64,000 bases of DNA from Octopus sinensis (Eukaryota). The stretch spans positions 20,348,464 through 20,412,463 of the forward strand of contig NC_043011.1 in NCBI RefSeq assembly GCF_006345805.1. The letters are read 5' to 3'. Of this stretch, positions 1 through 64,000 are shown in pieces. Numbering within the stretch: position 1 is the stretch's first letter; each line of letters begins with the position of its first letter. The notes below the pieces were generated by a model, which did not search any database, was not told the DNA's origin, and saw only the letters and a program-made list of their open reading frames with translations. Both the position numbers and the translations under genes were made by a program.

Positions 1-369
1 ACATACATACATAGACAAACGTAAGTAGCCTGCTGTTAAGTCAGTAAGAATAAAGAACTCAGAAAGCTAGGTCTGTGTGCCTCTGTGCTTAGTGATATCT
101 AAGCTTAGCTACAACTCTGGGCCTCTCTTCAATTTTTCCGTCATGATTTGAGGCATCCGGTGAGCAATGCGTTGTACATAGGTTTCAGGGAGTGCTTCAA
201 ATGTATAAATATTGTATCACGGCCTGATTTTGAGTGTGACATCCTGTTGTGTGGATACCCTCAGACGATGAAGTAGGCTAGCCCAATACGTAGACATAGA
301 GGGAGAAGTCTAGATGCCAAATTGAGTAGAGGACATCCGAACGTGCGACATAATATTGGCGACGAGGAT
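1..369 (+). mobile_element. Possible 3' part of an LTR followed by a primer-binding site (tRNA-Ser(GCT)-like)
   Basis: ...GTGCGACA ends at 350, followed by TGGCGACGAGGAT at 357-369, the complement of the tRNA-Ser(GCT) 3' end ATCCTCGTCGCCA. AATAAA near 50. No gag ORF or second LTR is visible. Confidence 0.35.
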
Positions 370-717
370 TTCGTAGCTCACCCAGCCACTGTGTAGTATT
401 GCGACATAACACATCCTCACAAATTTACAAGGCAAATCATATTGACGTCTTTCCGCTTGCCGATAGGAAATGCGACCTACTTCGGTATTTGTATTTCTGC
501 ATCTGTTATATTTGTTTCTGTTGGTACCATTGATTTAGACTGATCGCATGTGGGAAGGTCTTCCGAGTAGGGAATTTATTTTTAGTACCTAATTGTAACT
601 GATCTTTGACATTCAGCATTATTATCTTTATCATTATTGCCATTAATATTAATATCAATTTTTTCGTTTTGGATTTGGTTTGCAAGATTCTTTATATGAG
701 TTCGTGTGTTGAAGCAT

Positions 718-989
718 ATTCTGTTGTGTCTGAGGAGAGTCATTTTCTTTTCGAGCCTTATAATTTAACACACTCACCGGTAAAATTTCCACTTATTTCT
801 TATTTTTATTTTCCAAATATTTTCGTTGCGTCTTGCAACCTTTTCAATAGTCTTGACTCTGGAAAATGTTGCAAGACGCAACGAAAATTTTAGGAAAATA
901 AAAATAAGAAATAAGTGGAAATTTTACCGTTGAGTGTGTTACATTATAAGACACAAAAAGAAAATTACTCTCCCCAGACACAACAGAAT
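718..989. mobile_element. ~270-bp fold-back (long inverted repeat) element with hammerhead-like motifs at the apex
   Basis: 718-845 is the near-perfect reverse complement of 862-989 (e.g. TTCGTTGCGTCTTGCAAC / GTTGCAAGACGCAACGAA; CTTATAAT / ATTATAAG). Confidence 0.8.
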
Positions 990-1029
990 TAATATTAACT
1001 TAAATAGCATTATTATCATTAATATTAAG

Positions 1030-1420
1030 GTGCTGAGCTGGCAGAACCGTTAGCACGCCGGGCGAAATGCTTAGCTGTATTTCGTTTGTCTTCACCTTCT
1101 GAGATCAAATTGCCTTTCATCCTTTCGGAGTCGATAAATTAAGTACCAGTGAAACACTGGGGCCGATGTCATCGGCTAGTCCCCTCCCACTAAATTTCAG
1201 GGCTTGTGCCTTTAGTAGAAAAAACTATTATCATTAATATTATTTGTGTATATAAGGGTATTTCATCTGTCTTCATGTTCTGCGTTTAAATTTCGCCGAG
1301 GCCGACTTTGCCTTTCATCCTTTCAGGGTCGATAAAATAAGTACCAGCTGAGAACTGGGGTGGATGTAATCGACTTACTTCTTCCCTCAAAATTGTTGGT
1401 CTTGTGCTAAAATTTGAAAC
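1030..1420 (+). mobile_element. Two decayed copies of SINE family B (tRNA head + Meta-like domain)
   Basis: GAGCTGGCAGAACCGTTAGCACGCC head and TTGCCTTTCATCCTTTCGGAGTCGATAAATTAAGTACCAG body, shared with many copies in the window. Confidence 0.8.
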
Positions 1421-1464
1421 CATGATTTTTATTGATTACTGAAAGATTTGATAAGCAATTCAAG

Positions 1465-1675
1465 CAAGGGTTTGATACACCTCAATTTTGCAAAAGCTTT
1501 CGATAACATTGACCGTGGAATAAAATATCCCAAACTATGCTTCTTGAAAATAGTTGAAAAGCTAGGAAATTGGCGGAACAACCTTTTTAAAGTCAAACAG
1601 TTGCAGCCAATGGAAACCTTCCAGGGGGAACATTTCTAAATGGAGTCTCATAGAAAACTACCTTGGGGTTATTTC
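1465..1675 (+). pseudogene. Decayed CR1-type LINE reverse transcriptase fragment
   Basis: LIHLNFAKAFDNIDRGI resembles the RT motif VIYLDFAKAFDKVDHGI. Frameshifted and stopped downstream. Confidence 0.65.
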
Positions 1676-2084
1676 CTATACCCCTGGATTTTGTCAAAGT
1701 CCTCAGCCTCCCCGTCTCGAGTTTGATCTAGATATTACCATAACTTAAAGCGAAAAAAGCCCGTAAATCTTCGATATCTCGCCGTAAGTTTAAGAGAACT
1801 ACAAGGAATGGTTTTAAATGCCACAAAGAAATACGGTCACTTTCTACTATGTGAGAGTGTATCTGAGCCTACATCAAGATTAGAAACACAAATTATGGCT
1901 GCGGTAACAAACTTCTTCATTCACCTGAAGCCAACTGCAGAAGAAGAGATGCAGAAACAGCAGTAAAAGTAGTAGCGACGATGGCTTAAATTGGCTGCAG
2001 TATATGGAATGGAATTAGGCAAAGAGTAAGGAGAGAGTGCACGTCTGCGTGAACGTGTGTTGTGCGAGTGTATATGCATATACA

Positions 2085-2149
2085 TATAATATATATTATA
2101 TATATATATATATATAATATATAGTATATATATATATATATAATATATA

Positions 2150-2183
<34 letters not shown>

Positions 2184-2331
2184 TATAGATATATATATTA
2201 TATATATATATATATAATATAGTATATATATATATATATATAGTATATATATATTATATATATATATATAGTATATAGTATATATATATATATAAGTAAT
2301 AGTATATATATATATATATTATATATATATA

Positions 2332-2369
<38 letters not shown>

Positions 2370-2420
2370 TATATTATATATATGTATATAGTATATAATA
2401 TATTATATATATAGATATAT
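2085..2420. repeat. (AT)n microsatellite
   Basis: Direct inspection. Confidence 0.95.
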
Positions 2421-3211
2421 GTATGTATGTATTTATGTATAGAACAAATAAATGTATATATTTATGTATGCATATGTTTGCTATGCGTATGTATTTTGTG
2501 CTCGTGTCTGTGTGTGTGGGGGGAGGTATACGACTCACCATATGAACCTTACCTTTCACCTTTACATACCCATTATTAATGGACTAGACGTTTCTAAACT
2601 TCCTATTTTATTTTTATAACGTTTTTTTTTTTTTTTTTTTTAGGTTTTATTCAGTTATAGCACAGATCGATAGATAATGGCCAGGAGAAATTAACAAGCT
2701 ATTTTCTTTGCCAGAAATTTCTTAGTCACCCAAATAATGATATTAGTCTGCTGCTTATTTTCATCGTTCTATATTCTACCGATTGGCAAGTTGCTTATGT
2801 TGACTCAACGCTGATCTAGTTTTAACCGGTGAAGCTGCCTCAAAAACATTAAATTATGAAGGCAAGCACACACACACACTCACAAATGACGTGCTTCTGA
2901 ATAGTTTTCTTTCAAACAAGTTCTATTAATGAACCTGGTGCTATGTAAAGCACAAATATGCAAACTAAATTACCTACTACGGTAATAGGTTAATTCTTGG
3001 CTGTTTTTTATATAGTTGAACATTTCATAGTATAGGACTGAGGATGGAAATCGAGTACATCATCTCTAAGGGATGGACAACTAATAACATACGGTTTGAC
3101 AAGACTGTCACTCATTCTTTTCCTACATCAAATTCGGTGAACATTCTTATTATCGCATTCTTATTGTATCAAAAGCAACGAGCATTCTTATTATCGCAGC
3201 CAGCTCAAAAA

Positions 3212-3597
3212 GGCGGCGAGCTGGCAGAAACGTTAGCACGCCGGGCGAAATGCGTATCCGTATTTCGTTCTGAGTTCAAATTCCGCCGAGGTCGACTTTG
3301 CCTTTCATCCTTTCGGGGTCGATAAATTAAGTACCAGTTACGCACTGGGGTCGATAAACTCGACTGAATCCGTTTGTCTGTCCTTGTTTGTCCTCTCTGT
3401 TTTTAGCCCCCTTGTGGGCAGTAAAGAAATAGGTATTTCCTCTGTCTTTACGTTCTGAGTTCAAATTCCGCTGAGGTCGACTTTGTCTTTCATCCTTTCG
3501 GGGTCGATAAATTAAGTACCAGTTGCGTACTGGGATCGATCTAATCGACTGGCCCCTTTCCCAAAAAATTTCGGGCCTTGTGCCTAGAGTAGAAAAT
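3212..3597 (+). mobile_element. SINE family B tandem dimer (full copy plus head-less second body)
   Basis: GGCGGCGAGCTGGCAG head; two copies of GAGGTCGACTTTG..CATCCTTTCGGGGTCGATAAATTAAGTACCAG; junction AAATAGG|TATTTC near 3430. Confidence 0.9.
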
Positions 3598-3699
3598 AAC
3601 ATACGGTTTGGCAGGACTGTCGTTCATTCTTTTCCTACCTCAAATTCAGTGAACACTCTTATTACCACATTCTTATTATATCAAAAGCAGTGAACATTC

Positions 3700-3917
3700 T
3701 TAACATATGGCCATCTAACTCCTCAGACTGTAACTCCCTTGCTTATTATGTGTGGAGCGCAGTTGAGCGAGAGACCAATAAAACTCCTTGTAACACCAAA
3801 AATGAACTGAAGGCAGCATTTACCAACTTAAACAAGGAGACCGTCGAGAAGAGTTGCAGGCGATTCCGAAGTCGTCTGGAGGCCGTGGTTGAAGCCAATG
3901 GCAATTTTATTGAATAA
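3700..3917 (+). pseudogene. C-terminal fragment of a Tc1/mariner (maT/DD37D-like) transposase
   Basis: WPSNSSDCNSLAYYVWSAVERETNKTPCNTKNELK...RRFRSRLEAVVEANGNFIE* matches the WPPNSPDxNPLDYxVW...RLEAVVEANG.FIE pattern. Confidence 0.75.
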
Positions 3918-3943
3918 ATTTACTCTTTAGTATTTCAAGATAT

Positions 3944-3947
<4 letters not shown>

Positions 3948-4010
<63 letters not shown>

Positions 4011-4015
4011 GAGAG

Positions 4016-4086
<71 letters not shown>

Positions 4087-4117
4087 TATATAGATAGATA
4101 GATAGATAGATAGATAT
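3948..4117. repeat. Compound (AT)n-(AG)n-(GATA)n microsatellite
   Basis: Direct inspection. Confidence 0.95.
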
Positions 4118-4283
4118 AGGCGTAGGAGTGGCTGTGTGGTAAGTAGCTTGCTTATCCACCACATGGTTCTGGGTTTAGTCCCACTGCGTAGCACCTTGGT
4201 CAAGTGTCTTCTACTCTAGCGTGGGGCTGACCAAAGCCTTGTGAGTGGATTTGGTAGACGAAAACTGAGAGAAGCCCGTCGTA

Positions 4284-4316
<33 letters not shown>

Positions 4317-4548
4317 TGTGTGTGTGTGTGTGTGTGTATTTGTTATTTGTGTCTGTGTTTGTACATCCACCATAGCTTGATAACCGATGTCGGTGTGTTT
4401 ACAGTCCCGTAACTTAGCTGTTCGGCAAAAGAGATCGATAGAATAACTACTAGGTTTATAAAGAATAAGTCCTGGGTTCGATTTGTTCGAATAAAGGCGG
4501 TGCTGCAGCATGGCTGCAGTGAAAATAACTGAAACAAGTAAAAGAATA
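4118..4548 (+). mobile_element. SINE family A (tRNA head, CORE-like segment, internal microsatellite, CR1-like tail)
   Basis: GGCGTAGGAGTGGCTGTGTGGTAAGTAGC head, CCTTGGTCAAGTGTCTTC, internal (GT)n, tail GGCGGTGCTGCAGCATGGC..CTGAAACAAGTAAAAGA. Confidence 0.9.
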
Positions 4549-4904
4549 ACAGAATAGAAGAGATATCGATGAATATGATGCTTTAAAATATCTACTGGGC
4601 TGGATATGGTTGATTAAAAAACCATTCGAAGTGATGCTCCAGCATGGCCACGGTCCAATCCTAAACCAACATAAAGAATAAAAGACTAAAAGTAATATGC
4701 ATGTGTGTGAGTGTGTGCGCGTGGCGTGTGTGTGAGTGTGTATGTGGGGTGCGTGTGTGGTTGCAAGTATAGGCATGTCTCGATAACTTTTAGTTACTTA
4801 AATGTACAACATAACAAAAATTATAAACAGAAAGCTCTTTTCTTTCAGAGTGCTTCGCTTAAACAACAACACTATATAAATGTTTTGTATGTGCATGTAT
4901 GTAT

Positions 4905-4938
4905 GTTTATATGTGTGTGTATATATATATACAAATAT

Positions 4939-4994
<56 letters not shown>

Positions 4995-5096
4995 ACATAT
5001 ATATATATACATATATATCATATATATATATATCATATATATATATATATATATATATAGATATATATATATATTATATTATATTATATATATATA

Positions 5097-5174
<78 letters not shown>

Positions 5175-5290
5175 CATATAATATATATAATATATATATA
5201 TAATATATATATAATATATATATATGATTTATATATATATTATATATAATATAATATATATATATATTATATATATATATATATGATTTA
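4905..5290. repeat. (AT)n microsatellite
   Basis: Direct inspection. Confidence 0.95.
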
Positions 5291-6336
5291 TATGTGTTTG
5301 TGTATGATTGATTTAGATAGAGATAGATAGGGAGAGAGATAAATAGAATGTATGTATATGCATTTGTACCTGTGTGTATAAATGTATGTATATGTATATA
5401 CACACATGTTCGTATATATATACATATACATGTATGCATACATTTATACAATGATATGAACATATACATATATCATACAATTACACAGACATATAATAAT
5501 TGTGGTGTTGTGTGTGTGTGTGTGTGTGTGTGCGTGTATGTGTCTGTGTGTGCGTGTGAGGGAAAGAGTGAGAGAGAGTAGGTGCGTGTGTATGTGTGTG
5601 TATGTTTTGTACTCCTAGATACACGAGCTACAGTAAGAATGAACTTTCAACTTTCACCTTTATATTCCCATTACTAATGGACCAGACATTTTAAAATTTT
5701 TGTTTTAGTTTTTATTAGTATAATTTTTTTTCCTTTTTCTTTAATTTTTTTGGTGTTTTCGAACAGACGTTAGTTGTGATTGATCGATAATGGCCAAGAG
5801 GAATTCACGGGATATATTCTTTACCAGAAACTTCAAACAAGCCAAGCCAAGAACTCGTCTTTAGTGACGTGGCTGTGCTGATGATACAAAAAAAAATAAG
5901 ACAATAGCTATAAAGAAATATATAGTGGTTACAAAACCTTATTTTCTATTATAAGAAGCAACCTGAGACAGAAAAAAAATTAACAGGCCTACCGGCGTAA
6001 CCCGAACCACATCTCTATTATTTGTTGGGTAATAAATACACGATAAAATCCTGGTGTCTTTTACATTAAAATACTAGCAATTTAGTTCATATCGTATTTT
6101 GTGGCACGCAAGTCGATTTTTTCCGACCAAAATGTACACTCAAAAACAAAAGGTCTGACGATTTATATAGATACGCCAAAACGACCTCGGCGAATCAATA
6201 TTTCTAAGTGAAAAGCATCAGGATTTGAACACTCTGGCAATGTTTTAATGTATGCAGTACGTGTTTACATTGCATACTACGTCGAATTTCAGCTTCTTTC
6301 GAAATTTGAAAAACATTTTTATACAGTTTTTATACA

Positions 6337-6720
6337 GGCGCAGGAGTGGCTGTGTGGTAAGTAGCTTGCTTACCAACTACATCGTTCTGGGTTCATTCCC
6401 ACTGCGTGGCACCTTGGGCAAGTGTCTTCTACTATAGCCTCGGGCCAACCAAAGCCTTGTGAGTGGATTTGGGAGACGGAAACTGAAAGAAGCCCGTCGT
6501 ATATATGTATATATATGTGTATGTTTGTGTGTCTGTGTTTGTTCCCACAACATTGCTTGGTAACCGATGCTGGTGTATTTACGTCCCTGTAACTTAGCGG
6601 TTCGGCAAAAAAGACCGATAGAATAAGTACTAGTTTTCCAAAGAATAAGTCCGTGGTCGAGTTGCTCGACTAAAGGCGGTGCTCCAGCATGGTTCCGATC
6701 AAATGACTGAAACAATTAAA
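6337..6720 (+). mobile_element. SINE family A, full length
   Basis: Same head, body and tail as 4118-4548. Confidence 0.9.
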
Positions 6721-7237
6721 ATAGTAAATAGTAAAATAGTAGTTAATGGCGGTGGCCCAGCACAGTCATTGGACTGAAAGAAATAAAAGAATAAAAGAAT
6801 TTGTTGTTCTTTTGACTGCAGCCATATTCGGTTACTACCTTCAAGAATTTGGTTTCGGTCGGTTATATCGAATCCAGGACGCTTAGTTAGATATTTATTT
6901 TATCAGATGTCTGATTTCGAGATTTGATAATATCTTATAAAGACTTTCCTATTGAAGGACTGTGACTCTCAATACATAAATAATTTGTCTACTATAAGCA
7001 AACGCCCCGAAATTTTGTGGGAGAGGTCTAGTTGATTGCATTGACTTCAACGCTCAGTTGGTACTTATTGAACTGAGAAGGAAAAGATGGAAGAAATGCC
7101 ACTAAGCACTTAGTCTGGCGCACTGAAGATTCTGCCGGAATGGTGCCTTTCAATATGTAAATATCGGAAAGTAATTCCTGTCGATACACCCATTTATGTT
7201 GCTACATACTAACATGTATCTGTCAGGGAATACGTTT

Positions 7238-7304
<67 letters not shown>

Positions 7305-7318
7305 GACAGATCTAAAAT

Positions 7319-7746
7319 GGATCTTTTCGGTTTGAACGGCAGTTTTTTCTAGCGGTGTCATATGAAATTGTCACACATAATTATGACCCTAGTACCGATC
7401 TATTGTATTTCAATCTCTTTTAGGGTTAGTTAGAGTTTGGGTTAGGGGTGAGGGGAAGGGTATCTTTTTTTCTTCACAAATGTAAATAAACCCAATCTGT
7501 TTCTTAAACGAGGTACATATTCATACGGCACAGAATGTCTTCACCTCAAATAGACGTCATTGATTGGTTGAAATTGCAGAAATTGAAGAAAAAAAACAAC
7601 AAATATCTTACAAACTATAGAATTTTCTCAATAAAGCCAAGAGAAAAAGATGTTTTATAAACATATTCTACCAGTATACGAAGTTTAAAAGTGTTTAGTT
7701 ACGTGGAAATTATTTTTAAAAACTGCCGGTCAAACCGAAAAGATCC
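7319..7746 (+). mobile_element. Merlin-like MITE copy 1 (GGATCTTTTCGGTTTGAACGGCAG TIRs)
   Basis: ~29-bp TIRs GGATCTTTTCGGTTTGAACGGCAGTTTTT / AAAAACTGCCGGTCAAACCGAAAAGATCC; same internal sequence as three other copies. TSD not clear for this copy. Confidence 0.85.
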
Positions 7747-7767
7747 CTACGTTTGTGTATGTATATC

Positions 7768-7803
<36 letters not shown>

Positions 7804-7988
7804 CACAAATCTAAAATATGAATTCTTGGTTCTTTGTGGTTTCATATTCATCACCAACCATCAACAAGTTCAAAGAAAGATTTTCAAAACTTCTCAAATC
7901 CTCGGAACGAAATCATGGCTCGCACTTTATCACTTTCAAAAGCCTTCTGGCTATTTGAATTATTTTTTGACAAAATATAATAAAATGT

Positions 7989-8527
7989 GTGGAGGCACAT
8001 GGCCTAGTGGTTAGAGCAGCGGTCGAGGGATCGCGTGTTCGAATCTCAGACTGGGCGATGTGTGTGTTTATGAGCGAAACACCTAAGCTCCACGCGGCTC
8101 CGGCAGAAGATGATGGCGAACTTCTGCAGACTCTTTCGCCACAACTTTCTCTCATTCTTTCTTCTTGCAGCTCACCTGCGACGGCCCGGCGTCCCGTCCA
8201 GGTGGGTAACCTATATTATTTCTTTACTACCCACAAGGGGCTAAACACAGAGAGGAAAAATAAGGACAGACAAACGGATTAAGTCGATTATATCGACCCC
8301 AGTGCGTAACTGGTACTTAATTTATCGACCCCGAAAGGATGAAAGGCAAAGTCAACCTCGGCGGAATTTGAACTCAGAACGTAACGGCAGACGAAATACG
8401 GCTACGCATTTCGCCCGGCGTGCTAACGTTTCTGCCAGCTCGCCGCCTCTCAGGTGGGTAACCTATACGCCAAGGAAACCGGGAAACCAGCCCTTATAAG
8501 CCAGGGATGGCTCGAGAAGGAACAAAC
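7989..8527 (+). mobile_element. SINE family D with a nested family B copy
   Basis: tRNA head TGGCCTAGTGGTTAGAGC..GTTCGAATC; TSD AATAAAATGT at 7979-7988 and 8528-8537. Confidence 0.9.
8216..8450 (-). mobile_element. SINE family B nested in family D
   Basis: 17-bp TSD CAGGTGGGTAACCTATA at 8199-8215 and 8451-8467. Confidence 0.92.
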
Positions 8528-10502
8528 AATAAAATGTAGCTAAGCATAGCTATCGAATGTGTGTGTGTGTGTATATATGTGTGTCTGTATGCGTGTATGG
8601 GGGAGGGGGGAAATGCAGTTATATGCGTGTGCTATATTAGCTACAGTATCTATTTACTCTTAAGAAACCACGATGCTCAGAAACGTCAACAGTTTGACTG
8701 TTATACCGACATCTGATGTTCGATTTCAACCGGCTGACTGCCATTCAACGTTGGATAATGGAAACAGTATTTATTTATTTATTTATTCATTTACTTATTT
8801 ATTTATTTCATACACCTGTTCGACAATTCTAATCAACTGATAAATAACCTTTTTGTAACCAGATCAGTCAGTTAGTCATTAGCTTTATTAAATTTTTGAA
8901 GATAAGAGAAAGAAGAGTTGTGAAATGTTTGGTTTTCATAAGTATATCGGTGATATAAATACAAAAGCAAGCGAAAAGAATCGAACACGGATTTCAGATA
9001 CAGTTCATTGAGAGCTCACTATCATTATTAGACCTCCCGACACAGTTTATAATACAACCTATTTAACACATATCTCACGACATATGATGCAACACACAGC
9101 CGCTATTTATGTCCACCATTCATAATTAACATTTGATATTAATTACTATTATTCACTGCAAAGATATCAGACAAAGATAAGACAATAGATAACCGATATT
9201 TTCTTAAGAATGTCTCTTCGCATCGTCTTTTCTTTGAAAGACAAAGACTTTTCCCCCTTCCAGGTACTTCAACAGCCGTAAGTGTCATTATAGCCGCTCA
9301 CAAGACGGAAAAATTGTTAAAGTGACTACTAACATGAGGAAGAGAGTGAGAAACTTACTGCGAGGCAGTTAATTATAATGCTTATAATCCAGTATTGATT
9401 GAAACTTCTTTTGTCCAAAGACCTTCAAGCAACTTACCAAGCCAATCTTACGGGAAATTGACCATTTCGTTATTTCGTCCAATACAAAGCATCCATCTCG
9501 TTTTTCATTTCCATAAACGTCTCTCAGCTTTATTTATCTTTCAGCGCACTTTTAATGCTTCTCTTATCTTCAAACGTATCCCTTGTAGCTTTAACTTTAT
9601 AACCTTACCACCTTTCTTTCTGTTTAATCTGCTCTGTGCTGATCTGAAACCTGAAAATCTCTGAAAAGTTTCCGATCCCGTTTTGCTCTTGATAATTAGA
9701 TTGTGAAGATAAAGACTTACAGTATTCACACTGCTGGCGTTGTTGTCATTGTTGTTTAAATCATTTGTCTTCTATCTATATAATATACTTCTACCTGGTA
9801 TTATAGTATTAGCTTACGTAATATTTTTTTCCTGTTTATTTTTATATTCGATGCATTTGCATATGTGGCTTAACCCTTCTCTTACAATAACAAAGGTTCA
9901 TTTTCAAATGTTCGGTTATTGAGCGATATAAATAACGTTCAATATAGTCTATTGTAATTCTCTATGTCCCTTGGAATTGTTGTAGATTTAATAAAATAAT
10001 TTGCATATGGCGAATAAAGTTAGTGTTGCGTTATAATTCTGATATCTTTATGTAGAATTGTCACCTCGAGGATAGATTCACAATGATGTATTCACAGAGG
10101 GACACAATCACGAGAATATGTCCGTAAGATGTTGGTAGCATTATTGACTGATACGAAATTAACAGTGTTATTTGTTTCATTACATGTGTGAAATTCTAAA
10201 GATGGCCGGTCCGATAAGATGTCGGATATCTAGTAAAATATTCAAGTGTAACTAGTGCTGATCTGTCTTCAACCAATACATTCGGTGTGCCAAGGAATGG
10301 AGCTACTAATAGCTTACTCTGCTAAGAATAGCAGACAAATTTACCTCAAAATACACTCTACCATCTTAAAATAAATAAAGAGTATGTTGATCAATGAAGA
10401 CCCAGACATAAAAAAGGACAGGACGTAAAAGTTTGAGACTCCTTTCCTTATAGGTTTGCACCAACCTTTCAGCACCCCCTCGTATATATGTATACTCGTG
10501 TG

Positions 10503-10918
10503 GGATCTTTTCGGTTTGAACGGCAGTTTTTAACATAATTTCTAGGTAACTAAAAAATTTTAAACTTCGTATACTGGTAGAATGTGTTTATAAAACATCT
10601 TTTTCTCTTGGCTTTATTGAGAAAATTCTATAGTTTGTAAGATATTTGTTGTTTTTTTTCTTCAATTTCTGCAATTTCAACCAATCAGTGACGTCTATTG
10701 AGTTAAAAAGCATTCTGTGTCGTATGAATATGTCCCTCGTTTATGAAACAGATTGGGTTTATTTACATTTGTGAAGAAAAAAAGATACCCTTCCCCCATC
10801 CCTAACCCTAACCCTAATAGAGAATGAAATGCAATAGATCGATTCTAGGGTCATAATTATGGGTGACAATTTCATATGACACCGCTAGAAAAAACTGCCG
10901 TTCAAACCGAAAAGATCC
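10503..10918 (-). mobile_element. Merlin-like MITE copy 2
   Basis: TIRs as copy 1; 8-bp TSD CTCGTGTG (10495-10502) / CACGTGTG (10919-10926). Confidence 0.9.
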
Positions 10919-11267
10919 CACGTGTGTATACACATATATGGTGGGCATACACACATGTAAACATATATAATCTTATGCGTATAGCAATATTTATAGACTC
11001 GCATAATTTCTTGTACACATATACATATACATCCACCCACAGACAGGCATACATGTTCTGTTCTTCTTTTATTCTTTTACACGGTTCAGTCTTTTGACTG
11101 CGGCCATGCACATATTGTCAGCCACCTACATCGGTTGTCAAGCGATGGGGGGGGGGACAAACTCAGATACAAAGACGCACACACATAAATATATACATAT
11201 ATATATATACTTTAGTACATGTATATATATGTGTGTGTCTGTGTGCTGCATTTATATATATATATAT

Positions 11268-11470
11268 AGGGAGAGTTTACTAAAAAAACAAAAGACGAAG
11301 ACAGGTGGTGTACAAAACAAACAGATGTATTAGTATTACACTCAGGAATAGAAAAAGTTTTTTACGTTTCGAGCCTACGCTCTTCTACAGAAAGGGACAC
11401 AGAAAAAAACAAGGAGAGAAACAAGGAGAGAAAAAATGTGTGTAGTGGCTAACGATCTATCATGGCGTCG
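11268..11470 (-). mobile_element. (AT)n-anchored short element, family F, with a hammerhead-like motif at 11360-11394
   Basis: Homologous to 22503-22668 and 36101-36294; all end in ...CTCCC(T)A adjoining an (AT)n run. Confidence 0.75.
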
Positions 11471-12354
11471 CAAATTTTTATTGAAGTGTACACATACATA
11501 TGCACATACGCATATGTGTTGTGTATGTGTAATATATATGTGTATGATATATGTGTATATGTAATATATATGTGCATGATATACATATGCATGTATACAC
11601 ACACACACACTTAAATGTTTCTGTTCTGTATACATCGGTACAAAATCTATATTAAAATTTATAATAACCCGAGCACCTTTTACAAAATCAGTCGAAGATT
11701 GGCTTAGAAGCAAGCCTTTAACGCTAACCACAAACTTTGACCTAACTTTGACCTTCACTCTGATGCAATTTTAGCCTTTGACATTTATGTTTATAACCAT
11801 TCTTGTATCAACCCTAAAATGCATCAACCTTAACCTCTTACAGTAGAAAACCCATAATAAAAATTCTGAATAGGCCACAGAAAACTCTCAACTAACGCAA
11901 AATGTGACCTGAATGTGGCCTACATGTTACATGACCTGCTATATAAATTTAACCTTCAACATCTGGCTTTATGTTTGTGCCAACTAAATCCCAGCAATAA
12001 CAAGCATTAACCCTTCACATTAAATTTAAGCAACCAGTAGTGGCTGCAAGACGAACACAACTTTCTTATGTCAATCCAAAGATATTGTGTTCGCCATCCT
12101 TGTCTCCCTACAAACACACACGCTCTTTCGTTTTCCATCACTACTCTGTGCACAACTGTTTCTCCTTGTCCTCTGCAAATTCATTCATACCACATCTAAT
12201 TTTCATAAAGATCGCTACACCCGTCGAATGAACCTGCCCACCACTGAAAAAATATATATTTAAGACCTGCAAAAGAACAGACTCAGTTAGGCTGATGATG
12301 GCTCGTAAACCAAAACTTCAACGTCACTGTCAACGTTTTCTCTGCAAGTGTATT

Positions 12355-12596
12355 CTTTTGTTCTTTTATTCTTTTACTTGTTTCAGTCATTTGACTGCGG
12401 CCATACGGGAGCACCAGCTTTTGTCGAACAAATCGCCCCCCCGCCCCAGGACTTATTCTTTGTAAGCTTAATACTTATTCTAGCGGTCCCTTGGGCCGAA
12501 CCGCTAAGTTACGGGGACGTAAACACACCAAGACCGGTTGTCAAGCGATGGTGGGGGGACAAATACAGACACACACACAAACATATACATATACAT

Positions 12597-12637
<41 letters not shown>

Positions 12638-13630
12638 CGTTGTGCTTATTGTCCTGTATCTCTCTCTTTTTTTTGCTTGTCTTGTTCCTTGTTTGTGTCT
12701 ATGTGTTCGACGTCTTTTTGGTGTCCTGTACACATATATGCGTGTATATGTACATGTAGAGGTAGGTACGTACATATATGTTTATATATATGCATATGTT
12801 CTATTTTATTACATATTATACGACTAAACGCACGCACCTATTAAGTAAGATTGTTCTGTTTATCAAGTTAGCCTTGATATTAACTCTCACGCGACTCTGC
12901 ATCTTTCTTTCTTCTCTCCCATTCCCTTCTTCTCTCTCTTCTCCTTCTCCTCCTCCCCCATTCCCGTCGTCCATCTGCGACGATACTTCCGTCGTAACTG
13001 CTATCCTGTCTTTTCTCGCCCGCCTTGTAAGGCTACTGGTCGACTACATTTGCTCTCTCTCGTCGTCCACGATAATCCAGCGTTGTTGCAATACTTTTTT
13101 CGTCTGGCGTTAACAGCCCTTCTTATCTTGTTCTCCTTGTCCTGTCTCTCACTGTATATATTTATTTTCCACTGTTTATATATATATTTTTTACTGTTTA
13201 TATGTTTGTACTGTCGTTACCGTCTTGTTTTTTTTTTTACCCCTCTGCGAAAAGATCTCAGAATTTTAATTGATTTGCTTTTCGCGGGAAGGAATTTTTC
13301 TTCGAAGTATACGTCTCGCTTTATCCTTCGAAACGTTTAGTAGATGAAATCTTAGCGACTGAAGAAAGGGGTTTTTTCGTTGTGCTTATGTCCTGTATCT
13401 CTCTCTTTTTTTGCTTGTCTTGTTCCTTGGTTTGTGTCTATGTGTTCGAGTCTTTTTGGTGTCCTGTACACATATATGCGTGTATATGTACATGTAGAGG
13501 TGGGTACGTACATATATGTTTATATATATGCATATGTTCTATTTTATTAACATATATTATATATATATATATATATATTATACACGGGGCTTCTTTCAGT
13601 TTCCATCTACCAAATCCACTCAGAATGCTT
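12355..13630 (-). mobile_element. SINE family A split at its internal (AT)n by a 930-bp insertion
   Basis: 3' half at 12355-12630; 5' part GGGCTTCTTTCAGTTTCCATCTACCAAATCCACTC resumes at 13583-13630. Confidence 0.8.
12634..13560 (+). mobile_element. ~930-bp element bounded by ~187-bp direct repeats (pseudo-LTR-like), inserted in (AT)n
   Basis: 12634-12820 and 13374-13560 are nearly identical (TTTTCGTTGTGCTTAT...CTATTTTATT(A)ACATAT); no TG..CA ends, PBS or PPT. Confidence 0.75.
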
Positions 13631-14781
13631 GTCAGCCTTACTGACCAAAGACAATAAAAAAATTTTAATTTTGTTACACAGTGTAATAGACTGTTGAATC
13701 AGCAGCGAATGCTTCACTTTCACTGTAGTGCATAGTATTGACATCTCATTAACCTGAAAGAGTAAATCTTTTTTCACGATTTTATATCACTTTGTTGCTG
13801 CTTTATGAAGTCAATAATTTGAAGAATGTGTTTTGTCCACGACGAACAGCTTATAAGTTTTAGATATTAATCCAGATCAATCCGGATTTAAGTGCTTGCC
13901 AGCTGGCTCGTCAACATCTAGAAACCATTCACTATCAAGTTAGAGAATGTTCGTTTATTTAATGTTAAACATTAAATATGTGAAACTATCTTTCGTAAAC
14001 ATTCATCCAGCTTAGACTATAAATTAAATCTTAAGAATTGCGAATTATGTAGAAAGACAGCAAGGCGATAAAAACGAAAGTGAAAGAAAGAAAGAAAGAA
14101 AAATAGATAGAGAGAAAGAAAGAAAATAGATAGAAAGAAAGAAAGAAAGAAGTGATAGATAGAAAAAAAGAGATGGAATATCTAAAGAGACAGAGCAAAC
14201 CTGTAAACTAACATACAGTGATAAATTGATTTTCGATGCTTCAAGGAAAACACCTGCCTTTGTAAAACGAGTTTGCATTTATTTATGTATTTCATTGTAT
14301 TTTATTTATATTATATTATATTATATTTAATTTTATTTAATCTATATACAATGTTTTTCGGCAATGATAATTCGGCAGAAGAAACTCACACACTGATATC
14401 GTTATAACATCACCTAAAACGGAATTTCACACTGATCATTCTATTTATTGGTTGAAGCTGAACCTGAAAAATTATTGTAGCTATGGAAATAATGATGCCT
14501 ATAAGTGCATATGGAAGACTATCACCTGCATATGCCATTTACATCTCAAGAATACAGAATAGAAATTCTTTGAATGTTTCTTTTCATTTTTAGTCCATAT
14601 TTTTTTTAATAAATAAATAATATGATTAAATATAAAGAAAAATGTTAAGTAGCACCGCCGTCGTTTTTCATTTTTCCCACACAATTCTACTACAACTGCT
14701 GCTTATATATCGATGCGCATATGCAAATAAAGAAAGTCAGTTGTTTGGCAAAACGTATCCATCAACGGGTGACCCGTCCTC

Positions 14782-15347
14782 GGATCTTTTCGGTTTGAGC
14801 GGCAGTTTTTAACATAACTTGCTCTGTCTCTTTATATATTACATCTCTTTTTTTCTACCTATCACTTCTTTCTTTGTTTCTTTGTTTCTTTCTTTCTATC
14901 TATTTTCTTTCTTTCTCTCTTTCTTTCTTTTTTTCTTTCACTTTCGTTTTTATCGCCTTGCTGTCTTTCTACATAATTTTAAACTTCGTATACTGGTAGA
15001 ATGAGTTTATAAAACATCTTTTTCTCTTGGCTTTATTGAGAAAATTCTATAGTTTGTAATATATTTGTTGTTTTTTTTTCTTCAATTTCTGCAATTTCAA
15101 CCAATCAGTGACGTCTATTGAGGTAAAAAAAACACTCTGTGCCGTATGAATATGTCCCTCGTTTAAGAAACAGATTGGGTTATTTACATTTGTGAAGAAA
15201 AAAAAGATACCCTTCCCCCCACCCCTAACCCTAACCCTAACCCTAAAACAGATTGAAATGCAATAGATCGATACTGGGGTCATAATTATGGGTGACAATT
15301 TCATATGACTCCGCTAGAAAAAACTGCCGTTCAAACCGAAAAGATCC
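14782..15347 (-). mobile_element. Merlin-like MITE copy 3, carrying a 160-bp templated insertion
   Basis: TIRs; 8-bp TSD CCGTCCTC (14774-14781) / CAGTCCTC (15348-15355); (CCCTAA)3-4 near 15225-15245. Confidence 0.9.
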
Positions 15348-16119
15348 CAGTCCTCTTTACGTGAAGGAGTATCATTGGAGATTCACTGATTACATCAGTT
15401 CTTACGAACCCCGAAAGGATGGCTGGTAAAATTCACCTCAATGGAATTTGAACTCACAGTGTAAAGATCCGTAACTAAATATCTCAGATATTTTTTTTTT
15501 ATTTCCATTTCTGCTAATGCACCGACTGCCTTCTGGCTGGATCGCATTTTATTATTCTCCAACTGAAGCACAAAACCTCAAATTTGGGGAAAAAGGTTTG
15601 TTGATTGTATCGACATTAGTACATAGTTGTACTTTATTATCCTGACCCTGGAAGGGTGGGAGACAAAGTTGATCTTAGCGAAATTTGAACTCAGAGCAAA
15701 AGAGCCGTAACAAAACATCGCAAGGTATTTTGTTCGACGCTCTAATGATTCTGCCAAATTTAGAGGCAGGCGTTTGTCAATTATATTGAGCCCAGTACTT
15801 GACCGCTACTTTATTTTCTCGGCCTGAAAGAGGAGAGGTAAAATTGGTCTCGGCGGGATTTGAACTCAGAGTGAAAGAATTGTAAATACACCGCTAGGCA
15901 TTATTTGTTCGATGTTTTAGTGAGTCAGACAATCCACCCCTTGCCCTCCCACAAGAATGCATTTTATTAACCCCAGTCCTGTGATTCTGCATCTTCATAA
16001 CAATGTTCCCAATATTTTTCCTTTCCTTTTTAATTGGCGGGTCGATAGAAAACCAAACAGCCAGCCTAGAGATCGGCAGTTCATATAAAGCTACTGTCAC
16101 TGATATTGGTTTTAAATTT

Positions 16120-16320
16120 TGGCACAAGGCCAGCAACTTCATGGGAGGGGCTAAGTTGATTACATCGACCCCAGTGCTCAACTGGTACTTATTTTATCGA
16201 TCTCGAAAGGATGAAAGGTAAAGTCGATCTCGGCGGAATGTTAAATTGAAAACGTAAAGATGAATGAAATGGCGCTAAGCATTTTTTGCCCGGCGTGCTC
16301 ACGATTCTGTCAGTTCGTCA
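16120..16320 (-). mobile_element. SINE family B, decayed
   Basis: CTGGTACTTATTTTATCGATCTCGAAAGGATGAAAGGTAAAGTCGA. Confidence 0.75.
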
Positions 16321-18204
16321 CCTTATCTGCTGTCGCTGATATTGCAACATCATCGTAACCAAGATATTTAACCATTCATGGCCACATCCAACTAACTCTG
16401 CGTAGATACCACAGTGTATTATAGCTTTCGACTTTAAGCATCAAAACGGTACGATATAAATTGTTGAGCTTTTCGATTCGAGTCAATAAAGAGACATCTA
16501 CATGGGCATTTGTCCTGCTAGAAATAGTAGCCGAATCTTGCTCAAATTATACACCTTAGTATCTTAAAGAAGGACGGACATATTAGGTCGTGTAGTTCTT
16601 GATATACAGAATCATCAATAAAACAGAATCATCACGACTCCACCAGCCATTCACACATACATACATACATACATAACAATACCTGTCTGTCTGTTTTTGT
16701 CTGTCAATCACTCACTAGAAAGAAATTTTAAAAATCAGTTATCTCTCTCTCTCCCTCCCTCTCTTTACACCGTCGCTAGAAGGGGACTTAACTTATATTT
16801 CGTAAATAATAATGGCGTCACTACGGTGGATTTCTTCGCCGGGAAAATTGAAGTTATGGCTCAAAATTATTTACCGCTATTCGCGGGTGCCTCGGGGGAA
16901 AATAATTTGACGAAAATACAGCTAAGATCGTGACGAATGTCCTCCTAAAATTTGAGCGACATGCGTGCTAATTTGTGGATGTGCATAAACTACAATCACG
17001 TGCACACACACACATCCTGCCTTATATATATACAGATTCCATGTTATAGTCCTTACCATATACTATAACAGTTTCTTATAATTGCACAACAATGAAATAC
17101 TTTAGTTGAAAGAAAATAAGACAATTTTATATTTGGTACAATTGACGTAACTAAATTAAAATCACTTTTTTTTATTCATCTTTCCATTTCTTCAACAACA
17201 CCCAAAAAATATGGAAGGATACTGTAATCAACATTCTTTGACAGTCGCTGGATTAAACTTGTAATTTTAAGAAAGTTTTTACTGATATGTCGGTAGAAAG
17301 TAGCGTTGTTGATGTTTGGGTAACCTTTATATTTCTAGAAAAAGTGAAGACAGACGCATCAAAAAACCACATTTTTATAAACTACATATTTATTAAAAAA
17401 ATATTATTTAAATTAGAATTTATAAGAATTTGCTATACAGTATAGACTTTAATAATTGTTTTCTTTTAATAAAAGTTACATTCTCCAAACCAATTAACAA
17501 GCAGCTTTCGTTGTTATACTATAGATTATTAATAATTTATTATCCTTATTATTATCGTCAACTTCATCGTCATCATCATCGTCATCATGTCTTCCACAGC
17601 GTTATGCGTGTTTCTACTGCATCACGTGATTCTGATGTGCATGCAGCATTGTTTTGGGGGAATGTAGACTTGTGTTTGTATACTTCATTCATTAGATCGC
17701 AACCAACCTGGAGCTCCCCCTTGAAAGGGTTAATCGAACAAATCTATCGCAGGACTCATTTACTTTTCTTAAGCCTGATACTTATTCTGTCAGTCATTAT
17801 CAGCTTAAGTTACTATGCTGTATACAAACCAACACCGGTTGGCAAGCGGTGGGGGACAAACAGAAACACAAAGATATAAACACATAAATATATATGTGCA
17901 TATATATATAATGTCTTGTTGTTGAGATAGGTTCTCTTTCTTTCCTGATGAGAAGATTGCATTTTACACCGTTTATTCCATTGGAATAAAACCAATGTTG
18001 CGTTCAACTCCATTTATTTACTTATACTACACAATTTGCTGCACATTAACCCGGAATTCCTACCTTTGAATAGGTCGCTACATCCTTGTTACTTGCGTGA
18101 ATTTTGCTACCCTGGTAATTGTTTATTGAAGTTTCCATGTTAACAGTAAACAAAGGATAATTCATTCATCCATTTATATATATATATATAAACACACACA
18201 CATG

Positions 18205-18269
<65 letters not shown>

Positions 18270-18274
<5 letters not shown>

Positions 18275-18540
18275 AAGGGTGAAAAGGAACACACGAGTTG
18301 ATATATATGAAAAAACAAGTCAAAATAGAAAATGCTAAAATAATTTTATAAAGAACATTTCAGTACCGGTTTCGGTCATTTTTATAAAGAACATTTCAGT
18401 ACCGGTTTCGGTCATATTTAATCGTTACAGTTGAAAAGGTCTCAAAATGACCGAAACCGGTACTGAAATGTTCTTTATAAAATTATTTTAGCATTTTCTA
18501 TTTTGACTTGTTTTTTCATGTTCCTTTTCACCCTTATACA
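18270..18540. mobile_element. Fold-back element embedded in (AT)n, containing a hammerhead motif
   Basis: Left arm is the reverse complement of 18447-18540; 36-bp tandem duplication at 18344-18379 / 18380-18415. Confidence 0.85.
18428..18465 (+). ncRNA. Minimal type-I hammerhead ribozyme, U3-A8 core variant
   Basis: CAG-TTGAAAA-GGTC(TCAAAAT)GACC-GAA-ACCGGT-A-CTG: helix I CAG/CTG, helix II 4 bp, palindromic helix III ACCGGT, GUA triplet. Confidence 0.7.
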
Positions 18541-19212
18541 TATATATATATAACGGACGTCTTTCAATTTCTGTCTACCAAATCCTCTCACAAAACTTTG
18601 ATTGGTCAGGGTCTATAGTAGAAGCCACACTAGGAGTGAACCCAGACCCACATGTTTGGGAAACAAGCTCCTTAACCACACGACCACGCCTGCACCAACA
18701 TAAATTTTGCTTTGTATATTCAGCCCAAGTGACATTTCGTTTTCTTTTCAAGACCCCTCACCCCTATTTTAAAAACCAGTTTACCCATTTTCTAGAAAAG
18801 AGTAAAATGGCTTCGCTTATTACTTTCTCCGCCTAACATGCAGTCAGAACAAGTACGTTGTATAAATGAATGAGTGAATGCAGCTTCGAGTCAGCTTATT
18901 AGCAAGGACACTTCTGAACGACTTCAGGTCATACAATGTCGATGTAAGCTTCCAGGGCGCACACACTTGATTCTCTTGACTGACTAACAGATGTATACAT
19001 AGTGCTATCTGTGAGAATCGAGCAGAGTGGCAGTAGTGCTTCGGAAACTTCTGCGCCTTCAGATCACGGTGATCTTCGTGGCACACGGATGCATATTTGA
19101 TAGCACTGGTTGTAAGCAATAGTGATGCACCATTCACACTAGTGACCTCTACGACCCGACTTGCGACGTCTAGAAGAATTCTAAGAAATGTTTCGCACAT
19201 TAGAGTGAATGC

Positions 19213-19430
19213 CTATTTCTTTACTAACCTCAAGGGGACAAACAAGGACAGTCAAACGGATCAAGTCGATATCATCGACCCCAGTGCGTAACTGGTACTT
19301 AGTTTATCGACTCCGAAAAGATGAAAGGCAAAGTCGACCTCGGCGGAATTTGAACTCAGAACGTAACGGCAGACGAAATACTGCTAAGCATTTCGCCCGG
19401 CGTGCTAACGATTATGCCAGCTCGCCGCCT
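19213..19430 (-). mobile_element. SINE family B
   Basis: Full head and body; TSD ATTAGAGTGAAT on both sides. Confidence 0.88.
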
Positions 19431-19770
19431 TATTAGAGTGAATACCTCTTAGGTACACACTGTCGTTGTGTGACAAGATGGTACAATAACCCACAAAGAT
19501 TATCTGACAGTTTTTCATTTCTGAGAATTATCATTTCAATTTCCACTCATGTGTGTGACTTCCAACTAGAGTGTATCGTAGGCAGTAGTCAGAGACGTCA
19601 CAAAGTTCTAAATTTAGATTATGGAATTGCAAAAATTTGTAAGTCCATTTTCCAGAAAATACGAATGTGAAGAGAAGGTTACACGTGAGGTTGGCGTTGC
19701 TTTAGCGTAGGTAAATAAGATAGAAAGATTACAGAAAATTTACTGATAGCTAAACCGCATCAGTAGATAT

Positions 19771-20034
19771 TGTTGTTTGTTTGTTCCTTCTCGAGCCAAG
19801 CTTGGCTCATAAGGGGAGCTTGGCGTCGCAGGGGAGCTGCAAGATGCAAGAGGAAAGAGTGAGAGAAAGTTGTGGCGAAAGAGTTAGCAGAAGTTTTGCC
19901 ATTACCTTCTGCTGGAGTCACGTGGAGCTTAGGTGTTTCGCTCATAAACAGACACATCGCCCGGTCTGAGATTCGAACAACGCGATCCCTCGACCGCGAG
20001 TCCGCTGCTCTAACCACTAGGCCATGTGCCACCA
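19771..20034 (-). mobile_element. SINE family D
   Basis: 13-bp TSD CATCAGTAGATAT at 19758-19770 and 20035-20047. Confidence 0.9.
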
Positions 20035-20311
20035 CATCAGTAGATATGGATAACAGAGGGCGGCAACAGTATGGAACGACTGGATACTCAGGCAATGCTG
20101 ACGTGGAAAATGGTTTTCAACAATCATTTGACGGGAAGCAAGTAAGTCACATTGTCTAAAATAAGGTAAGTGCTCTTAGACGCAAAGGATCGAAAACCAA
20201 TCGATGTGCGGCGTACCAATAAAGCCCCACTTCGATCTCTTGATGTACAACAATGGGTGTGGAAAATTCAGCTGCTATATCTAGCATGCCAAGCGACAAA
20301 ATACAGGTTTC

Positions 20312-20744
20312 GGATCTTTTCGGTTTGAATGGCAATTTTTTAAAATAATTTCCACGTAACTTAACACTTTTAAACTTCGTATAATGGTAGAATGTTTTTA
20401 TAAAACATCTTTTTCTCTTGGCTTTATTGAAGAAATTCTATAGTTTGTAAGATATTTGTTGTTTTTTTCTTCAATTTCTGCAATTTCAACCAATCAATGA
20501 CGTTTATTGAGGTGAAAACATTCTGTGCCGTATGAATATGTCCCTCATTTAAGAAACAGATTGGGTTTATTTACATTTCTGAAGAAAAAAGATACCCTTC
20601 CCCCCACCCCTAACCCCAACCCTAACTAACCCTAACCCTAAAACAGATTGAAATGCAATAGATCGATACTAGAGTCATAATTATGGGTGACAATTTCATA
20701 TGACACCGCTAGAAAAAAAACTGCCGTTCAAACCGAAAAGATCC
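20312..20744 (-). mobile_element. Merlin-like MITE copy 4
   Basis: TIRs; 8-bp TSD CAGGTTTC (20304-20311) / CAGGTTCC (20745-20752). Confidence 0.9.
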
Positions 20745-21512
20745 CAGGTTCCCATGCAAGCTGATTACTAAACCTAAAGTATACGAACTTTTGATTCTAC
20801 TTGAATTCTTTTCAATTCCGTAATTCAAATTTAGAACTTTGTGACGACTCTGACTACTGTTTACGATACAATCTGGTTGTAAGTCACACACGTGAGTGGA
20901 AATTCAAATGATAACGTCAGTTGTGTTTGGGTCCACTTTTACTGGAAAATATAAAGATTCATACAGCTTTCATCTAAGATTAATATGAATTTAATATGAA
21001 TATATGATATTCAATTTATGAATTTTAGAGAGCGGAAATTGAAAACTGGCCCTATTATTGGCATTAGGCCCCTCTTTTAGTTCATTAATTTACAATTTTA
21101 ACGCGAAAAAAAAAAATTTCAAGGGAGATAACTGCTGACCAAATTTTTAAAGTTATTTCCCTTGCTGTTAGTGTTTCTCAAACTGACGCATACCTATTTG
21201 TTAAATTTTTTGAACCCTCCACTGCATGTTATGAATGATTAGATAAAACCGAGTTTGTATTCTTATTACGTTTTTTGGTGGGGTGGGGGTGCAAAAGTAT
21301 TGGACAAGTTTGAAAAGTATTTTAACATATCAATCTTATTAAACACTGTAATTTGCCTGTCTCTTTTCTGTCGTGATTATAGACTGTCCCGACAGCCTAT
21401 AATCAAGGACTGCTGCTAGACTTTACAAGAAATAGTGTTTTAAAAGACAACGTTGATCTTATTGTTGTTGCTGTTGTTGGAACTTTTATTCGTTTAAACG
21501 CAACAATCAATA

Positions 21513-21922
21513 GGCGCAGGAGTGGCTGTGTGGTAAGTAGCTTGCTAACCAACCACATGGTTCCGGGTTCAGTCCCACTGCGTAGCATCTTGGACAAGTG
21601 TCTTCTGCTATAGCCCCGGGCCGACCAATGCCTTGTGAGTGGATTTGGTAGACGGAAACTGAAAGAAGCCTGTCGTATATATGTATATGTATATATATGT
21701 GTGTGTGTTTGTGTGTTTGTGTGTCTGTGTTTGTCCCATTAGCATTGCTTGACAACCGATGCTGGTGTGTTTACGTCCCCGTCACTTAGCGGTTCGGCAA
21801 AAGAGACCGATAAAATAAGTACTGGGCTTACAAAGAATAAGTCCCGGGGTCGATTTGCTCGACTAAAGGCGGTGCTCCAGCATGGCCTCAGTCAATTGAT
21901 TGAAACAAGTAAAAGAGTAAAA
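21513..21922 (+). mobile_element. SINE family A, full length
   Basis: Head GGCGCAGGAGTGGC to tail GAAACAAGTAAAAGAGT. Confidence 0.9.
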
Positions 21923-22289
21923 TAGTAATCAAATAGACTTAAATTCAAAGACACTGAACCTATGATTGTCTCATCTTTTGTTCAGACTAAGTACACCAAG
22001 GTGTACATCATCAAATTTGTCCTTCGTTTCTTATATTTTTGAAGACGGATATGTGACTGTTATGGTTAGTCGGTCGAATAATGTGAAAAGATACCATCAC
22101 TGTACATTAGCTGTGTGAAGGAATAAACATAATCAAATATAAATGAAATAAAATATTTTTAAAATGTATACTTATTTATATAGATATAATATATACATAT
22201 CTATGTCATAACGCGTCGCGGCAATTGAGCTCACGACCTTACGATCGTGAGCCGAATGCCCTAACCATTAAGCCACGCGCCTTCACACA

Positions 22290-22300
22290 CACACACTCTC

Positions 22301-22372
<72 letters not shown>

Positions 22373-22385
22373 TATACATATATAT

Positions 22386-22442
<57 letters not shown>

Positions 22443-22449
22443 CATATAT

Positions 22450-22505
<56 letters not shown>

Positions 22506-22692
22506 TCTTTCTCCTTGTTTCTTTCTGTGTTCCTTTCTGTGGAAGACCGTAGGCTCGAAACCTTAAAGACTTTTTCACTTCCCAAGCGTTAAACTAATAC
22601 ATCTGTTTGTTGTCAACACCAGCTGTCTTCAACTTTTGTTTTTTTTGTGTGTGTGTGAATTCTCCCCATATATATATGTATATATAAGTATG

Positions 22693-22746
<54 letters not shown>

Positions 22747-22748
22747 CG

Positions 22749-22780
<32 letters not shown>

Positions 22781-22941
22781 TACACAAACACACAAATACG
22801 TAATACATAGATACACACACACACACGCACACATATATGTGTGTATATATAAAGTTAATTCAAACATGAAAACACAAAGAGAAAACACAACAACGCGAGG
22901 ACGTGGAACAAGTATAGTGTTATTGGATGCTCAGGAAGAAG

Positions 22942-23005
<64 letters not shown>
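22290..23005. repeat. (AT)n/(GT)n microsatellite cluster interrupted by short inserts (family F copy at 22503-22668)
   Basis: Direct inspection; the family F copy matches 36101-36294. Confidence 0.85.
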
Positions 23006-23008
<3 letters not shown>

Positions 23009-24279
23009 AAGGATCGAGTGAACAATAGACATAAGAAATATAAGTATTATACTGTTATGCTATTAATAAAAATGCTATTTCTAAGGATTCACAAACTGTT
23101 TCGGCTTTAGACGATCGAATAATTTATAAAACATTGAAGCAGTCGCTCTTTTATAACCGTATGTCTGTTGTCTTGTGGTGGCTTGCGAGGGTGAATGATT
23201 GAACGCATGCGTATTCGAATAAATAAGCGAAGACTGATTGTATTCTTTTGATTCTGTATCAATAATCATTTTAGCCATTTTGAAATGTGGCGCGAATTGG
23301 CAATATGACGTAATGTCGTATTGCGGAAGAAATATCATTTTTGGGTTGTTTTTTTTTCCATTTGTTAATATAACTGCTCATATAAAGATTCTAGAAGTTT
23401 CGAAAAGAATATCTGTCATGAATTTCGATTCTTTTTAAGTCAAGTTGAGCAGTTATAAAAACCCTGGATTTTGGAAAATATTTCAGTGCTCGTTGGTAGT
23501 CACTCAACTCCACGTCACTCACTCTTTTGGAGACATCGGTAATTTTTATGCCATGTCCAAGTTAATCACAAATCTATTTTGATTTGTTGGTTACTGTATT
23601 AGATAGAAAGAAGAAATTAGCTAAGGAATTTATAGTCGCTTTTCTTCACGACTAAGTTATCTTTCTTACTGTAAAAAATATAAAATGTTATATTTATATA
23701 AATAAAATAATTAAAAAGAAAATGTTTTTCTTCACGTTTGTTTTTCAACTGAGCATAGATAAATATGCATTTCTGTAATCTTTGATTTATGTTTCTTATA
23801 GCGGTTTAAAGGACGCGATTAAAATATTCAACATACATTGTCGTTGATGTAGCGTTCCATGCGTATATGTCTATATGACGTTATAACTGCAGTTAGGGTT
23901 TTAGATATAATGATAACACTTGAGTATAAGAGACGTTGAATCATTATATCCTCCCTTACTCAGAGAAAAGCCCAAATAAATAATATAACGTAAGAGAAAG
24001 CTTAAGGTAGAATGATTAAACGCATGTGTATTCGAATAAATAAGCGAAGAGTGATTGTATTCTTTTGATTCCAAAGCTACTACCGCTGTGTAGTTCTGCC
24101 ATCCAGACCTGAGGATGCAACGGAAACCACGTGTAGATTTTGTTAAATGACGTCAAGAAGGCAAAATAAAAGAAGAATCGAGTTGCGATGCGTTCACTGA
24201 AGAAGAGATAGGCCTTTAATTTGCAGAACAATCGAATGCTAGACCACAATACTATAGTCAATTTACTACAGAATGTTGG

Positions 24280-24430
24280 CCTCGTGGCAAGCCCTACACC
24301 AGATGGTTGGGGAAGGTCTCTAGAAGCTCGACGTCACTGAGGAAGATGCGGAGGGGCTGGCACTTGACTGTCACTAATGGGGAGCACTGGTGGGCTTGGT
24401 CGGCTCTACGCATGATGGCGTCTCAGCCTT
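24280..24430 (+). pseudogene. Decayed 3' end of an RTE-type LINE
   Basis: PRGKPYTRW...EDAEGLALD...WGALVG resembles RPRGRPRTRW...EEAEELAQDRDRWRALV. Confidence 0.5.
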
Positions 24431-24624
24431 ATGAAAGAAGAACATGAAGCAAGCAGTAAGCATGTTGAGTATTTTTTGCCCAGTCTGACACCAAAGTGCT
24501 CGCAAGCACCTTCGAGTATAGTAGATTCAAGGCATGAGAGGAGGTTAATCTCAATCCCAAGATGACATGTTCTCATTTACATGTGGGTTTGGATTATTCT
24601 GTATTTTCTTTTTATTTTATCATG

Positions 24625-24930
24625 TTCTTTTTACTCTTTTTACTTATTCTAGCGGTCTCGATGTTACGGGGACGTAAACACACCAGCATCGATTGTCAAG
24701 CGATGTTAGGGAGACAAACACAGACACACAAACATATACACACATATACACATATACACATATATACGACGGGCTTCTTTCAGTTTCCGTCTACTAAATC
24801 CACTCACAAGGCTTTGGTCGGCCCGAGGCTATAGTAGAAGACACTTGCCCAAAGTGCCACGCAGTGGGACTGAACCCGGAACCACGTGGTTCGTAAGCAA
24901 GCTACTTACCACACAGCCACTCCAACGCCT
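24625..24930 (-). mobile_element. SINE family A (tail deleted)
   Basis: Reverse complement of the family A head and body. Confidence 0.85.
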
Positions 24931-25866
24931 ATATTTCATTTTTGTATTTTTGTTTTTAAATATCTGTTATCAAGGATTGCTTCTTTATATATATTTATCA
25001 ATTTATTTTTCGTTTAATTTAAATCAAATATGTAACACACATGTCAGACGTATAACGTCTTCGACACCTACCTTGCTTACATCCAACTTGTTTTATCCAT
25101 TCCATTCTCTCATATTTGTAACTCTAATCTATAATGTTTCTATTGTACGTGTGAAAGTGCCCTGGTTCCAATCAGGCACAGTCCAGTGAATTTTTCGAAA
25201 AGAGGGCACAAGGTCAGAAGGGAATATAATTCCAGGAGAAAAGGGCGTAATAATATTATTTAGATGGGCGCACTTATTTTCTTGGAGGGAGGGGCACGTG
25301 CACCTCATCTCCTTCCCCCGCCTTGGGTCCAGCCCTACAAATGACAAAAGATTTATGATAGGGGTAAATTTGAACACAGATAATTTTATATTCACATTTT
25401 ATATATTCAAGAAACATAACTCTTGAAAGATATGTATTAATAACCTCCCTTGATATTCGTTGTACCAATTCGAATTTTGATATCAACTTAGTAATATAAG
25501 ATAGAACGCCTATATAAAAGTTGAGGTGTATGAGTGTATGTAAGTATGTGTGTAAGTATGTGTGTGTGTGCATGCATCTATGTATGTATGAAGGTATGTA
25601 TGTGTGTGCGTGTTTGCATCTATGTATGTATGAATGTAAGTATGTGTGTGTGTGTGTATGCATGCTTGCATCTATATATTATGAATGTATGTGTGTATGC
25701 GTGTGTATGTGTGCAATATTGGAGTCGGTGCACATGACGATTTGTATGTTCTGTTTTATGTGTGTACTCTCGTGCATATATCTTCATGCCTAGATATGCG
25801 CATATAAACTTAAATGATAAACTTCTGGAAAGTTTTACATATTTTTACAGTTTCAGTGGTGGCTTG

Positions 25867-26297
25867 GACGGACGAAATACCTATTTATTTACTACCCACA
25901 AGGGGCTAATCACAGAGAGGACAAACAAGGACTGACAAATGGATTAGGTCGATTATATCGACCACAGTGCGTAACTGGTACTTAATTTATCGACTCCGAA
26001 AGGATGAAAGGCAAAGTCGACCTCGGCGGAATTTGAACTCAGAACGTAAAGACAGACGAAATACCTATTTCTTTACTAGCCACAAGGGGCTAAACACAGA
26101 GAGGACAAACAAGGACAGACAAATGGATTAAGTCGATTATATTGACCCCAGTGCGTAACTGGTACTTAATTTATCGACTCCGAAAGGATGAAAGGCAAAG
26201 TCGACCTCGGTGGAATTTGAACTCAGAACATAAAGACAAACGAAATACCGCTAAGCATTTCGCCCGTCGTGCTAACGATTCAGCCATCTCGCTGCCT
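25867..26297 (-). mobile_element. SINE family B tandem chain
   Basis: Two bodies joined at GACGAAATAC|CTATTTCTTTAC; one head at ~26250-26297. Confidence 0.88.
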
Positions 26298-26315
26298 TAA
26301 ATTTAATCCTAATAG

Positions 26316-26620
26316 GAGCACTCCGTCGGTTATGGCGACGAGGGTCCCAGCTGATATGATCAATCAAACAGCTTGCTCGTGAAATTAAAGTGCAAGTGGC
26401 TGAGCATTCCACAGACACGTGTACCCTTAACGTAGTTCGCAAGGCGATTCAGAGTGACACAGTGTGACAAGGCTGGCCCTTTTGAAATACAGGTACTACT
26501 CATTTTTACCAGCTGAGTGGACTGGAGCAATGTGAAATAAAGTGTTTTGCTCAAGGACACAACGCGTCGCTGGGAATCGAACTCACAACCTGAATGCCCT
26601 AACCACTAAGCCACGCGCCC
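26316..26620 (-). mobile_element. SINE family C (tRNA head, CCTTGAGCAAGACAC segment)
   Basis: Homologous to 36607-36923; head GGGCGCGTGGCTTAGTGGTTAGGGC..GTTCGATTCC. Confidence 0.88.
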
Positions 26621-26654
26621 ACACTATTTAATCCTACTATAAACTAGTGTTGAA

Positions 26655-27250
26655 TGCAGCGAGCTGGCAGAATCGTTAGCGCGCCGGGAAAAATGATTAG
26701 CAGCAATTCGTCCGTCTTTACGTTCTGAGTTCAAATTCCGCTGAGGTCGACTTTGCCTATCATCCTTTCGGAGTCGATAAATTAAGTACCAGTTACGCAC
26801 TGGGGTCGATATAATCGACTTAACCCATTTGTCTGTCCTTGTTTGTCCTCTCTGTGTTTAGCCCCTTGTGGGTAGTAAAGAAATAGGTATTTCGTCTGTC
26901 TTTACGTTCTGAGTTCAAATTCCGCCGAGGTCGACTTTGCCTTTCATCATTTCGAGATCGGTAAAATAAGTACCAGTTGAACACTGGGGTTGATGTAATT
27001 AATTTACTGTCTCCTCTGAAGTTGTTGACATTGTGCCAAAATTTGAAATCAATATTAACTGATAGTGAAGACAACGAGCTGGCAGAATCGTTAACATACC
27101 GGACAAAATGCTTAGCGGAATTTCTGAGTTCAAATTCCACCGAGGGCGAATTTGTCTTTTATCGCGGGTAAAAAAATTTGCATCCAGCTGAGTACTGGTA
27201 TCGATGTAATCAACTAGCGCCCTCACCCGAAATTCCGGGCTTTGTGTCTG
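26655..27250 (+). mobile_element. Cluster of SINE family B copies
   Basis: Repeated heads GAGCTGGCAGAATCGTTA and bodies. Confidence 0.8.
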
Positions 27251-27909
27251 AAAGAAATACTAACTAAGATTAACAGAAATGTGGCTCCCATACCTAAAAA
27301 TAGAGAAATCACTCACAAGTAATTACAACTCAATCAAGCGAGCAGATTGAGGGAATCCTAAGAGCGTTGGATAGTGTGCTTGGCGGTACTTATTTCAACA
27401 TTCTCCTATCGGGGTTCAAATCCTGCCGAAATCAAGTTTGCCTTTCATCCTTTCAGAATCGATAAAAAAATTCCAATCCACGGTAGTAAATTGGCAGGGT
27501 TGTTGGTGGGTAAGGAAATGTGCCTTTTGGGTATCTGCTCCAACTCTTTGAGTTCTAATAGCAATGCCTGTGACACTGGAGCCAAACTATATTGGCCTAA
27601 GTCAATGGTCTTGAGTTAAACATTGTTGACGTGAAGAGAGAGAATTAGTATGCGTGAGCATCAGCCAGTCTTCCTGAAAACAAAAATTCTTGTCCAGGCC
27701 TGAGGATGCATGGTCAAACATGACCGATGGAGGCCCCCATATAACGTTCACTAGAAGTAACCACAATCACCTTCATAAATCATCTAAATTCTCACACAAG
27801 AGTTTCTGTGTGACCACACAAGCCAACGATGGAGTCCTTTAAGTGGTCAGTTGACCTGCTGGAAATAAGAGCGAATTCTTCCTCAAATTACACTCTAACG
27901 TCTTAGAAG

Positions 27910-27983
27910 AATACACTGGGGTCGATCTAATCAACTATCCCTCTCCCAAAAAAAATCCAGGCCTTGTGCCTAAAGTAAAAAGG

Positions 27984-28039
<56 letters not shown>

Positions 28040-28330
28040 CAAGGCGGCAAGTTGGTAGAATCGTGAGCGCACCCCGCAAATTGCTTCGCAGGGTTTCGTC
28101 CGTCTTTACGTTTAAGGAGGCGAGCTGACAAAAATCGTTAGAACTCCAGGCAAAATGCTTAGCAGAATTTCGTCCGTCTTTATGTTCTGAGTTCAAATTT
28201 CGCCGAGGTCGACTTTGCCATTCCTCCTTTAGAAGTCGATAAAATAAGTACCGGTTAGACATTGGGATCGATGAAATTGGCTGACCCCTCCCCCTCAGTT
28301 GTTGGCCTTGTGACAAAACTTGAAATCGAT
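27910..28330. mobile_element. SINE family B pieces around an (ATT)n tail (27985-28038)
   Basis: GGCGGCAAGTTGGTAGAATCG and GGCGAGCTGACAAAAATCG heads; GTCGACTTTGCC body. Confidence 0.7.
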
Positions 28331-28367
28331 TTTTAACACTCAAATAATGACTTACTATAAACATAAT

Positions 28368-28559
28368 AGGTTCAGGTGTGGCTGGGTAGTAAGAAGCTTG
28401 CTTCCCAACTATGTAATCTAAGGTTCGGTCTCACGGTGCGTCACATTGGGCAAATGCTTTCTACCATAGCCTCAGGCCAACCAAATCCTTGTGAGTCGAT
28501 TTGGTAGATGGAAACTGAAAGAAACCCGTCGTACGTGTGTGAGTGAGAGAGAGAGAGAG

Positions 28560-28613
<54 letters not shown>

Positions 28614-28690
28614 TGCGCGCGTGTGTGTGTGTGCGTGTGTGTGTGTGTGCGTGTCCCACCATCATCGCTTGCAACCAGTGTTGTTGCTTT
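28368..28690 (+). mobile_element. SINE family A, 5' half with expanded (AG)n(GT)n
   Basis: Family A head and body up to CCCACCATCATCGCTTG. Confidence 0.75.
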
Positions 28691-29889
28691 TTTTTTTCGC
28701 TGCTTTCGCAGATTCCTATGACTAAGTCGCCATCCAATTCCATTAATATGAATTCAAATTGGGAACTTGAGTCATAGTGAATCTTTCATTTGCTGATAAC
28801 ACAATCATGGACACCACCCCTATGAATGCTTTGCAGTTACTCTTTTGATACAGCTGGGTTATCCTGACCGTAGATCTAGAATCCCTCTGCTCAACATCAA
28901 CGTAAGAAGCACCGTTGGCTCAGTTGAGCTCATCCATTACCTCTTTACTATCTGCTATGACTTCGTCGAATGACTTCGTCGAATCTCTAGTAGGGTGGCT
29001 GAATGGGTGCTTTGTCTTGCCAAAGCGAAGCTCGTAACTATGCAAAACACGGCCGTCACTCCCTGAGGCATTTTCATAATATACTCGTATATCCTTAACT
29101 TAGCAGTTCGACAAAGACAGATTGATAGAATAAGGTTTTTAAAATAAGAAGTAGGGCCAATTTGTACAACTAAATCCTTCAAGGCGGTTCCTTAGCATGG
29201 CTGCAGACCAAAGACTGAAACAAGTAATAGAAAAACGATAGAAGGTATCTATTCTTTTACCGACACTTAACACCAACCCATGTCCTAATAGTAAATTACC
29301 CGACCAAAGACACATTCCACGCGTGAGTGTGTGTCCGTGTGTGTGCGTGTGTCCGTGTGTGTGTGTGTGTGTGTGTGTCCGTGTGTGTGTGTATGTGTCC
29401 GTGTGTGTGTGTATGTGTCCGTGTGTGTGTGTAGGAGTGAAGTTCACAAAGTGGAATGGATTAGTTTTCACGTGAAGGAAAGAACCGATCAGATGATTTG
29501 GGTGAAGCCTTTCTTACAATGTGGGTCTCTATTCTAAACGTCAGATCCGTTTCATCATCTCCCCAGTAACATAATTTCTTCCACTTACCGAACTCTGTTA
29601 CCTCATCCTAATTGTGAACGCAGACTATCACGAGTTTCCTCGAATTCCACAAAAGATGCTGGGTACATGGGGAGTGCAATGACATATAGGGTCATATATG
29701 CGAATCATTGGTTAAAAATAGGTTCAGTCATTTCCGTACGCGCCAGAGTGAATAAGTGGGTGTCTGCACGCGCTTTCCTAAGTGAGCGTACGCGTGTGTA
29801 TGTCCGTGTGTTTGTGTGAAAAGAATCGCCAACATGTACATTCCGGAAATCTATCATTCACTCCTACTTTTCAAGAAGGGAAAACGCGA

Positions 29890-29902
29890 AACAGACAGAC
29901 AG

Positions 29903-29934
<32 letters not shown>

Positions 29935-29967
29935 CAACCTAACTGCTTACCTACATACATACATGCA

Positions 29968-30002
<35 letters not shown>

Positions 30003-30031
30003 GTGTGTGTATGTGTATATATGGATATATG

Positions 30032-30062
<31 letters not shown>

Positions 30063-30143
30063 ATGTATATACATATACATATATATGCATATATATATGT
30101 ATATATATATACATATATGTGGATATATATATGTATATATATG

Positions 30144-30174
<31 letters not shown>

Positions 30175-30350
30175 GCATATATATGTATATATATGTATAT
30201 ATGTATATATATGTATATATGTATATATATGTATATATATATAGTATATATATGTATATATATATATGTATGTGTATATAATGTATGTGTATATATATGT
30301 ATATATATATATGTGTGTGTATATATGTATATATATATATGTGTATTATG

Positions 30351-30399
<49 letters not shown>

Positions 30400-30625
30400 G
30401 AGTATATATGTATATATATATATGTGTGTGTGTACATATGTATGTATTTATATCTATATATGTATAAGAACATATATTATGTATGTATTTAAACTATAAT
30501 TAAAAAATATATGTCTGAGTGCATGCGCGTGGGTGGTTGTGTGTGTGTCTGTCTGTCTGTTTTAACTATAATTTCTACAGCGAAAGTGATGCCATTTATA
30601 GAGCTAACCACACTGCAACACATCC

Positions 30626-30704
<79 letters not shown>

Positions 30705-30840
30705 GTGCTCTCTCTCTCGCTTTCTCTCTCTCTCACTTTCTCTCTCTCTTGCTTTTTCTCTCTCGCTTTCTCTCTCTCTCTCTATCTCTCTCTACTCTCT
30801 GAGTAGTGTTGGTTTTCATGAAGCCTTGTCTCATATATAT

Positions 30841-30882
<42 letters not shown>

Positions 30883-31058
30883 TATATACATATACATATA
30901 TATACATATACATATATATACATGCATATACCTATAATATACATTTATATATACATATATATATATACATATACATATGCATATACATATATATCTATAT
31001 ATTACATATACATATATATACAATATATATACATATACATATATATATATATATATAT

Positions 31059-31137
<79 letters not shown>

Positions 31138-31145
31138 TATATATA
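29890..31145. repeat. Large compound microsatellite block: (AC)n, (CATA)n, (AT/GT)n, (CT)n, (AT)n
   Basis: Direct inspection. Confidence 0.95.
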
Positions 31146-31744
31146 ATATAAAATCTTCTAAAGATAAAACAATGCAGTTTTAAACTAAAAAAAGCGGCTC
31201 TAAAGTTTTACCTATTATTTCAGTAATTCGGGGTTAGGATCCTTTTCTCAGGACAAGGAAGTCAGCGATTAACAACTTTTCTCCAAACATATCTGGAAGA
31301 AGGGGGCCTAACTTTGAACTATTGAGATACCAGGTAAAACTAATAGCTGGTTTTAATTTTATAAATTGCATTGTTTTGACTTTACAAAATAGAATATAAT
31401 TAAAGCAGAGATATCTGACAATGCTTCATAAAATCTCGTATATTGCACATATTTTTTGTCGTTTACTTGCTTCAGTGATTAGGCCAGAGGTTCTCAGCCG
31501 GGATCTATGTGGTCACTGGGTGTCCATATAAGATTTTGGATGATCCATACAGCAAAATAAAAACATTGGGGATCCAGGACAGTATTTTAAGGGCCTCTGA
31601 AAGAATTTGGCTTCAGATGTATACATTGAGGTGTATTGCAAGAAACAGCCAGGCTTCTTTTTTGAAAGTCTTACATAGTTCAACCTACACAAGTTAATAT
31701 GTATAGGCGCAGGAGTGGCTGTGTGGTAAGTAGCTTGCTTACCT

Positions 31745-32190
31745 CATTGTTACCTCATTGCGCATGTGCGAATTAGAGTTGTGTTTGACACCGAAGATGT
31801 AAGACATGTTTTTGAAAGCCGTCTTAAATTGAAGACTTTTGAAACTCAGCCGTAAAGTAAGAATTTTGGGGGTCTAGTGGGGACCTGTTTTATGTCGCAA
31901 ATTATTTTTTCAAACAAGAAGTCCTCACTAGACTCTAGTCTGCCTGAGGCTGAGTGAAAATATTATTCACTTAATTGTGAAAATTATTGGTTTGGTGGGC
32001 CTATCGTGCCAAAAGTTTTGTTTGAAAATAGTGTTGTTCCTGCTAAGGAGTACCTAGAAGAAAATTGGAATGATTTTTTTAACTGTTTTACAATTGTGTT
32101 AAATTTTGGCCTGGAGTATCAAGTGGCCTTTGCTGTGTTTTGAACTGTTGCTCTCTCTTCTTCTATCTTTGATTAAAAAAAAAAACTTTA
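31745..32190 (+). pseudogene. Possible 3' end of an L1/Tx1-like LINE with poly(A)
   Basis: Decayed frame PHCIAHVRIRVVFD..RHVFESRLKL ending at ATTAAAAAAAAAAA near 32175-32186. Confidence 0.35.
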
Positions 32191-32318
32191 TTGAACTGTT
32201 AATTTTTTACTCTCTCCTTCCTTTTGTTTGGGCTTTTTTCGTCTTCCTTCTTTTTCTTTAATTATTCTATATTTTAACAACTGTATTTTTTGGATAAAAC
32301 ATGGCAAATAACAATGAA

Positions 32319-33079
32319 ATCATCATCATCATTGTTCGACCGTGGTCGAGACAATGAAATTTACTATGTTTCGCCAGACTTCACAGTCCATCATAGCATT
32401 ACGGAGGTCTTGTTTCTGGATGCCTGTATCCCTGGAGATTACATCAGGGTAGGAGATGGTGTGTGCCCTCTGGTATCGCGAGCAGATGGCTTCCAGAGGA
32501 GAAGAGTAGAAATGACCTCGTTTTCTGCTCTACAACAATGTCCAGCAAATTGGACTCTTCTACCTTTCACAAGAGTTGATACAGGTCGTAATTTCCCATA
32601 TATTTGTACTTTGGTTGGATGACGCTTCCACGAGATATTTTGAGCTCTCATAAGGAGGCCATCCAACTGCCTCTCAACCTTCTTTGATAACGTCCAGATT
32701 TCTGAGCCATATGGTAGAATTATCAGTCGCTCTTATCAGTGATTCTCTCTTCAATGCCCAGTCTCTTTCACAATTTCTTGAACAAGCCTCAAATCGTGTC
32801 GGTCTTTACCTCAATGAGTCCAAAATTGAATATGTAAACAAGTGCCTGTCCAACAGTGATTTCATCATCTATACTCTCAACAATACGCTCTTAAATATGG
32901 TTTCTGATTACAAATATCTTGGGTCATACATATCACCATCTGAAAAAGATTTTCTAACTAGAAAGGGTATGACCTGGTCAACCTGTAATGATATGCATAA
33001 GATCTGGTCATCAAATCTGAGTAGAGATTTCAAACTTAAAATCTTTAAAGCCACAGTCGAACCAATTCTACTATATGGC
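32319..33079 (-). mobile_element. RTE-like LINE 3' fragment with 5' inversion (twin-priming structure)
   Basis: Minus strand 32721-32319 encodes ILPYGSEIWTLSKKVERQLDG..RRVQFAGHC and ends in a (GAT)n tail. Plus strand 32722-33079 encodes the upstream RT part VALISDSL..GLYLNESK..YKYLGS..EPILLYG. Confidence 0.85.
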
Positions 33080-33129
33080 AACATTAAAAAGTTGGTGGAG
33101 TGGGAAATTACACTACCCAAAAATGGTTA

Positions 33130-33700
33130 AAAGAACTTGAAAGTAAGACGGTGGTTTTTTAGGACCTACTCTAGGACCCTCGACGCCATTGCCGTTTTCA
33201 AAAAGAATATAAATCGAAAGAGAGCTGGCAGAATTTAAGCCAGCGATTAAGTTTATTACTCGTGGGGTCAAATACGCAATCGTGTGGTTGCTGTTTGACT
33301 CCCCAGAAGTGGCCTGTGAATTTGCAAGTCAGCCCCTGGAGGGTAATGAAATTTTGTTTCTTCCTACTTATTGTGGGAAGAGTTTGACAAGGGCTTGGGT
33401 TTGCAGCTGGCTACCCGGAGTTGAGCCCCAGTGGATAGGAGATACTATCCGCCGGGGTCTGGGTGGCAGTAGCACCAAGCTCCTCAGCGTAAATAATCTG
33501 ACTGGGAGGGGTCAAAAGCTGTTTTGTCCCTATGGACCCAGTCAGCCGAAAGTCTGCTATTTCCAAACTTTGAGAATGGCCGGGTCTAAGTATCCGGTGA
33601 TTCTTGAGGTACGCTCCCCACCCCAAAGTGTCATCGGTGATTGAAGTCTGGCCATATAAAAAAAGAACTGTTCTCAAGGGCAAAGCAAAGTTCCGGAGCG
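33130..33700 (+). pseudogene. Decayed LINE ORF1 (gag-like) with a degenerate CCHC zinc knuckle
   Basis: Long frame ..VWLLFDSPEVACEFASQPL..YPVILE, then after a frameshift C-H-R-*-LKSGHIKKE-L, a decayed CX2CX4HX4C. Confidence 0.5.
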
Positions 33701-33837
33701 GTTGACGAAGGCCTCTGTAGAAGAAGGAATGAAGGCAGCCGAAGAGACGGAGGACTCCTCAAAGAAGAGCCATTCACAAGGCTTTGGTCGGTCCGAGGTT
33801 ATAGTAGAAGGCACTTTCCCAAGATGCCATGCGGTGA

Positions 33838-34555
33838 GAGGGTGGGCTGAATAGTTCATAGGCTGACTATGAAGGAGTGATGCTGGAGAGGTGAAATCTT
33901 CCGTGCATTAATTTCAAATCTTTTTATTGATGACTACATTGTTTCTTTCCAGGCAAACTGATATCTGACTGTTCAAAGAGACTTCAAAAGTAACTAGTAG
34001 CAACTGCTCTTGAAAATGGACAAAATTTGTCATCGTGGTACTATCGAGTACCTGCACAAAAGAGCTTTAGCTCCCAAAGACATTCATACTGACATGGTTT
34101 CTAAATCAGGGGATGACATTCCAGGTTTAACAACAGTGCAAAAGGGAGCAGCTGAATTTACGAGGGAAACGGAGGGTTTTGATGGTGACCCGGGGCCTGG
34201 ACGTCCTGCAACGGTCATCACCGAGGAAAACATTGATCACAACATAGTGATGGATGACAGGCGATTGACTACAAATCAAATAGCCAATGCTATTAGCATA
34301 TCTCGTGTGAAAGTTGATAATATTCTGCACAATGAACTTGATATGACAACGGTTTCTGCTAGGTAGGTGCCATGGCTTCTGATACCTGGTCAAGCGCACA
34401 CCAGGCTGATTACAACCTGGTAAAATCTGATATTGTTTGAGGCAGATCCAGCTGGTTTCCTTGATTGTTTCCTAACCCAGGATGGGTGCTGGGTTCATGA
34501 CTTTGAGCCAGAGACAAAGAGACAATCCATTCAGTGGAAACACCCCTAATCACAG
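33838..34555 (+). mobile_element. 5' half of a mariner element (TIR-like start, HTH, WVP motif)
   Basis: GAGGGTGGGCTGAATAGTTC start; MDKICHRGTIEYLHK..PGRPATV..DDRRLT..VSAR*VPWLL..LTQDGCWVHDFEPETKRQSIQWKHP. Confidence 0.85.
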
Positions 34556-35864
34556 GATCCATGTGTGCGTGAGGGAGGGGGGAGTGAGAATGAGTGAGTG
34601 AGTGAAGGTATGTGTTGTCATGTATGTATTTTTTGCATGTATGTGTAAGTGGCACTCACTCTCTCTCTCTTTCTCTTTCTCAGACTCACACACACACACA
34701 TTATATTTCATATACACGTACATAAGTACATATACATACATCATTTTTGTATGTATGTATGTGTTCGGGTGCGTGTGAGAGAGAGAGAGTAAGTGAGTGA
34801 CTCTATTTCCTCATAACATATAGAGAAATGGATGTCTTGATTATTTTTTTTTATTTTTTTTTTTTTGGTTGTGGCGTATTTTAATACAATATTCATGTGA
34901 ATAGTTTCATAAATATGTCTGAGTAGAATTCTCCGCATGCGTGAAACATCGGACGAAAGTGAAACATTAGAAGCAAAATGAAACATTGCCCGAAAATGAC
35001 TTCAAAATTGTGCGACCCGACCTCATTTCCCAGGTTATTTTATTTATCTGGTAGCCTTGATATAGATAGATGATAAGCAGCTTTCTTTATTACAGTACAG
35101 ATGTGACTATTTCGGAGAAACATTACTTTCATTATTCTCACATTGTCACTCACGTAATGCATCACTTTGTAATTTTGGTTCAAATTAAAAGTGTAAAACT
35201 ATGTTCACTTTCTAATGAAACTTGCTCATTGTAGAGCAGCGTCTTTCAAATGACTATAGTTGGTTGTTAAGATAATGTAGAAAATATGTAAATGAAAATT
35301 AAGTTTATTTGATAGCTGAAAGATTACTGAATCTTTTGATACTCCATACGTCAAAATCGACAACTCAGTTTTCGACTGCATAAGGAACATACATACACAC
35401 ACATATTCATATATTGATATGTACGTCTCAGTATTGTGAGTGTATATGTGTATGCGTATGTATGTTTTTTTTTTTAATTTTTAGTTTCGCTTACAGAATT
35501 TGAAAGTATACTTGCATTAAATCTTGGCAGCTGGTGTGCAGGCAAGACAAACTATCAGTAGTAATACTCAGGCGCTAGCTTAAGGACTTCCGATATCCTA
35601 TATTTAAATAGAGAGAGAGACACACAGAAAGAGGGGAAGGGAGAGGGGGATGCATCCATGCACGTACTTATGATGGGCGTTAATCCGTGACCATCAAGAA
35701 CAGCAACGATAAAAGCAATTGCGTGGACGATCGGGAAATTTGTGACAGCTGCCGCCTACGTTAGATGAGCAATTGTGAAATCTAGTGAAGTGGCTACACA
35801 CGCACACGCATACACACATACATACCCATACACACATATGTGTGTGTATACGTGTATGCGTGTA

Positions 35865-35904
<40 letters not shown>

Positions 35905-36054
35905 CACGATGGGCTTCTTTCAGTTTCAGTCTATCAAATCCACTCACAAAGCTTTGATCGGACCGAGGCTTAGAAGACATTTGCCCAAGGTGACACGCAG
36001 TGGGACTAAAACCGGAACCATGTTGGGAAGCAATCTTCTTGCCATACACCCACC

Positions 36055-36100
<46 letters not shown>

Positions 36101-36289
36101 CAGTCGCCGTGATAGATCGGTAGCCACTACACACATTTTTTTTCTCTCCTTGTTTCTTTCTGTGTTCCTTTCTGTGGAAGAGTGAAGGCTCGAAACGTAA
36201 AAGACGTTTTCAATTCCCGAGCGTTATACTAATACATCTATTTGTTTTCTACGCAACCTGTCTTCGTCTTTTTTTTTTTCGTGAATTCT

Positions 36290-36294
<5 letters not shown>
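36101..36294 (+). mobile_element. Family F short element between two (AT)n runs; hammerhead-like motif at 36168-36203
   Basis: CTTT-CTGTGGA-A-GAGT(GAAG)GCTC-GAA-ACGT-A-AAAG. Confidence 0.75.
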
Positions 36295-36374
<80 letters not shown>

Positions 36375-36606
36375 TTCAATCTTTTATTTGTTTCGATCAT
36401 TTGATTGCGGTCATGCTGCGGTCTGAGATTTTCAGAAATTGACCGGCTGATTAGTCTGTAAGTGGAACTGTAAAAATATGCAAGACTTTTCTCCAAATAT
36501 GAATTTGTCTGTGTTAACTACATTCCAAAGATGGAGCCTTGTATCTTTGTTGGAAGATTTATAATAAAAATAAAATAGAACATACATACATACTTACATA
36601 CTTAAA

Positions 36607-36923
36607 GACTCCGCCGGTTACGACGACGAGGGTCCCAGCTGATATGATCAACGGAACAGCCTGCTCGTGAAATTAACGTGCAAATGGCTGAGCATTCCAC
36701 AGACACGTATACCCTTAACGTAGTTCTCGGGGATAATCAGCGTGACACAGAGAGTGACAAGGCTGACCCTTTGAAATACAAGTACAACTCATTTTTGCCA
36801 GCTGAGTGGACTGGAGCAACGTGAAATAAAGTGTCTTGCTCAAGGACACAACGCGTCGCCGGGAATCGAACTCACAACCTTACGATCATGAGCCGAATGC
36901 CCTAACCACTAAGCCACGCGCCC
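36607..36923 (-). mobile_element. SINE family C, full length
   Basis: tRNA head at the 36923 end; tail ...CCCTCGTCGTCGTAACCGGCGGAGTC. Confidence 0.9.
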
Positions 36924-36967
36924 TCACACTTACATACTACATACATACGTACTACGTACATAAGTAT

Positions 36968-37210
36968 ACAGGTGTAGAAATCAACTTCCTAGCGGATGTT
37001 AACATAAAGCTAAAGATCAGCGATAGAGAAATACCTACGCTGAACTGTTTAGGAATCTACAGCAACTCTATCCAGATTACAAGTTCAGGTTTATACCTGT
37101 AATTACTGGAATATGTAACACAGGATAAATACCAATCTTGAGAAATAAATCTTCTCAAAACCAGAAAGGAGAAAGCTCATTCGAAGCCTGCAGAACCAAG
37201 CCATTATTTA
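36968..37210 (+). pseudogene. R4/Dong-like LINE C-terminal restriction-like endonuclease fragment
   Basis: VEINFLADVNIKLKIS..LYPDYKFRF..; homologous to 56312-56596. Confidence 0.55.
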
Positions 37211-37387
37211 AGTATATATACATGCATGAGAATACATACATAAAACAAAACATACAATTCTGTACATATACATGTTTACAAAAATACCCTGTTGAAATTC
37301 CAATGAAAGAGCTTTGGATCTAGATTAGAAATCGGCTCTTTCTCTATAAGTAAGAAATCTTGAAATAAAACTGAATAATGACATACA

Positions 37388-37388
37388 T

Positions 37389-37438
<50 letters not shown>

Positions 37439-37455
37439 TGATAGATAGATAGATT

Positions 37456-37552
<97 letters not shown>

Positions 37553-37610
37553 GCAGAGAGGCACAGAGAGAAAGAGAGAGACTGAGAGAGAGAAAGAGAG
37601 AGAGAGAGAA
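37388..37610. repeat. (GATA)n plus (GA)n microsatellite
   Basis: Direct inspection. Confidence 0.95.
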
Positions 37611-38359
37611 AGCAGACGCATGGGACACGTTTCATCTTTTGTTGTTGATGATGCTGCTGCTCTTACTGTTGCCCCTTCTGCTGTTCCTTCTGTTACTATT
37701 GATGTTGTTGCTGTTATCGTCGTCATCGTTGGTGGTAGTGTTATAACCATCTGTTTCGGCGACATAAATACAGATGATGACACGGCTTAAAACATCAAGT
37801 GTAATTGACGTAACAGGAAGGACCTCCTTAAAATTTATCAGGAAGAAGTCGTTGTTACTTAGCACCAGATCGGCCCTTATTGTGCAATCATCAAAGGCAT
37901 TCCAGTTTGGCCATCCGGGTTTGTGTGTGTGTGTGTCGAATAAAGAAGAATATATATATTTAATTGTTAACTAAGAACACAGATGCGGATTGAGGGAAAG
38001 AAAGAAAATGTTGTAATTTCAGGTTTATTTTTCCCATGCCAGAATAAAAAAAGACAAAAAAAAACAGGAACAGAAAAAAACAAAGGCCATATATTCCTCT
38101 AGTGGTTTGAGTGACCTTCGTCATTCAAAAAATATGGCGTAAATTAACTCCTCCCCATTCATTCATCCACCCCCTCTCTCTTTCCCTCTCTCTTTCTCTT
38201 AAGTTGTTTGCTATAAAGGACAAATACGTCCCAAGCGTCAATTATTTCTCTGTCATTCATTCAACACCAGATACAAACCTATATCCTGGTATTTGCTGCT
38301 TATGTTATAATATATTGGAAAACATATGTGTGTGTTTAAGTATACACACAAATACACAC

Positions 38360-38557
<198 letters not shown>

Positions 38558-39894
38558 TGTTACGGAATCACCCGTCGTCGCCCGTCCCGAACGGCTCACA
38601 CAAGTTCCGCCACGGAACCCAGAGAGGAGGAGAGAGAGGAGAGACAGATAGATACTGCCACAACCCCAACAGCACAGAGATACAGAGGCACAACCCGAGA
38701 TACAACCCAAAGAGGCAAGGCAACAACTGGCAACACTGGCTTATATTCAAACAACAGTTTATACGACAATCAATTGCTACACATCAAATACATTTAAGGC
38801 AAACAACAAATCAATACATCATACGGTATACCACAGATCAAAGCATTTAACAACATGCATGTAACATATAACAGTGTTCAGTAACGACACAACAAGTCCA
38901 GATCAAATAATGTTCACGATACGTCACAGTCCAATCAGAACACTTCGATACATTATACAATGTTCGTATCACAACAATTCACGTTACATTCAACAAGTCC
39001 TTTACTCAATTCTTCACAATGTCCTTTATCGACCACATCGACAGAGTCCTGACTGTTCTTTTCTGTCGGTCCGTATACACCGTGACACATATCAATGCAC
39101 AAACACATACCTTAATTCCTAACTGAATCGCCAGTGTCCCATTCTGCACTCATCTCTGAATACTGCCAAATCCTCTGAATACTCTGCTAATTCCCCTCTG
39201 TGCATATTCCAATCGCTTGCCCCTAGGCCTCCTCGCATCCCAGCTCGCTCCCAGGAATTCCAACGCTTGCTCCTTAAATCCAAAGTTCCATCCACTCGCT
39301 CTGACCTCCAGAGTCCGTCTGTCTTCTTCCAGGACCGGCCAGCGACTCCAAGATCCGTCTGTGTTCCTCGACGACCGCTCAACGACTGCCCTTCTTGACG
39401 ACCAACTGCGAACTACCAGACCTCACTTCGTCTCTGTCCTTCTTCCACTCCCCTCATCTCCCTCTGTCTATATCGCTCTTACCCTTTCTAACTGCCCTGG
39501 TCCTTATACTCTATCTATATCCTCAATCTGTCCCTTACTGCTTATCCTTTCTATTTGCCCTCTGCTCTTACTCTATCGCTATCGCCTGCCAGACTCTTCC
39601 TATCTATCTGTCCCTTTTCTCTTACTGCCTATCTCTATCGCCTGCTGCCTATTACCCTCTCTTGACAGCTCTACCCTACTCTCACTCTCTGCCTGTCCCT
39701 CTCTGCCCCCCTCATCCTCTCTCACGACATATTCAAGGGGTGCCTGAGCGACCCTAATTCACCCGCACAAGGTCACAGGTCATTCCAAAACCCATTAGTC
39801 CCCATTAAACAAAAGACTGTCCACTTTCTACTAGACATGCCGGAACATAATTCCAATGTGGGTCACCGGGAAATGCACCAGCTAAACCGTAACA

Positions 39895-39906
39895 CTACCC
39901 CCTACC
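39895..39906 (-). other. Polypurine tract GGTAGGGGGTAG (also 43207-43218 and 46513-46524)
   Basis: Abuts the 3' LTR start TGTTAC on the minus strand in all three units. Confidence 0.85.
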
Positions 39907-39934
39907 TAAGCTTTTGTCGACCCGACAAAGCATA

Positions 39935-41825
39935 CTAAACTCGCACCTCGAGCAGCAGACTCTCCAGGGGCTGGGGGTCCCCTGGGTGGTTTCTCCTCCG
40001 GGGGTCTCACCTCCCACGGCCACCACTTCAGCACCAGCCACAGGTTGGCACCTTCCCTCTGCGGCTTGGGTAACCTACCTCCGCCAACGCCGCCAGGCTT
40101 CCTACTAGCCGCCCACAATAGGCGCACACGTCCGAGGAAGTTCCTCAAATCCCTCACACAAGAAGGGTCCGGCCAATCCTTCACAGTGGCCACCTTCCTC
40201 AGGGCTCTATAGCCCACGTAGCATCTTGCTGTACCATCTCCATTCCGCGCAATTATCGCCGACGACCAGGGACCATTCCGCTTTTCCACTGTTCCCCGTC
40301 GCCGATATCTCCTCTTGCGCTGCTGTACTGAGACCTTCCTCCGGCCTCGCTGCTTCCTCAAGCGACAACCGCCCTGGTCGACGAAACGTTCTGCCAGGTC
40401 CGTGCGACCAGATCCAACAACACTCGCGACCAACGTCCTGCGCTCTTCACCAACGGTTGCTTCTTCTCGCAACTGCATCAGCGGACCACGATCTCCCTTA
40501 ACTTCATCACTGCACCGGCAGAACTGACCCCGCCGCTGGTTTACCGTCGGCGCAGTTCCACGATTTGCCCTCTGCAAATCGCCTGCGCAGCCTTCAATAA
40601 ATCGGCCGACCCACCCAGCGCTCTGTCAGCCTCTGCCTCCACCAGGGTCCAGCCGACCCTCAATTGAGTTCCTATTCCGCACTGCATGTCGGGCTCCACC
40701 GCCCCACGCAACCATCAAATACAGAGCTCCCCCAAGTGCCTACAAAGCACCAGCGACTCCTTGCGGACCGCCTCCTCAACTGCATCCGTGGGCCACCAAC
40801 TCCTCAACTGCGTTGCCGTATCGGCAGAACTGGCCCCCCTGGTTCGCCATCTGGCACGATTCCTCGATTTGCCTTCTACAAATCGCCTGTGCCACTTCCA
40901 AAAGATCGGCCGACCCAGCCAGCGCTCCACCAGCTTCTGCTTCCACTAGGGTCCACCCGACCCTCAATCGAGCTTTCACTAGGCACTGCCTGTCGGGCTC
41001 CACCGGCCCCAAGCAACCATCAACAACCACAAAGCTCACCCAACGCTGAAGCAGTCTTCTTGGTTTCGGTGGACCCACCACCGTTCGCAGCCGTCTCGCC
41101 TCGTCAACGGGCCTGGTCCTTTTCCTCACCAGCTTCCGTCCCGCAGGCCTCACAACACACACGCCCGGCCACCAGTCCATCCACGCCTGTGGCCTCTCCA
41201 CAGTGGGAACCATACAGTCCCTCCGGGCCCCAAGAGACAGGGGTCCAGACACCAAGGGACCCGCACACGGCATAGCACCTGCCGCGACCATCACACACAG
41301 AGCCGGAACCTCGGACTCAGCGACATTCGCCCCAGACCTCGCCAGCTCTTCGTCCTGAGCTCCGAGAGACAGGGGCCGAGATGCCAAGGGCTCCAGACAC
41401 GAACAACAGCATCATCAGCCATAACAACTTCAACACAAGCCCTTGGTTAATTCAACCTCTACGGGTTCCAAATCACAAGATTTCTTGGGTACAGCGTCAC
41501 AAATTTCGGCAACCAGCCCAGTTCCGCAAACACAGCCGGTCCAGCATCACAGATTTCGGCAACACTTCCTTCACTATCTGTTTCCCTCGATGCTTCGTTC
41601 GACGGGCAATCTCTGCCCACAGGACCGTCGCTATCCCGGTCCAACACCGATCCTTCAAAGCTGACCCATCCGCAACCTCAAGCTCCCGCTGATCTGCCAC
41701 AGGCCCTGTCGCCTCCTGTCCATTCTCTCCACGAACGCGTCCGTCTGCGCCATCTGGCCCCTAACATCTCCACAATCAGAGCAAGCGAATCCCTCGTCTC
41801 CGGTCTGACAACCAGACAAATCCAT
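39935..41825 (-). CDS. Internal ORF of LTR unit 1 (frameshifted copy of a ~630-aa consensus)
   Basis: ATG (MDLSG..) at 41825 to TAG (..EVRV*) at 39935; ORF-track pieces 41655-41855, 40776-41387 and 39906-40577 cover most of it. Confidence 0.6.
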
Positions 41826-41863
41826 AGCGAAAAAGAACCGATCGAAACGCAGCAATCAGGACA

Positions 41864-41881
41864 ATCCCACTTCTGACACCA
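41864..41881 (-). other. Primer-binding site TGGTGTCAGAAGTGGGAT, complementary to the tRNA-Leu(CAA) 3' end (also 45178-45195 and 48487-48504)
   Basis: 18-nt match to ATCCCACTTCTGACACCA, 2 nt downstream of the 5' LTR in all three units. Confidence 0.9.
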
Positions 41882-43246
41882 GTTGTTACGGAATCACCCG
41901 TCGTCGCCCGTCCCGAACGGCTCACACAAGTTCCGCCACGGAACCCAGAGAGGAGGAGAGAGGAGAGACAGATAGATACTGCCACAACCCAACAGCACAG
42001 AGATACAGAGGCACAACCCGAGATACAACCCAAAGAGGCAAGGCAACAACTGGCAACACTGGCTTATATTCAAACAACAGTTTATACGACAATCAATTGC
42101 TACACATCAAATACATTAAGGCAAACAACAAATCAATACATCATACGGTATACCACAGATCAAAGCATTTAACAACATGCATGTAACAATATAACAGTGT
42201 TCAGTAACGACACACAGTCCAGATCAAATAATGTTCACGATACGTCACAGTTCAATCAGAACACTTCGATACATTATACAATGTTCGTATCACAACAATT
42301 CACGTTACAATTCAACAAGTCCTTTACTCAATTCTTCACAATGTCCTTTATCGACCACATCGACAGAGTCCTTGACTGTCTTTTTCTGTCGGTCCGTATA
42401 CACCGTGACACATATCAATGCACAAACACATACCTTAATTCCTAACTGAATCGCCAGTGTCCCATTCTGCACTCATCTCTGAATACTGCCAAATCCTCTG
42501 AATACTCTGCTAATTCCCCTCTGTGCATATCCAATCGCTTGCCCCTAGCCTCCTCCATCCCGCTCGCTCCAGGAATTCCAACGCTTGCTCCTTAAATCCA
42601 AAGTCCATCCACTCGCTCTGACCTCCAGAGTCCGTCTGTCTTCTTCCAGGACCGGCCAGCGACTCCAAGATCCGTCTGTGTTCCTCGACGACCGCTCAAC
42701 GACTGCCCTTCTTGACGACCAACTGCGAACTACCAGACCTCACTTCGTCTCTGTCCTTCTTCCACTCCCCTCATCTCCCTCTGTCTATATCGCTCTTACC
42801 CTTTCTAACTGCCCTGGTCCTTATACTCTCTATCTATACCTCAATCTGTCCCTTACTGCTTATCCTTTCTATTTGCCCTCTGCTCTTACTCTATCGCTAT
42901 CGCCTGCCAGACTCTTCCTATCTATCTGTCCCTTTCTCTTCTTCTCTACTGCCTATCTCTATCGCCTGCTGCTATTACCCTCTCTTGACAGCTCTACCAT
43001 ACTCTCTGCCTTCCCTCTCTGCCCCCTCATCTCTCTCACGACATATTCAAGGGGTGCTGACGACCCCTCTTCACCCGCACAAGGTCACAGGTCATTCCAA
43101 AACCCATTAGTCCTCCATTAAACAAAAGACTGTCACTTTTCTACTAGACATGCCGGAACCATATTCCAATGTGGGTCACCGGGAATGCACACAGCTAAAC
43201 GTAACACTACCCCCTACCTAAGCTTTTGTCGACCCGACAAAGCATA

Positions 43247-45139
43247 CTAAACTCGCACCTCCGAGCAGCAGACTCTCCAGGGGCTGGGGGTCCCCTTGGG
43301 TGGTTTCTCCTCCGGGGGTCTCACCTCCCACGGCCACCACTTCAGCACCAGCCACAGGTTGGCACCTTCCCTCTGCGGCTTGGGTAACACCTCCGCCAAC
43401 GCCGCCAGGCTTCCTACTAGCCGCCCACAATAGGCGCACCGTCCGAGGAAGTTCCTCAAATCCCTCACACAAGAAGGGTCCGGCCAATCCTTCACAGTGG
43501 CCACCTTCCTCAGGGCTCTATAGCCCACGTAGCATCTTGCTGTACCATCTCCATTCCGCGCAATTATCGCCGACGACCAGGGACCATTCCGCTTTTCCAC
43601 TGTTCCCCGTCGCCGATATCTCCTCTTGCGCTGCTGTACTGAGACCTCCTCCTCCGGCCTCGCTGCTTCCTCAAGCGACAACCGCCCTGGTCGACGAAAC
43701 GTTCTGCCAGGTCCGTGCGACCAGATCCAACAACACTCGCGACCAACGTCCTGCGCTCTTCACCAACGGTTGCTTCTTCCGCAACTGCATCAGCGGACCA
43801 CGATCTCCCTTAACTTCATCACTGCTGCACCGGCAGAACTGACCCCGCCGCTGGTTTACCGTCCGGCGCAGTTCCACGATTTGCCCTCTGCAAATCGCCT
43901 GCGCAGCCTTCAATAAATCGGCCGACCCACCCAGCGCTCTGTCAGCCTCTGCCTCCACCAGGGTCCAGCCGACCCTCAATTGAGTTCCTATTCCGCACTG
44001 CATGTCGGGCTCCACCGGCCCCACGCAACCATCAAACAGAGCTCCCCCAAGTGCCTACAAGCACCAGCGACTCCTTGCGGACCGCCTCCTCAACTGCATC
44101 CGTGGGCACACCAACTCCTTCAACTGCGTTGCCGTATCGGCAGAACTGGCCCCACCACTGGTTCGCCATCTGGCACGATTCCTCGATTTGCCTTCTACAA
44201 ATCGCCTGTGCCACTTCCAAAAGATCGGCCGACCCAGCCAGCGCTCCACCAGCTTCTGCTTCCACTAGGGTCCACCCGACCCTCAATCGAGCTTTCACTA
44301 GGCACTGCCTGTCGGGCTCCACCGGCCCCAAGCAACCATCAACCACAAAGCTCACCCAACGCTGAAGCAGTCTTCTTGGTTTCGGTGGACCCACCACCGT
44401 TCGCAGCCGTCTCGCCTCGTCAACGGGCCTGGTCCTTTTCCTCACCAGCTTCCGTCCGCAGGCCTCACAACACCACACGCCCGGCCGCCAGTCCATCCAC
44501 GCCTGTGGCCTCTCCACAGTGGGAACCATACAGTCCCTCTGGGCCCCAAGAGACAGGGGTCCAGACACCAAGGACCCGCACACGGCATAGCACCTGCCGC
44601 GACCATCACACACAGAGCCGGAACCTCGGACTCAGCGACATTCGCCCCAGACCTCGCCAGCTCTTCGTCCTGAGCTCCGAGAGACAGGGTCCGAGATGCC
44701 AAGGGCTCCAGACACGGAACAACAGCATCAGCCATAACAACTTCAACAGCCTTTGGTTACTTCAACCTCTACGGTTCCAAATCACAAGATTTCTTGGGTA
44801 CAGCGTCACAAATTTCGGCAACCAGCCCAGGTTCCGCAAACACAGCCGGTCCAGCATCACAGATTTCGGCAACACTTCCTTCACTATCTGTTTCCCTCGA
44901 TGCTTCGTTCGACGGGCAATCTCTGCCCACAGGACCGTCGCTATCCTCGGTCAACACCGATCCTTCAAAGCTGACCCATCCGCAACCTCAAGCTCCCGCT
45001 GATCTGCCCACAGGCCCTGTCGCCTCCTGTCCATTCTCTCCACGAACGCGTCCGTCTGCGCCATCTGGCCCCTTAACATCTCCACAATCAGAGCAAGCGA
45101 AATCTCCTCGTCTCCGGTCTGACAACCAGACAAATCCAT
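43247..45139 (-). CDS. Internal ORF of LTR unit 2 (frameshifted copy of a ~630-aa consensus)
   Basis: Span 1893 nt = 631 codons; contains PWSSAIIARNGDGTARCYVGYRAL and KVATVKDWPDPSCVRDLRNFLGRCAYCGRLV (RT finger and thumb motifs). Confidence 0.6.
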
Positions 45140-46552
45140 AGCGAAAAAGAACCGATCGAAACGCAGCAATCAGGACAATCCCACTTCTGACACCAGTTGT
45201 TACGGAATCACCCGTCGTCGCCCGTCCCGAACGGCTCACACAAGTTCCGCCACGGAACCCAGAGAGGAGGAGAGAGAGGAGAGACAGATAGATACTGCCA
45301 CAACCCCAACAGCACAGAGATACAGAGGCACAACCCGAGATACAACCCAAAGAGGCAAGGCAACAACTGGCAACACTGGCTTATATTCAAACAACAGTTT
45401 ATACGACAATCAATTGCTACACATCAAATACATTAAGGCAAACAACAAATCAATACATCATACGGTATACCACAGATCAAAGCATACAACAATGCATGTA
45501 ACAATATAACAGTGTTCAGTAACGACACAACAACCAGATCAAATAATGTTCACGATACGTCACAGTCAATCAGAACACTTCGATACATTATCAATGTTCG
45601 TATCACACAATTCACGTTACAATTCAACAAGTCCTTTACTCATTCTTCACAATGTCCTTTATCGACCACATCGACAGAGTCCTTGACTGTTCTTTTCTGT
45701 CGGTCCGTTACACCGTGACACATATCAATGCACAAACACATACCTTAATTCCTAACTGAATCGCCAGTGTCCCATTCTGCACTCATCTCTGAACTGCCAA
45801 ATCCTCTGAATACTCTGCTAATTCCCCTCTGTGCATATTCCAATCGCTTGCCCGGCCTCCTCGCATCCCGCTCCTCCAGGAATTCCAACGCTTGCTCCTA
45901 AATCCAAAGTTCCATCCATCGCTCTGACCTCCAGAGTCCGTCTGTCTTCTTCCAGGACCGGCCAGCGACTCCAAGATCCTCTGTGTTCCTCGACGACCGC
46001 TCAACGACTGCCCTTCTTGACGACCAACTGCGAACTACCAGACCTCACTTCGTCTCTGTCCTTCTTCCACTCCCCTCATCTCCCTCTGTCTATATCGCTC
46101 TTACCCTTTCTAACTGCCCTGGTCCTTATACTCTATCTATATCCTCAATCTGTCCCTTACTGCTTATCCTTTCTATTTGCCTCTGCTCTTACTCTATCGC
46201 TATCGCCTGCCAGACTCTTCCTATCTATCTGTCCCTTTTCTCTTACTGCCTATCTCTATCGCCTGCTGCCTATTACCCTCTCTTGACAGCTCTACCATAC
46301 TCTCTGCCTGTCCCTCTCTGCCCCCCTCATCCTCTCTCACGACATATTCAAGGGGTGCCTGAGCGACCCCTAATTCACCCGCACAAGGTCACAGGTCATT
46401 CCAAAACCCATTAGTCCTCCATTAAACAAAAGACTGTCACTTTTCTACTAGACATGCCGGAACCATAATTCCAATGTGGGTCACCGGGAAATGCACCAGC
46501 TAAACCGTAACACTACCCCCTACCTAAGCTTTTGTCGACCCGACAAAGCATA

Positions 46553-48448
46553 CTAAACTCGCACCTCCGAGCAGCAGACTCTCCAGGGGCTGGGGGTCCC
46601 CTTGGGTGGTTTCTCCTCCGGGGGTCTCACCTCCCACGGCCACCACTTCAGCACCAGCCACAGGTTGGCACCTTCCCTCTGCGGCTTGGTAACACCTCCG
46701 CCAACGCCGCCAGGCTTCCTACTAGCCGCCCACAATAGGCGCACGTCCGAGGAAGTTCCTCAAATCCCTCACACAAGAAGGGTCCGGCCAATCCTTCACA
46801 GTGGCCACCTTCCTCAGGGCTCTATAGCCCACGTAGCATCTTGCTGTACCATCCATCTCCATTCCGCGCAATTATCGCCGACGACCAGGGACCATTCCGC
46901 TTTTCCACTGTTCCCCGTCGCCGATATCTCCTCTTGCGCTGCTGTACTGAGACCTTCCTCCGGCCTCGCTGCTTCCTCAAGCGACAACCGCCCTGGTCGA
47001 CGAAACGTTCTGCCAGGTCCGTGCGACCAGATCCAACAATACTCGCGACCAACGTCCTGCGCTCTTCACCAACGGTTGCTTCTTCCGCAACTGCATCAGC
47101 GGACCACGATCTCCCTTAACTTCATCACTGCACCGGCAGAACTGACCCCGCCGCTGGTTTACCGTCCGGCGCAGTTCCACGATTTGCCCTCTGCAAATCG
47201 CCTGCGCAGCCTTCAATAAATCGGCCGACCCACCCAGCGCTCTGTCAGCCTCTGCCTCCACCAGGGTCCAGCCGACCCTCAATTGAGTTCCTATTCCGCA
47301 CTGCATGTCGGGCTCCACCGGCCCCACGCAACCATCAAATACAGAGCTCCCCCAAGTGCCTACAAAGCACCAGCGACTCCTTGCGGACCGCCTCCTCAAC
47401 TGCATCCGTGGGCCACCAACTCCTTCAACTGCGTTGCCGTATCGGCAGAACTGGCCCCACCACTGGTTCGCCATCTGGCACGATTCCTCGATTTGCCTTC
47501 TACAAATCGCCTGTGCCACTTCCAAAAGATCGGCCGACCCAGCCAGCGCTCCACCAGCTTCTGCTTCCACTAGGGTCCACCCGACCCTCAATCGAGCTTT
47601 CACTAGGCACTGCCTGTCGGGCTCCACCGGCCCCAAGCAACCATCAACCACAAAGCTCACCCAACGCTGAAGCAGTCTCCTGGTCTCGGTGGACCCACCA
47701 CCGTTCGCAGCCGTCTCGCCTCGTCAACGGGCCTGGTCCTTTTCCTCACCAGCTTCCGTCCCGCAGCCTCACAACACACACGCCCGGCCGCCAGTCCATC
47801 CACGCCTGTGGCCTCTCCACAGTGGGAACCATACAGTCCCCCCGGGCCCCAAGAGACAGGGGTCCAGACACCAAGGGACCCGCACACGGCATAGCACCTG
47901 CCGCGACCATCACACACAGAGCCGGAACCTCGGACTCAGCGACATTCGCCCCAGACCTCGCCAGCTCTTCGTCCTGAGCTCCGAGAGACAGAGGCCGAGA
48001 TGCCAAGGGCTCCAGACACGGAACAACAGCATCAGCCATAACAACTTCAACAAGCCTCTTGGTTAATTCAACCTCTACGGATTCCAAATCACAAGATTTC
48101 TTGGGTACAGCGTCACAAATTTCGGCAACCAGCCCAGGTTCCGCAAACACAGCCGGTCCAGCATCACAGATTTCGGCAACACTTCCTTCACTATCTGTTT
48201 CCCTCGATGCTTCGTTCGACGGGCAATCTCTGCCCACAGGACCGTCGCTATCCTCGGTCCAACACCGATCCTTCAAAGCTGACCCATCCGCAACCTCAAG
48301 CTCCCGCTGATCTGCCCACAGGCCCTGTCGCCTCCTGTCCATTCTCTCCACGAACGCGTCCGTCTGCGCCATCTGGCCCCTACCATCTCCACAATCAGAG
48401 CAAGCGAAATCTCCTCGTCGTCTCGGTCTGACAACCAGACAAATCCAT
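46553..48448 (-). CDS. Internal ORF of LTR unit 3 (frameshifted copy of a ~630-aa consensus)
   Basis: ORF-track pieces 47746-48372, 46977-47660, 46822-47052 and 46553-46744. Confidence 0.6.
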
Positions 48449-49866
48449 AGCGAAAAAGAACCGATCGAAACGCAGCAATCAGGACAATCCCACTTCTGAC
48501 ACCAGTTTTTACGGAATCACCCGTCGTCGCCCGTCCCGAACGGCTCACACAAGTTCCGCCGCCACGGAACCCAGAGAGGAGGAGAGAGAGGAGAGACAGA
48601 TAGATACTGCCACAACCCCAACAGCACAGAGATACAGAGGCACAACCCGAGATACAACCCAAAGAGGCAAGGCAACAACTGGCAACACTGGCTTATATTC
48701 AAACAACAGTTTATACGACAATCAATTGCTACACATCAAATACATTTAAGGCAAACAACAAATCAATACATCATACGGTATACCACAATCAAGCATTAAA
48801 ACATAAACAAACATGCACTGCATGTAACAATATAACAGTGTTCAGTAACGACACAACAAGTCCAGATCAAATAATGTTCACGATACGTCACAGTCCAATC
48901 AGAACACTTCGATACATTATACAATGTTCGTATCACAACAATTCACGTTACAATTCAACAAGTCCTTTACTCAATCTTCACAATGTCCTTTATCGACCAC
49001 ATCGACAGAGTCCTTGACTGTTCTTTTCTGTCGGTCCGTATACACCGTGACACATATCAATGCACAAACACATACCTTAATTCCTAACTGAATCGCCATG
49101 TCCCATTCTGCACTCATCTCTGAATACTGCCAAATCCTCCTGAATACTCTGCTAATTCCTCTCTGTGCATATTCCAATCGCTTGCCCCTAGGCCTCCTCG
49201 CATCCCAGCTCGCTCCCAGGAATTCCAACGCTTGCTCCTTAAATCCAAGGTTCCATCCACTCGCTCTGACCTCCAAGGTCCGTCTGTCTTCTTCCAGGAC
49301 CGGCCAGCGACTCAAGATCCGTCTGTGTTCCTCGACGACCGCTCAACGACTGCCCTTCTTGACGACCACTGCGAACTACCAGACCTCACTTCGTCTCTGT
49401 CCTTCTTCCACTCCCCTCATTTCCCTCTGTATATATCGCTCTTACCCTTTCTAACTGCCCTGGTCCTTATACTCTATCTATATCCTCAATCTGTCCCTTA
49501 CTGCTTATCCTTTCTATTTGCCCTCTGCTCTTACTCTATCGCTATCGCCTGCCAGACTCTTCCTCTCTATCTGTCCCTTTTCTCTTACTGCCTATCTCTA
49601 TCGCCTGCTGCCTATTACCCTCTCTTGACAGCTCTACCATACTCTCTGCCTGTCCCTCTCTGCCCACCTCATCCTCTCTCACGACATATTCAAGGGGTGC
49701 CTGAGCGACCCCTAATTCACCCGCACAAGGTCACAGGTCATTCCAAAACCCATTAGTCCTCCATTAAACAAAAGACTGTCACTTTTCTACTAGACATGCC
49801 GGAACCATAATTCCAATGTGGGTCACCGGGAAATGCACCAGCTAAACCGTAACAATATATAATATA

Positions 49867-50255
49867 TCTTTTACCTGTTTCAGTCATTTGACTGCGGCCA
49901 TGCTGGAGCACCACCTTTAATCGAGCAACTCGACCCCGGGACTTATTCTTTGTAAGCCCAGTACTTATTCTATCGGTCTTTTTTGCCGAACCGCTAAGTG
50001 ACAGGGACATAAACACACCAGCATCGGTTGTCAAGCAATGCTAGGGGGACAAACACAGACACACAAACACACACACATACATATATATATACATATATAC
50101 GACAGGCTTCTTTCAATTTCCGTCTACCAAATCCACTCACAAGGCTTTGGTCAGCCCGAGGCTATAGTAGAAGACACTTGCCCAAGGTGCCACGCAGTGG
50201 AGCTGAACCCGGAACCATGTGGTTGGTAAACAAGCTACTTACCACACAGCCACTC
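49867..50255 (-). mobile_element. SINE family A, full length
   Basis: Reverse complement of the family A consensus; its tail lies ~12 bp from the array's right end. Confidence 0.9.
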
Positions 50256-50884
50256 ATCAATAATACAGTGATTGTTTCTTATCAGGAACAAAATGTTTAA
50301 TAGGACTGCTATAGAAGTGCTCAATTGAATGAGACAAATATATCAAACTAAGGTTACAGAACAAACAAACAAATGCAAGGTCATTCACATAACATTTCAT
50401 ATCTCGAACATTTAATCATAGAATACTATTATGATATCACGGAAGATGAAACATAAACATCTGTACAAGCATATAAGAAAGTGTGAGAAGAAAAATGTGT
50501 GAATACAGTCATCACGGTTAATGTTAATACTTAGCGATTAAGAAATATATATTTTTTAAAAAAACATTACAACACCTAGAAAATTAAATACGTAAAATAT
50601 AGTATAAAGTAATATATAAATATATAGGTATATAAAAATATATAAAAAAAAAATATATATATAAGGAAGCATATAAATAAGTAATATTAATATATAATGT
50701 TAAAAATAAAAGTTCATCGTTTATAAAATCTTTTAAAAATTACATTTCAAATAAGGGAAACCTATAGTTAAAAACCAGTGTCCAAGCAAAAAAGAAGAAA
50801 CCATATTTACATTTATATATATATATATCTATATATATATATATATTATATATATATTATCTATCTTTTATTTATTTATTCTTA

Positions 50885-51550
50885 GAACCTTCAGAACAGA
50901 GACCAGGAAACCATGGTCCTCTGGAGGACACTTGATCTAAGCCACTTTGACTATTGCTCTCAGCTATGGTCACCATCCAGTGTCAAGTTAATCACAGAAC
51001 TTGAGGCGATCCAACGAAGCTACACGAAGAAGATAGCCTCTGTGCAGCATATAAGCTATTGGAAGACTCAAGAGATAGAGATCTATTCCTTAGAGCGCAG
51101 GCGAGAAGAAAATATGCCATAATATACATCTGGAAGATCCTAGAAGGACTTGTCCCAAACTTTGACATCGAGAGTTACACAAATGCCAGAACTGGGCGCC
51201 ACTGCATAGTGCCAAGGACTCCAAATTTGCCATCAAGATGTAGGACAAGATACTATGATAGCCTGGGCTTCCGAAGCCCACAGCTCTTCAATATCCTCCC
51301 GAAGAACCTAAGAGACCTGCATGAGGTGGATGCAGATGTCTTTAAAATGAAACTGGATCTCTTCTTGTCAGGTGTCTCAGATGAACCAACTTCACAGCAA
51401 GAGGTGCAGATGAGGGCAACTGCATCGAACTCTCTCATGCACCAGATGGCAATTGCTAAAAAAGCATTCGTGAAGTAAAATCATGTAGCAACACCAAATG
51501 GCGGTGCCCCAGCATGGCCACAGCTTGTGAGCTGAAACTAAATAAATAAA
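50885..51550 (+). mobile_element. 5'-truncated CR1-clade LINE 3' end (ORF2 C-terminus, 3' UTR, (AAAT)n tail)
   Basis: LSHFDYCSQLWSPSSVKLITELEAIQRSYTKKI..SLERRR..YIWKILEGLVPN..PQLFNILPKNLRDL..FKMKLDLFL..DEP; tail GGCGGTGCCCCAGCATGGCCACAG..CTGAAACTAAATAAATAAA. Confidence 0.88.
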
Positions 51551-51716
51551 TTTAAAAAATAAATAAATAAATAAATATATATATATGTATATATATAAAT
51601 AGATATATAATATGTATATATTAAATACATATATATATATAAAAAAAATATATATGTAAATATATATATATATGTAAAATATAATATACATATATATATT
51701 TATATATATATACACA

Positions 51717-51791
<75 letters not shown>

Positions 51792-51794
51792 CAT

Positions 51795-52265
51795 ACGTAT
51801 TATATTCAGTTGAATTAGGTACTTAAGTTGAAGTACCAAGTCATTCCGGTGTTATCCGCACAGCTCGAAGTAAGGTGAATAAAATCAAAATAAGTAACAG
51901 GATGAAAAGTAGTAATACAGTTCGACCGTAACACAATATGCTATTGTCATTTATCTTATAATCCTGCTTCCGATTCCTTAGATAGTGTGTATATTTTTCC
52001 AGATAACTTCCATATGTAAGTTGTTTGAGTGGTCTTTATGGTGACCGCCTAATAATTAATTGTGTAAATATGAGGCATTAAGTGGATTCTACAAAATAGT
52101 AATCTTCTTTATAATGTTTAAATGGATTTATATATCCCCCTTAGCTAACCCGGTAATGATAGCGGTGTATTTAAATAGATGTAATGATTACATTGTTCAT
52201 TATGGATCCGCTTGGAACGGTAATACAGCATTACTAATTGACATCCTGTTACTTATTTGATTTCA
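51795..52265. mobile_element. Unclassified element between (AT)n runs with a short inverted duplication
   Basis: AATCAAAATAAGTAACAGGATG (~51883-51902) versus CATCCTGTTACTTATTTGATT (~52242-52262); both ends abut (AT)n. Confidence 0.45.
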
Positions 52266-52373
52266 TATATATGTATATATATATATATATAATATATATA
52301 TATATTAAATATATATATAATATATATTATATATATATATATATATATTGTATGTATATGATATATTTATATA

Positions 52374-52412
<39 letters not shown>

Positions 52413-52504
52413 ATATATATATGTATGTATATGTATATTTTATATATAATATATATATATATAATATATATATCTATAACTAAATTTATATTTTAGTATA
52501 TATA

Positions 52505-52960
52505 TACTAAATCTTTACATGCTAGGTTACTGGTAATGGAATTTCTAATATTTCTGATTACCCTTTGATATTATTAATTATTGATAATTTTTTCTGGATA
52601 ATTAAAAAGCCGAATTGAAAAAGCCGGCATTTTTTATTTCCTGCCGACAAGCAGCTGCGCTTGCGCGGTAGATTTGAAAAATTAGAATGTATAAGCACGG
52701 GCCATATACTGGATTGCCTCGTGTATATATATATTTAATCTAGGGTGTACCTGCTGAAGAAGACTTCGCCTAGCAATTTATTTTATTTGCTAAAATTAAA
52801 GTTTGAAACCATTGGTCCAGGAGTTAGATGGTAAATGTTTTTATTTTTCATTCCCTTCGAAATGTTATCCCTATTAGTTGTTTGGAATTTAACTGTTCTC
52901 TCTAGCGTGCAAGGAATCCTATGATGAAGCTTCTTATGTGTTTAAATGTACACTGTATTT
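52505..52960 (+). mobile_element. (AT)n-embedded element carrying a canonical hammerhead ribozyme (Penelope-like pseudo-LTR candidate)
   Basis: Unique sequence flanked by (AT)n on both sides; contains the hammerhead at 52750-52821. Confidence 0.65.
52750..52821 (+). ncRNA. Type-I hammerhead ribozyme, canonical core, GUC cleavage triplet at 52815-52817
   Basis: CCTG-CTGAAGA-AGACTT..(TAGCAA/TTGCTA hairpin)..AAGTTT-GAA-ACCATTGGT-C-CAGG. Helix I 4 bp, helix II 6 bp plus apical hairpin, helix III ACC/GGT with near-palindromic ACCA-T-TGGT. Confidence 0.85.
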
Positions 52961-52978
52961 ATATATATATATATATAT

Positions 52979-53244
52979 ACAATTGCAGCGTGGAAGGTGT
53001 TTATAAGCCATTTAAGAAACACACAAAAACCGTTAGATTCACTTCAACATTTAATTTAATTTGTCAAAATATTTTCGTCGCTTTGAGACCGTGACCTGTT
53101 CACTGAAAAAACTTCGTGCTGACAAATTAAATTAAATGTTGAAGTGAATCTAACGGTTTTTGTGTGTTTCTTAAATGGCTTATAAACACCTTCCACGCTG
53201 CAGTTGTTTTCGTTCTAGCACACGATCTCAGATCAAGTCACTCG

Positions 53245-53246
<2 letters not shown>
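52979..53246. mobile_element. Fold-back element in (AT)n with 88-bp arms (52979-53066 / 53120-53207)
   Basis: Arms are reverse complements with one mismatch; a minus-strand hammerhead overlaps the spacer and left arm. Confidence 0.88.
53060..53110 (-). ncRNA. Minimal type-I hammerhead, G3-C8 core variant with an extra nucleotide after A9
   Basis: Minus strand TTTTTCA-GTGAACA-G-GTCAC(GGTCTCAAA)GCGAC-GAA-AATATT-T-TGACAAA; one mismatch each in helices I and II. Confidence 0.6.
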
Positions 53247-53279
<33 letters not shown>

Positions 53280-54063
53280 CCTAGAGCCACGCTAATAGCT
53301 TAGGAGTGAAATTTAGGATTTCTCGGTTTTCTGGGAATCGATTTTGATAAAACTTTTCCCTGCTGGTTTGCACACTATGGCAACACTATTGTTATGTTTT
53401 CATTATTCTGTGTAACGTCCTTTCTTATTTATTTCAGATTCTTCAGTTTTTGGATGAACCATGCTAATCGCTCATGAATGAAAATAGCCCATCTAGACAT
53501 TTTTTTCGGAAAATGAAAGTTGATGATACATATTAAACATACATTGAGTATATACTTAACTGAAAACCATAATGATATTATAACATTTATTGACACAATT
53601 AATTATTTAGCCACATGTGTACCTTTTCGACGAATAACTTTAAAAACCCTATTAGTCATGGGATCTGTCAATTTCTTAATAGCAGCAGGTTGGACTGCCT
53701 CTGCTACAGTTTTGATGGTCGCCCATAAGACATCTTTCGGAGTAAAATGGCGTCCATCGGCATAAATATCTTGTTTAAGGATGGACCACAGATTTTCAAT
53801 GGGGTTGAGATTCAGAGATGCTGGCAGCCACTCCATCAACCTTTCACTTTGTATGCCGTAAGACCCTAGTAATGTTTGGGTGGTCCTAACAGAGTGGGAG
53901 GGAGCGTTGTCATGCATGAATACGAGATTCCTTAGAAGTGACAGCGGTATGCCATCTAGCCTGGGATCCAAGACCTCCTACAAGAGATTACGGTAGGCGG
54001 CTGCGATCAGTTTAACCCTTTCAGGGTCCTGACTGGGCCAACAAGACTGTCCCCAATGATACC

Positions 54064-54282
54064 TATTTCTTTACTACCCACAAGGGGCTAAACACAGAGG
54101 GGACAAACAAGGACAGACAAACGGATTATGGATACACACACACACACACGTAACTGGTACTTAATTTATCGACCCCGAAAGGATGAAAGGCAAAGTCGAC
54201 CTCGGCGGAATTTGAACTCAGAACGTAAAGACAGACGAAATACGGCTACGCATTTCGCCCGGCGTGCTAACGTTTCTGCCAG
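54064..54282 (-). mobile_element. SINE family B inserted in the Tc1 ORF
   Basis: TSD CTGTCCCCAATGATACC at 54047-54063 and 54283-54299. Confidence 0.9.
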
Positions 54283-54887
54283 CTGTCCCCAATGATACCA
54301 GCCCACAACATGACTCCTCCACCTTGTTGTTGACGTCGTAAACGTTGGTGACGCTCATCTCCAAAATAGATCCAATCATTTTCCCAACCGTCAGGTCCGT
54401 CAAGAGTCGCTCTGGTTTCGACAGTGATCAGAACACAACTCGTGTCTAACGTTATCTACCTTTGGGTCCATTGAAGCCTCAAAATCCTATGACAGAGCAT
54501 TAAAGAAGGCAGTTTCGGGGGTTTCTCGCACGGAAGCCATGGTCCCGAGGATGCGATCTCTGGTGGTTTTCGGTACATGAAGAAGTCCGGAGGCGGTGAA
54601 AATGACTGTTTGTTTGTCCAGGTTTCCCACGTAACTTACAGCTAAAACTCCTTCAATACCTAGCTGTCGCAGTCTTGGCGGTACCACAATCGTATCGTTT
54701 TTTCCTTGGCGAAGGAATCGTATAACCATGTCCACATGACGACCAAACTCCACAATTTTCTTGAGGATGACAGACTTTTCTTCATCGTTAAGGCCTTTTC
54801 CACGTCCCAGTGTTCTTAGAAAGGAGAGGCGCTATTAGCGTGCTTCACCCAAAAACTGAAGAATCTGAAATAAAAAAGAAAGGATGT

Positions 54888-55053
54888 AGGCGCAGGAGTG
54901 GCTGTGTGGTAAGTAGCTTGCTAACCAACCACATGGTTCCGGGTTCAGTCCCACTGCATGGCATCTTGGGCAAGTGTCTTCTGCTATAGCCCCGGACCGA
55001 CCAATGCCTTGTGAGTGGATTTGGTAGACAGAAACTGAAAGAAGCCTGTCGTA

Positions 55054-55094
<41 letters not shown>

Positions 55095-55551
55095 TAAGCA
55101 ATAAAGGGTTTAGCAACGAATTGCATTACCACAGACCGAATTTAGAAATAGCAGTCAAAGAGTTATAGCTATTTCCTCTACTAAAAAGGGAGATCTCAGT
55201 AAAACCATGCTAATCGCTCATGAATGAAAATAGCCCATCTAGACATTTTTTTCGGAAAATGAAAGTTGATGATACATATTAAACATACATTGAGTATATA
55301 CTTAACTGAAAACCATAATGATATTATAACATTTATTGCTGTGTTTTTTACTGAGATCTCCCTTTTTAGTAGAGGAAATAGCTATAACTCTTTGACTGCT
55401 ATTTCTAAATTCGGTCTGTGGTAATGCAATTCGTTGCTAAACCCTTTATTGCTTAGTATTACTTAAATTTTCCTCGAACGAGGCTTTTACATGCCGAAGA
55501 CTACTTGATGTAATTGATAATTATTCCAAATTAATTAATTTCACCCTTCAT

Positions 55552-55590
<39 letters not shown>

Positions 55591-55804
55591 TTGTGTGTCT
55601 GTGTTTGTCCCCCCAGCATTGCTTGACAACCGATGCTGGTGTGTTTACGTCCCCGTCACTTAGCGGTTCGGCAAAAGAGACCGATAGAATAAGAACTGGG
55701 CTTACAAAGAATAAGTCCCGGGGTCGATTTGCTCGACTAAAGGCAGTGCTCCAGCATGGCCACAGTCAAAGGACTGAAACAAGTAAAAGAGTAAAGAGTA
55801 AAAG
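54888..55804 (+). mobile_element. SINE family A inserted in the right Tc1 TIR, itself split at its internal (AT)n
   Basis: Head 54888-55055; tail 55570-55804. Confidence 0.88.
55091..55550. mobile_element. Fold-back insertion with 114-bp perfect arms (55091-55204 / 55346-55459) and a captured spacer
   Basis: Arms are exact reverse complements; 55203-55338 is identical to 53457-53592; the tail ..AATTATTCCAAATTAATTAATTTCACCCT recurs at ~58500-58548. Confidence 0.88.
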
Positions 55805-55943
55805 AGATGTCACACATAGTAATGAAAACATAACAATGGTGTTGCCATAGTGTGCAAACCAGTTGGGAAAAGCTTTATCCAAATCGAGACACAGAAAACC
55901 GAGAAATCCTAAATTTCACTCCTAAGCTATTAATGTGGTTCTG

Positions 55944-55988
<45 letters not shown>

Positions 55989-56068
55989 CCATATACGTAC
56001 ACATATATGCACGCATACACACATTCACACATACATCCATATTTCTATACAAGCATGCATACGTACGC

Positions 56069-56100
<32 letters not shown>

Positions 56101-56311
56101 GCATACATATATGAACACACAAATTCATACAATCATGCATATATACATACATACATACATATATATACATACATGCATGCATGCATACATACATACATAC
56201 ACACACACATACATACATACATACATACATACATACATACATACATACATACATACATACATGCATGCATGCATGCATACATACATACATGCATGCATAC
56301 ATACGTGTACA

Positions 56312-56596
56312 TTTGTGGAAATCAGCTGCCCAGCGGATGTTAACATGAAACTAAAGATCAGCAAAAAATACACTGAACTATTGGGAAATCTGTAGTAACT
56401 CTATCCAGATTACAAGTTCAGGTTTATAACTGTAATTACTGAGGCGCTGGGGTATGTAATACACTGCCTAAATAACAATCTTGAGGAATTAGGCTTCTCT
56501 AAACCAGAAAGGAGAAAGCCGATTCGAAGGCTACAGAACCAAGCCATCACTGGAACTGTAAAAATCTGTAAAACTTTTCAGAAGTTTATCATTTAA
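56312..56596 (+). pseudogene. R4/Dong-like LINE C-terminal restriction-like endonuclease fragment after (CATA)n
   Basis: VEISCPADVNMKLKISKKY..LYPDYKFRFITVITEALGYV..LEELGFSK..RLQNQAITGTVKICKTF resembles the D..E.K.EK..KY..VPVIIGALG..L..GT..I pattern. Confidence 0.6.
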
Positions 56597-56775
56597 GTAT
56601 GCATGTACACGTCTAGACATGGAACTATTGTACGCATGAGAATACATGCATAAAAGAAAACATACAAATATGCACATGCGCTGACTTCAGTTACTGCTCA
56701 GGTACACATACGAGCAAAATTACCTTGTTGATGTTTTTGAAATGCCAATGAAATGTCAATGTGTGTGTGTGTATG

Positions 56776-56807
<32 letters not shown>

Positions 56808-57479
56808 CTGTGTGTGTCTGTATGTGTGTAGTTTAATAATGCCATAATGTGACAAATAATAAAGTTGATTGGATTGTTTACTCAAATTTCGAGTGGGACA
56901 AACAAGCTGGAGGCAAACAAAGCCAATTCTTCGCCAACAGAAAAAGATGTAACGATGCAACCGATTCTTGGAAAAGTATATTCTAAAAATCATTTTACTC
57001 AGAAATTTGGGATCGGTTTCATTGTTTACGATCGGTAATTCAACCAGGCACGATGATTCTCTAGCAAACTTCGAGACGGAGTTTGTTTTTGTGACAACAA
57101 GCAGAAGTTTTGCTCCAAAACAGGATGCTTATAATAAGGTTTTCCGAGAAAACCGAACTGATTACATCTTAAAATGTATCGGTTTACGTATGACTTCATG
57201 ATTATTGCCCAGCTGCCGCTTAAAAATTTTACATGTGTGTGAAGAGTTGTATGTATACATGTACGTATGTAATTATGCATTTAGTTATCTACGTATATAT
57301 GTATGCTGTTGCTTAAAACATTTACTAACATAACTGGGCCCCAAAATAATTATTACTATAATTGTATATAATTGATATTTATGATTTGTGTGATGGGCGG
57401 AATGCATTCATGTATGCATGTATGTATGTATGCATTTATGTATGAATGCATTTATATATGAATGCATTTATGTATGTAT

Positions 57480-58050
57480 GCATGTATATATGTATTCATG
57501 TATGTCACGTGCATATACGTATATATGTATGTATGCATGTATGTATATATATGTATGTATGCATTTATGAATATATGTATTCATGTATGTCACGTGCATA
57601 TACGTATATATGTATGTATGCATGTATGTATATATATGTATGTATGCATTTATGATATATGTATTCATGTATGTCACGTGCATATACGTATATATGTATG
57701 TATGCATGTATGTATATATATGTATGTATGCATTTATGAATATATGTATTCATGTATGTCACGTGCATATACGTATATATGTATGTATGCATGTATGTAT
57801 ATATATGTATGTATGCATTTATGAATATATGTATTCATGTATGTCACGTGCATATACGTATATATGTATGTATGCATGTATGTATATATATGTATGTATG
57901 CATTTATGAATATATGTATTCATGTATGTCACGTGCATATACGTATATATGTATGTATGCATGTATGTATATATGTATGTATGCATTTATGAATATATGT
58001 ATTCATGTATGTCACGTGCATATACGTATATATGTATGTATGCATTTATG
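57480..58050. repeat. ~85-bp minisatellite (7 units) built from TATG-type microsatellite
   Basis: GTCACGTG recurs at 57504, 57589, 57673, 57758, 57843, 57928 and 58011. Confidence 0.92.
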
Positions 58051-58255
58051 AATATATGTATGCATGTATGCATTTATGTATGCATGTATGTATGTATGTA
58101 CGCATGTATGTGAATGCATGCATGTATTTATGTATGCATTTATGTATATATGCTTTTCAGGGGTTTATTTTCTAAGTATTTTATTTTCTGTCGCTAACAA
58201 CGAGTGGAGCCCCTTTTGTTTAACTCAAGAGACTGCTTGGATCTTGTGTTTACCT

Positions 58256-58455
58256 GAATTACGACGACGAGGGTTCCAGCTGATCCGACCAACGCAACAG
58301 CCAGTTCTTCAAATTAACGTGCATGTGGCTGAGCGCTCCACAGATGCGTGCACCCTTAACGTAGTTCTCAGGGAGATTCAACGTGACACTGAATGTACCA
58401 AGGCTGGCCCTTTGAAATACAGGTACAACGTATTGTTTTGCCAGCTGAGTGGACT
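58256..58455 (-). mobile_element. SINE family C, 3' part
   Basis: Homology to 36607-36923. Confidence 0.8.
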
Positions 58456-58556
58456 GCTGGCAGTCCACTCTACTACTTGGTGTAATTAATAATAATTAAT
58501 CTACTTGGTGTAATCAATAATTATTCCAAATTAATTAATTTCACCCTATATTGTTA

Positions 58557-58668
<112 letters not shown>

Positions 58669-58689
58669 ATATATATATAGGTATAAATA

Positions 58690-58759
<70 letters not shown>

Positions 58760-58769
58760 TTAATCATTA

Positions 58770-59170
58770 ACTAGTGGGCTTTTCATCCATATTCTTTTTT
58801 CTTTTTCATAATGGTAAATTTTCCATCGAGACCACATCTAGATCACTTGGGTTTTTTTCTAGTTGTGCTTTCAGGTAATGAGTTGATAGATATTGGTATA
58901 TTTTTCATAGAGAAGTTTACTGGGTGCTGCAGCAGTTTGGGTAAGATAATCAAAGTTTGTACACTTTGGAGTGAGGGAAATCTGTTGGTCAAGCTTTATA
59001 GATGGCAGTATTAAGAGTGGCAATTTCTGGATTTCAGAAACCAAGGTGTGCTTGATCTCCGGCGTTTGGAGGGCATAGTTTCAGAATCCTTTGTTATTAG
59101 AGTGGATAAATTTCCATTTTTTAGTAAAACCTACACACCATTTATTTTTCGTTAGAGAGGATAGTGCTGC
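58770..59170 (-). pseudogene. Possible decayed Penelope-like ORF fragment next to (AT)n
   Basis: Minus frame RFPSL..VNFSMKNIPISIN..RCGLDGKF loosely resembles the PLE linker FP..VSYSCMKN..CPLDGKC. Confidence 0.3.
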
Positions 59171-59334
59171 CTAATTGATTGTTAAAAAGTAAAGATCCCG
59201 ATTTGTCAAGAAGGGCCATGGGATTGCATCTAGAAAGTTACCCTCCAAGGCCCAAGTCCGGGCAAGGTTGTTTATGGAAGATTGGCAGTCGCCTATGCAT
59301 ACCAGCCTTGCTCCTCTCCACGTCAGAAGAGAAA

Positions 59335-59790
59335 GGCAATGGCCGATACAGCTTGACACTAGTGACGTTGCAACTCATTTCTACAGTTGAGTGAACTGGA
59401 GCAATGTGAAATAGAACACGACACAGCCCGGTCCGAAACTCATGATTGTGAGCCTGACTCTCTAACCACTGAGCCATGCTGCACCCTGTTCAGCGATGTC
59501 AGGAAAAACCCTGAAAGAACAGTAGCTGACTGTTTTTATATTTTGGAAGGGGTTTTTTGCGCCTTTTTCAAGCCTAGCCAGTCTCCAATCCATCGCAGCG
59601 TTACTCCAGAAGAGTGAGAGAAAGTTGGGGCGAAAGAGTACAACAGGGGTCTCCACCACCCACTGCCGGAGCCTCGTAGAGCTTTAGGTGTTTTCGCTCA
59701 ATAAACACACAACGCCCGGTCTGGGAATCGAAACTGCAATCCTCCGACTGCAAGTCCGCTGCCCTAACCACTGGGCCAATGCGCCTCCAC
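59335..59790 (-). mobile_element. Decayed SINE C (59335-59485) and SINE D (59600-59790)
   Basis: Homology to other copies in the window. Confidence 0.7.
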
Positions 59791-60453
59791 ATTTTGGAAT
59801 GGTTTGCTAATATATATATTGAGCAACAAGTTGTCACTATTACATAAGAGTGCCTCAACCACTATCAACCACCATATCATATTTAGTTATGAAGACTCAG
59901 GGACAAAAGATGGTGTATACTTCCACATTTGGATGAAACTAAATCAGTATATTGTTTTTTATTTCAGTTTCATCCTTAACAACAAATTCTTTAAGTTTCT
60001 GTTTCTTCTAGTCCACTACTTTTCCAAGTTCAATTCATTAAGAATATCATTAATCCTACGCTTGCATTATTCCTATTAAACCACTTTTTTTTACAGGCAC
60101 CGATTTTTATAACTAAAAATTAATTCCTATTGACACAACGCTCTAAAAGTATAAAAGATAAAAGAAAATTGAATTATTTTCAAAAAGTTTAAAGTAAAAT
60201 CTGTAAATTGGCGAAAAGGAAAAATTATGTAAAAATGTCAGTGAGGAACCCGAGACGAAAGAGGAAATATTAATAAAGCAGCAATGATGTCAGTCAGAAA
60301 GCAGTACCGCAAAAATTAGTCTACCAGTTTGGGGCAAAATGGGCCTGATCACGTATACATTCTCGAAAAACACTTTGAGAAAAAGCAAGTTGCTATGGTG
60401 TTGGATAAGTTATTTTAAATGTTTCAAATGGTCTTAAATTGTTTTAATAAACA

Positions 60454-60976
60454 CTAGCAGCATAGCCCGGCATTGCCCGGGTATGTAAGAGCCCCTGGAG
60501 CAGACATGATGCTCGCTGTGAATTTTTAAAAAATTCCTGCCAATTTGTGAAAGATATTGTCGAAAATATGTCATCTTGAAATTGAACGCGATTTCCCAAA
60601 ATGGCATGATTTTATCGATTTTTTCTGATGGTAAGGTATTGCATGAAAAACTAACGTCAGAATTAAGTTTCTTATGGTAACATTAAGCTTCACCATGAGT
60701 TTGGTGAAAATCGATTGCAAGTTGCGAAAACTACAACAGAAAATGTATTGCAAATAAAAAGCTTAGATTCTCGACCCCATGTCGAATTTATTGATATTTT
60801 TCAGAACTGGGGGAACTTTTCAAAATTTTCGCTGCGTTAGTTTTGAATTATGACATTGGGCTATGTGTGTGTCAAGTTTCATCAGAATCGGTTGAAAGCC
60901 GTGGTCAGAGTGACGGTACAACCTGACAGACGCACAGACACACAGACAGACAAACTGCCGTTCATATAGAGAGAGA
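60454..60976 (-). mobile_element. Non-autonomous Helitron-type element
   Basis: Minus strand A|TCTCTCTCTATATGAA ... CCCGG-GCAATG-CCGGG hairpin ... CTAG|T. Confidence 0.8.
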
Positions 60977-61584
60977 TGACGATTTACAGCCCTCACCACC
61001 ACTACCACTACCTTTTTCAATCCGCACAATCCCGAGTGGGGTTCCGTTTGTTCTTATTGAAATTACTAGTATATTGTATGTTGGATTTGAATGGAATTAT
61101 AATTGAAAACTAAGAAACAATTCAAACGCTAAGTATCAGTTCCATGTGAAATTTCCCCAAAAATATTTTCAAAAAGTGAAACAGAAACTGGAGTGAAGTA
61201 AGTAGGGTTACTCGGAATTTTAAAAAGCTGTGTGGGGAACAAATTTGTAGAAACCATTGTTGGAGGCAAGATATTCTGAATAAATTTTTGAAAAGACAAA
61301 ATAGAAGGTGGAAATGCGTATTTGATATATCCGTCTCCAATTTCTTCCACTTTTCAACTTTTGCATATACCGGGATTTTCCGAAAGTCCGCCCAGGGCTG
61401 TTAAACGGAAAATTCTATATTATAAAACTATTTTTCGGCTTAAATAACCGCCCACCTATAATAAGCGCTCATGGGTGGTAATATGGAAGTAAAATATTTC
61501 ACCTAGGAAAAACAAAGGTATTCTCAAAAACCATATTTATTTTATACAATTCCATTGAACTTCTATCGTTTCAGTTATCAGATA

Positions 61585-61978
61585 TCTTTATATATAAAAG
61601 TGAAGTTGTGTGTCTGTCTCCTACGATTTAGATTCCTAACTACTCCCACATTTTGCGGTGCAGTGTAACCAGAAGCGGGTATCTTATAGTAGTGATTCAT
61701 ATCGAGCCCTTCTGGGTATTAGCGCGCGTCTACGATGAGTCTACGATTTAAAAAAATTTACCATCTTTTTTCCCATTTTTAATGCATTTTTGCTATTATA
61801 TAAGGGAAGTAACTCTCTAAAAATGTATTATTAAATCTCAGAACGTAAAAATCTACAGTAACACCCCCCCCCCTTTGTGGTTAGCCATATTGAGATGGCT
61901 ATTATACTTTACATCTCTAAAAATGCTTATATAGTTATTTCCCTTACAAACCCGAGCAACACCGGGCGATACTGCTAG
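61585..61978 (+). mobile_element. Non-autonomous Helitron-type element
   Basis: A|TCTTTATATATAAAAG start; CCCG-AGCAACAC-CGGG hairpin at 61951-61966; CTAG|T end. Confidence 0.85.
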
Positions 61979-62304
61979 TATAGACATAAAGAAACTGAAG
62001 CAGCCTTAAAAGAAGTAGCACATTAAAAAATATTCTGAAGTTAACAATGGTTCTATTAGGAAATTTTGAACATTAAATTATTGAAAACATGAATAGAAGC
62101 TTCGTATGAACAAATAATGTCCTTGGGTATTTATAATAGAATAATAACCGAATAGTTTCAAGTTAAATATCACGAATTTCTTCATTTGTTGCTTGGCCAT
62201 AATTCACATCAGAGCTAATTGCACTTACTTGTAATCTTATCTTCTTCAATTCTGTCATTATGTGCATCTGGTGCATTTACCTCAAGGCCAGACAAAATAT
62301 CCTG

Positions 62305-63260
62305 TTAGCCTGAGTCTAAGAGGCAATGTTCTACAGTCTGTCTAAGAGGAGCAATTCCACAACATTCAAAAGCACGCTTTATAGTTTCTTTATTCAAAGT
62401 GGTAACAGCTTGGGTCGCAAAGTTCACTATCTCTTGATAAGAAGGTTTTTTACGACACCCTTTATTTGTATACTCCTTTTTGCCGTTTGAAAACCAATTC
62501 TCCCATTCAGCACGAAGAGTTTTCTTGAAAAGACCAATAATTGATACATCTAATGGCTGCAAGTAAGATGTTGTTTTAGGAGGTATAAGTTTGAGAATTG
62601 TATTCCTACGTTTGAACACTTCTCGGAGCTCTGTTTTCTTGTGCACTGAGCATTCATCCATGAATAGTACTGAATTTTGAGCATGGAATAGTTGTGCTGT
62701 TCTCTTCCCAAACACTTTGTCAGCCCACACCTGCATGAGTTCATATGTGATTGATCCCCTGTTGGAGACTGTTATGTAAATATTCTTTGGGATCTTGATT
62801 TTAGGCACGTTTTTTAATCCTTTAAGGATAATCATTGTTTTCAACACCTTTCCTGCAGCATTAACACACAACACAGCAGTAAAACGGGCTTTGGTAGCAC
62901 CACAGTGGCTAGCATCTACATTTTTATTGCCAGAAAAGTCTATGGTTGTTGAACTAAACATGCCAACGTTGTTTTAGGTGTTTCGTTCATATTATAAATC
63001 TGGCCAGCATCCTTATCTGCTGTTAATACTGGAATGATATCTAAATAGTCACTGGCGATTTGTGTTTTTTCTCCGAGTGTTTTATTGTCTGCTTGATCAA
63101 CATGTGTAATCTTTCTCACAGTCAGTTTATTCCGTTTCATAAAATTGAAAATCCATTTATCAGAACATCTAAAGCTGTTCATTCCAATTCCAAACCTTTT
63201 TACTAATTCAAAAGCATATTCCCGTAAACGGCGATAATTTACAATTATATTGTTTGCACG
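62305..63260 (-). pseudogene. pogo-superfamily (DDE_1/CENP-B-like) transposase, frameshifted, DD35D spacing
   Basis: FRCSDKWIFNFMKRN, NMNETP (first D mutated), RFTAVLCVNAAG, FMDECSVH-35 aa-(QPL)DV. Confidence 0.88.
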
Positions 63261-63579
63261 CTGAACAACAATCCATTATAAGAGTTCAATCTCTAGACCT
63301 CTATGTGCTGGTCCTCTACCTCCACTGGTTTTCAAAAATAGAAATATTCATATTTCATAGTCTCTCTAAAGGAGACTACGGTAGTGGTACTGGATATTAT
63401 AGTTATCGCCAAGCTAACATGGCAGTCCAGAAAAATAGGACGAATTTTTTTTATTTTTGTTTCATCCCCAATAATCAAAAAAATCAAAAATCTAAGACCC
63501 ATTACTCTAAACAACTCCATTTTTCTGCTGCAACCATGATATACTGTTGTACATTTAACCAGTGTGTCTTCTCTAACTA

Positions 63580-64000
63580 TTGAGTTGTCCGGAAAGTTCG
63601 TGCCGATTTTTAAAGGAAAGAAAAAGGTCAATAAATACTTGCCATTACATTTTCAATCAACCAAATATGAACCATTTTGTTGCACAATGCATCTCCATCT
63701 TTCCTTTAACTTGAAAATACCCTCATCCAAGAACTGAGGTGGTTTCATGGCAAAGAGATCATCAAGGTATCTTTTTACGTCACCCAAAGAATTGAAATTT
63801 TTACCATTAAGACTATTCTGCAGAGACCTGAATAAGTGGAAATCCGAAGGAGCAATATCTGGTAAATATGGCGGGTGGGGTAACACATCCCAGCCGAGCT
63901 GCAGCAATTTTTGTCTGGTTCCTAAAGCATCAAGTGACGAAAATGAACTTTCTTATCTTCCATTTTAAAGGGTTACAGAATTAACACAGGTTATAGGAAC
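63580..64000 (-). mobile_element. Internally deleted mariner element running off the window
   Basis: TA|TTGAGTTGTCCGGAAAG TIR at 63580; C-terminus LGWDVLPHPPYLPDIAPSDFHLFRSL..RWRCIVQQNGSYLVD*; N-terminus MEDKKVHFRHLML (ATG at 63963) fused directly to it. Confidence 0.88.

What the first reader, a model, noticed from the sequence alone, without database searches (positions are those of the whole stretch)
38558..49854. Three-unit, shared-LTR tandem array of a young non-autonomous LTR retroelement inserted once into (AT)n
Seen: four LTRs alternate with three internal regions. Every unit keeps an 18-nt tRNA-Leu PBS and a PPT. One ATAT duplication (4 or 6 bp, ambiguous because of the AT periodicity) flanks the whole 11.3 kb. 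Units differ mostly by 1-nt indels plus a few substitutions; LTR4 has a private segment near 48790-48820. The internal region has no integrase, RNase H or YxDD motif. Known: shared-LTR arrays occur for plant TRIMs and some yeast and insect elements, arising by LTR-LTR unequal exchange or from 1-LTR circles. Inference: a trans-mobilised element with large LTRs (1.3 kb) and a 2-kb coding core that amplified in situ; I know of no description of this architecture in cephalopods.
Basis: partly seen in the sequence, partly recalled or inferred. Interest (0 to 1): 0.82.

Follow-up and report, generated by a model that had tools for sequence, protein, structure and literature searches.

The report
Octopus retrotransposon repeated three times head-to-tail
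This is a defective "jumping gene" of the retrovirus-like Ty3/Gypsy kind in the octopus genome that sits as three head-to-tail copies sharing their end repeats. That arrangement is already well known from yeast, flies and plants, so it is a tidy but ordinary finding.

Summary
Window 38558-49854 is four 1.3-kb LTRs alternating with three 2.0-kb internal regions, with a period of about 3.32 kb. The LTR ends are TGTTACGG...CCGTAACA. Every unit has an exact 18-nt primer-binding site for tRNA-Leu(CAA) and a polypurine tract, and ATAT flanks the whole block. The element reads on the minus strand.

The window is Octopus sinensis chromosome CM016873.1. Single (monomer) copies of the same family lie at another O. 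sinensis locus and at an O. vulgaris locus. Both have an ATAT duplication, and both carry the same internal deletion.

The internal region is a decayed gag-pol reading frame of 649 codons, intact at the other O. sinensis locus. It keeps the protease-RT linker and the first ~30 residues of reverse transcriptase, fused to the motif just after the RT domain. The catalytic core, RNase H and integrase are gone. So it is a propagating, non-autonomous deletion derivative of a Ty3/Gypsy element. It is not a TRIM or a LARD.

Differences between the units are mostly private 1-nt indels, which look like long-read assembly noise. The units are probably near-identical, and the copy number still needs read support.

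Shared-LTR tandems formed by LTR-LTR unequal exchange are well documented. Verdict: a new member of a known kind, of modest interest.

The parts
48507..49854 (-). LTR4, the 5'-most LTR in the element's sense orientation. Its PBS-proximal end reads ...CCGTAAAA instead of ...CCGTAACA. It has a private ~11-nt extra segment near 48789-48820.
46513..48506 (-). Internal region 3. PBS at 48487-48504 and PPT at 46513-46525. The gag-pol-remnant frame is broken by 10 frameshifting indels relative to the intact L001 ORF.
45198..46512 (-). LTR3, shared between units 3 and 2.
43207..45197 (-). Internal region 2. PBS at 45178-45195 and PPT at 43207-43219. The frame is broken by 13 frameshifting indels relative to L001.
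41884..43206 (-). LTR2, shared between units 2 and 1. It is the noisiest copy, with 31 private substitutions that mostly sit next to indels.
39895..41883 (-). Internal region 1. PBS at 41864-41881 and PPT at 39895-39907. The frame is broken by 18 frameshifting indels relative to L001.
38558..39894 (-). LTR1, the 3'-most LTR in sense orientation. In sense orientation a TATA-like box lies about 200 nt from the LTR's 3' end. A 40-nt tandem duplication lies at 39306-39387.
40122..40274 (-). Reverse-transcriptase remnant in unit 1, with equivalents in units 2 and 3. The RT N-terminal motif (GPWSS..DG..R..V.YRAL.KV) is fused to the post-RT motif (KDWPDP....LRNFLG). About 150 residues of RT core, including YxDD, are missing.
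40470..41043 (-). Two copies, about 77% identical, of an in-frame duplication of ~305-309 nt inside the ORF of unit 1. The same duplication is present in units 2 and 3 and in L001 and L002, so it is old in the family.
   Evidence: (D3, D4)
38362..38557 (.). (AT)n microsatellite forming the left flank. Its last ATAT is the left copy of the target-site duplication.
49855..49867 (.). Right flank ATATATAATATAT. Its first ATAT is the right copy of the target-site duplication. A ~390-bp dispersed repeat follows.

Best explanation
[quoted passage not shown] A monomer is about 4.5-4.7 kb and consists of:
- 1.2-1.35-kb LTRs ending TGTTACGG...CCGTAACA;
- a tRNA-Leu(CAA) primer-binding site;
- one ~650-codon frame;
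- a polypurine tract.

The frame has an orphan N-terminal part that is probably Gag-derived. After it come the protease-RT linker, about 30 residues of RT, and the motif that follows the RT domain.

**How it moves (inferred).** It has no RT catalytic core, RNase H or integrase. Its RNA must therefore be reverse-transcribed and integrated by proteins from an autonomous partner, which was not identified. The integrase used prefers ATAT.

**How the array formed (inferred).** One such element integrated on the minus strand at an ATAT near the edge of an (AT)n tract. Out-of-register homologous exchange between its LTRs (sister chromatids or homologues) then produced LTR-int-LTR-int-LTR. A second exchange between whole offset units gave the present four LTRs and three internal regions. 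The single outer target duplication was kept.

**Shown:** anatomy, family membership, the deletion map, mobility of the family, and the shared-LTR junctions. **Inferred:** trans-mobilisation, the exchange mechanism, and that the assembled copy number is true.
For: **Anatomy**
- The array starts and ends exactly at LTR termini.
- PBS and PPT are present in all three units in the correct relative position on the minus strand.
- The PBS is identical to the tRNA-Leu(CAA) 3' end.
- Internal junctions are LTR|PBS and PPT|LTR with no target duplication between units, as expected for shared LTRs and not for repeated insertion.

**Family**
- L001 (O. sinensis) is a monomer with TSD ATAT and an intact 649-aa ORF.
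- L002 (O. vulgaris) is a monomer with TSD ATAT and an ORF broken by a 14-nt deletion.
- Internal regions are about 94% identical to the window's, and the same RT deletion is present at all loci.

**Gypsy origin**
- HMMER against 1.84 billion proteins found 53 polyproteins beyond the octopus copy, at E = 3e-9 to 1e-3.
- Seven of these were scanned: all carry RT and RNase H-like domains, and most also protease and/or integrase.
- BLASTP maps P0001 132-231 to Pol 305-410, and P0001 221-261 to Pol 553-593. These flank the RVT_1 domain at 382-542.
- Ty3 RT (4ol8) is the best PDB hit, with the same two stretches.

**The ORF is real**
- 649 open codons, against a maximum of 273 in 1000 composition-matched shuffles.
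- dN/dS is 0.42-0.52, with P about 0.003-0.005.

**Mechanism precedent**
[quoted passage not shown] It cites Ke and Voytas 1997 for Ty5.
Against: - No reads were available, so the three-unit count rests on one PacBio-based assembly. In this stretch the indel:substitution ratio among units is 34:21. Between two independent copies in other places it is 6:84, so this stretch is visibly poorly polished.
- Nearly all variants are private to one unit. Nothing in the sequence records the order of duplication, or tells unequal exchange from integration of a multimer.
- No autonomous partner was found in the window, L001, L002 or the protein databases.
- The Gag identity of the N-terminal 480 residues is unsupported: no Pfam or PDB hit, and no similarity to the Gypsy polyproteins retrieved. 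The AlphaFold model was useless, at pLDDT 38.
- As assembled, none of the three units has an open frame.
- The antisense frame that shares wobble positions gives a similar dN/dS.
Confidence: 0.62

Rival explanations
1. Assembly artefact. The locus really holds a monomer (two LTRs) or a dimer, and the long-read assembler over-counted a 3.3-kb periodic repeat.
For: - Differences between units are dominated by private 1-nt indels and by paired-indel 'substitutions'. This is the signature of an unpolished long-read consensus.
- Two independent copies of the family differ by 84 substitutions and only 6 indels.
- The window is from GCA_006345805.1, a PacBio plus Hi-C assembly (my own knowledge of that assembly; not checked here).
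Against: - An 11.3-kb array is within the span of single PacBio reads, so assemblers usually get such counts right.
- Each unit carries its own multi-nucleotide differences: 6-nt blocks private to LTR1 and to LTR2, an ~11-nt segment in LTR4, and 3-nt blocks in LTR3. That is easier to explain by distinct copies than by re-use of one pile of reads.
- Poor polishing is also exactly what a real multi-copy array produces, because short reads cannot be placed uniquely in it.
Confidence: 0.22
2. The multimer arose through the element's replication cycle and not by chromosomal unequal exchange. Candidate routes are cDNA-by-LTR homologous recombination into a resident copy (as for yeast Ty5/Ty1), or rolling-circle or recombination products of 1-LTR circles. 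Integration of a concatemeric cDNA is a third possibility.
For: - The shared-LTR structure and the single outer ATAT duplication fit these routes as well.
- The units are near-identical with no nested sharing of variants, which is compatible with near-simultaneous origin.
- PMC5932611 lists rolling-circle concatemers as one route to TE tandems, and cites Ke and Voytas 1997 for LTR-mediated tandem elements.
Against: - Nothing in the sequence favours these routes over unequal exchange.
- The two other copies seen are plain monomers.
- The star-like variant pattern is mostly noise and carries no timing information.
Confidence: 0.13
3. A generic 3.3-kb tandem duplication (macrosatellite) whose phase only happens to look like LTR-internal-LTR, or repeated independent insertions into the same ATAT site.
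For: A repeat with 3.4 copies will always show an 'extra' partial unit that can be read as a terminal repeat.
Against: - The partial unit begins with TG and ends with CA, has an 8-bp terminal inverted repeat, and is bordered inside by a perfect tRNA PBS and a PPT.
- The same 'partial unit' is the LTR of ordinary two-LTR monomers at two other loci.
- Independent double insertions would leave two abutting LTRs separated by a target duplication (PMC5932611). That is not seen.
Confidence: 0.02

Closest known systems
Shared-LTR tandem LTR retrotransposons formed by LTR-LTR recombination. Examples: yeast Ty5 (Ke and Voytas 1997, as cited in PMC5932611) and most D. melanogaster LTR families (McGurk and Barbash 2018, PMC5932611).
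   Same: n internal regions with n+1 LTRs, no target duplication at the internal junctions, and one duplication outside. A single insertion is the starting substrate.
   Different: Here there are three units of a non-autonomous element with long (1.3 kb) LTRs in a cephalopod. The fly data come from short-read junction calls and mostly concern dimers.
Tandem arrays of plant non-autonomous elements: Cassandra (PMC7215508) and Wukong TRIM (PMC4528315).
   Same: A non-autonomous LTR element in a head-to-tail, LTR-sharing arrangement attributed to unequal crossing-over.
   Different: TRIMs are tiny, with LTRs of about 100-250 bp and non-coding interiors. This element has 1.3-kb LTRs and a 2-kb interior that is one long reading frame with recognisable pol remnants.
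Gag-retaining or internally deleted non-autonomous LTR elements that depend on an autonomous partner, such as barley BARE-2 and rice Dasheng/RIRE2 (my own knowledge, not checked here).
   Same: Conserved LTR ends, PBS and PPT; loss of RT, RNase H and integrase; the defective form propagates as a family.
   Different: The partner is unknown here. The retained N-terminal protein has no detectable Gag signature.
Ty3/Gypsy (Metaviridae) retrotransposons
   Same: - The pol remnants match Ty3/Gypsy-type polyproteins best.
- TG..CA LTRs, a tRNA PBS, a PPT and a 4-bp target duplication.
   Different: It lacks the catalytic RT core, RNase H and integrase. The protease active-site motif was not recognisable.

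Membership tests
LTR retrotransposon (structural definition) | Direct long terminal repeats ending 5'-TG...CA-3' with short terminal inverted repeats | tested here: met
   TGTTACGG...CCGTAACA in all four LTRs, with one base changed in LTR4 and one in LTR2. The same termini occur in L001 and L002.
LTR retrotransposon (structural definition) | Primer-binding site complementary to a tRNA 3' end just inside the 5' LTR | tested here: met
   An 18-nt exact match (19 with the next base) to tRNA-Leu(CAA)+CCA lies 2 nt from the LTR in all three units. It is exact in L002 and has 1 mismatch in L001.
LTR retrotransposon (structural definition) | Polypurine tract abutting the 3' LTR | tested here: met
   AGGTAGGGGGTAG directly abuts the LTR in all units and in L001 and L002.
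LTR retrotransposon (structural definition) | Short target-site duplication | tested here: met
   ATAT at L001 in ordinary AT-rich DNA, and ATAT at L002. ATAT (or ATATAT) in the window, where the (AT)n context makes it uninformative alone.
Ty3/Gypsy superfamily | RT sequence grouping with Ty3/Gypsy | tested here: inconclusive
   Only about 100 residues of pol survive. Their best matches are polyproteins with Gypsy-type domains, and Ty3 RT in the PDB. No tree could be built from so short a remnant.
Ty3/Gypsy superfamily | Domain order PR-RT-RNase H-integrase | not testable with these tools
   RNase H and integrase are absent from this family. The order could only be read in the unidentified autonomous partner.
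Non-autonomous LTR element | Lacks the catalytic RT core, RNase H and integrase, yet occurs as several transposed copies with the same defect | tested here: met
   The deletion is mapped. It is the same at three loci in two species, with separate target duplications.
TRIM (terminal-repeat retrotransposon in miniature) | Very small element with LTRs of roughly 100-250 bp and a short non-coding interior | tested here: not met
   LTRs are 1315-1348 bp and the interior is 1989-1994 bp with a 649-codon frame.
LARD (large retrotransposon derivative) | Long non-coding internal domain | tested here: not met
   The interior is almost entirely one ORF that is far longer than chance and under mild constraint.
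Shared-LTR tandem array | n internal regions and n+1 LTRs, every internal junction being LTR|PBS or PPT|LTR, with no intervening target duplication | tested here: met
   This holds in the assembly only; there is no read support.
Gag-encoding element | Capsid or zinc-knuckle signatures in the N-terminal ORF | tested here: not met
   No Pfam hit at E up to 10 and no PDB hit. No similarity to the Gypsy polyproteins retrieved. The structure model was unusable.

The most novel reading that the evidence does not exclude
The family is more than a passive deletion derivative. Its conserved 650-residue protein has an orphan N-terminal 480 residues and is kept at about 94% nucleotide identity while the U3 parts of the LTRs have diverged to a mosaic of about 73%. 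That protein might be a new kind of Gag-like or hijacker protein that lets the element parasitise a partner's RT and integrase. The ATAT/(AT)n targeting together with a propensity to multimerise might make the family a seed for new satellite DNA in octopus genomes.
Probability: 0.1. Interest if true: 0.55.

Novelty: new member of a known kind. Interest (0 to 1): 0.3.

Why it matters
- It adds a clearly delimited non-autonomous Ty3/Gypsy-derived family to the thinly described LTR complement of octopus genomes. The family has defined termini, a PBS-Leu(CAA), an ATAT target and a mapped RT deletion. PMC13282606 lists only 15 LTR families among its counts for O. vulgaris.
- If reads confirm it, this is a concrete cephalopod example of the first step from a transposon to a tandem array.
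- It is also a caution for annotation. The units' apparent 3% divergence is mostly assembly noise, so dating such arrays from LTR identity would mislead.
- An O. vulgaris gene model starts inside a copy of the element.
- None of this changes current understanding of how LTR elements behave.

Tried and rejected
- **Pfam scans.** The window's minus-strand ORFs, the intact L001 ORF and the L002 ORF gave no family, even at E up to 10.
- **Word-indexed protein searches.** Window 43247-43681(-) found nothing. P0001 found only itself. The 649-aa ORF found only a chimeric O. vulgaris gene model. No autonomous partner turned up.
- **Exact-protein look-ups.** Two array ORFs and a flank ORF are not on record.
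- **PDB search of the N-terminal 476 residues.** Only noise.
- **phmmer of the N-terminal part against the retrieved Gypsy polyproteins.** Nothing.
- **AlphaFold on window 46977-47660(-).** Mean pLDDT was 37.8, so no fold search was run.
- **Rfam on the array.** No family, so no Cassandra-like 5S or tRNA-like module in the LTR.
- **tRNA genes.** None in the window.
- **Metagenome scan for the PPT-LTR junction.** 0 hits.
- **tblastn of three full Gypsy Pol proteins against the window, L001 and L002.** Only the remnants matched.
- **Rejected readings.** A plain macrosatellite, repeated insertion into one site, and TRIM or LARD membership. Reasons are given under the rival explanations and the membership tests.
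- **Early guess on the protease.** I read part of the duplicated segment as a degenerate protease active site. One weak BLASTP stretch (E = 0.024) is all that supports it, so I do not claim it.

Full report
**1. What is in the sequence**

Self-comparison of window 38000-50500 gives a single tandem repeat that begins at 38557/8 and ends at 49854. The offsets are about 3.33, 6.64 and 9.95 kb, and identity including gaps is 96.6-97.1% (the families agree).

The extra 0.4 unit is not an arbitrary phase. It starts TGTTACGG and ends CCGTAACA, an 8-bp terminal inverted repeat with the TG...CA of LTR elements. The same boundaries recur at each period. This gives:
- LTRs at 38558-39894, 41884-43206, 45198-46512 and 48507-49854.
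- Internal regions at 39895-41883, 43207-45197 and 46513-48506.

No other copy, solo LTR or fragment of the element lies elsewhere in the 64 kb. The array stands out from its AT-rich surroundings: 48-59% G+C with GC skew of about -0.35, against 28-43% outside.

**2. Orientation, PBS, PPT and target site**

The element reads on the minus strand. On that strand each internal region begins AC-TGGTGTCAGAAGTGGGAT and ends AGGTAGGGGGTAG directly before the next LTR.

The 18 nt are the exact complement of the 3' end of tRNA-Leu(CAA) with CCA added; a 19th base also matches. Four D. melanogaster tRNA-Leu(CAA) genes printed in PMC4536317 end ...GGGTTCGAATCCCACTTCTGACA.

In sense orientation the LTR has a TATA-like box about 200 nt from its 3' end. 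That leaves a U3 of about 1.1 kb and a short R-U5.

The flanks read ...ATAATATAT and ATATATAATATAT.... ATAT or ATATAT is duplicated, but within an (AT)n tract (38362-38557) this alone proves little. The monomers described in section 5 settle it.

**3. Differences between the units are mostly noise**

| Comparison | Indel events | Substitutions | Source |
|---|---|---|---|
| Three internal regions of the array | 34 | 21 | |
| Four LTRs of the array | 45 | 55 | |
| Two independent copies elsewhere (L001 vs L002 internal regions) | 6 | 84 | |

- About half the indels among the units touch a homopolymer.
- 12 of 21 substitutions in the internal regions, and 32 of 55 in the LTRs, lie within 5 nt of an indel.
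- Almost every difference is private to one unit, with only about three sites shared by two units.
- The local alignments show typical paired-indel patches. One example is GGGAATGCACACAGCTAAAC-GTAAC against GGGAAATGCACCAGCTAAACCGTAAC.

The ratio among the units is therefore not an evolutionary one. It is what an insufficiently polished long-read consensus looks like.

The window is 100% identical over 11.7 kb to Octopus sinensis GCA_006345805.1, chromosome CM016873.1. Window coordinate c corresponds to record position 20,348,463 + c. To my knowledge this is a PacBio plus Hi-C assembly; I did not check that here.

Three consequences follow:
- The units are probably near-identical, so the array is young.
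- The apparent 3% divergence must not be used for dating.
- The number of units cannot be taken as proven.

A few multi-nucleotide private differences argue mildly that the units are distinct copies.

**4. What the internal region encodes**

As assembled, each unit has only fragments of reading frame. Hopping between units, however, one minus-strand frame is open across nearly the whole interior.

Pfam finds nothing. A phmmer search of window 39906-40622(-) against the PDB puts Ty3 reverse transcriptase first (4ol8, E = 0.11). It matches in two stretches: RT 97-144 and RT 274-299.

A full HMMER search of the same 238 residues against 1.84 billion proteins gave two kinds of hit:
- One close relative, P0001 (E = 8e-95).
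- 53 further proteins at E = 3e-9 to 1e-3. All seven of these that were scanned carry RVT_1 and RNase H-like domains, and most also carry aspartic protease and/or integrase domains. Those that carry a name come from arthropods and amphioxus.

BLASTP of P0001 against one of them maps the lesion:
- Residues 132-231 align to Pol 305-410. This is the protease-RT linker and the first ~30 residues of RVT_1, through ...V.YR.L..V.
- Residues 221-261 align to Pol 553-593. This is the KV.AVK.WP.P....R.FLG motif just after RVT_1, which spans 382-542.

A second polyprotein gives the same picture. About 150 residues of RT core, including the YxDD site, are missing. The frame stops about 45 residues later, so RNase H and integrase are absent too.

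The junction lies where the two Pol segments resemble each other (KV.T.KD.YP.P and KV.AVK.WP.P). This would suit a template switch at short homology. That is an inference.

**5. It is a mobile family**

P0001 is 'uncharacterized protein LOC118760873 [Octopus sinensis]'.

*L001 (O. sinensis, contig VCDQ01007407.1)* is an ordinary monomer:
- LTR at 7771-8943, PBS with one mismatch, interior at 8944-10962, PPT, LTR at 10963-12121.
- ATAT on both sides, in DNA that is not a microsatellite.
- One intact ORF of 649 codons (8972-10921).

*L002 (O. vulgaris, chromosome OX597842.1)* was reached through a gene model that begins inside the element (P0055). It is another monomer:
- LTRs at 8578-9834 and 11822-13033, and ATAT duplication.
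- The ORF is split by a 14-nt deletion.

The three interiors are about 94% identical and share both the RT deletion and an in-frame ~305-309-nt internal duplication.

The LTRs are only about 73-75% identical overall. The U3 is a mosaic, with 100-nt blocks ranging from 30% to 93% identity. The R-U5 is conserved at about 70-98%, and the termini are identical.

Three separate integrations all flanked by ATAT indicate a real target preference.

**6. Is the ORF meaningful?**

- A 649-codon open frame is far beyond chance for this composition: P is about 2e-12, and the longest frame in 1000 shuffles was 273 codons.
- Fixed differences between the window's units and L001 give 21 synonymous and 27 non-synonymous changes. 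That is dN/dS 0.42, with binomial P = 0.003.
- L001 against L002 gives dN/dS 0.52, P = 0.005. The two other sense frames show no such signal. The antisense frame that shares wobble positions does, as expected.

So there is mild purifying selection, of the kind expected if the protein matters during transposition and decays afterwards.

The N-terminal ~480 residues have no detectable relatives or domains, and a single-sequence AlphaFold model was unusable. Calling this part Gag rests only on its position.

In the window the frame is interrupted 18, 13 and 10 times in units 1, 2 and 3. One frameshift, at codon 492, is shared by all three.

**7. How it most likely works**

*Shown:* an LTR element with complete cis signals but no enzymes, present as independent insertions in two Octopus species.

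*Inferred:*
- Its RNA is packaged, reverse-transcribed from a tRNA-Leu(CAA) primer and integrated at ATAT by proteins of an autonomous Ty3/Gypsy partner that recognises the same ends. That partner was not found in any sequence I could reach.
- For the array, the standard route is out-of-register homologous exchange between the 5' and 3' LTRs of one insertion. This yields a dimer that shares the middle LTR. Further exchange between offset 3.3-kb units can then expand it.
- This keeps one outer target duplication and puts no duplication at the internal junctions, exactly as observed.

[quoted passage not shown] They contrast this with double insertion, which leaves a target duplication in the junction. 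Plant Cassandra and Wukong arrays are explained the same way (PMC7215508 and PMC4528315).

cDNA-mediated or circle-mediated routes give the same product and cannot be excluded from sequence alone.

**8. Comparison, novelty and verdict**

- It works like, and structurally is, a shared-LTR tandem of a non-autonomous Ty3/Gypsy derivative.
- It fails the size definition of TRIMs and the non-coding-interior definition of LARDs.
- Superfamily assignment rests on about 100 residues of pol and is best called 'Ty3/Gypsy-derived'.
- I found no description of this family or of such arrays in cephalopods in the papers searched. The kind of structure and its origin are well established in fungi, insects and plants.
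- The finding is real and neatly resolved, but ordinary: a new member of a known kind.
- The main open point is technical (read support for three units). The main biological loose ends are the unidentified partner and the orphan N-terminal protein.

**9.

I did not build a majority-rule full-length sequence of the element from the three units. The units were compared piece by piece, and the naturally intact ORF at L001 served as the reference instead (see the referred step).

Noticed in passing
window 38554-38557 and 49855-49858; L001 7767-7770 and 12122-12125; L002 8574-8577 and 13034-13037: All three independent insertions of the family are flanked by the same 4-bp duplication, ATAT, in AT-rich DNA. 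This points to a sequence-specific target preference of the (unknown) integrase.
   Followed up: partly
window LTRs versus L001 7771-8943 and L002 8578-9834: Internal regions of the three copies are about 94% identical, but the LTRs only about 73-75%. The U3 is a mosaic, with 100-nt blocks from 30% to 93% identity, while R-U5 and the 8-bp termini are conserved. This suggests fast U3 turnover or LTR swapping between subfamilies.
   Followed up: partly
L002 10001-26315 (O. vulgaris OX597842.1): The annotated O. vulgaris gene model P0055 starts inside the element's ORF. It is named a 'secG-like' protein and has RING and Death domains. 24% of the 649-aa TE ORF is covered, at 91% identity. It is either a chimeric annotation or a TE-initiated transcript.
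   Followed up: partly
window 49862-50260, with copies near 4126-4545, 6344-6721, 12370-12607, 21520-21916, 24663-24922, 28378-28596, 35901-36053, 54896-55074 and 55558-55790: A ~390-bp dispersed repeat (SINE-like; 72-94% identity between copies) occurs ten times in the window. One copy directly borders the array's right flank. Similar copies are in the O. vulgaris locus L002.
   Followed up: no
window 40470-40735 and 40777-41043 (and the equivalent positions in units 2 and 3, L001 and L002): An in-frame ~305-309-nt duplication, about 77% identical, lies inside the element's ORF. It is shared by all copies, so it predates the split of the subfamilies. Its protein product has no recognisable domain.
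   Followed up: partly
window 39895-41883 and equivalents: The element's sense strand is unusually G-rich (39% G, 19% A) and about 59% G+C, in a genome region of about 35% G+C. Most retroelement sense strands are A-rich. No explanation was sought.
   Followed up: no
window 47031, 43725 and 40412 (codon 492 of the L001 frame): All three units share a 1-nt difference from L001 that shifts the frame between the orphan N-terminal part and the pol remnant. It could be an inherited lesion, an L001 peculiarity, or the relic of a gag/pol frameshift site.
   Followed up: no
window 53603-53971 (-), 62305-62961 (-): Remnants of DNA transposons: a DDE_3 (Tc1/mariner-type) fragment with E = 4e-6, and a DDE_1 (pogo/Tigger-type) ORF of 218 aa with E = 4e-25. 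The latter's exact protein look-up identified the window as O. sinensis CM016873.1.
   Followed up: partly
window 37389-37551, 36293-36372, 50803-50879, 51559-51795: Dense microsatellites around the array: (ATAG)41, several (AT)n and (AG)n tracts. Long 'ORFs' in the window outside the array are mostly translations of such repeats.
   Followed up: no

What the first reader, a model, noticed from the sequence alone, without database searches (positions are those of the whole stretch)
43247..45139. Hidden ~630-aa ORF ending in a reverse transcriptase with the catalytic palm excised
Seen: each unit has frameshifts at different positions. Stitching the ORF-track pieces gives one stop-free protein of about 630 aa (MDLSGCQTGDEE...SEVRV*), matching the 1893-nt ATG-to-TAG span of unit 2 and filling ~95% of the internal region. 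Its C-terminus has PWSSAIIARNGDGTARCYVGYRAL, similar to the Gypsy RT N-terminal motif SPWxSPIVLVxKKDGxxRFCVDYRxL. This is joined directly to KVATVKDWPDPSCVRDLRNFLGRCAYCGRLVGSLAALA, similar to the thumb/connection motif KVxAIxxWPxPxxVxxLRSFLGLxxYYRRFVxxFAxIA. About 170 aa including YxDD are missing in frame. Inference: the indels are sequencing errors, and the element encodes a novel acidic N-terminus, repeat module and RT-remnant fusion. It could be a packaging or adaptor protein that recruits a helper element's machinery, or a dominant-negative regulator of it.
Basis: partly seen in the sequence, partly recalled or inferred. Interest (0 to 1): 0.85.

Follow-up and report, generated by a model that had tools for sequence, protein, structure and literature searches.

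The report
Octopus non-autonomous retrotransposon with conserved ORF
The region is a tandem triple copy of an octopus-specific, helper-dependent LTR retrotransposon whose single ~637-residue gene is a selectively maintained leftover of a Gag-Pol polyprotein with the reverse-transcriptase catalytic core deleted; at this locus the gene is broken by one real frameshift plus many assembly errors.

Summary
The hidden ORF is real as a family feature. A solo copy in the same Octopus sinensis assembly (L003) carries it intact: 637 codons, same ATG and same ...SEVRV stop. The window holds LTR-int-LTR-int-LTR-int-LTR (38558-49854, minus strand) with TG..CA LTRs, a 19-nt tRNA-Leu(CAA) primer-binding site, a polypurine tract and ATAT flanks.

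The three copies carry 10-18 frame-breaking indels each. Nearly all are private and half are in homopolymers (34 indels : 21 substitutions, against 5 : 75 between loci), so they are probably assembly errors. One non-homopolymer 1-nt deletion is shared by all three units and looks real. It cuts the RT remnant off the rest of the ORF here.

The C-terminus matches Ty3 RT in two colinear pieces (E 5.6e-4; 3.2e-6 for a diverged relative). About 140 residues holding the catalytic triad are missing. The same junction occurs in three subfamilies.

dN/dS is 0.42-0.58 overall, and 0.23-0.31 in the N-terminal 60 residues and the RT remnant. A decayed CCHC knuckle suggests a Gag-Pol relic. Function is untested, no helper was found, and structure prediction failed.

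The parts
38558..49854 (-). Whole tandem array LTR-A / unit 3 / LTR-B / unit 2 / LTR-C / unit 1 / LTR-D, period ~3.31 kb, bounded on both sides by ATAT inside ATATATTATATAT flanks
48507..49854 (-). LTR-A (1348 bp), starts TGTTACG; terminal CA mutated (CGTAAAA)
45198..46512 (-). LTR-B (1315 bp), TGTTACG...CGTAACA
41884..43206 (-). LTR-C (1323 bp), TGTTACG...CGTAACA; most private substitutions (32)
38558..39894 (-). LTR-D (1337 bp), TGTTACG...CGTAACA
45177..45195 (-). Primer-binding site of unit 2, TGGTGTCAGAAGTGGGATT, 2 nt after the LTR; exact complement of the last 19 nt of tRNA-Leu-CAA (same site at 48486-48504 and 41863-41881)
43247..45139 (-). Unit 2 copy of the ORF (the finding): 13 frame-shifting indels relative to the intact 637-codon reference, no nonsense codon
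46553..48448 (-). Unit 3 copy of the ORF: 10 frame-shifting indels; longest exact pieces 233 aa and 248 aa
39935..41825 (-). Unit 1 copy of the ORF: 18 frame-shifting indels
44960..45139 (-). Unit 2: conserved N-terminal 60 residues (dN/dS 0.23 between subfamilies)
44913..44956 (-). Unit 2: decayed CCHC (Gag nucleocapsid-type) zinc knuckle, residues 62-76
44359..44912 (-). Unit 2: acidic region with repeated PCxxPLxSxPLSLG motif (residues 77-268); contains cryptic splice donor CAG|GTGCTA at ~44592-44594
44047..44358 (-). Unit 2: repeat module R1 (residues 269-372)
43734..44046 (-). Unit 2: repeat module R2 (residues 373-476); single in the two other subfamilies
43607..43733 (-). Unit 2: strongly basic linker (residues 477-518, net +12); contains the 1-nt deletion shared by all three units, between 43724 and 43725
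43493..43606 (-). Unit 2: RT fingers-tip remnant (aligns to Ty3 RT chain residues 96-135)
43337..43492 (-). Unit 2: RT thumb remnant (aligns to Ty3 RT chain residues 274-328, the FLG..Y.RR nucleic-acid-contact helix)
43250..43336 (-). Unit 2: C-terminal tail, low dS, not protein-constrained
43207..43219 (-). Polypurine tract AGGTAGGGGGTAG abutting LTR-C (same at 46513-46525 and 39895-39907); identical in O. vulgaris and O. sinensis solo copies

Best explanation
The finding is one unit of a tandem array of a young, octopus-restricted, non-autonomous LTR retrotransposon derived from a Ty3/gypsy-type element. Shown: the element has 1.2-1.35-kb TG..CA LTRs, a tRNA-Leu(CAA)-type primer-binding site, a polypurine tract and ATAT target duplications. 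Its only gene is a 530-640-residue ORF that is intact in a sister copy. Shown with differing strength: the ORF is a remodelled Gag-Pol relic. It has a decayed nucleocapsid CCHC knuckle near the N-terminus (weaker evidence). At the C-terminus the RT fingers tip is fused in frame to the RT thumb, with the ~140 residues carrying the catalytic triad and dimerisation arginines deleted (firmer evidence). No protease, RNase H or integrase is detectable. Inferred: the element must be copied and integrated by a helper element's enzymes. Shown: the ORF has been under purifying selection across three subfamilies, strongest on the N-terminal 60 residues and on the RT remnant. Inferred, about 35% likely: the protein serves the element's own spread, most plausibly as a nucleic-acid-binding adaptor (basic linker plus thumb helix) that gets its RNA into the helper's particles. 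Inferred: at this locus a single insertion became a three-unit array by unequal LTR-LTR recombination. Shown: all units inherited one 1-nt deletion that truncates the protein before the RT remnant. Most likely: the many other, private indels are long-read assembly errors in a tandem repeat.
For: Anatomy: searches give the LTR termini, the PBS 2 nt after the LTR, the PPT and the ATAT flanks at three loci. The PBS is the exact complement of the last 19 nt of tRNA-Leu-CAA. Intact ORF: 637 codons in L003, same assembly as the window. A near-intact copy in O. vulgaris needs 1 frame switch on the sense strand, against 7 on the antisense and ~15 in shuffles. XP_036354368.1 reads the 3' half uninterrupted. 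Errors versus real lesions: 34 private indel events against 21 substitutions among the window copies, half in homopolymers, versus 5 indels and 75 substitutions between loci. One deletion is shared and not in a homopolymer. RT remnant: Ty3 RT 4ol8_A at E 5.6e-4 and 3.2e-6, each as two colinear stretches, 96-135 and 274-328. The missing part holds D151, D213, D214, R140 and R203; the retained thumb holds the nucleic-acid contact residues. The same junction occurs in three subfamilies. Selection: dN/dS 0.42-0.52 within the main family, against 0.66-1.11 in off-frames. Between subfamilies it is 0.58 overall, 0.23 for the N-terminal 60 residues and 0.27-0.31 for the RT remnant at dS 0.36-0.78, with an off-frame control of 1.06. 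Knuckle: the union CX2CX4HX4C pattern occurs once in the real alignment and in 5 of 5000 column shuffles. Dispersed family: 20 O. vulgaris models on at least 14 contigs of 29-226 Mb, none with a Pfam domain.
Against: No helper element was identified, so trans-mobilisation is inferred only from missing domains. No expression, translation or protein evidence was examined. Pfam finds nothing in the intact ORF at E<=10. The RT match rests on about 90 residues and modest E-values against a small database. The knuckle test was prompted by a non-significant PDB hit (E 0.5). Both AlphaFold models were unusable. Only one of six loci is fully intact. Middle segments have dN/dS 0.6-0.8, with bootstrap intervals that nearly or actually include 1. 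The loci other than the window were found through N-terminal protein models, which biases which copies were seen. Read-level data for the array were not available, so the error interpretation and the array itself are unverified.
Confidence: 0.75

Rival explanations
1. The ORF is a functionless relic. The family spreads purely through cis signals (LTR ends, PBS, PPT, packaging RNA), and the open frame persists only because the copies are young.
For: Five of six loci carry a lesion. There is no Pfam domain. The middle segments, linker and tail have dN/dS 0.6-1.6 with wide intervals. The 5'/3' LTRs are 99.3-99.6% identical, so the copies are young.
Against: dN/dS below 1 is specific to the true frame in all three within-family pairs. 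It persists between subfamilies at dS 0.35-0.8, with 0.23-0.31 in two segments whose synonymous sites are not unusually conserved. Three subfamilies keep the same architecture and the same junction. No nonsense codon occurs among 52-77 substitutions per copy.
Confidence: 0.15
2. The protein is a dominant-negative or copy-number regulator of the helper element. A catalytically dead RT fragment would poison helper RT or particle assembly.
For: The retained pieces are RT surface elements without catalysis. The RT remnant is the most constrained part of the protein. Self-encoded truncated inhibitors are known from other retroelements (Ty1 p22; my own knowledge, not checked here).
Against: A parasite that depends on the helper gains nothing obvious from inhibiting it. 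The two arginines at the Ty3 RT dimer interface (R140, R203) lie in the deleted segment. No experiment or co-occurrence data were available.
Confidence: 0.1
3. The private indels are genuine mutations and the three window units are simply dead, decaying copies. The window therefore says nothing about an ORF.
For: One frameshift is certainly shared and probably real. LTR-C carries 32 private substitutions, so some real divergence exists within the array. In-window stitching is no better than on the antisense strand.
Against: The indel-to-substitution ratio among window copies is 1.6:1, against 1:15 between loci. All indels are private, mostly 1 nt, and half are in homopolymers. A solo copy in the same assembly is clean.
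Confidence: 0.1
4. The sequence is a host gene family (domesticated retroelement gene) rather than a mobile element.
For: There is purifying selection on the ORF. RefSeq and ENA annotate pieces as proteins.
Against: Every examined main-family copy sits between near-identical LTRs with a PBS, a PPT and target duplications, at unrelated loci on many chromosomes. Many of the gene models are chimeric or truncated.
Confidence: 0.03

Closest known systems
TR-GAG elements (terminal-repeat retrotransposons with a GAG domain) and other semi-autonomous LTR retrotransposons of plants
   Same: They have two LTRs, a PBS and a PPT, with one ORF left over from the polyprotein and no enzymes. They are considered dependent on a helper (described in PMC13570524).
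   Different: Here no GAG capsid domain is detectable (Pfam null), and only a decayed NC knuckle remains. The ORF also keeps an in-frame RT fingers-thumb fusion. The host is a cephalopod, not a plant.
Non-autonomous LTR retrotransposon families retaining partly decayed POL domains (15 sugar-beet families in PMC13570524); LARDs
   Same: The size class is similar (~4.6 kb for a solo element). Fragments of RT are retained, autonomous ancestry is obscured, and tandemly arranged copies are reported.
   Different: In those families the remnants are described as decayed and patchy. Here the remnant is in frame, has the same junction in three subfamilies, and is the most strongly constrained part of the ORF. 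LARDs are defined as non-coding, and this element is coding.
Ty3 reverse transcriptase (PDB 4OL8 / 7Q5B), Ty3/gypsy (Metaviridae) lineage
   Same: It is the best and only significant sequence match. The fingers beta-hairpin region and the thumb helix align colinearly.
   Different: About 140 residues including D151, D213, D214, R140 and R203 are absent, as are RNase H, protease and integrase. The protein cannot be a polymerase.
Tandem LTR-internal-LTR-internal arrays formed by unequal recombination between LTRs
   Same: There are four LTRs and three internal regions sharing LTRs, with one pair of flanking target duplications.
   Different: Nothing unusual, but whether the copy number is real or inflated by assembly could not be checked.

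Membership tests
LTR retrotransposon (structural definition) | Direct long terminal repeats ending 5'-TG...CA-3' with short terminal inverted repeats | tested here: met
   There are four LTRs of 1315-1348 bp with TGTTACG...CGTAACA termini. The same termini occur in O. vulgaris and O. sinensis solo copies.
LTR retrotransposon (structural definition) | Primer-binding site complementary to a tRNA 3' end just downstream of the 5' LTR | tested here: met
   TGGTGTCAGAAGTGGGATT lies 2 nt after the LTR and is the exact complement of the last 19 nt of human tRNA-Leu-CAA-2-1 as printed in PMC10359600. The octopus tRNA itself was not available.
LTR retrotransposon (structural definition) | Polypurine tract abutting the 3' LTR | tested here: met
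   AGGTAGGGGGTAG lies immediately before every downstream LTR and is identical at three loci.
LTR retrotransposon (structural definition) | Target-site duplication of 4-6 bp | tested here: inconclusive
   ATAT is present on both sides at all three loci. All three insertions lie in AT-rich or AT-repeat DNA, so chance identity cannot be excluded.
Ty3/gypsy (Metaviridae) lineage | RT sequence most similar to Ty3/gypsy RTs | tested here: met
   The top PDB hits are Ty3 RT and Ty3 Gag-Pol (E 5.6e-4 / 6.9e-3, and 3.2e-6 / 7.3e-5 for the L002 relative), ahead of gammaretroviral RTs. The evidence is short and modest.
Ty3/gypsy (Metaviridae) lineage | Domain order PR-RT-RH-INT | not testable with these tools
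   PR, RH and INT are absent (Pfam null at E<=10), so the order cannot be read.
Active reverse transcriptase | Palm with the catalytic aspartates (D...YxDD) | tested here: not met
   The alignment jumps from Ty3 RT chain residue ~135 to ~274. D151, D213 and D214 lie in the gap. There is no RVT_1 Pfam hit.
Non-autonomous LTR retrotransposon | Complete cis signals but no protease, RT, RNase H or integrase | tested here: met
   The helper was not identified.
TR-GAG | ORF with a recognisable GAG domain | tested here: not met
   There is no Retrotrans_gag or zf-CCHC or any other Pfam hit. The N-terminal profile has no significant PDB match. Only a decayed CX2CX4HX4C pattern remains.
LARD / TRIM | Non-coding internal region (TRIM also under 1-1.5 kb) | tested here: not met
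   The internal region is 95% ORF, intact in L003 and under purifying selection. A solo element is ~4.3-4.6 kb.

The most novel reading that the evidence does not exclude
The protein is a hyperparasite's tool. It would be a catalytically empty RT mimic (fingers tip plus thumb helix) joined to a basic RNA-binding linker and an acidic N-terminal domain. It would bind the element's own RNA and dock onto the helper element's polymerase or particle, so that the non-autonomous element out-competes its helper for reverse transcription. That would be a protein-based strategy for non-autonomous LTR elements, which are usually thought to rely on cis RNA signals alone.
Probability: 0.2. Interest if true: 0.7.

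Novelty: new variant of a known kind. Interest (0 to 1): 0.4.

Why it matters
Non-autonomous LTR retrotransposons are usually treated as non-coding passengers or as carriers of decaying gene fragments. Here a helper-dependent family keeps a long ORF under purifying selection in three subfamilies. The strongest constraint falls on a reverse-transcriptase fragment that cannot polymerise. If that protein really acts in mobilisation, it gives a tractable case for how a parasite of a retroelement uses a protein rather than only RNA signals. On the practical side, the family is annotated in octopus genomes as 'hypothetical' or chimeric host proteins and donates a splice donor to host gene models, so recognising it cleans up annotation. 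The locus also shows how tandem repeats in long-read assemblies collect indel errors that hide real ORFs.

Tried and rejected
1. A three-copy majority vote did not restore the ORF: 12 stops remained and the longest open stretch was 363 aa. Two copies share the wrong state at one site and all three share one deletion.
3. Pfam found nothing on six frame pieces, on the intact 637-aa ORF, on two subfamily ORFs or on the knuckle peptides.
4. PDB profile searches with the N-terminal alignment and the repeat-module alignment gave nothing significant.
A window-exact 248-aa piece found only two octopus relatives among 1.84 billion representatives.
6. A word-indexed search with the RT remnant found no candidates, so the autonomous parent or helper was not found.
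7. AlphaFold2 on a 248-aa window piece and on P0002 with a 5-row alignment gave mean pLDDT 39 and 33. No fold search was run on such models.
8. There were no tRNA genes in any locus and no Rfam hits in the window.
9. A protease remnant between the knuckle and RT was looked for by eye and by Pfam and was not found.
10. The clustering of lesions in the last third of the ORF in the non-window loci was rejected as evidence, because those loci were found through N-terminal protein models.

Full report
WHAT IS THERE. The window is AT-rich (GC 0.28-0.43) except for a GC-rich, strongly C-skewed island at about 38.5-49.9 kb. Repeat analysis shows a ~3.31-kb period with four copies of one part and three of the other. 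On the minus strand the layout is:
- LTR-A 49854-48507
- unit 3
- LTR-B 46512-45198
- unit 2 (the finding)
- LTR-C 43206-41884
- unit 1
- LTR-D 39894-38558

Each LTR starts TGTTACG and ends CGTAACA. Two nucleotides after each upstream LTR lies TGGTGTCAGAAGTGGGATT. Immediately before each downstream LTR lies AGGTAGGGGGTAG. The whole array is bracketed by ATAT within identical ATATATTATATAT flanks. The 19-nt primer-binding site is the exact complement of the 3' end of tRNA-Leu-CAA as printed in PMC10359600. An exact ORF product elsewhere in the window places the window in Octopus sinensis assembly GCA_006345805.1, chromosome CM016873.1, at about 20.4 Mb. The rest of the window is TE debris and microsatellites, with no host gene, tRNA or Rfam hit.

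THE OBSERVATION. The ATG-to-TAG span 45139-43247 is 1893 nt and fills 95% of the 1991-nt internal region. All three units are frame-broken at different places. Two controls weaken the in-window argument. A three-copy majority vote still has 12 stops. The minimum number of frame switches needed to read through without a stop is 6-7 on the sense strand but only 4-7 on the antisense strand.

The ORF is validated by independent copies:
- An O. vulgaris solo element (L001) needs 1 switch on the sense strand, against 7 on the antisense and ~15 for shuffles.
- The O. sinensis RefSeq protein XP_036354368.1 reads the 3' half without interruption.
- The solo element that encodes that protein (L003, same assembly as the window) has a fully intact ORF of 637 codons, from the same MDLSGCQTGDEE start to the same SEVRV stop.

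ERRORS VERSUS REAL LESIONS. Among the window's three internal copies there are 34 indel events and 21 substitutions. All are private to one copy, most are 1 nt, and half lie in homopolymers. Between the window majority and the O. vulgaris copy there are 75 substitutions and 5 indel events. That contrast, together with the clean L003 copy in the same assembly, makes assembly error in a tandem repeat the likeliest source of the private indels.

Relative to the intact ORF the units carry 18, 13 and 10 frame-shifting indels and no nonsense codon. One lesion is different. All three units lack a G in GGATGCTGG, which is not a homopolymer (ORF nt ~1438; between 43724/43725 in unit 2). This is most simply a real mutation of the array's founder. 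It would end the protein about 17 codons after residue ~479 and leave the RT remnant out of frame.

THE RT REMNANT. The 144-aa C-terminal piece of unit 2 matches Ty3 RT (4ol8_A) at E 5.6e-4, as two colinear stretches: chain residues 96-135 and 274-313. The more canonical sequence of a diverged O. vulgaris family (L002) gives E 3.2e-6 with stretches 96-134 and 277-328.

The chain index runs +2 relative to the numbering used in the Ty3 review PMC5371799. In that numbering the protein retains about 94-132 and 275-326 and lacks about 133-274. The missing part contains the catalytic D151, D213 and D214 and the dimerisation residues R140 and R203. The retained thumb piece is the helix whose residues contact the primer-template. 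The junction YRALRKVATVKDWPDP aligns to both RT segments, so the breakpoints lie in a short stretch of internal similarity. A template-switch origin is my inference. Pfam finds no RT, protease, RNase H, integrase or Gag domain in any version.

FAMILY AND SELECTION. The N-terminal 270 residues retrieve 20 O. vulgaris 'hypothetical' proteins on at least 14 contigs of 29-226 Mb. They are 49-93% identical, none has a Pfam domain and none is of Gag-Pol length. An exhaustive search with the module region found only octopus relatives.

Three subfamilies were examined at DNA level: the main family (window, L001, L003), subfamily B (L005, L006) and L002. All share the architecture and the same RT junction. 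Only the main family has the module duplicated.

dN/dS results:
- Within the main family: 0.42-0.52 in the true frame (upper bootstrap bounds 0.77-0.84), against 0.66-1.11 in the off-frames.
- Main family versus subfamily B: 0.58 overall (0.44-0.73).
- N-terminal 60 residues: 0.23.
- RT remnant: 0.27.
- Basic linker and tail: low dS and omega above 1, which is more typical of nucleotide-level cis constraint near the PPT than of protein-level constraint.
- Main family versus L002: RT remnant 0.31 at dS 0.78, off-frame control 1.06.

Between loci the ORF is 95-96% identical while the LTRs are only 73-80% identical, with U3 far more diverged than U5. Within each solo element the two LTRs are 99.3-99.6% identical, so the insertions are young.

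ORIGIN OF THE N-TERMINAL PART. The N-terminal profile has no significant PDB match. Its top, non-significant hit is a retroviral nucleocapsid zinc knuckle at positions 61-79. At that spot the subfamilies read CWTEDSDGPVGRDCP, CWTGDKSGHVGGDCP and YGTCGKGGHVGGDFP. Every CX2CX4HX4C ligand position survives in at least one subfamily. The union pattern occurs once in the real alignment and in 5 of 5000 column shuffles. I read this as a decayed Gag-NC knuckle, which makes the ORF a remodelled Gag-Pol relic with almost no capsid part. The protein is bipolar in charge: net -26 over residues 1-200 and net +48 after that, including +12 in the 42-residue linker.

HOW IT PROBABLY WORKS. Shown: the cis signals are complete, no enzymatic domain is present, and the ORF is selectively maintained. 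Inferred: the element is reverse-transcribed and integrated by a helper Ty3/gypsy element, which was not found. The protein is kept because it helps the element's own propagation, most plausibly by binding nucleic acid through the basic linker and thumb helix and linking the RNA to helper particles. The array arose from one insertion by unequal LTR-LTR recombination. A regulator or dominant-negative role and a functionless-relic reading remain possible. Both AlphaFold runs failed (pLDDT 39 and 33), so there is no structural evidence.

COMPARISON AND NOVELTY. Non-autonomous LTR retrotransposons that keep a GAG ORF (TR-GAG) or decayed POL fragments, and tandemly arranged copies, are documented in plants (PMC13570524). 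I found no description of this octopus family in the searchable literature. TE libraries such as Repbase or Dfam could not be queried. What differs from the known cases is an in-frame, family-wide, selectively constrained fingers-thumb RT fusion in an animal element. I rate it a new variant of a known kind, of moderate interest.

LIMITS AND CARE. I handled LTRs and the ORF separately and did not build or print a full-length or repaired element. Only protein translations and statistics of the ORF were produced.

Noticed in passing
window 38558-49854: The element is present as LTR-int-LTR-int-LTR-int-LTR with a single pair of ATAT flanks. This points to one insertion expanded by unequal LTR recombination, or to copy number inflated by the assembler.
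   Followed up: partly
window 41884-43206 (LTR-C): LTR-C carries 32 private substitutions against 4-14 in the other three LTRs, and is only 96-97% identical to them. This is unexplained; it could be real divergence, gene conversion or locally worse consensus.
   Followed up: no
window ~44592-44594 (also ~41277-41279 and ~47896-47898); L001 ~10444: A cryptic splice donor CAG|GTGCTA lies inside the ORF, after ...CVMVAA. At least three O. vulgaris gene models (P0001, P0005, P0022) switch to unrelated downstream exons at this point. One is a RING/Death-domain gene whose first 148 residues come from the element.
   Followed up: partly
L003 7008-8921 vs RefSeq XP_036354368.1: RefSeq annotates only the last 306 of the 637 codons as 'uncharacterized protein LOC118760873'. 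In O. vulgaris, 20 copies are annotated as hypothetical proteins, so the family is unmasked in both annotations.
   Followed up: partly
L003 ORF nt 829-852: The otherwise intact O. sinensis copy has a compensated pair of 1-nt indels that rewrites 8 codons at the start of module R1 (VAGAGGAR instead of CLGPVEPD).
   Followed up: partly
LTRs of window, L001, L003: The ORF is 95-96% identical between loci, but the LTRs are only 73-80% identical, with U3 at 40-60% and U5 at ~93%. ORF synonymous divergence is only ~0.05-0.07, which suggests LTR swapping or very fast U3 evolution.
   Followed up: partly
L003 7008-8918 (intact ORF): The 637-residue protein has no histidine at all. It is 12% Arg, 10% each Ala, Gly and Val, and 3% Trp. 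The sense strand is G-rich (G 748 vs C 396) and 60% GC in a ~36% GC genome.
   Followed up: no
window 32684-33130, 51059-51478, 34010-34366, 53603-53971, 62305-62961: These are other TE fragments: LINE-type RT C-terminal pieces, Tc1/mariner-type transposase pieces, and a 218-aa pogo-type DDE_1 ORF that is annotated as a gene in the assembly.
   Followed up: partly
window 37389-37551, 38362-38557, 51559-51795: Long ATAG and AT microsatellites flank the array. All three main-family insertions examined sit in ATAT-containing AT-rich DNA, which suggests a target preference.
   Followed up: no
L001, L002, L005, L006: Each non-window copy has exactly one ORF-breaking lesion, always in the last third: a 14-nt deletion, a frame change just before the RT remnant (two loci), and a W-to-stop change inside it. 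This is probably ascertainment bias, because these loci were found through N-terminal protein models.
   Followed up: partly
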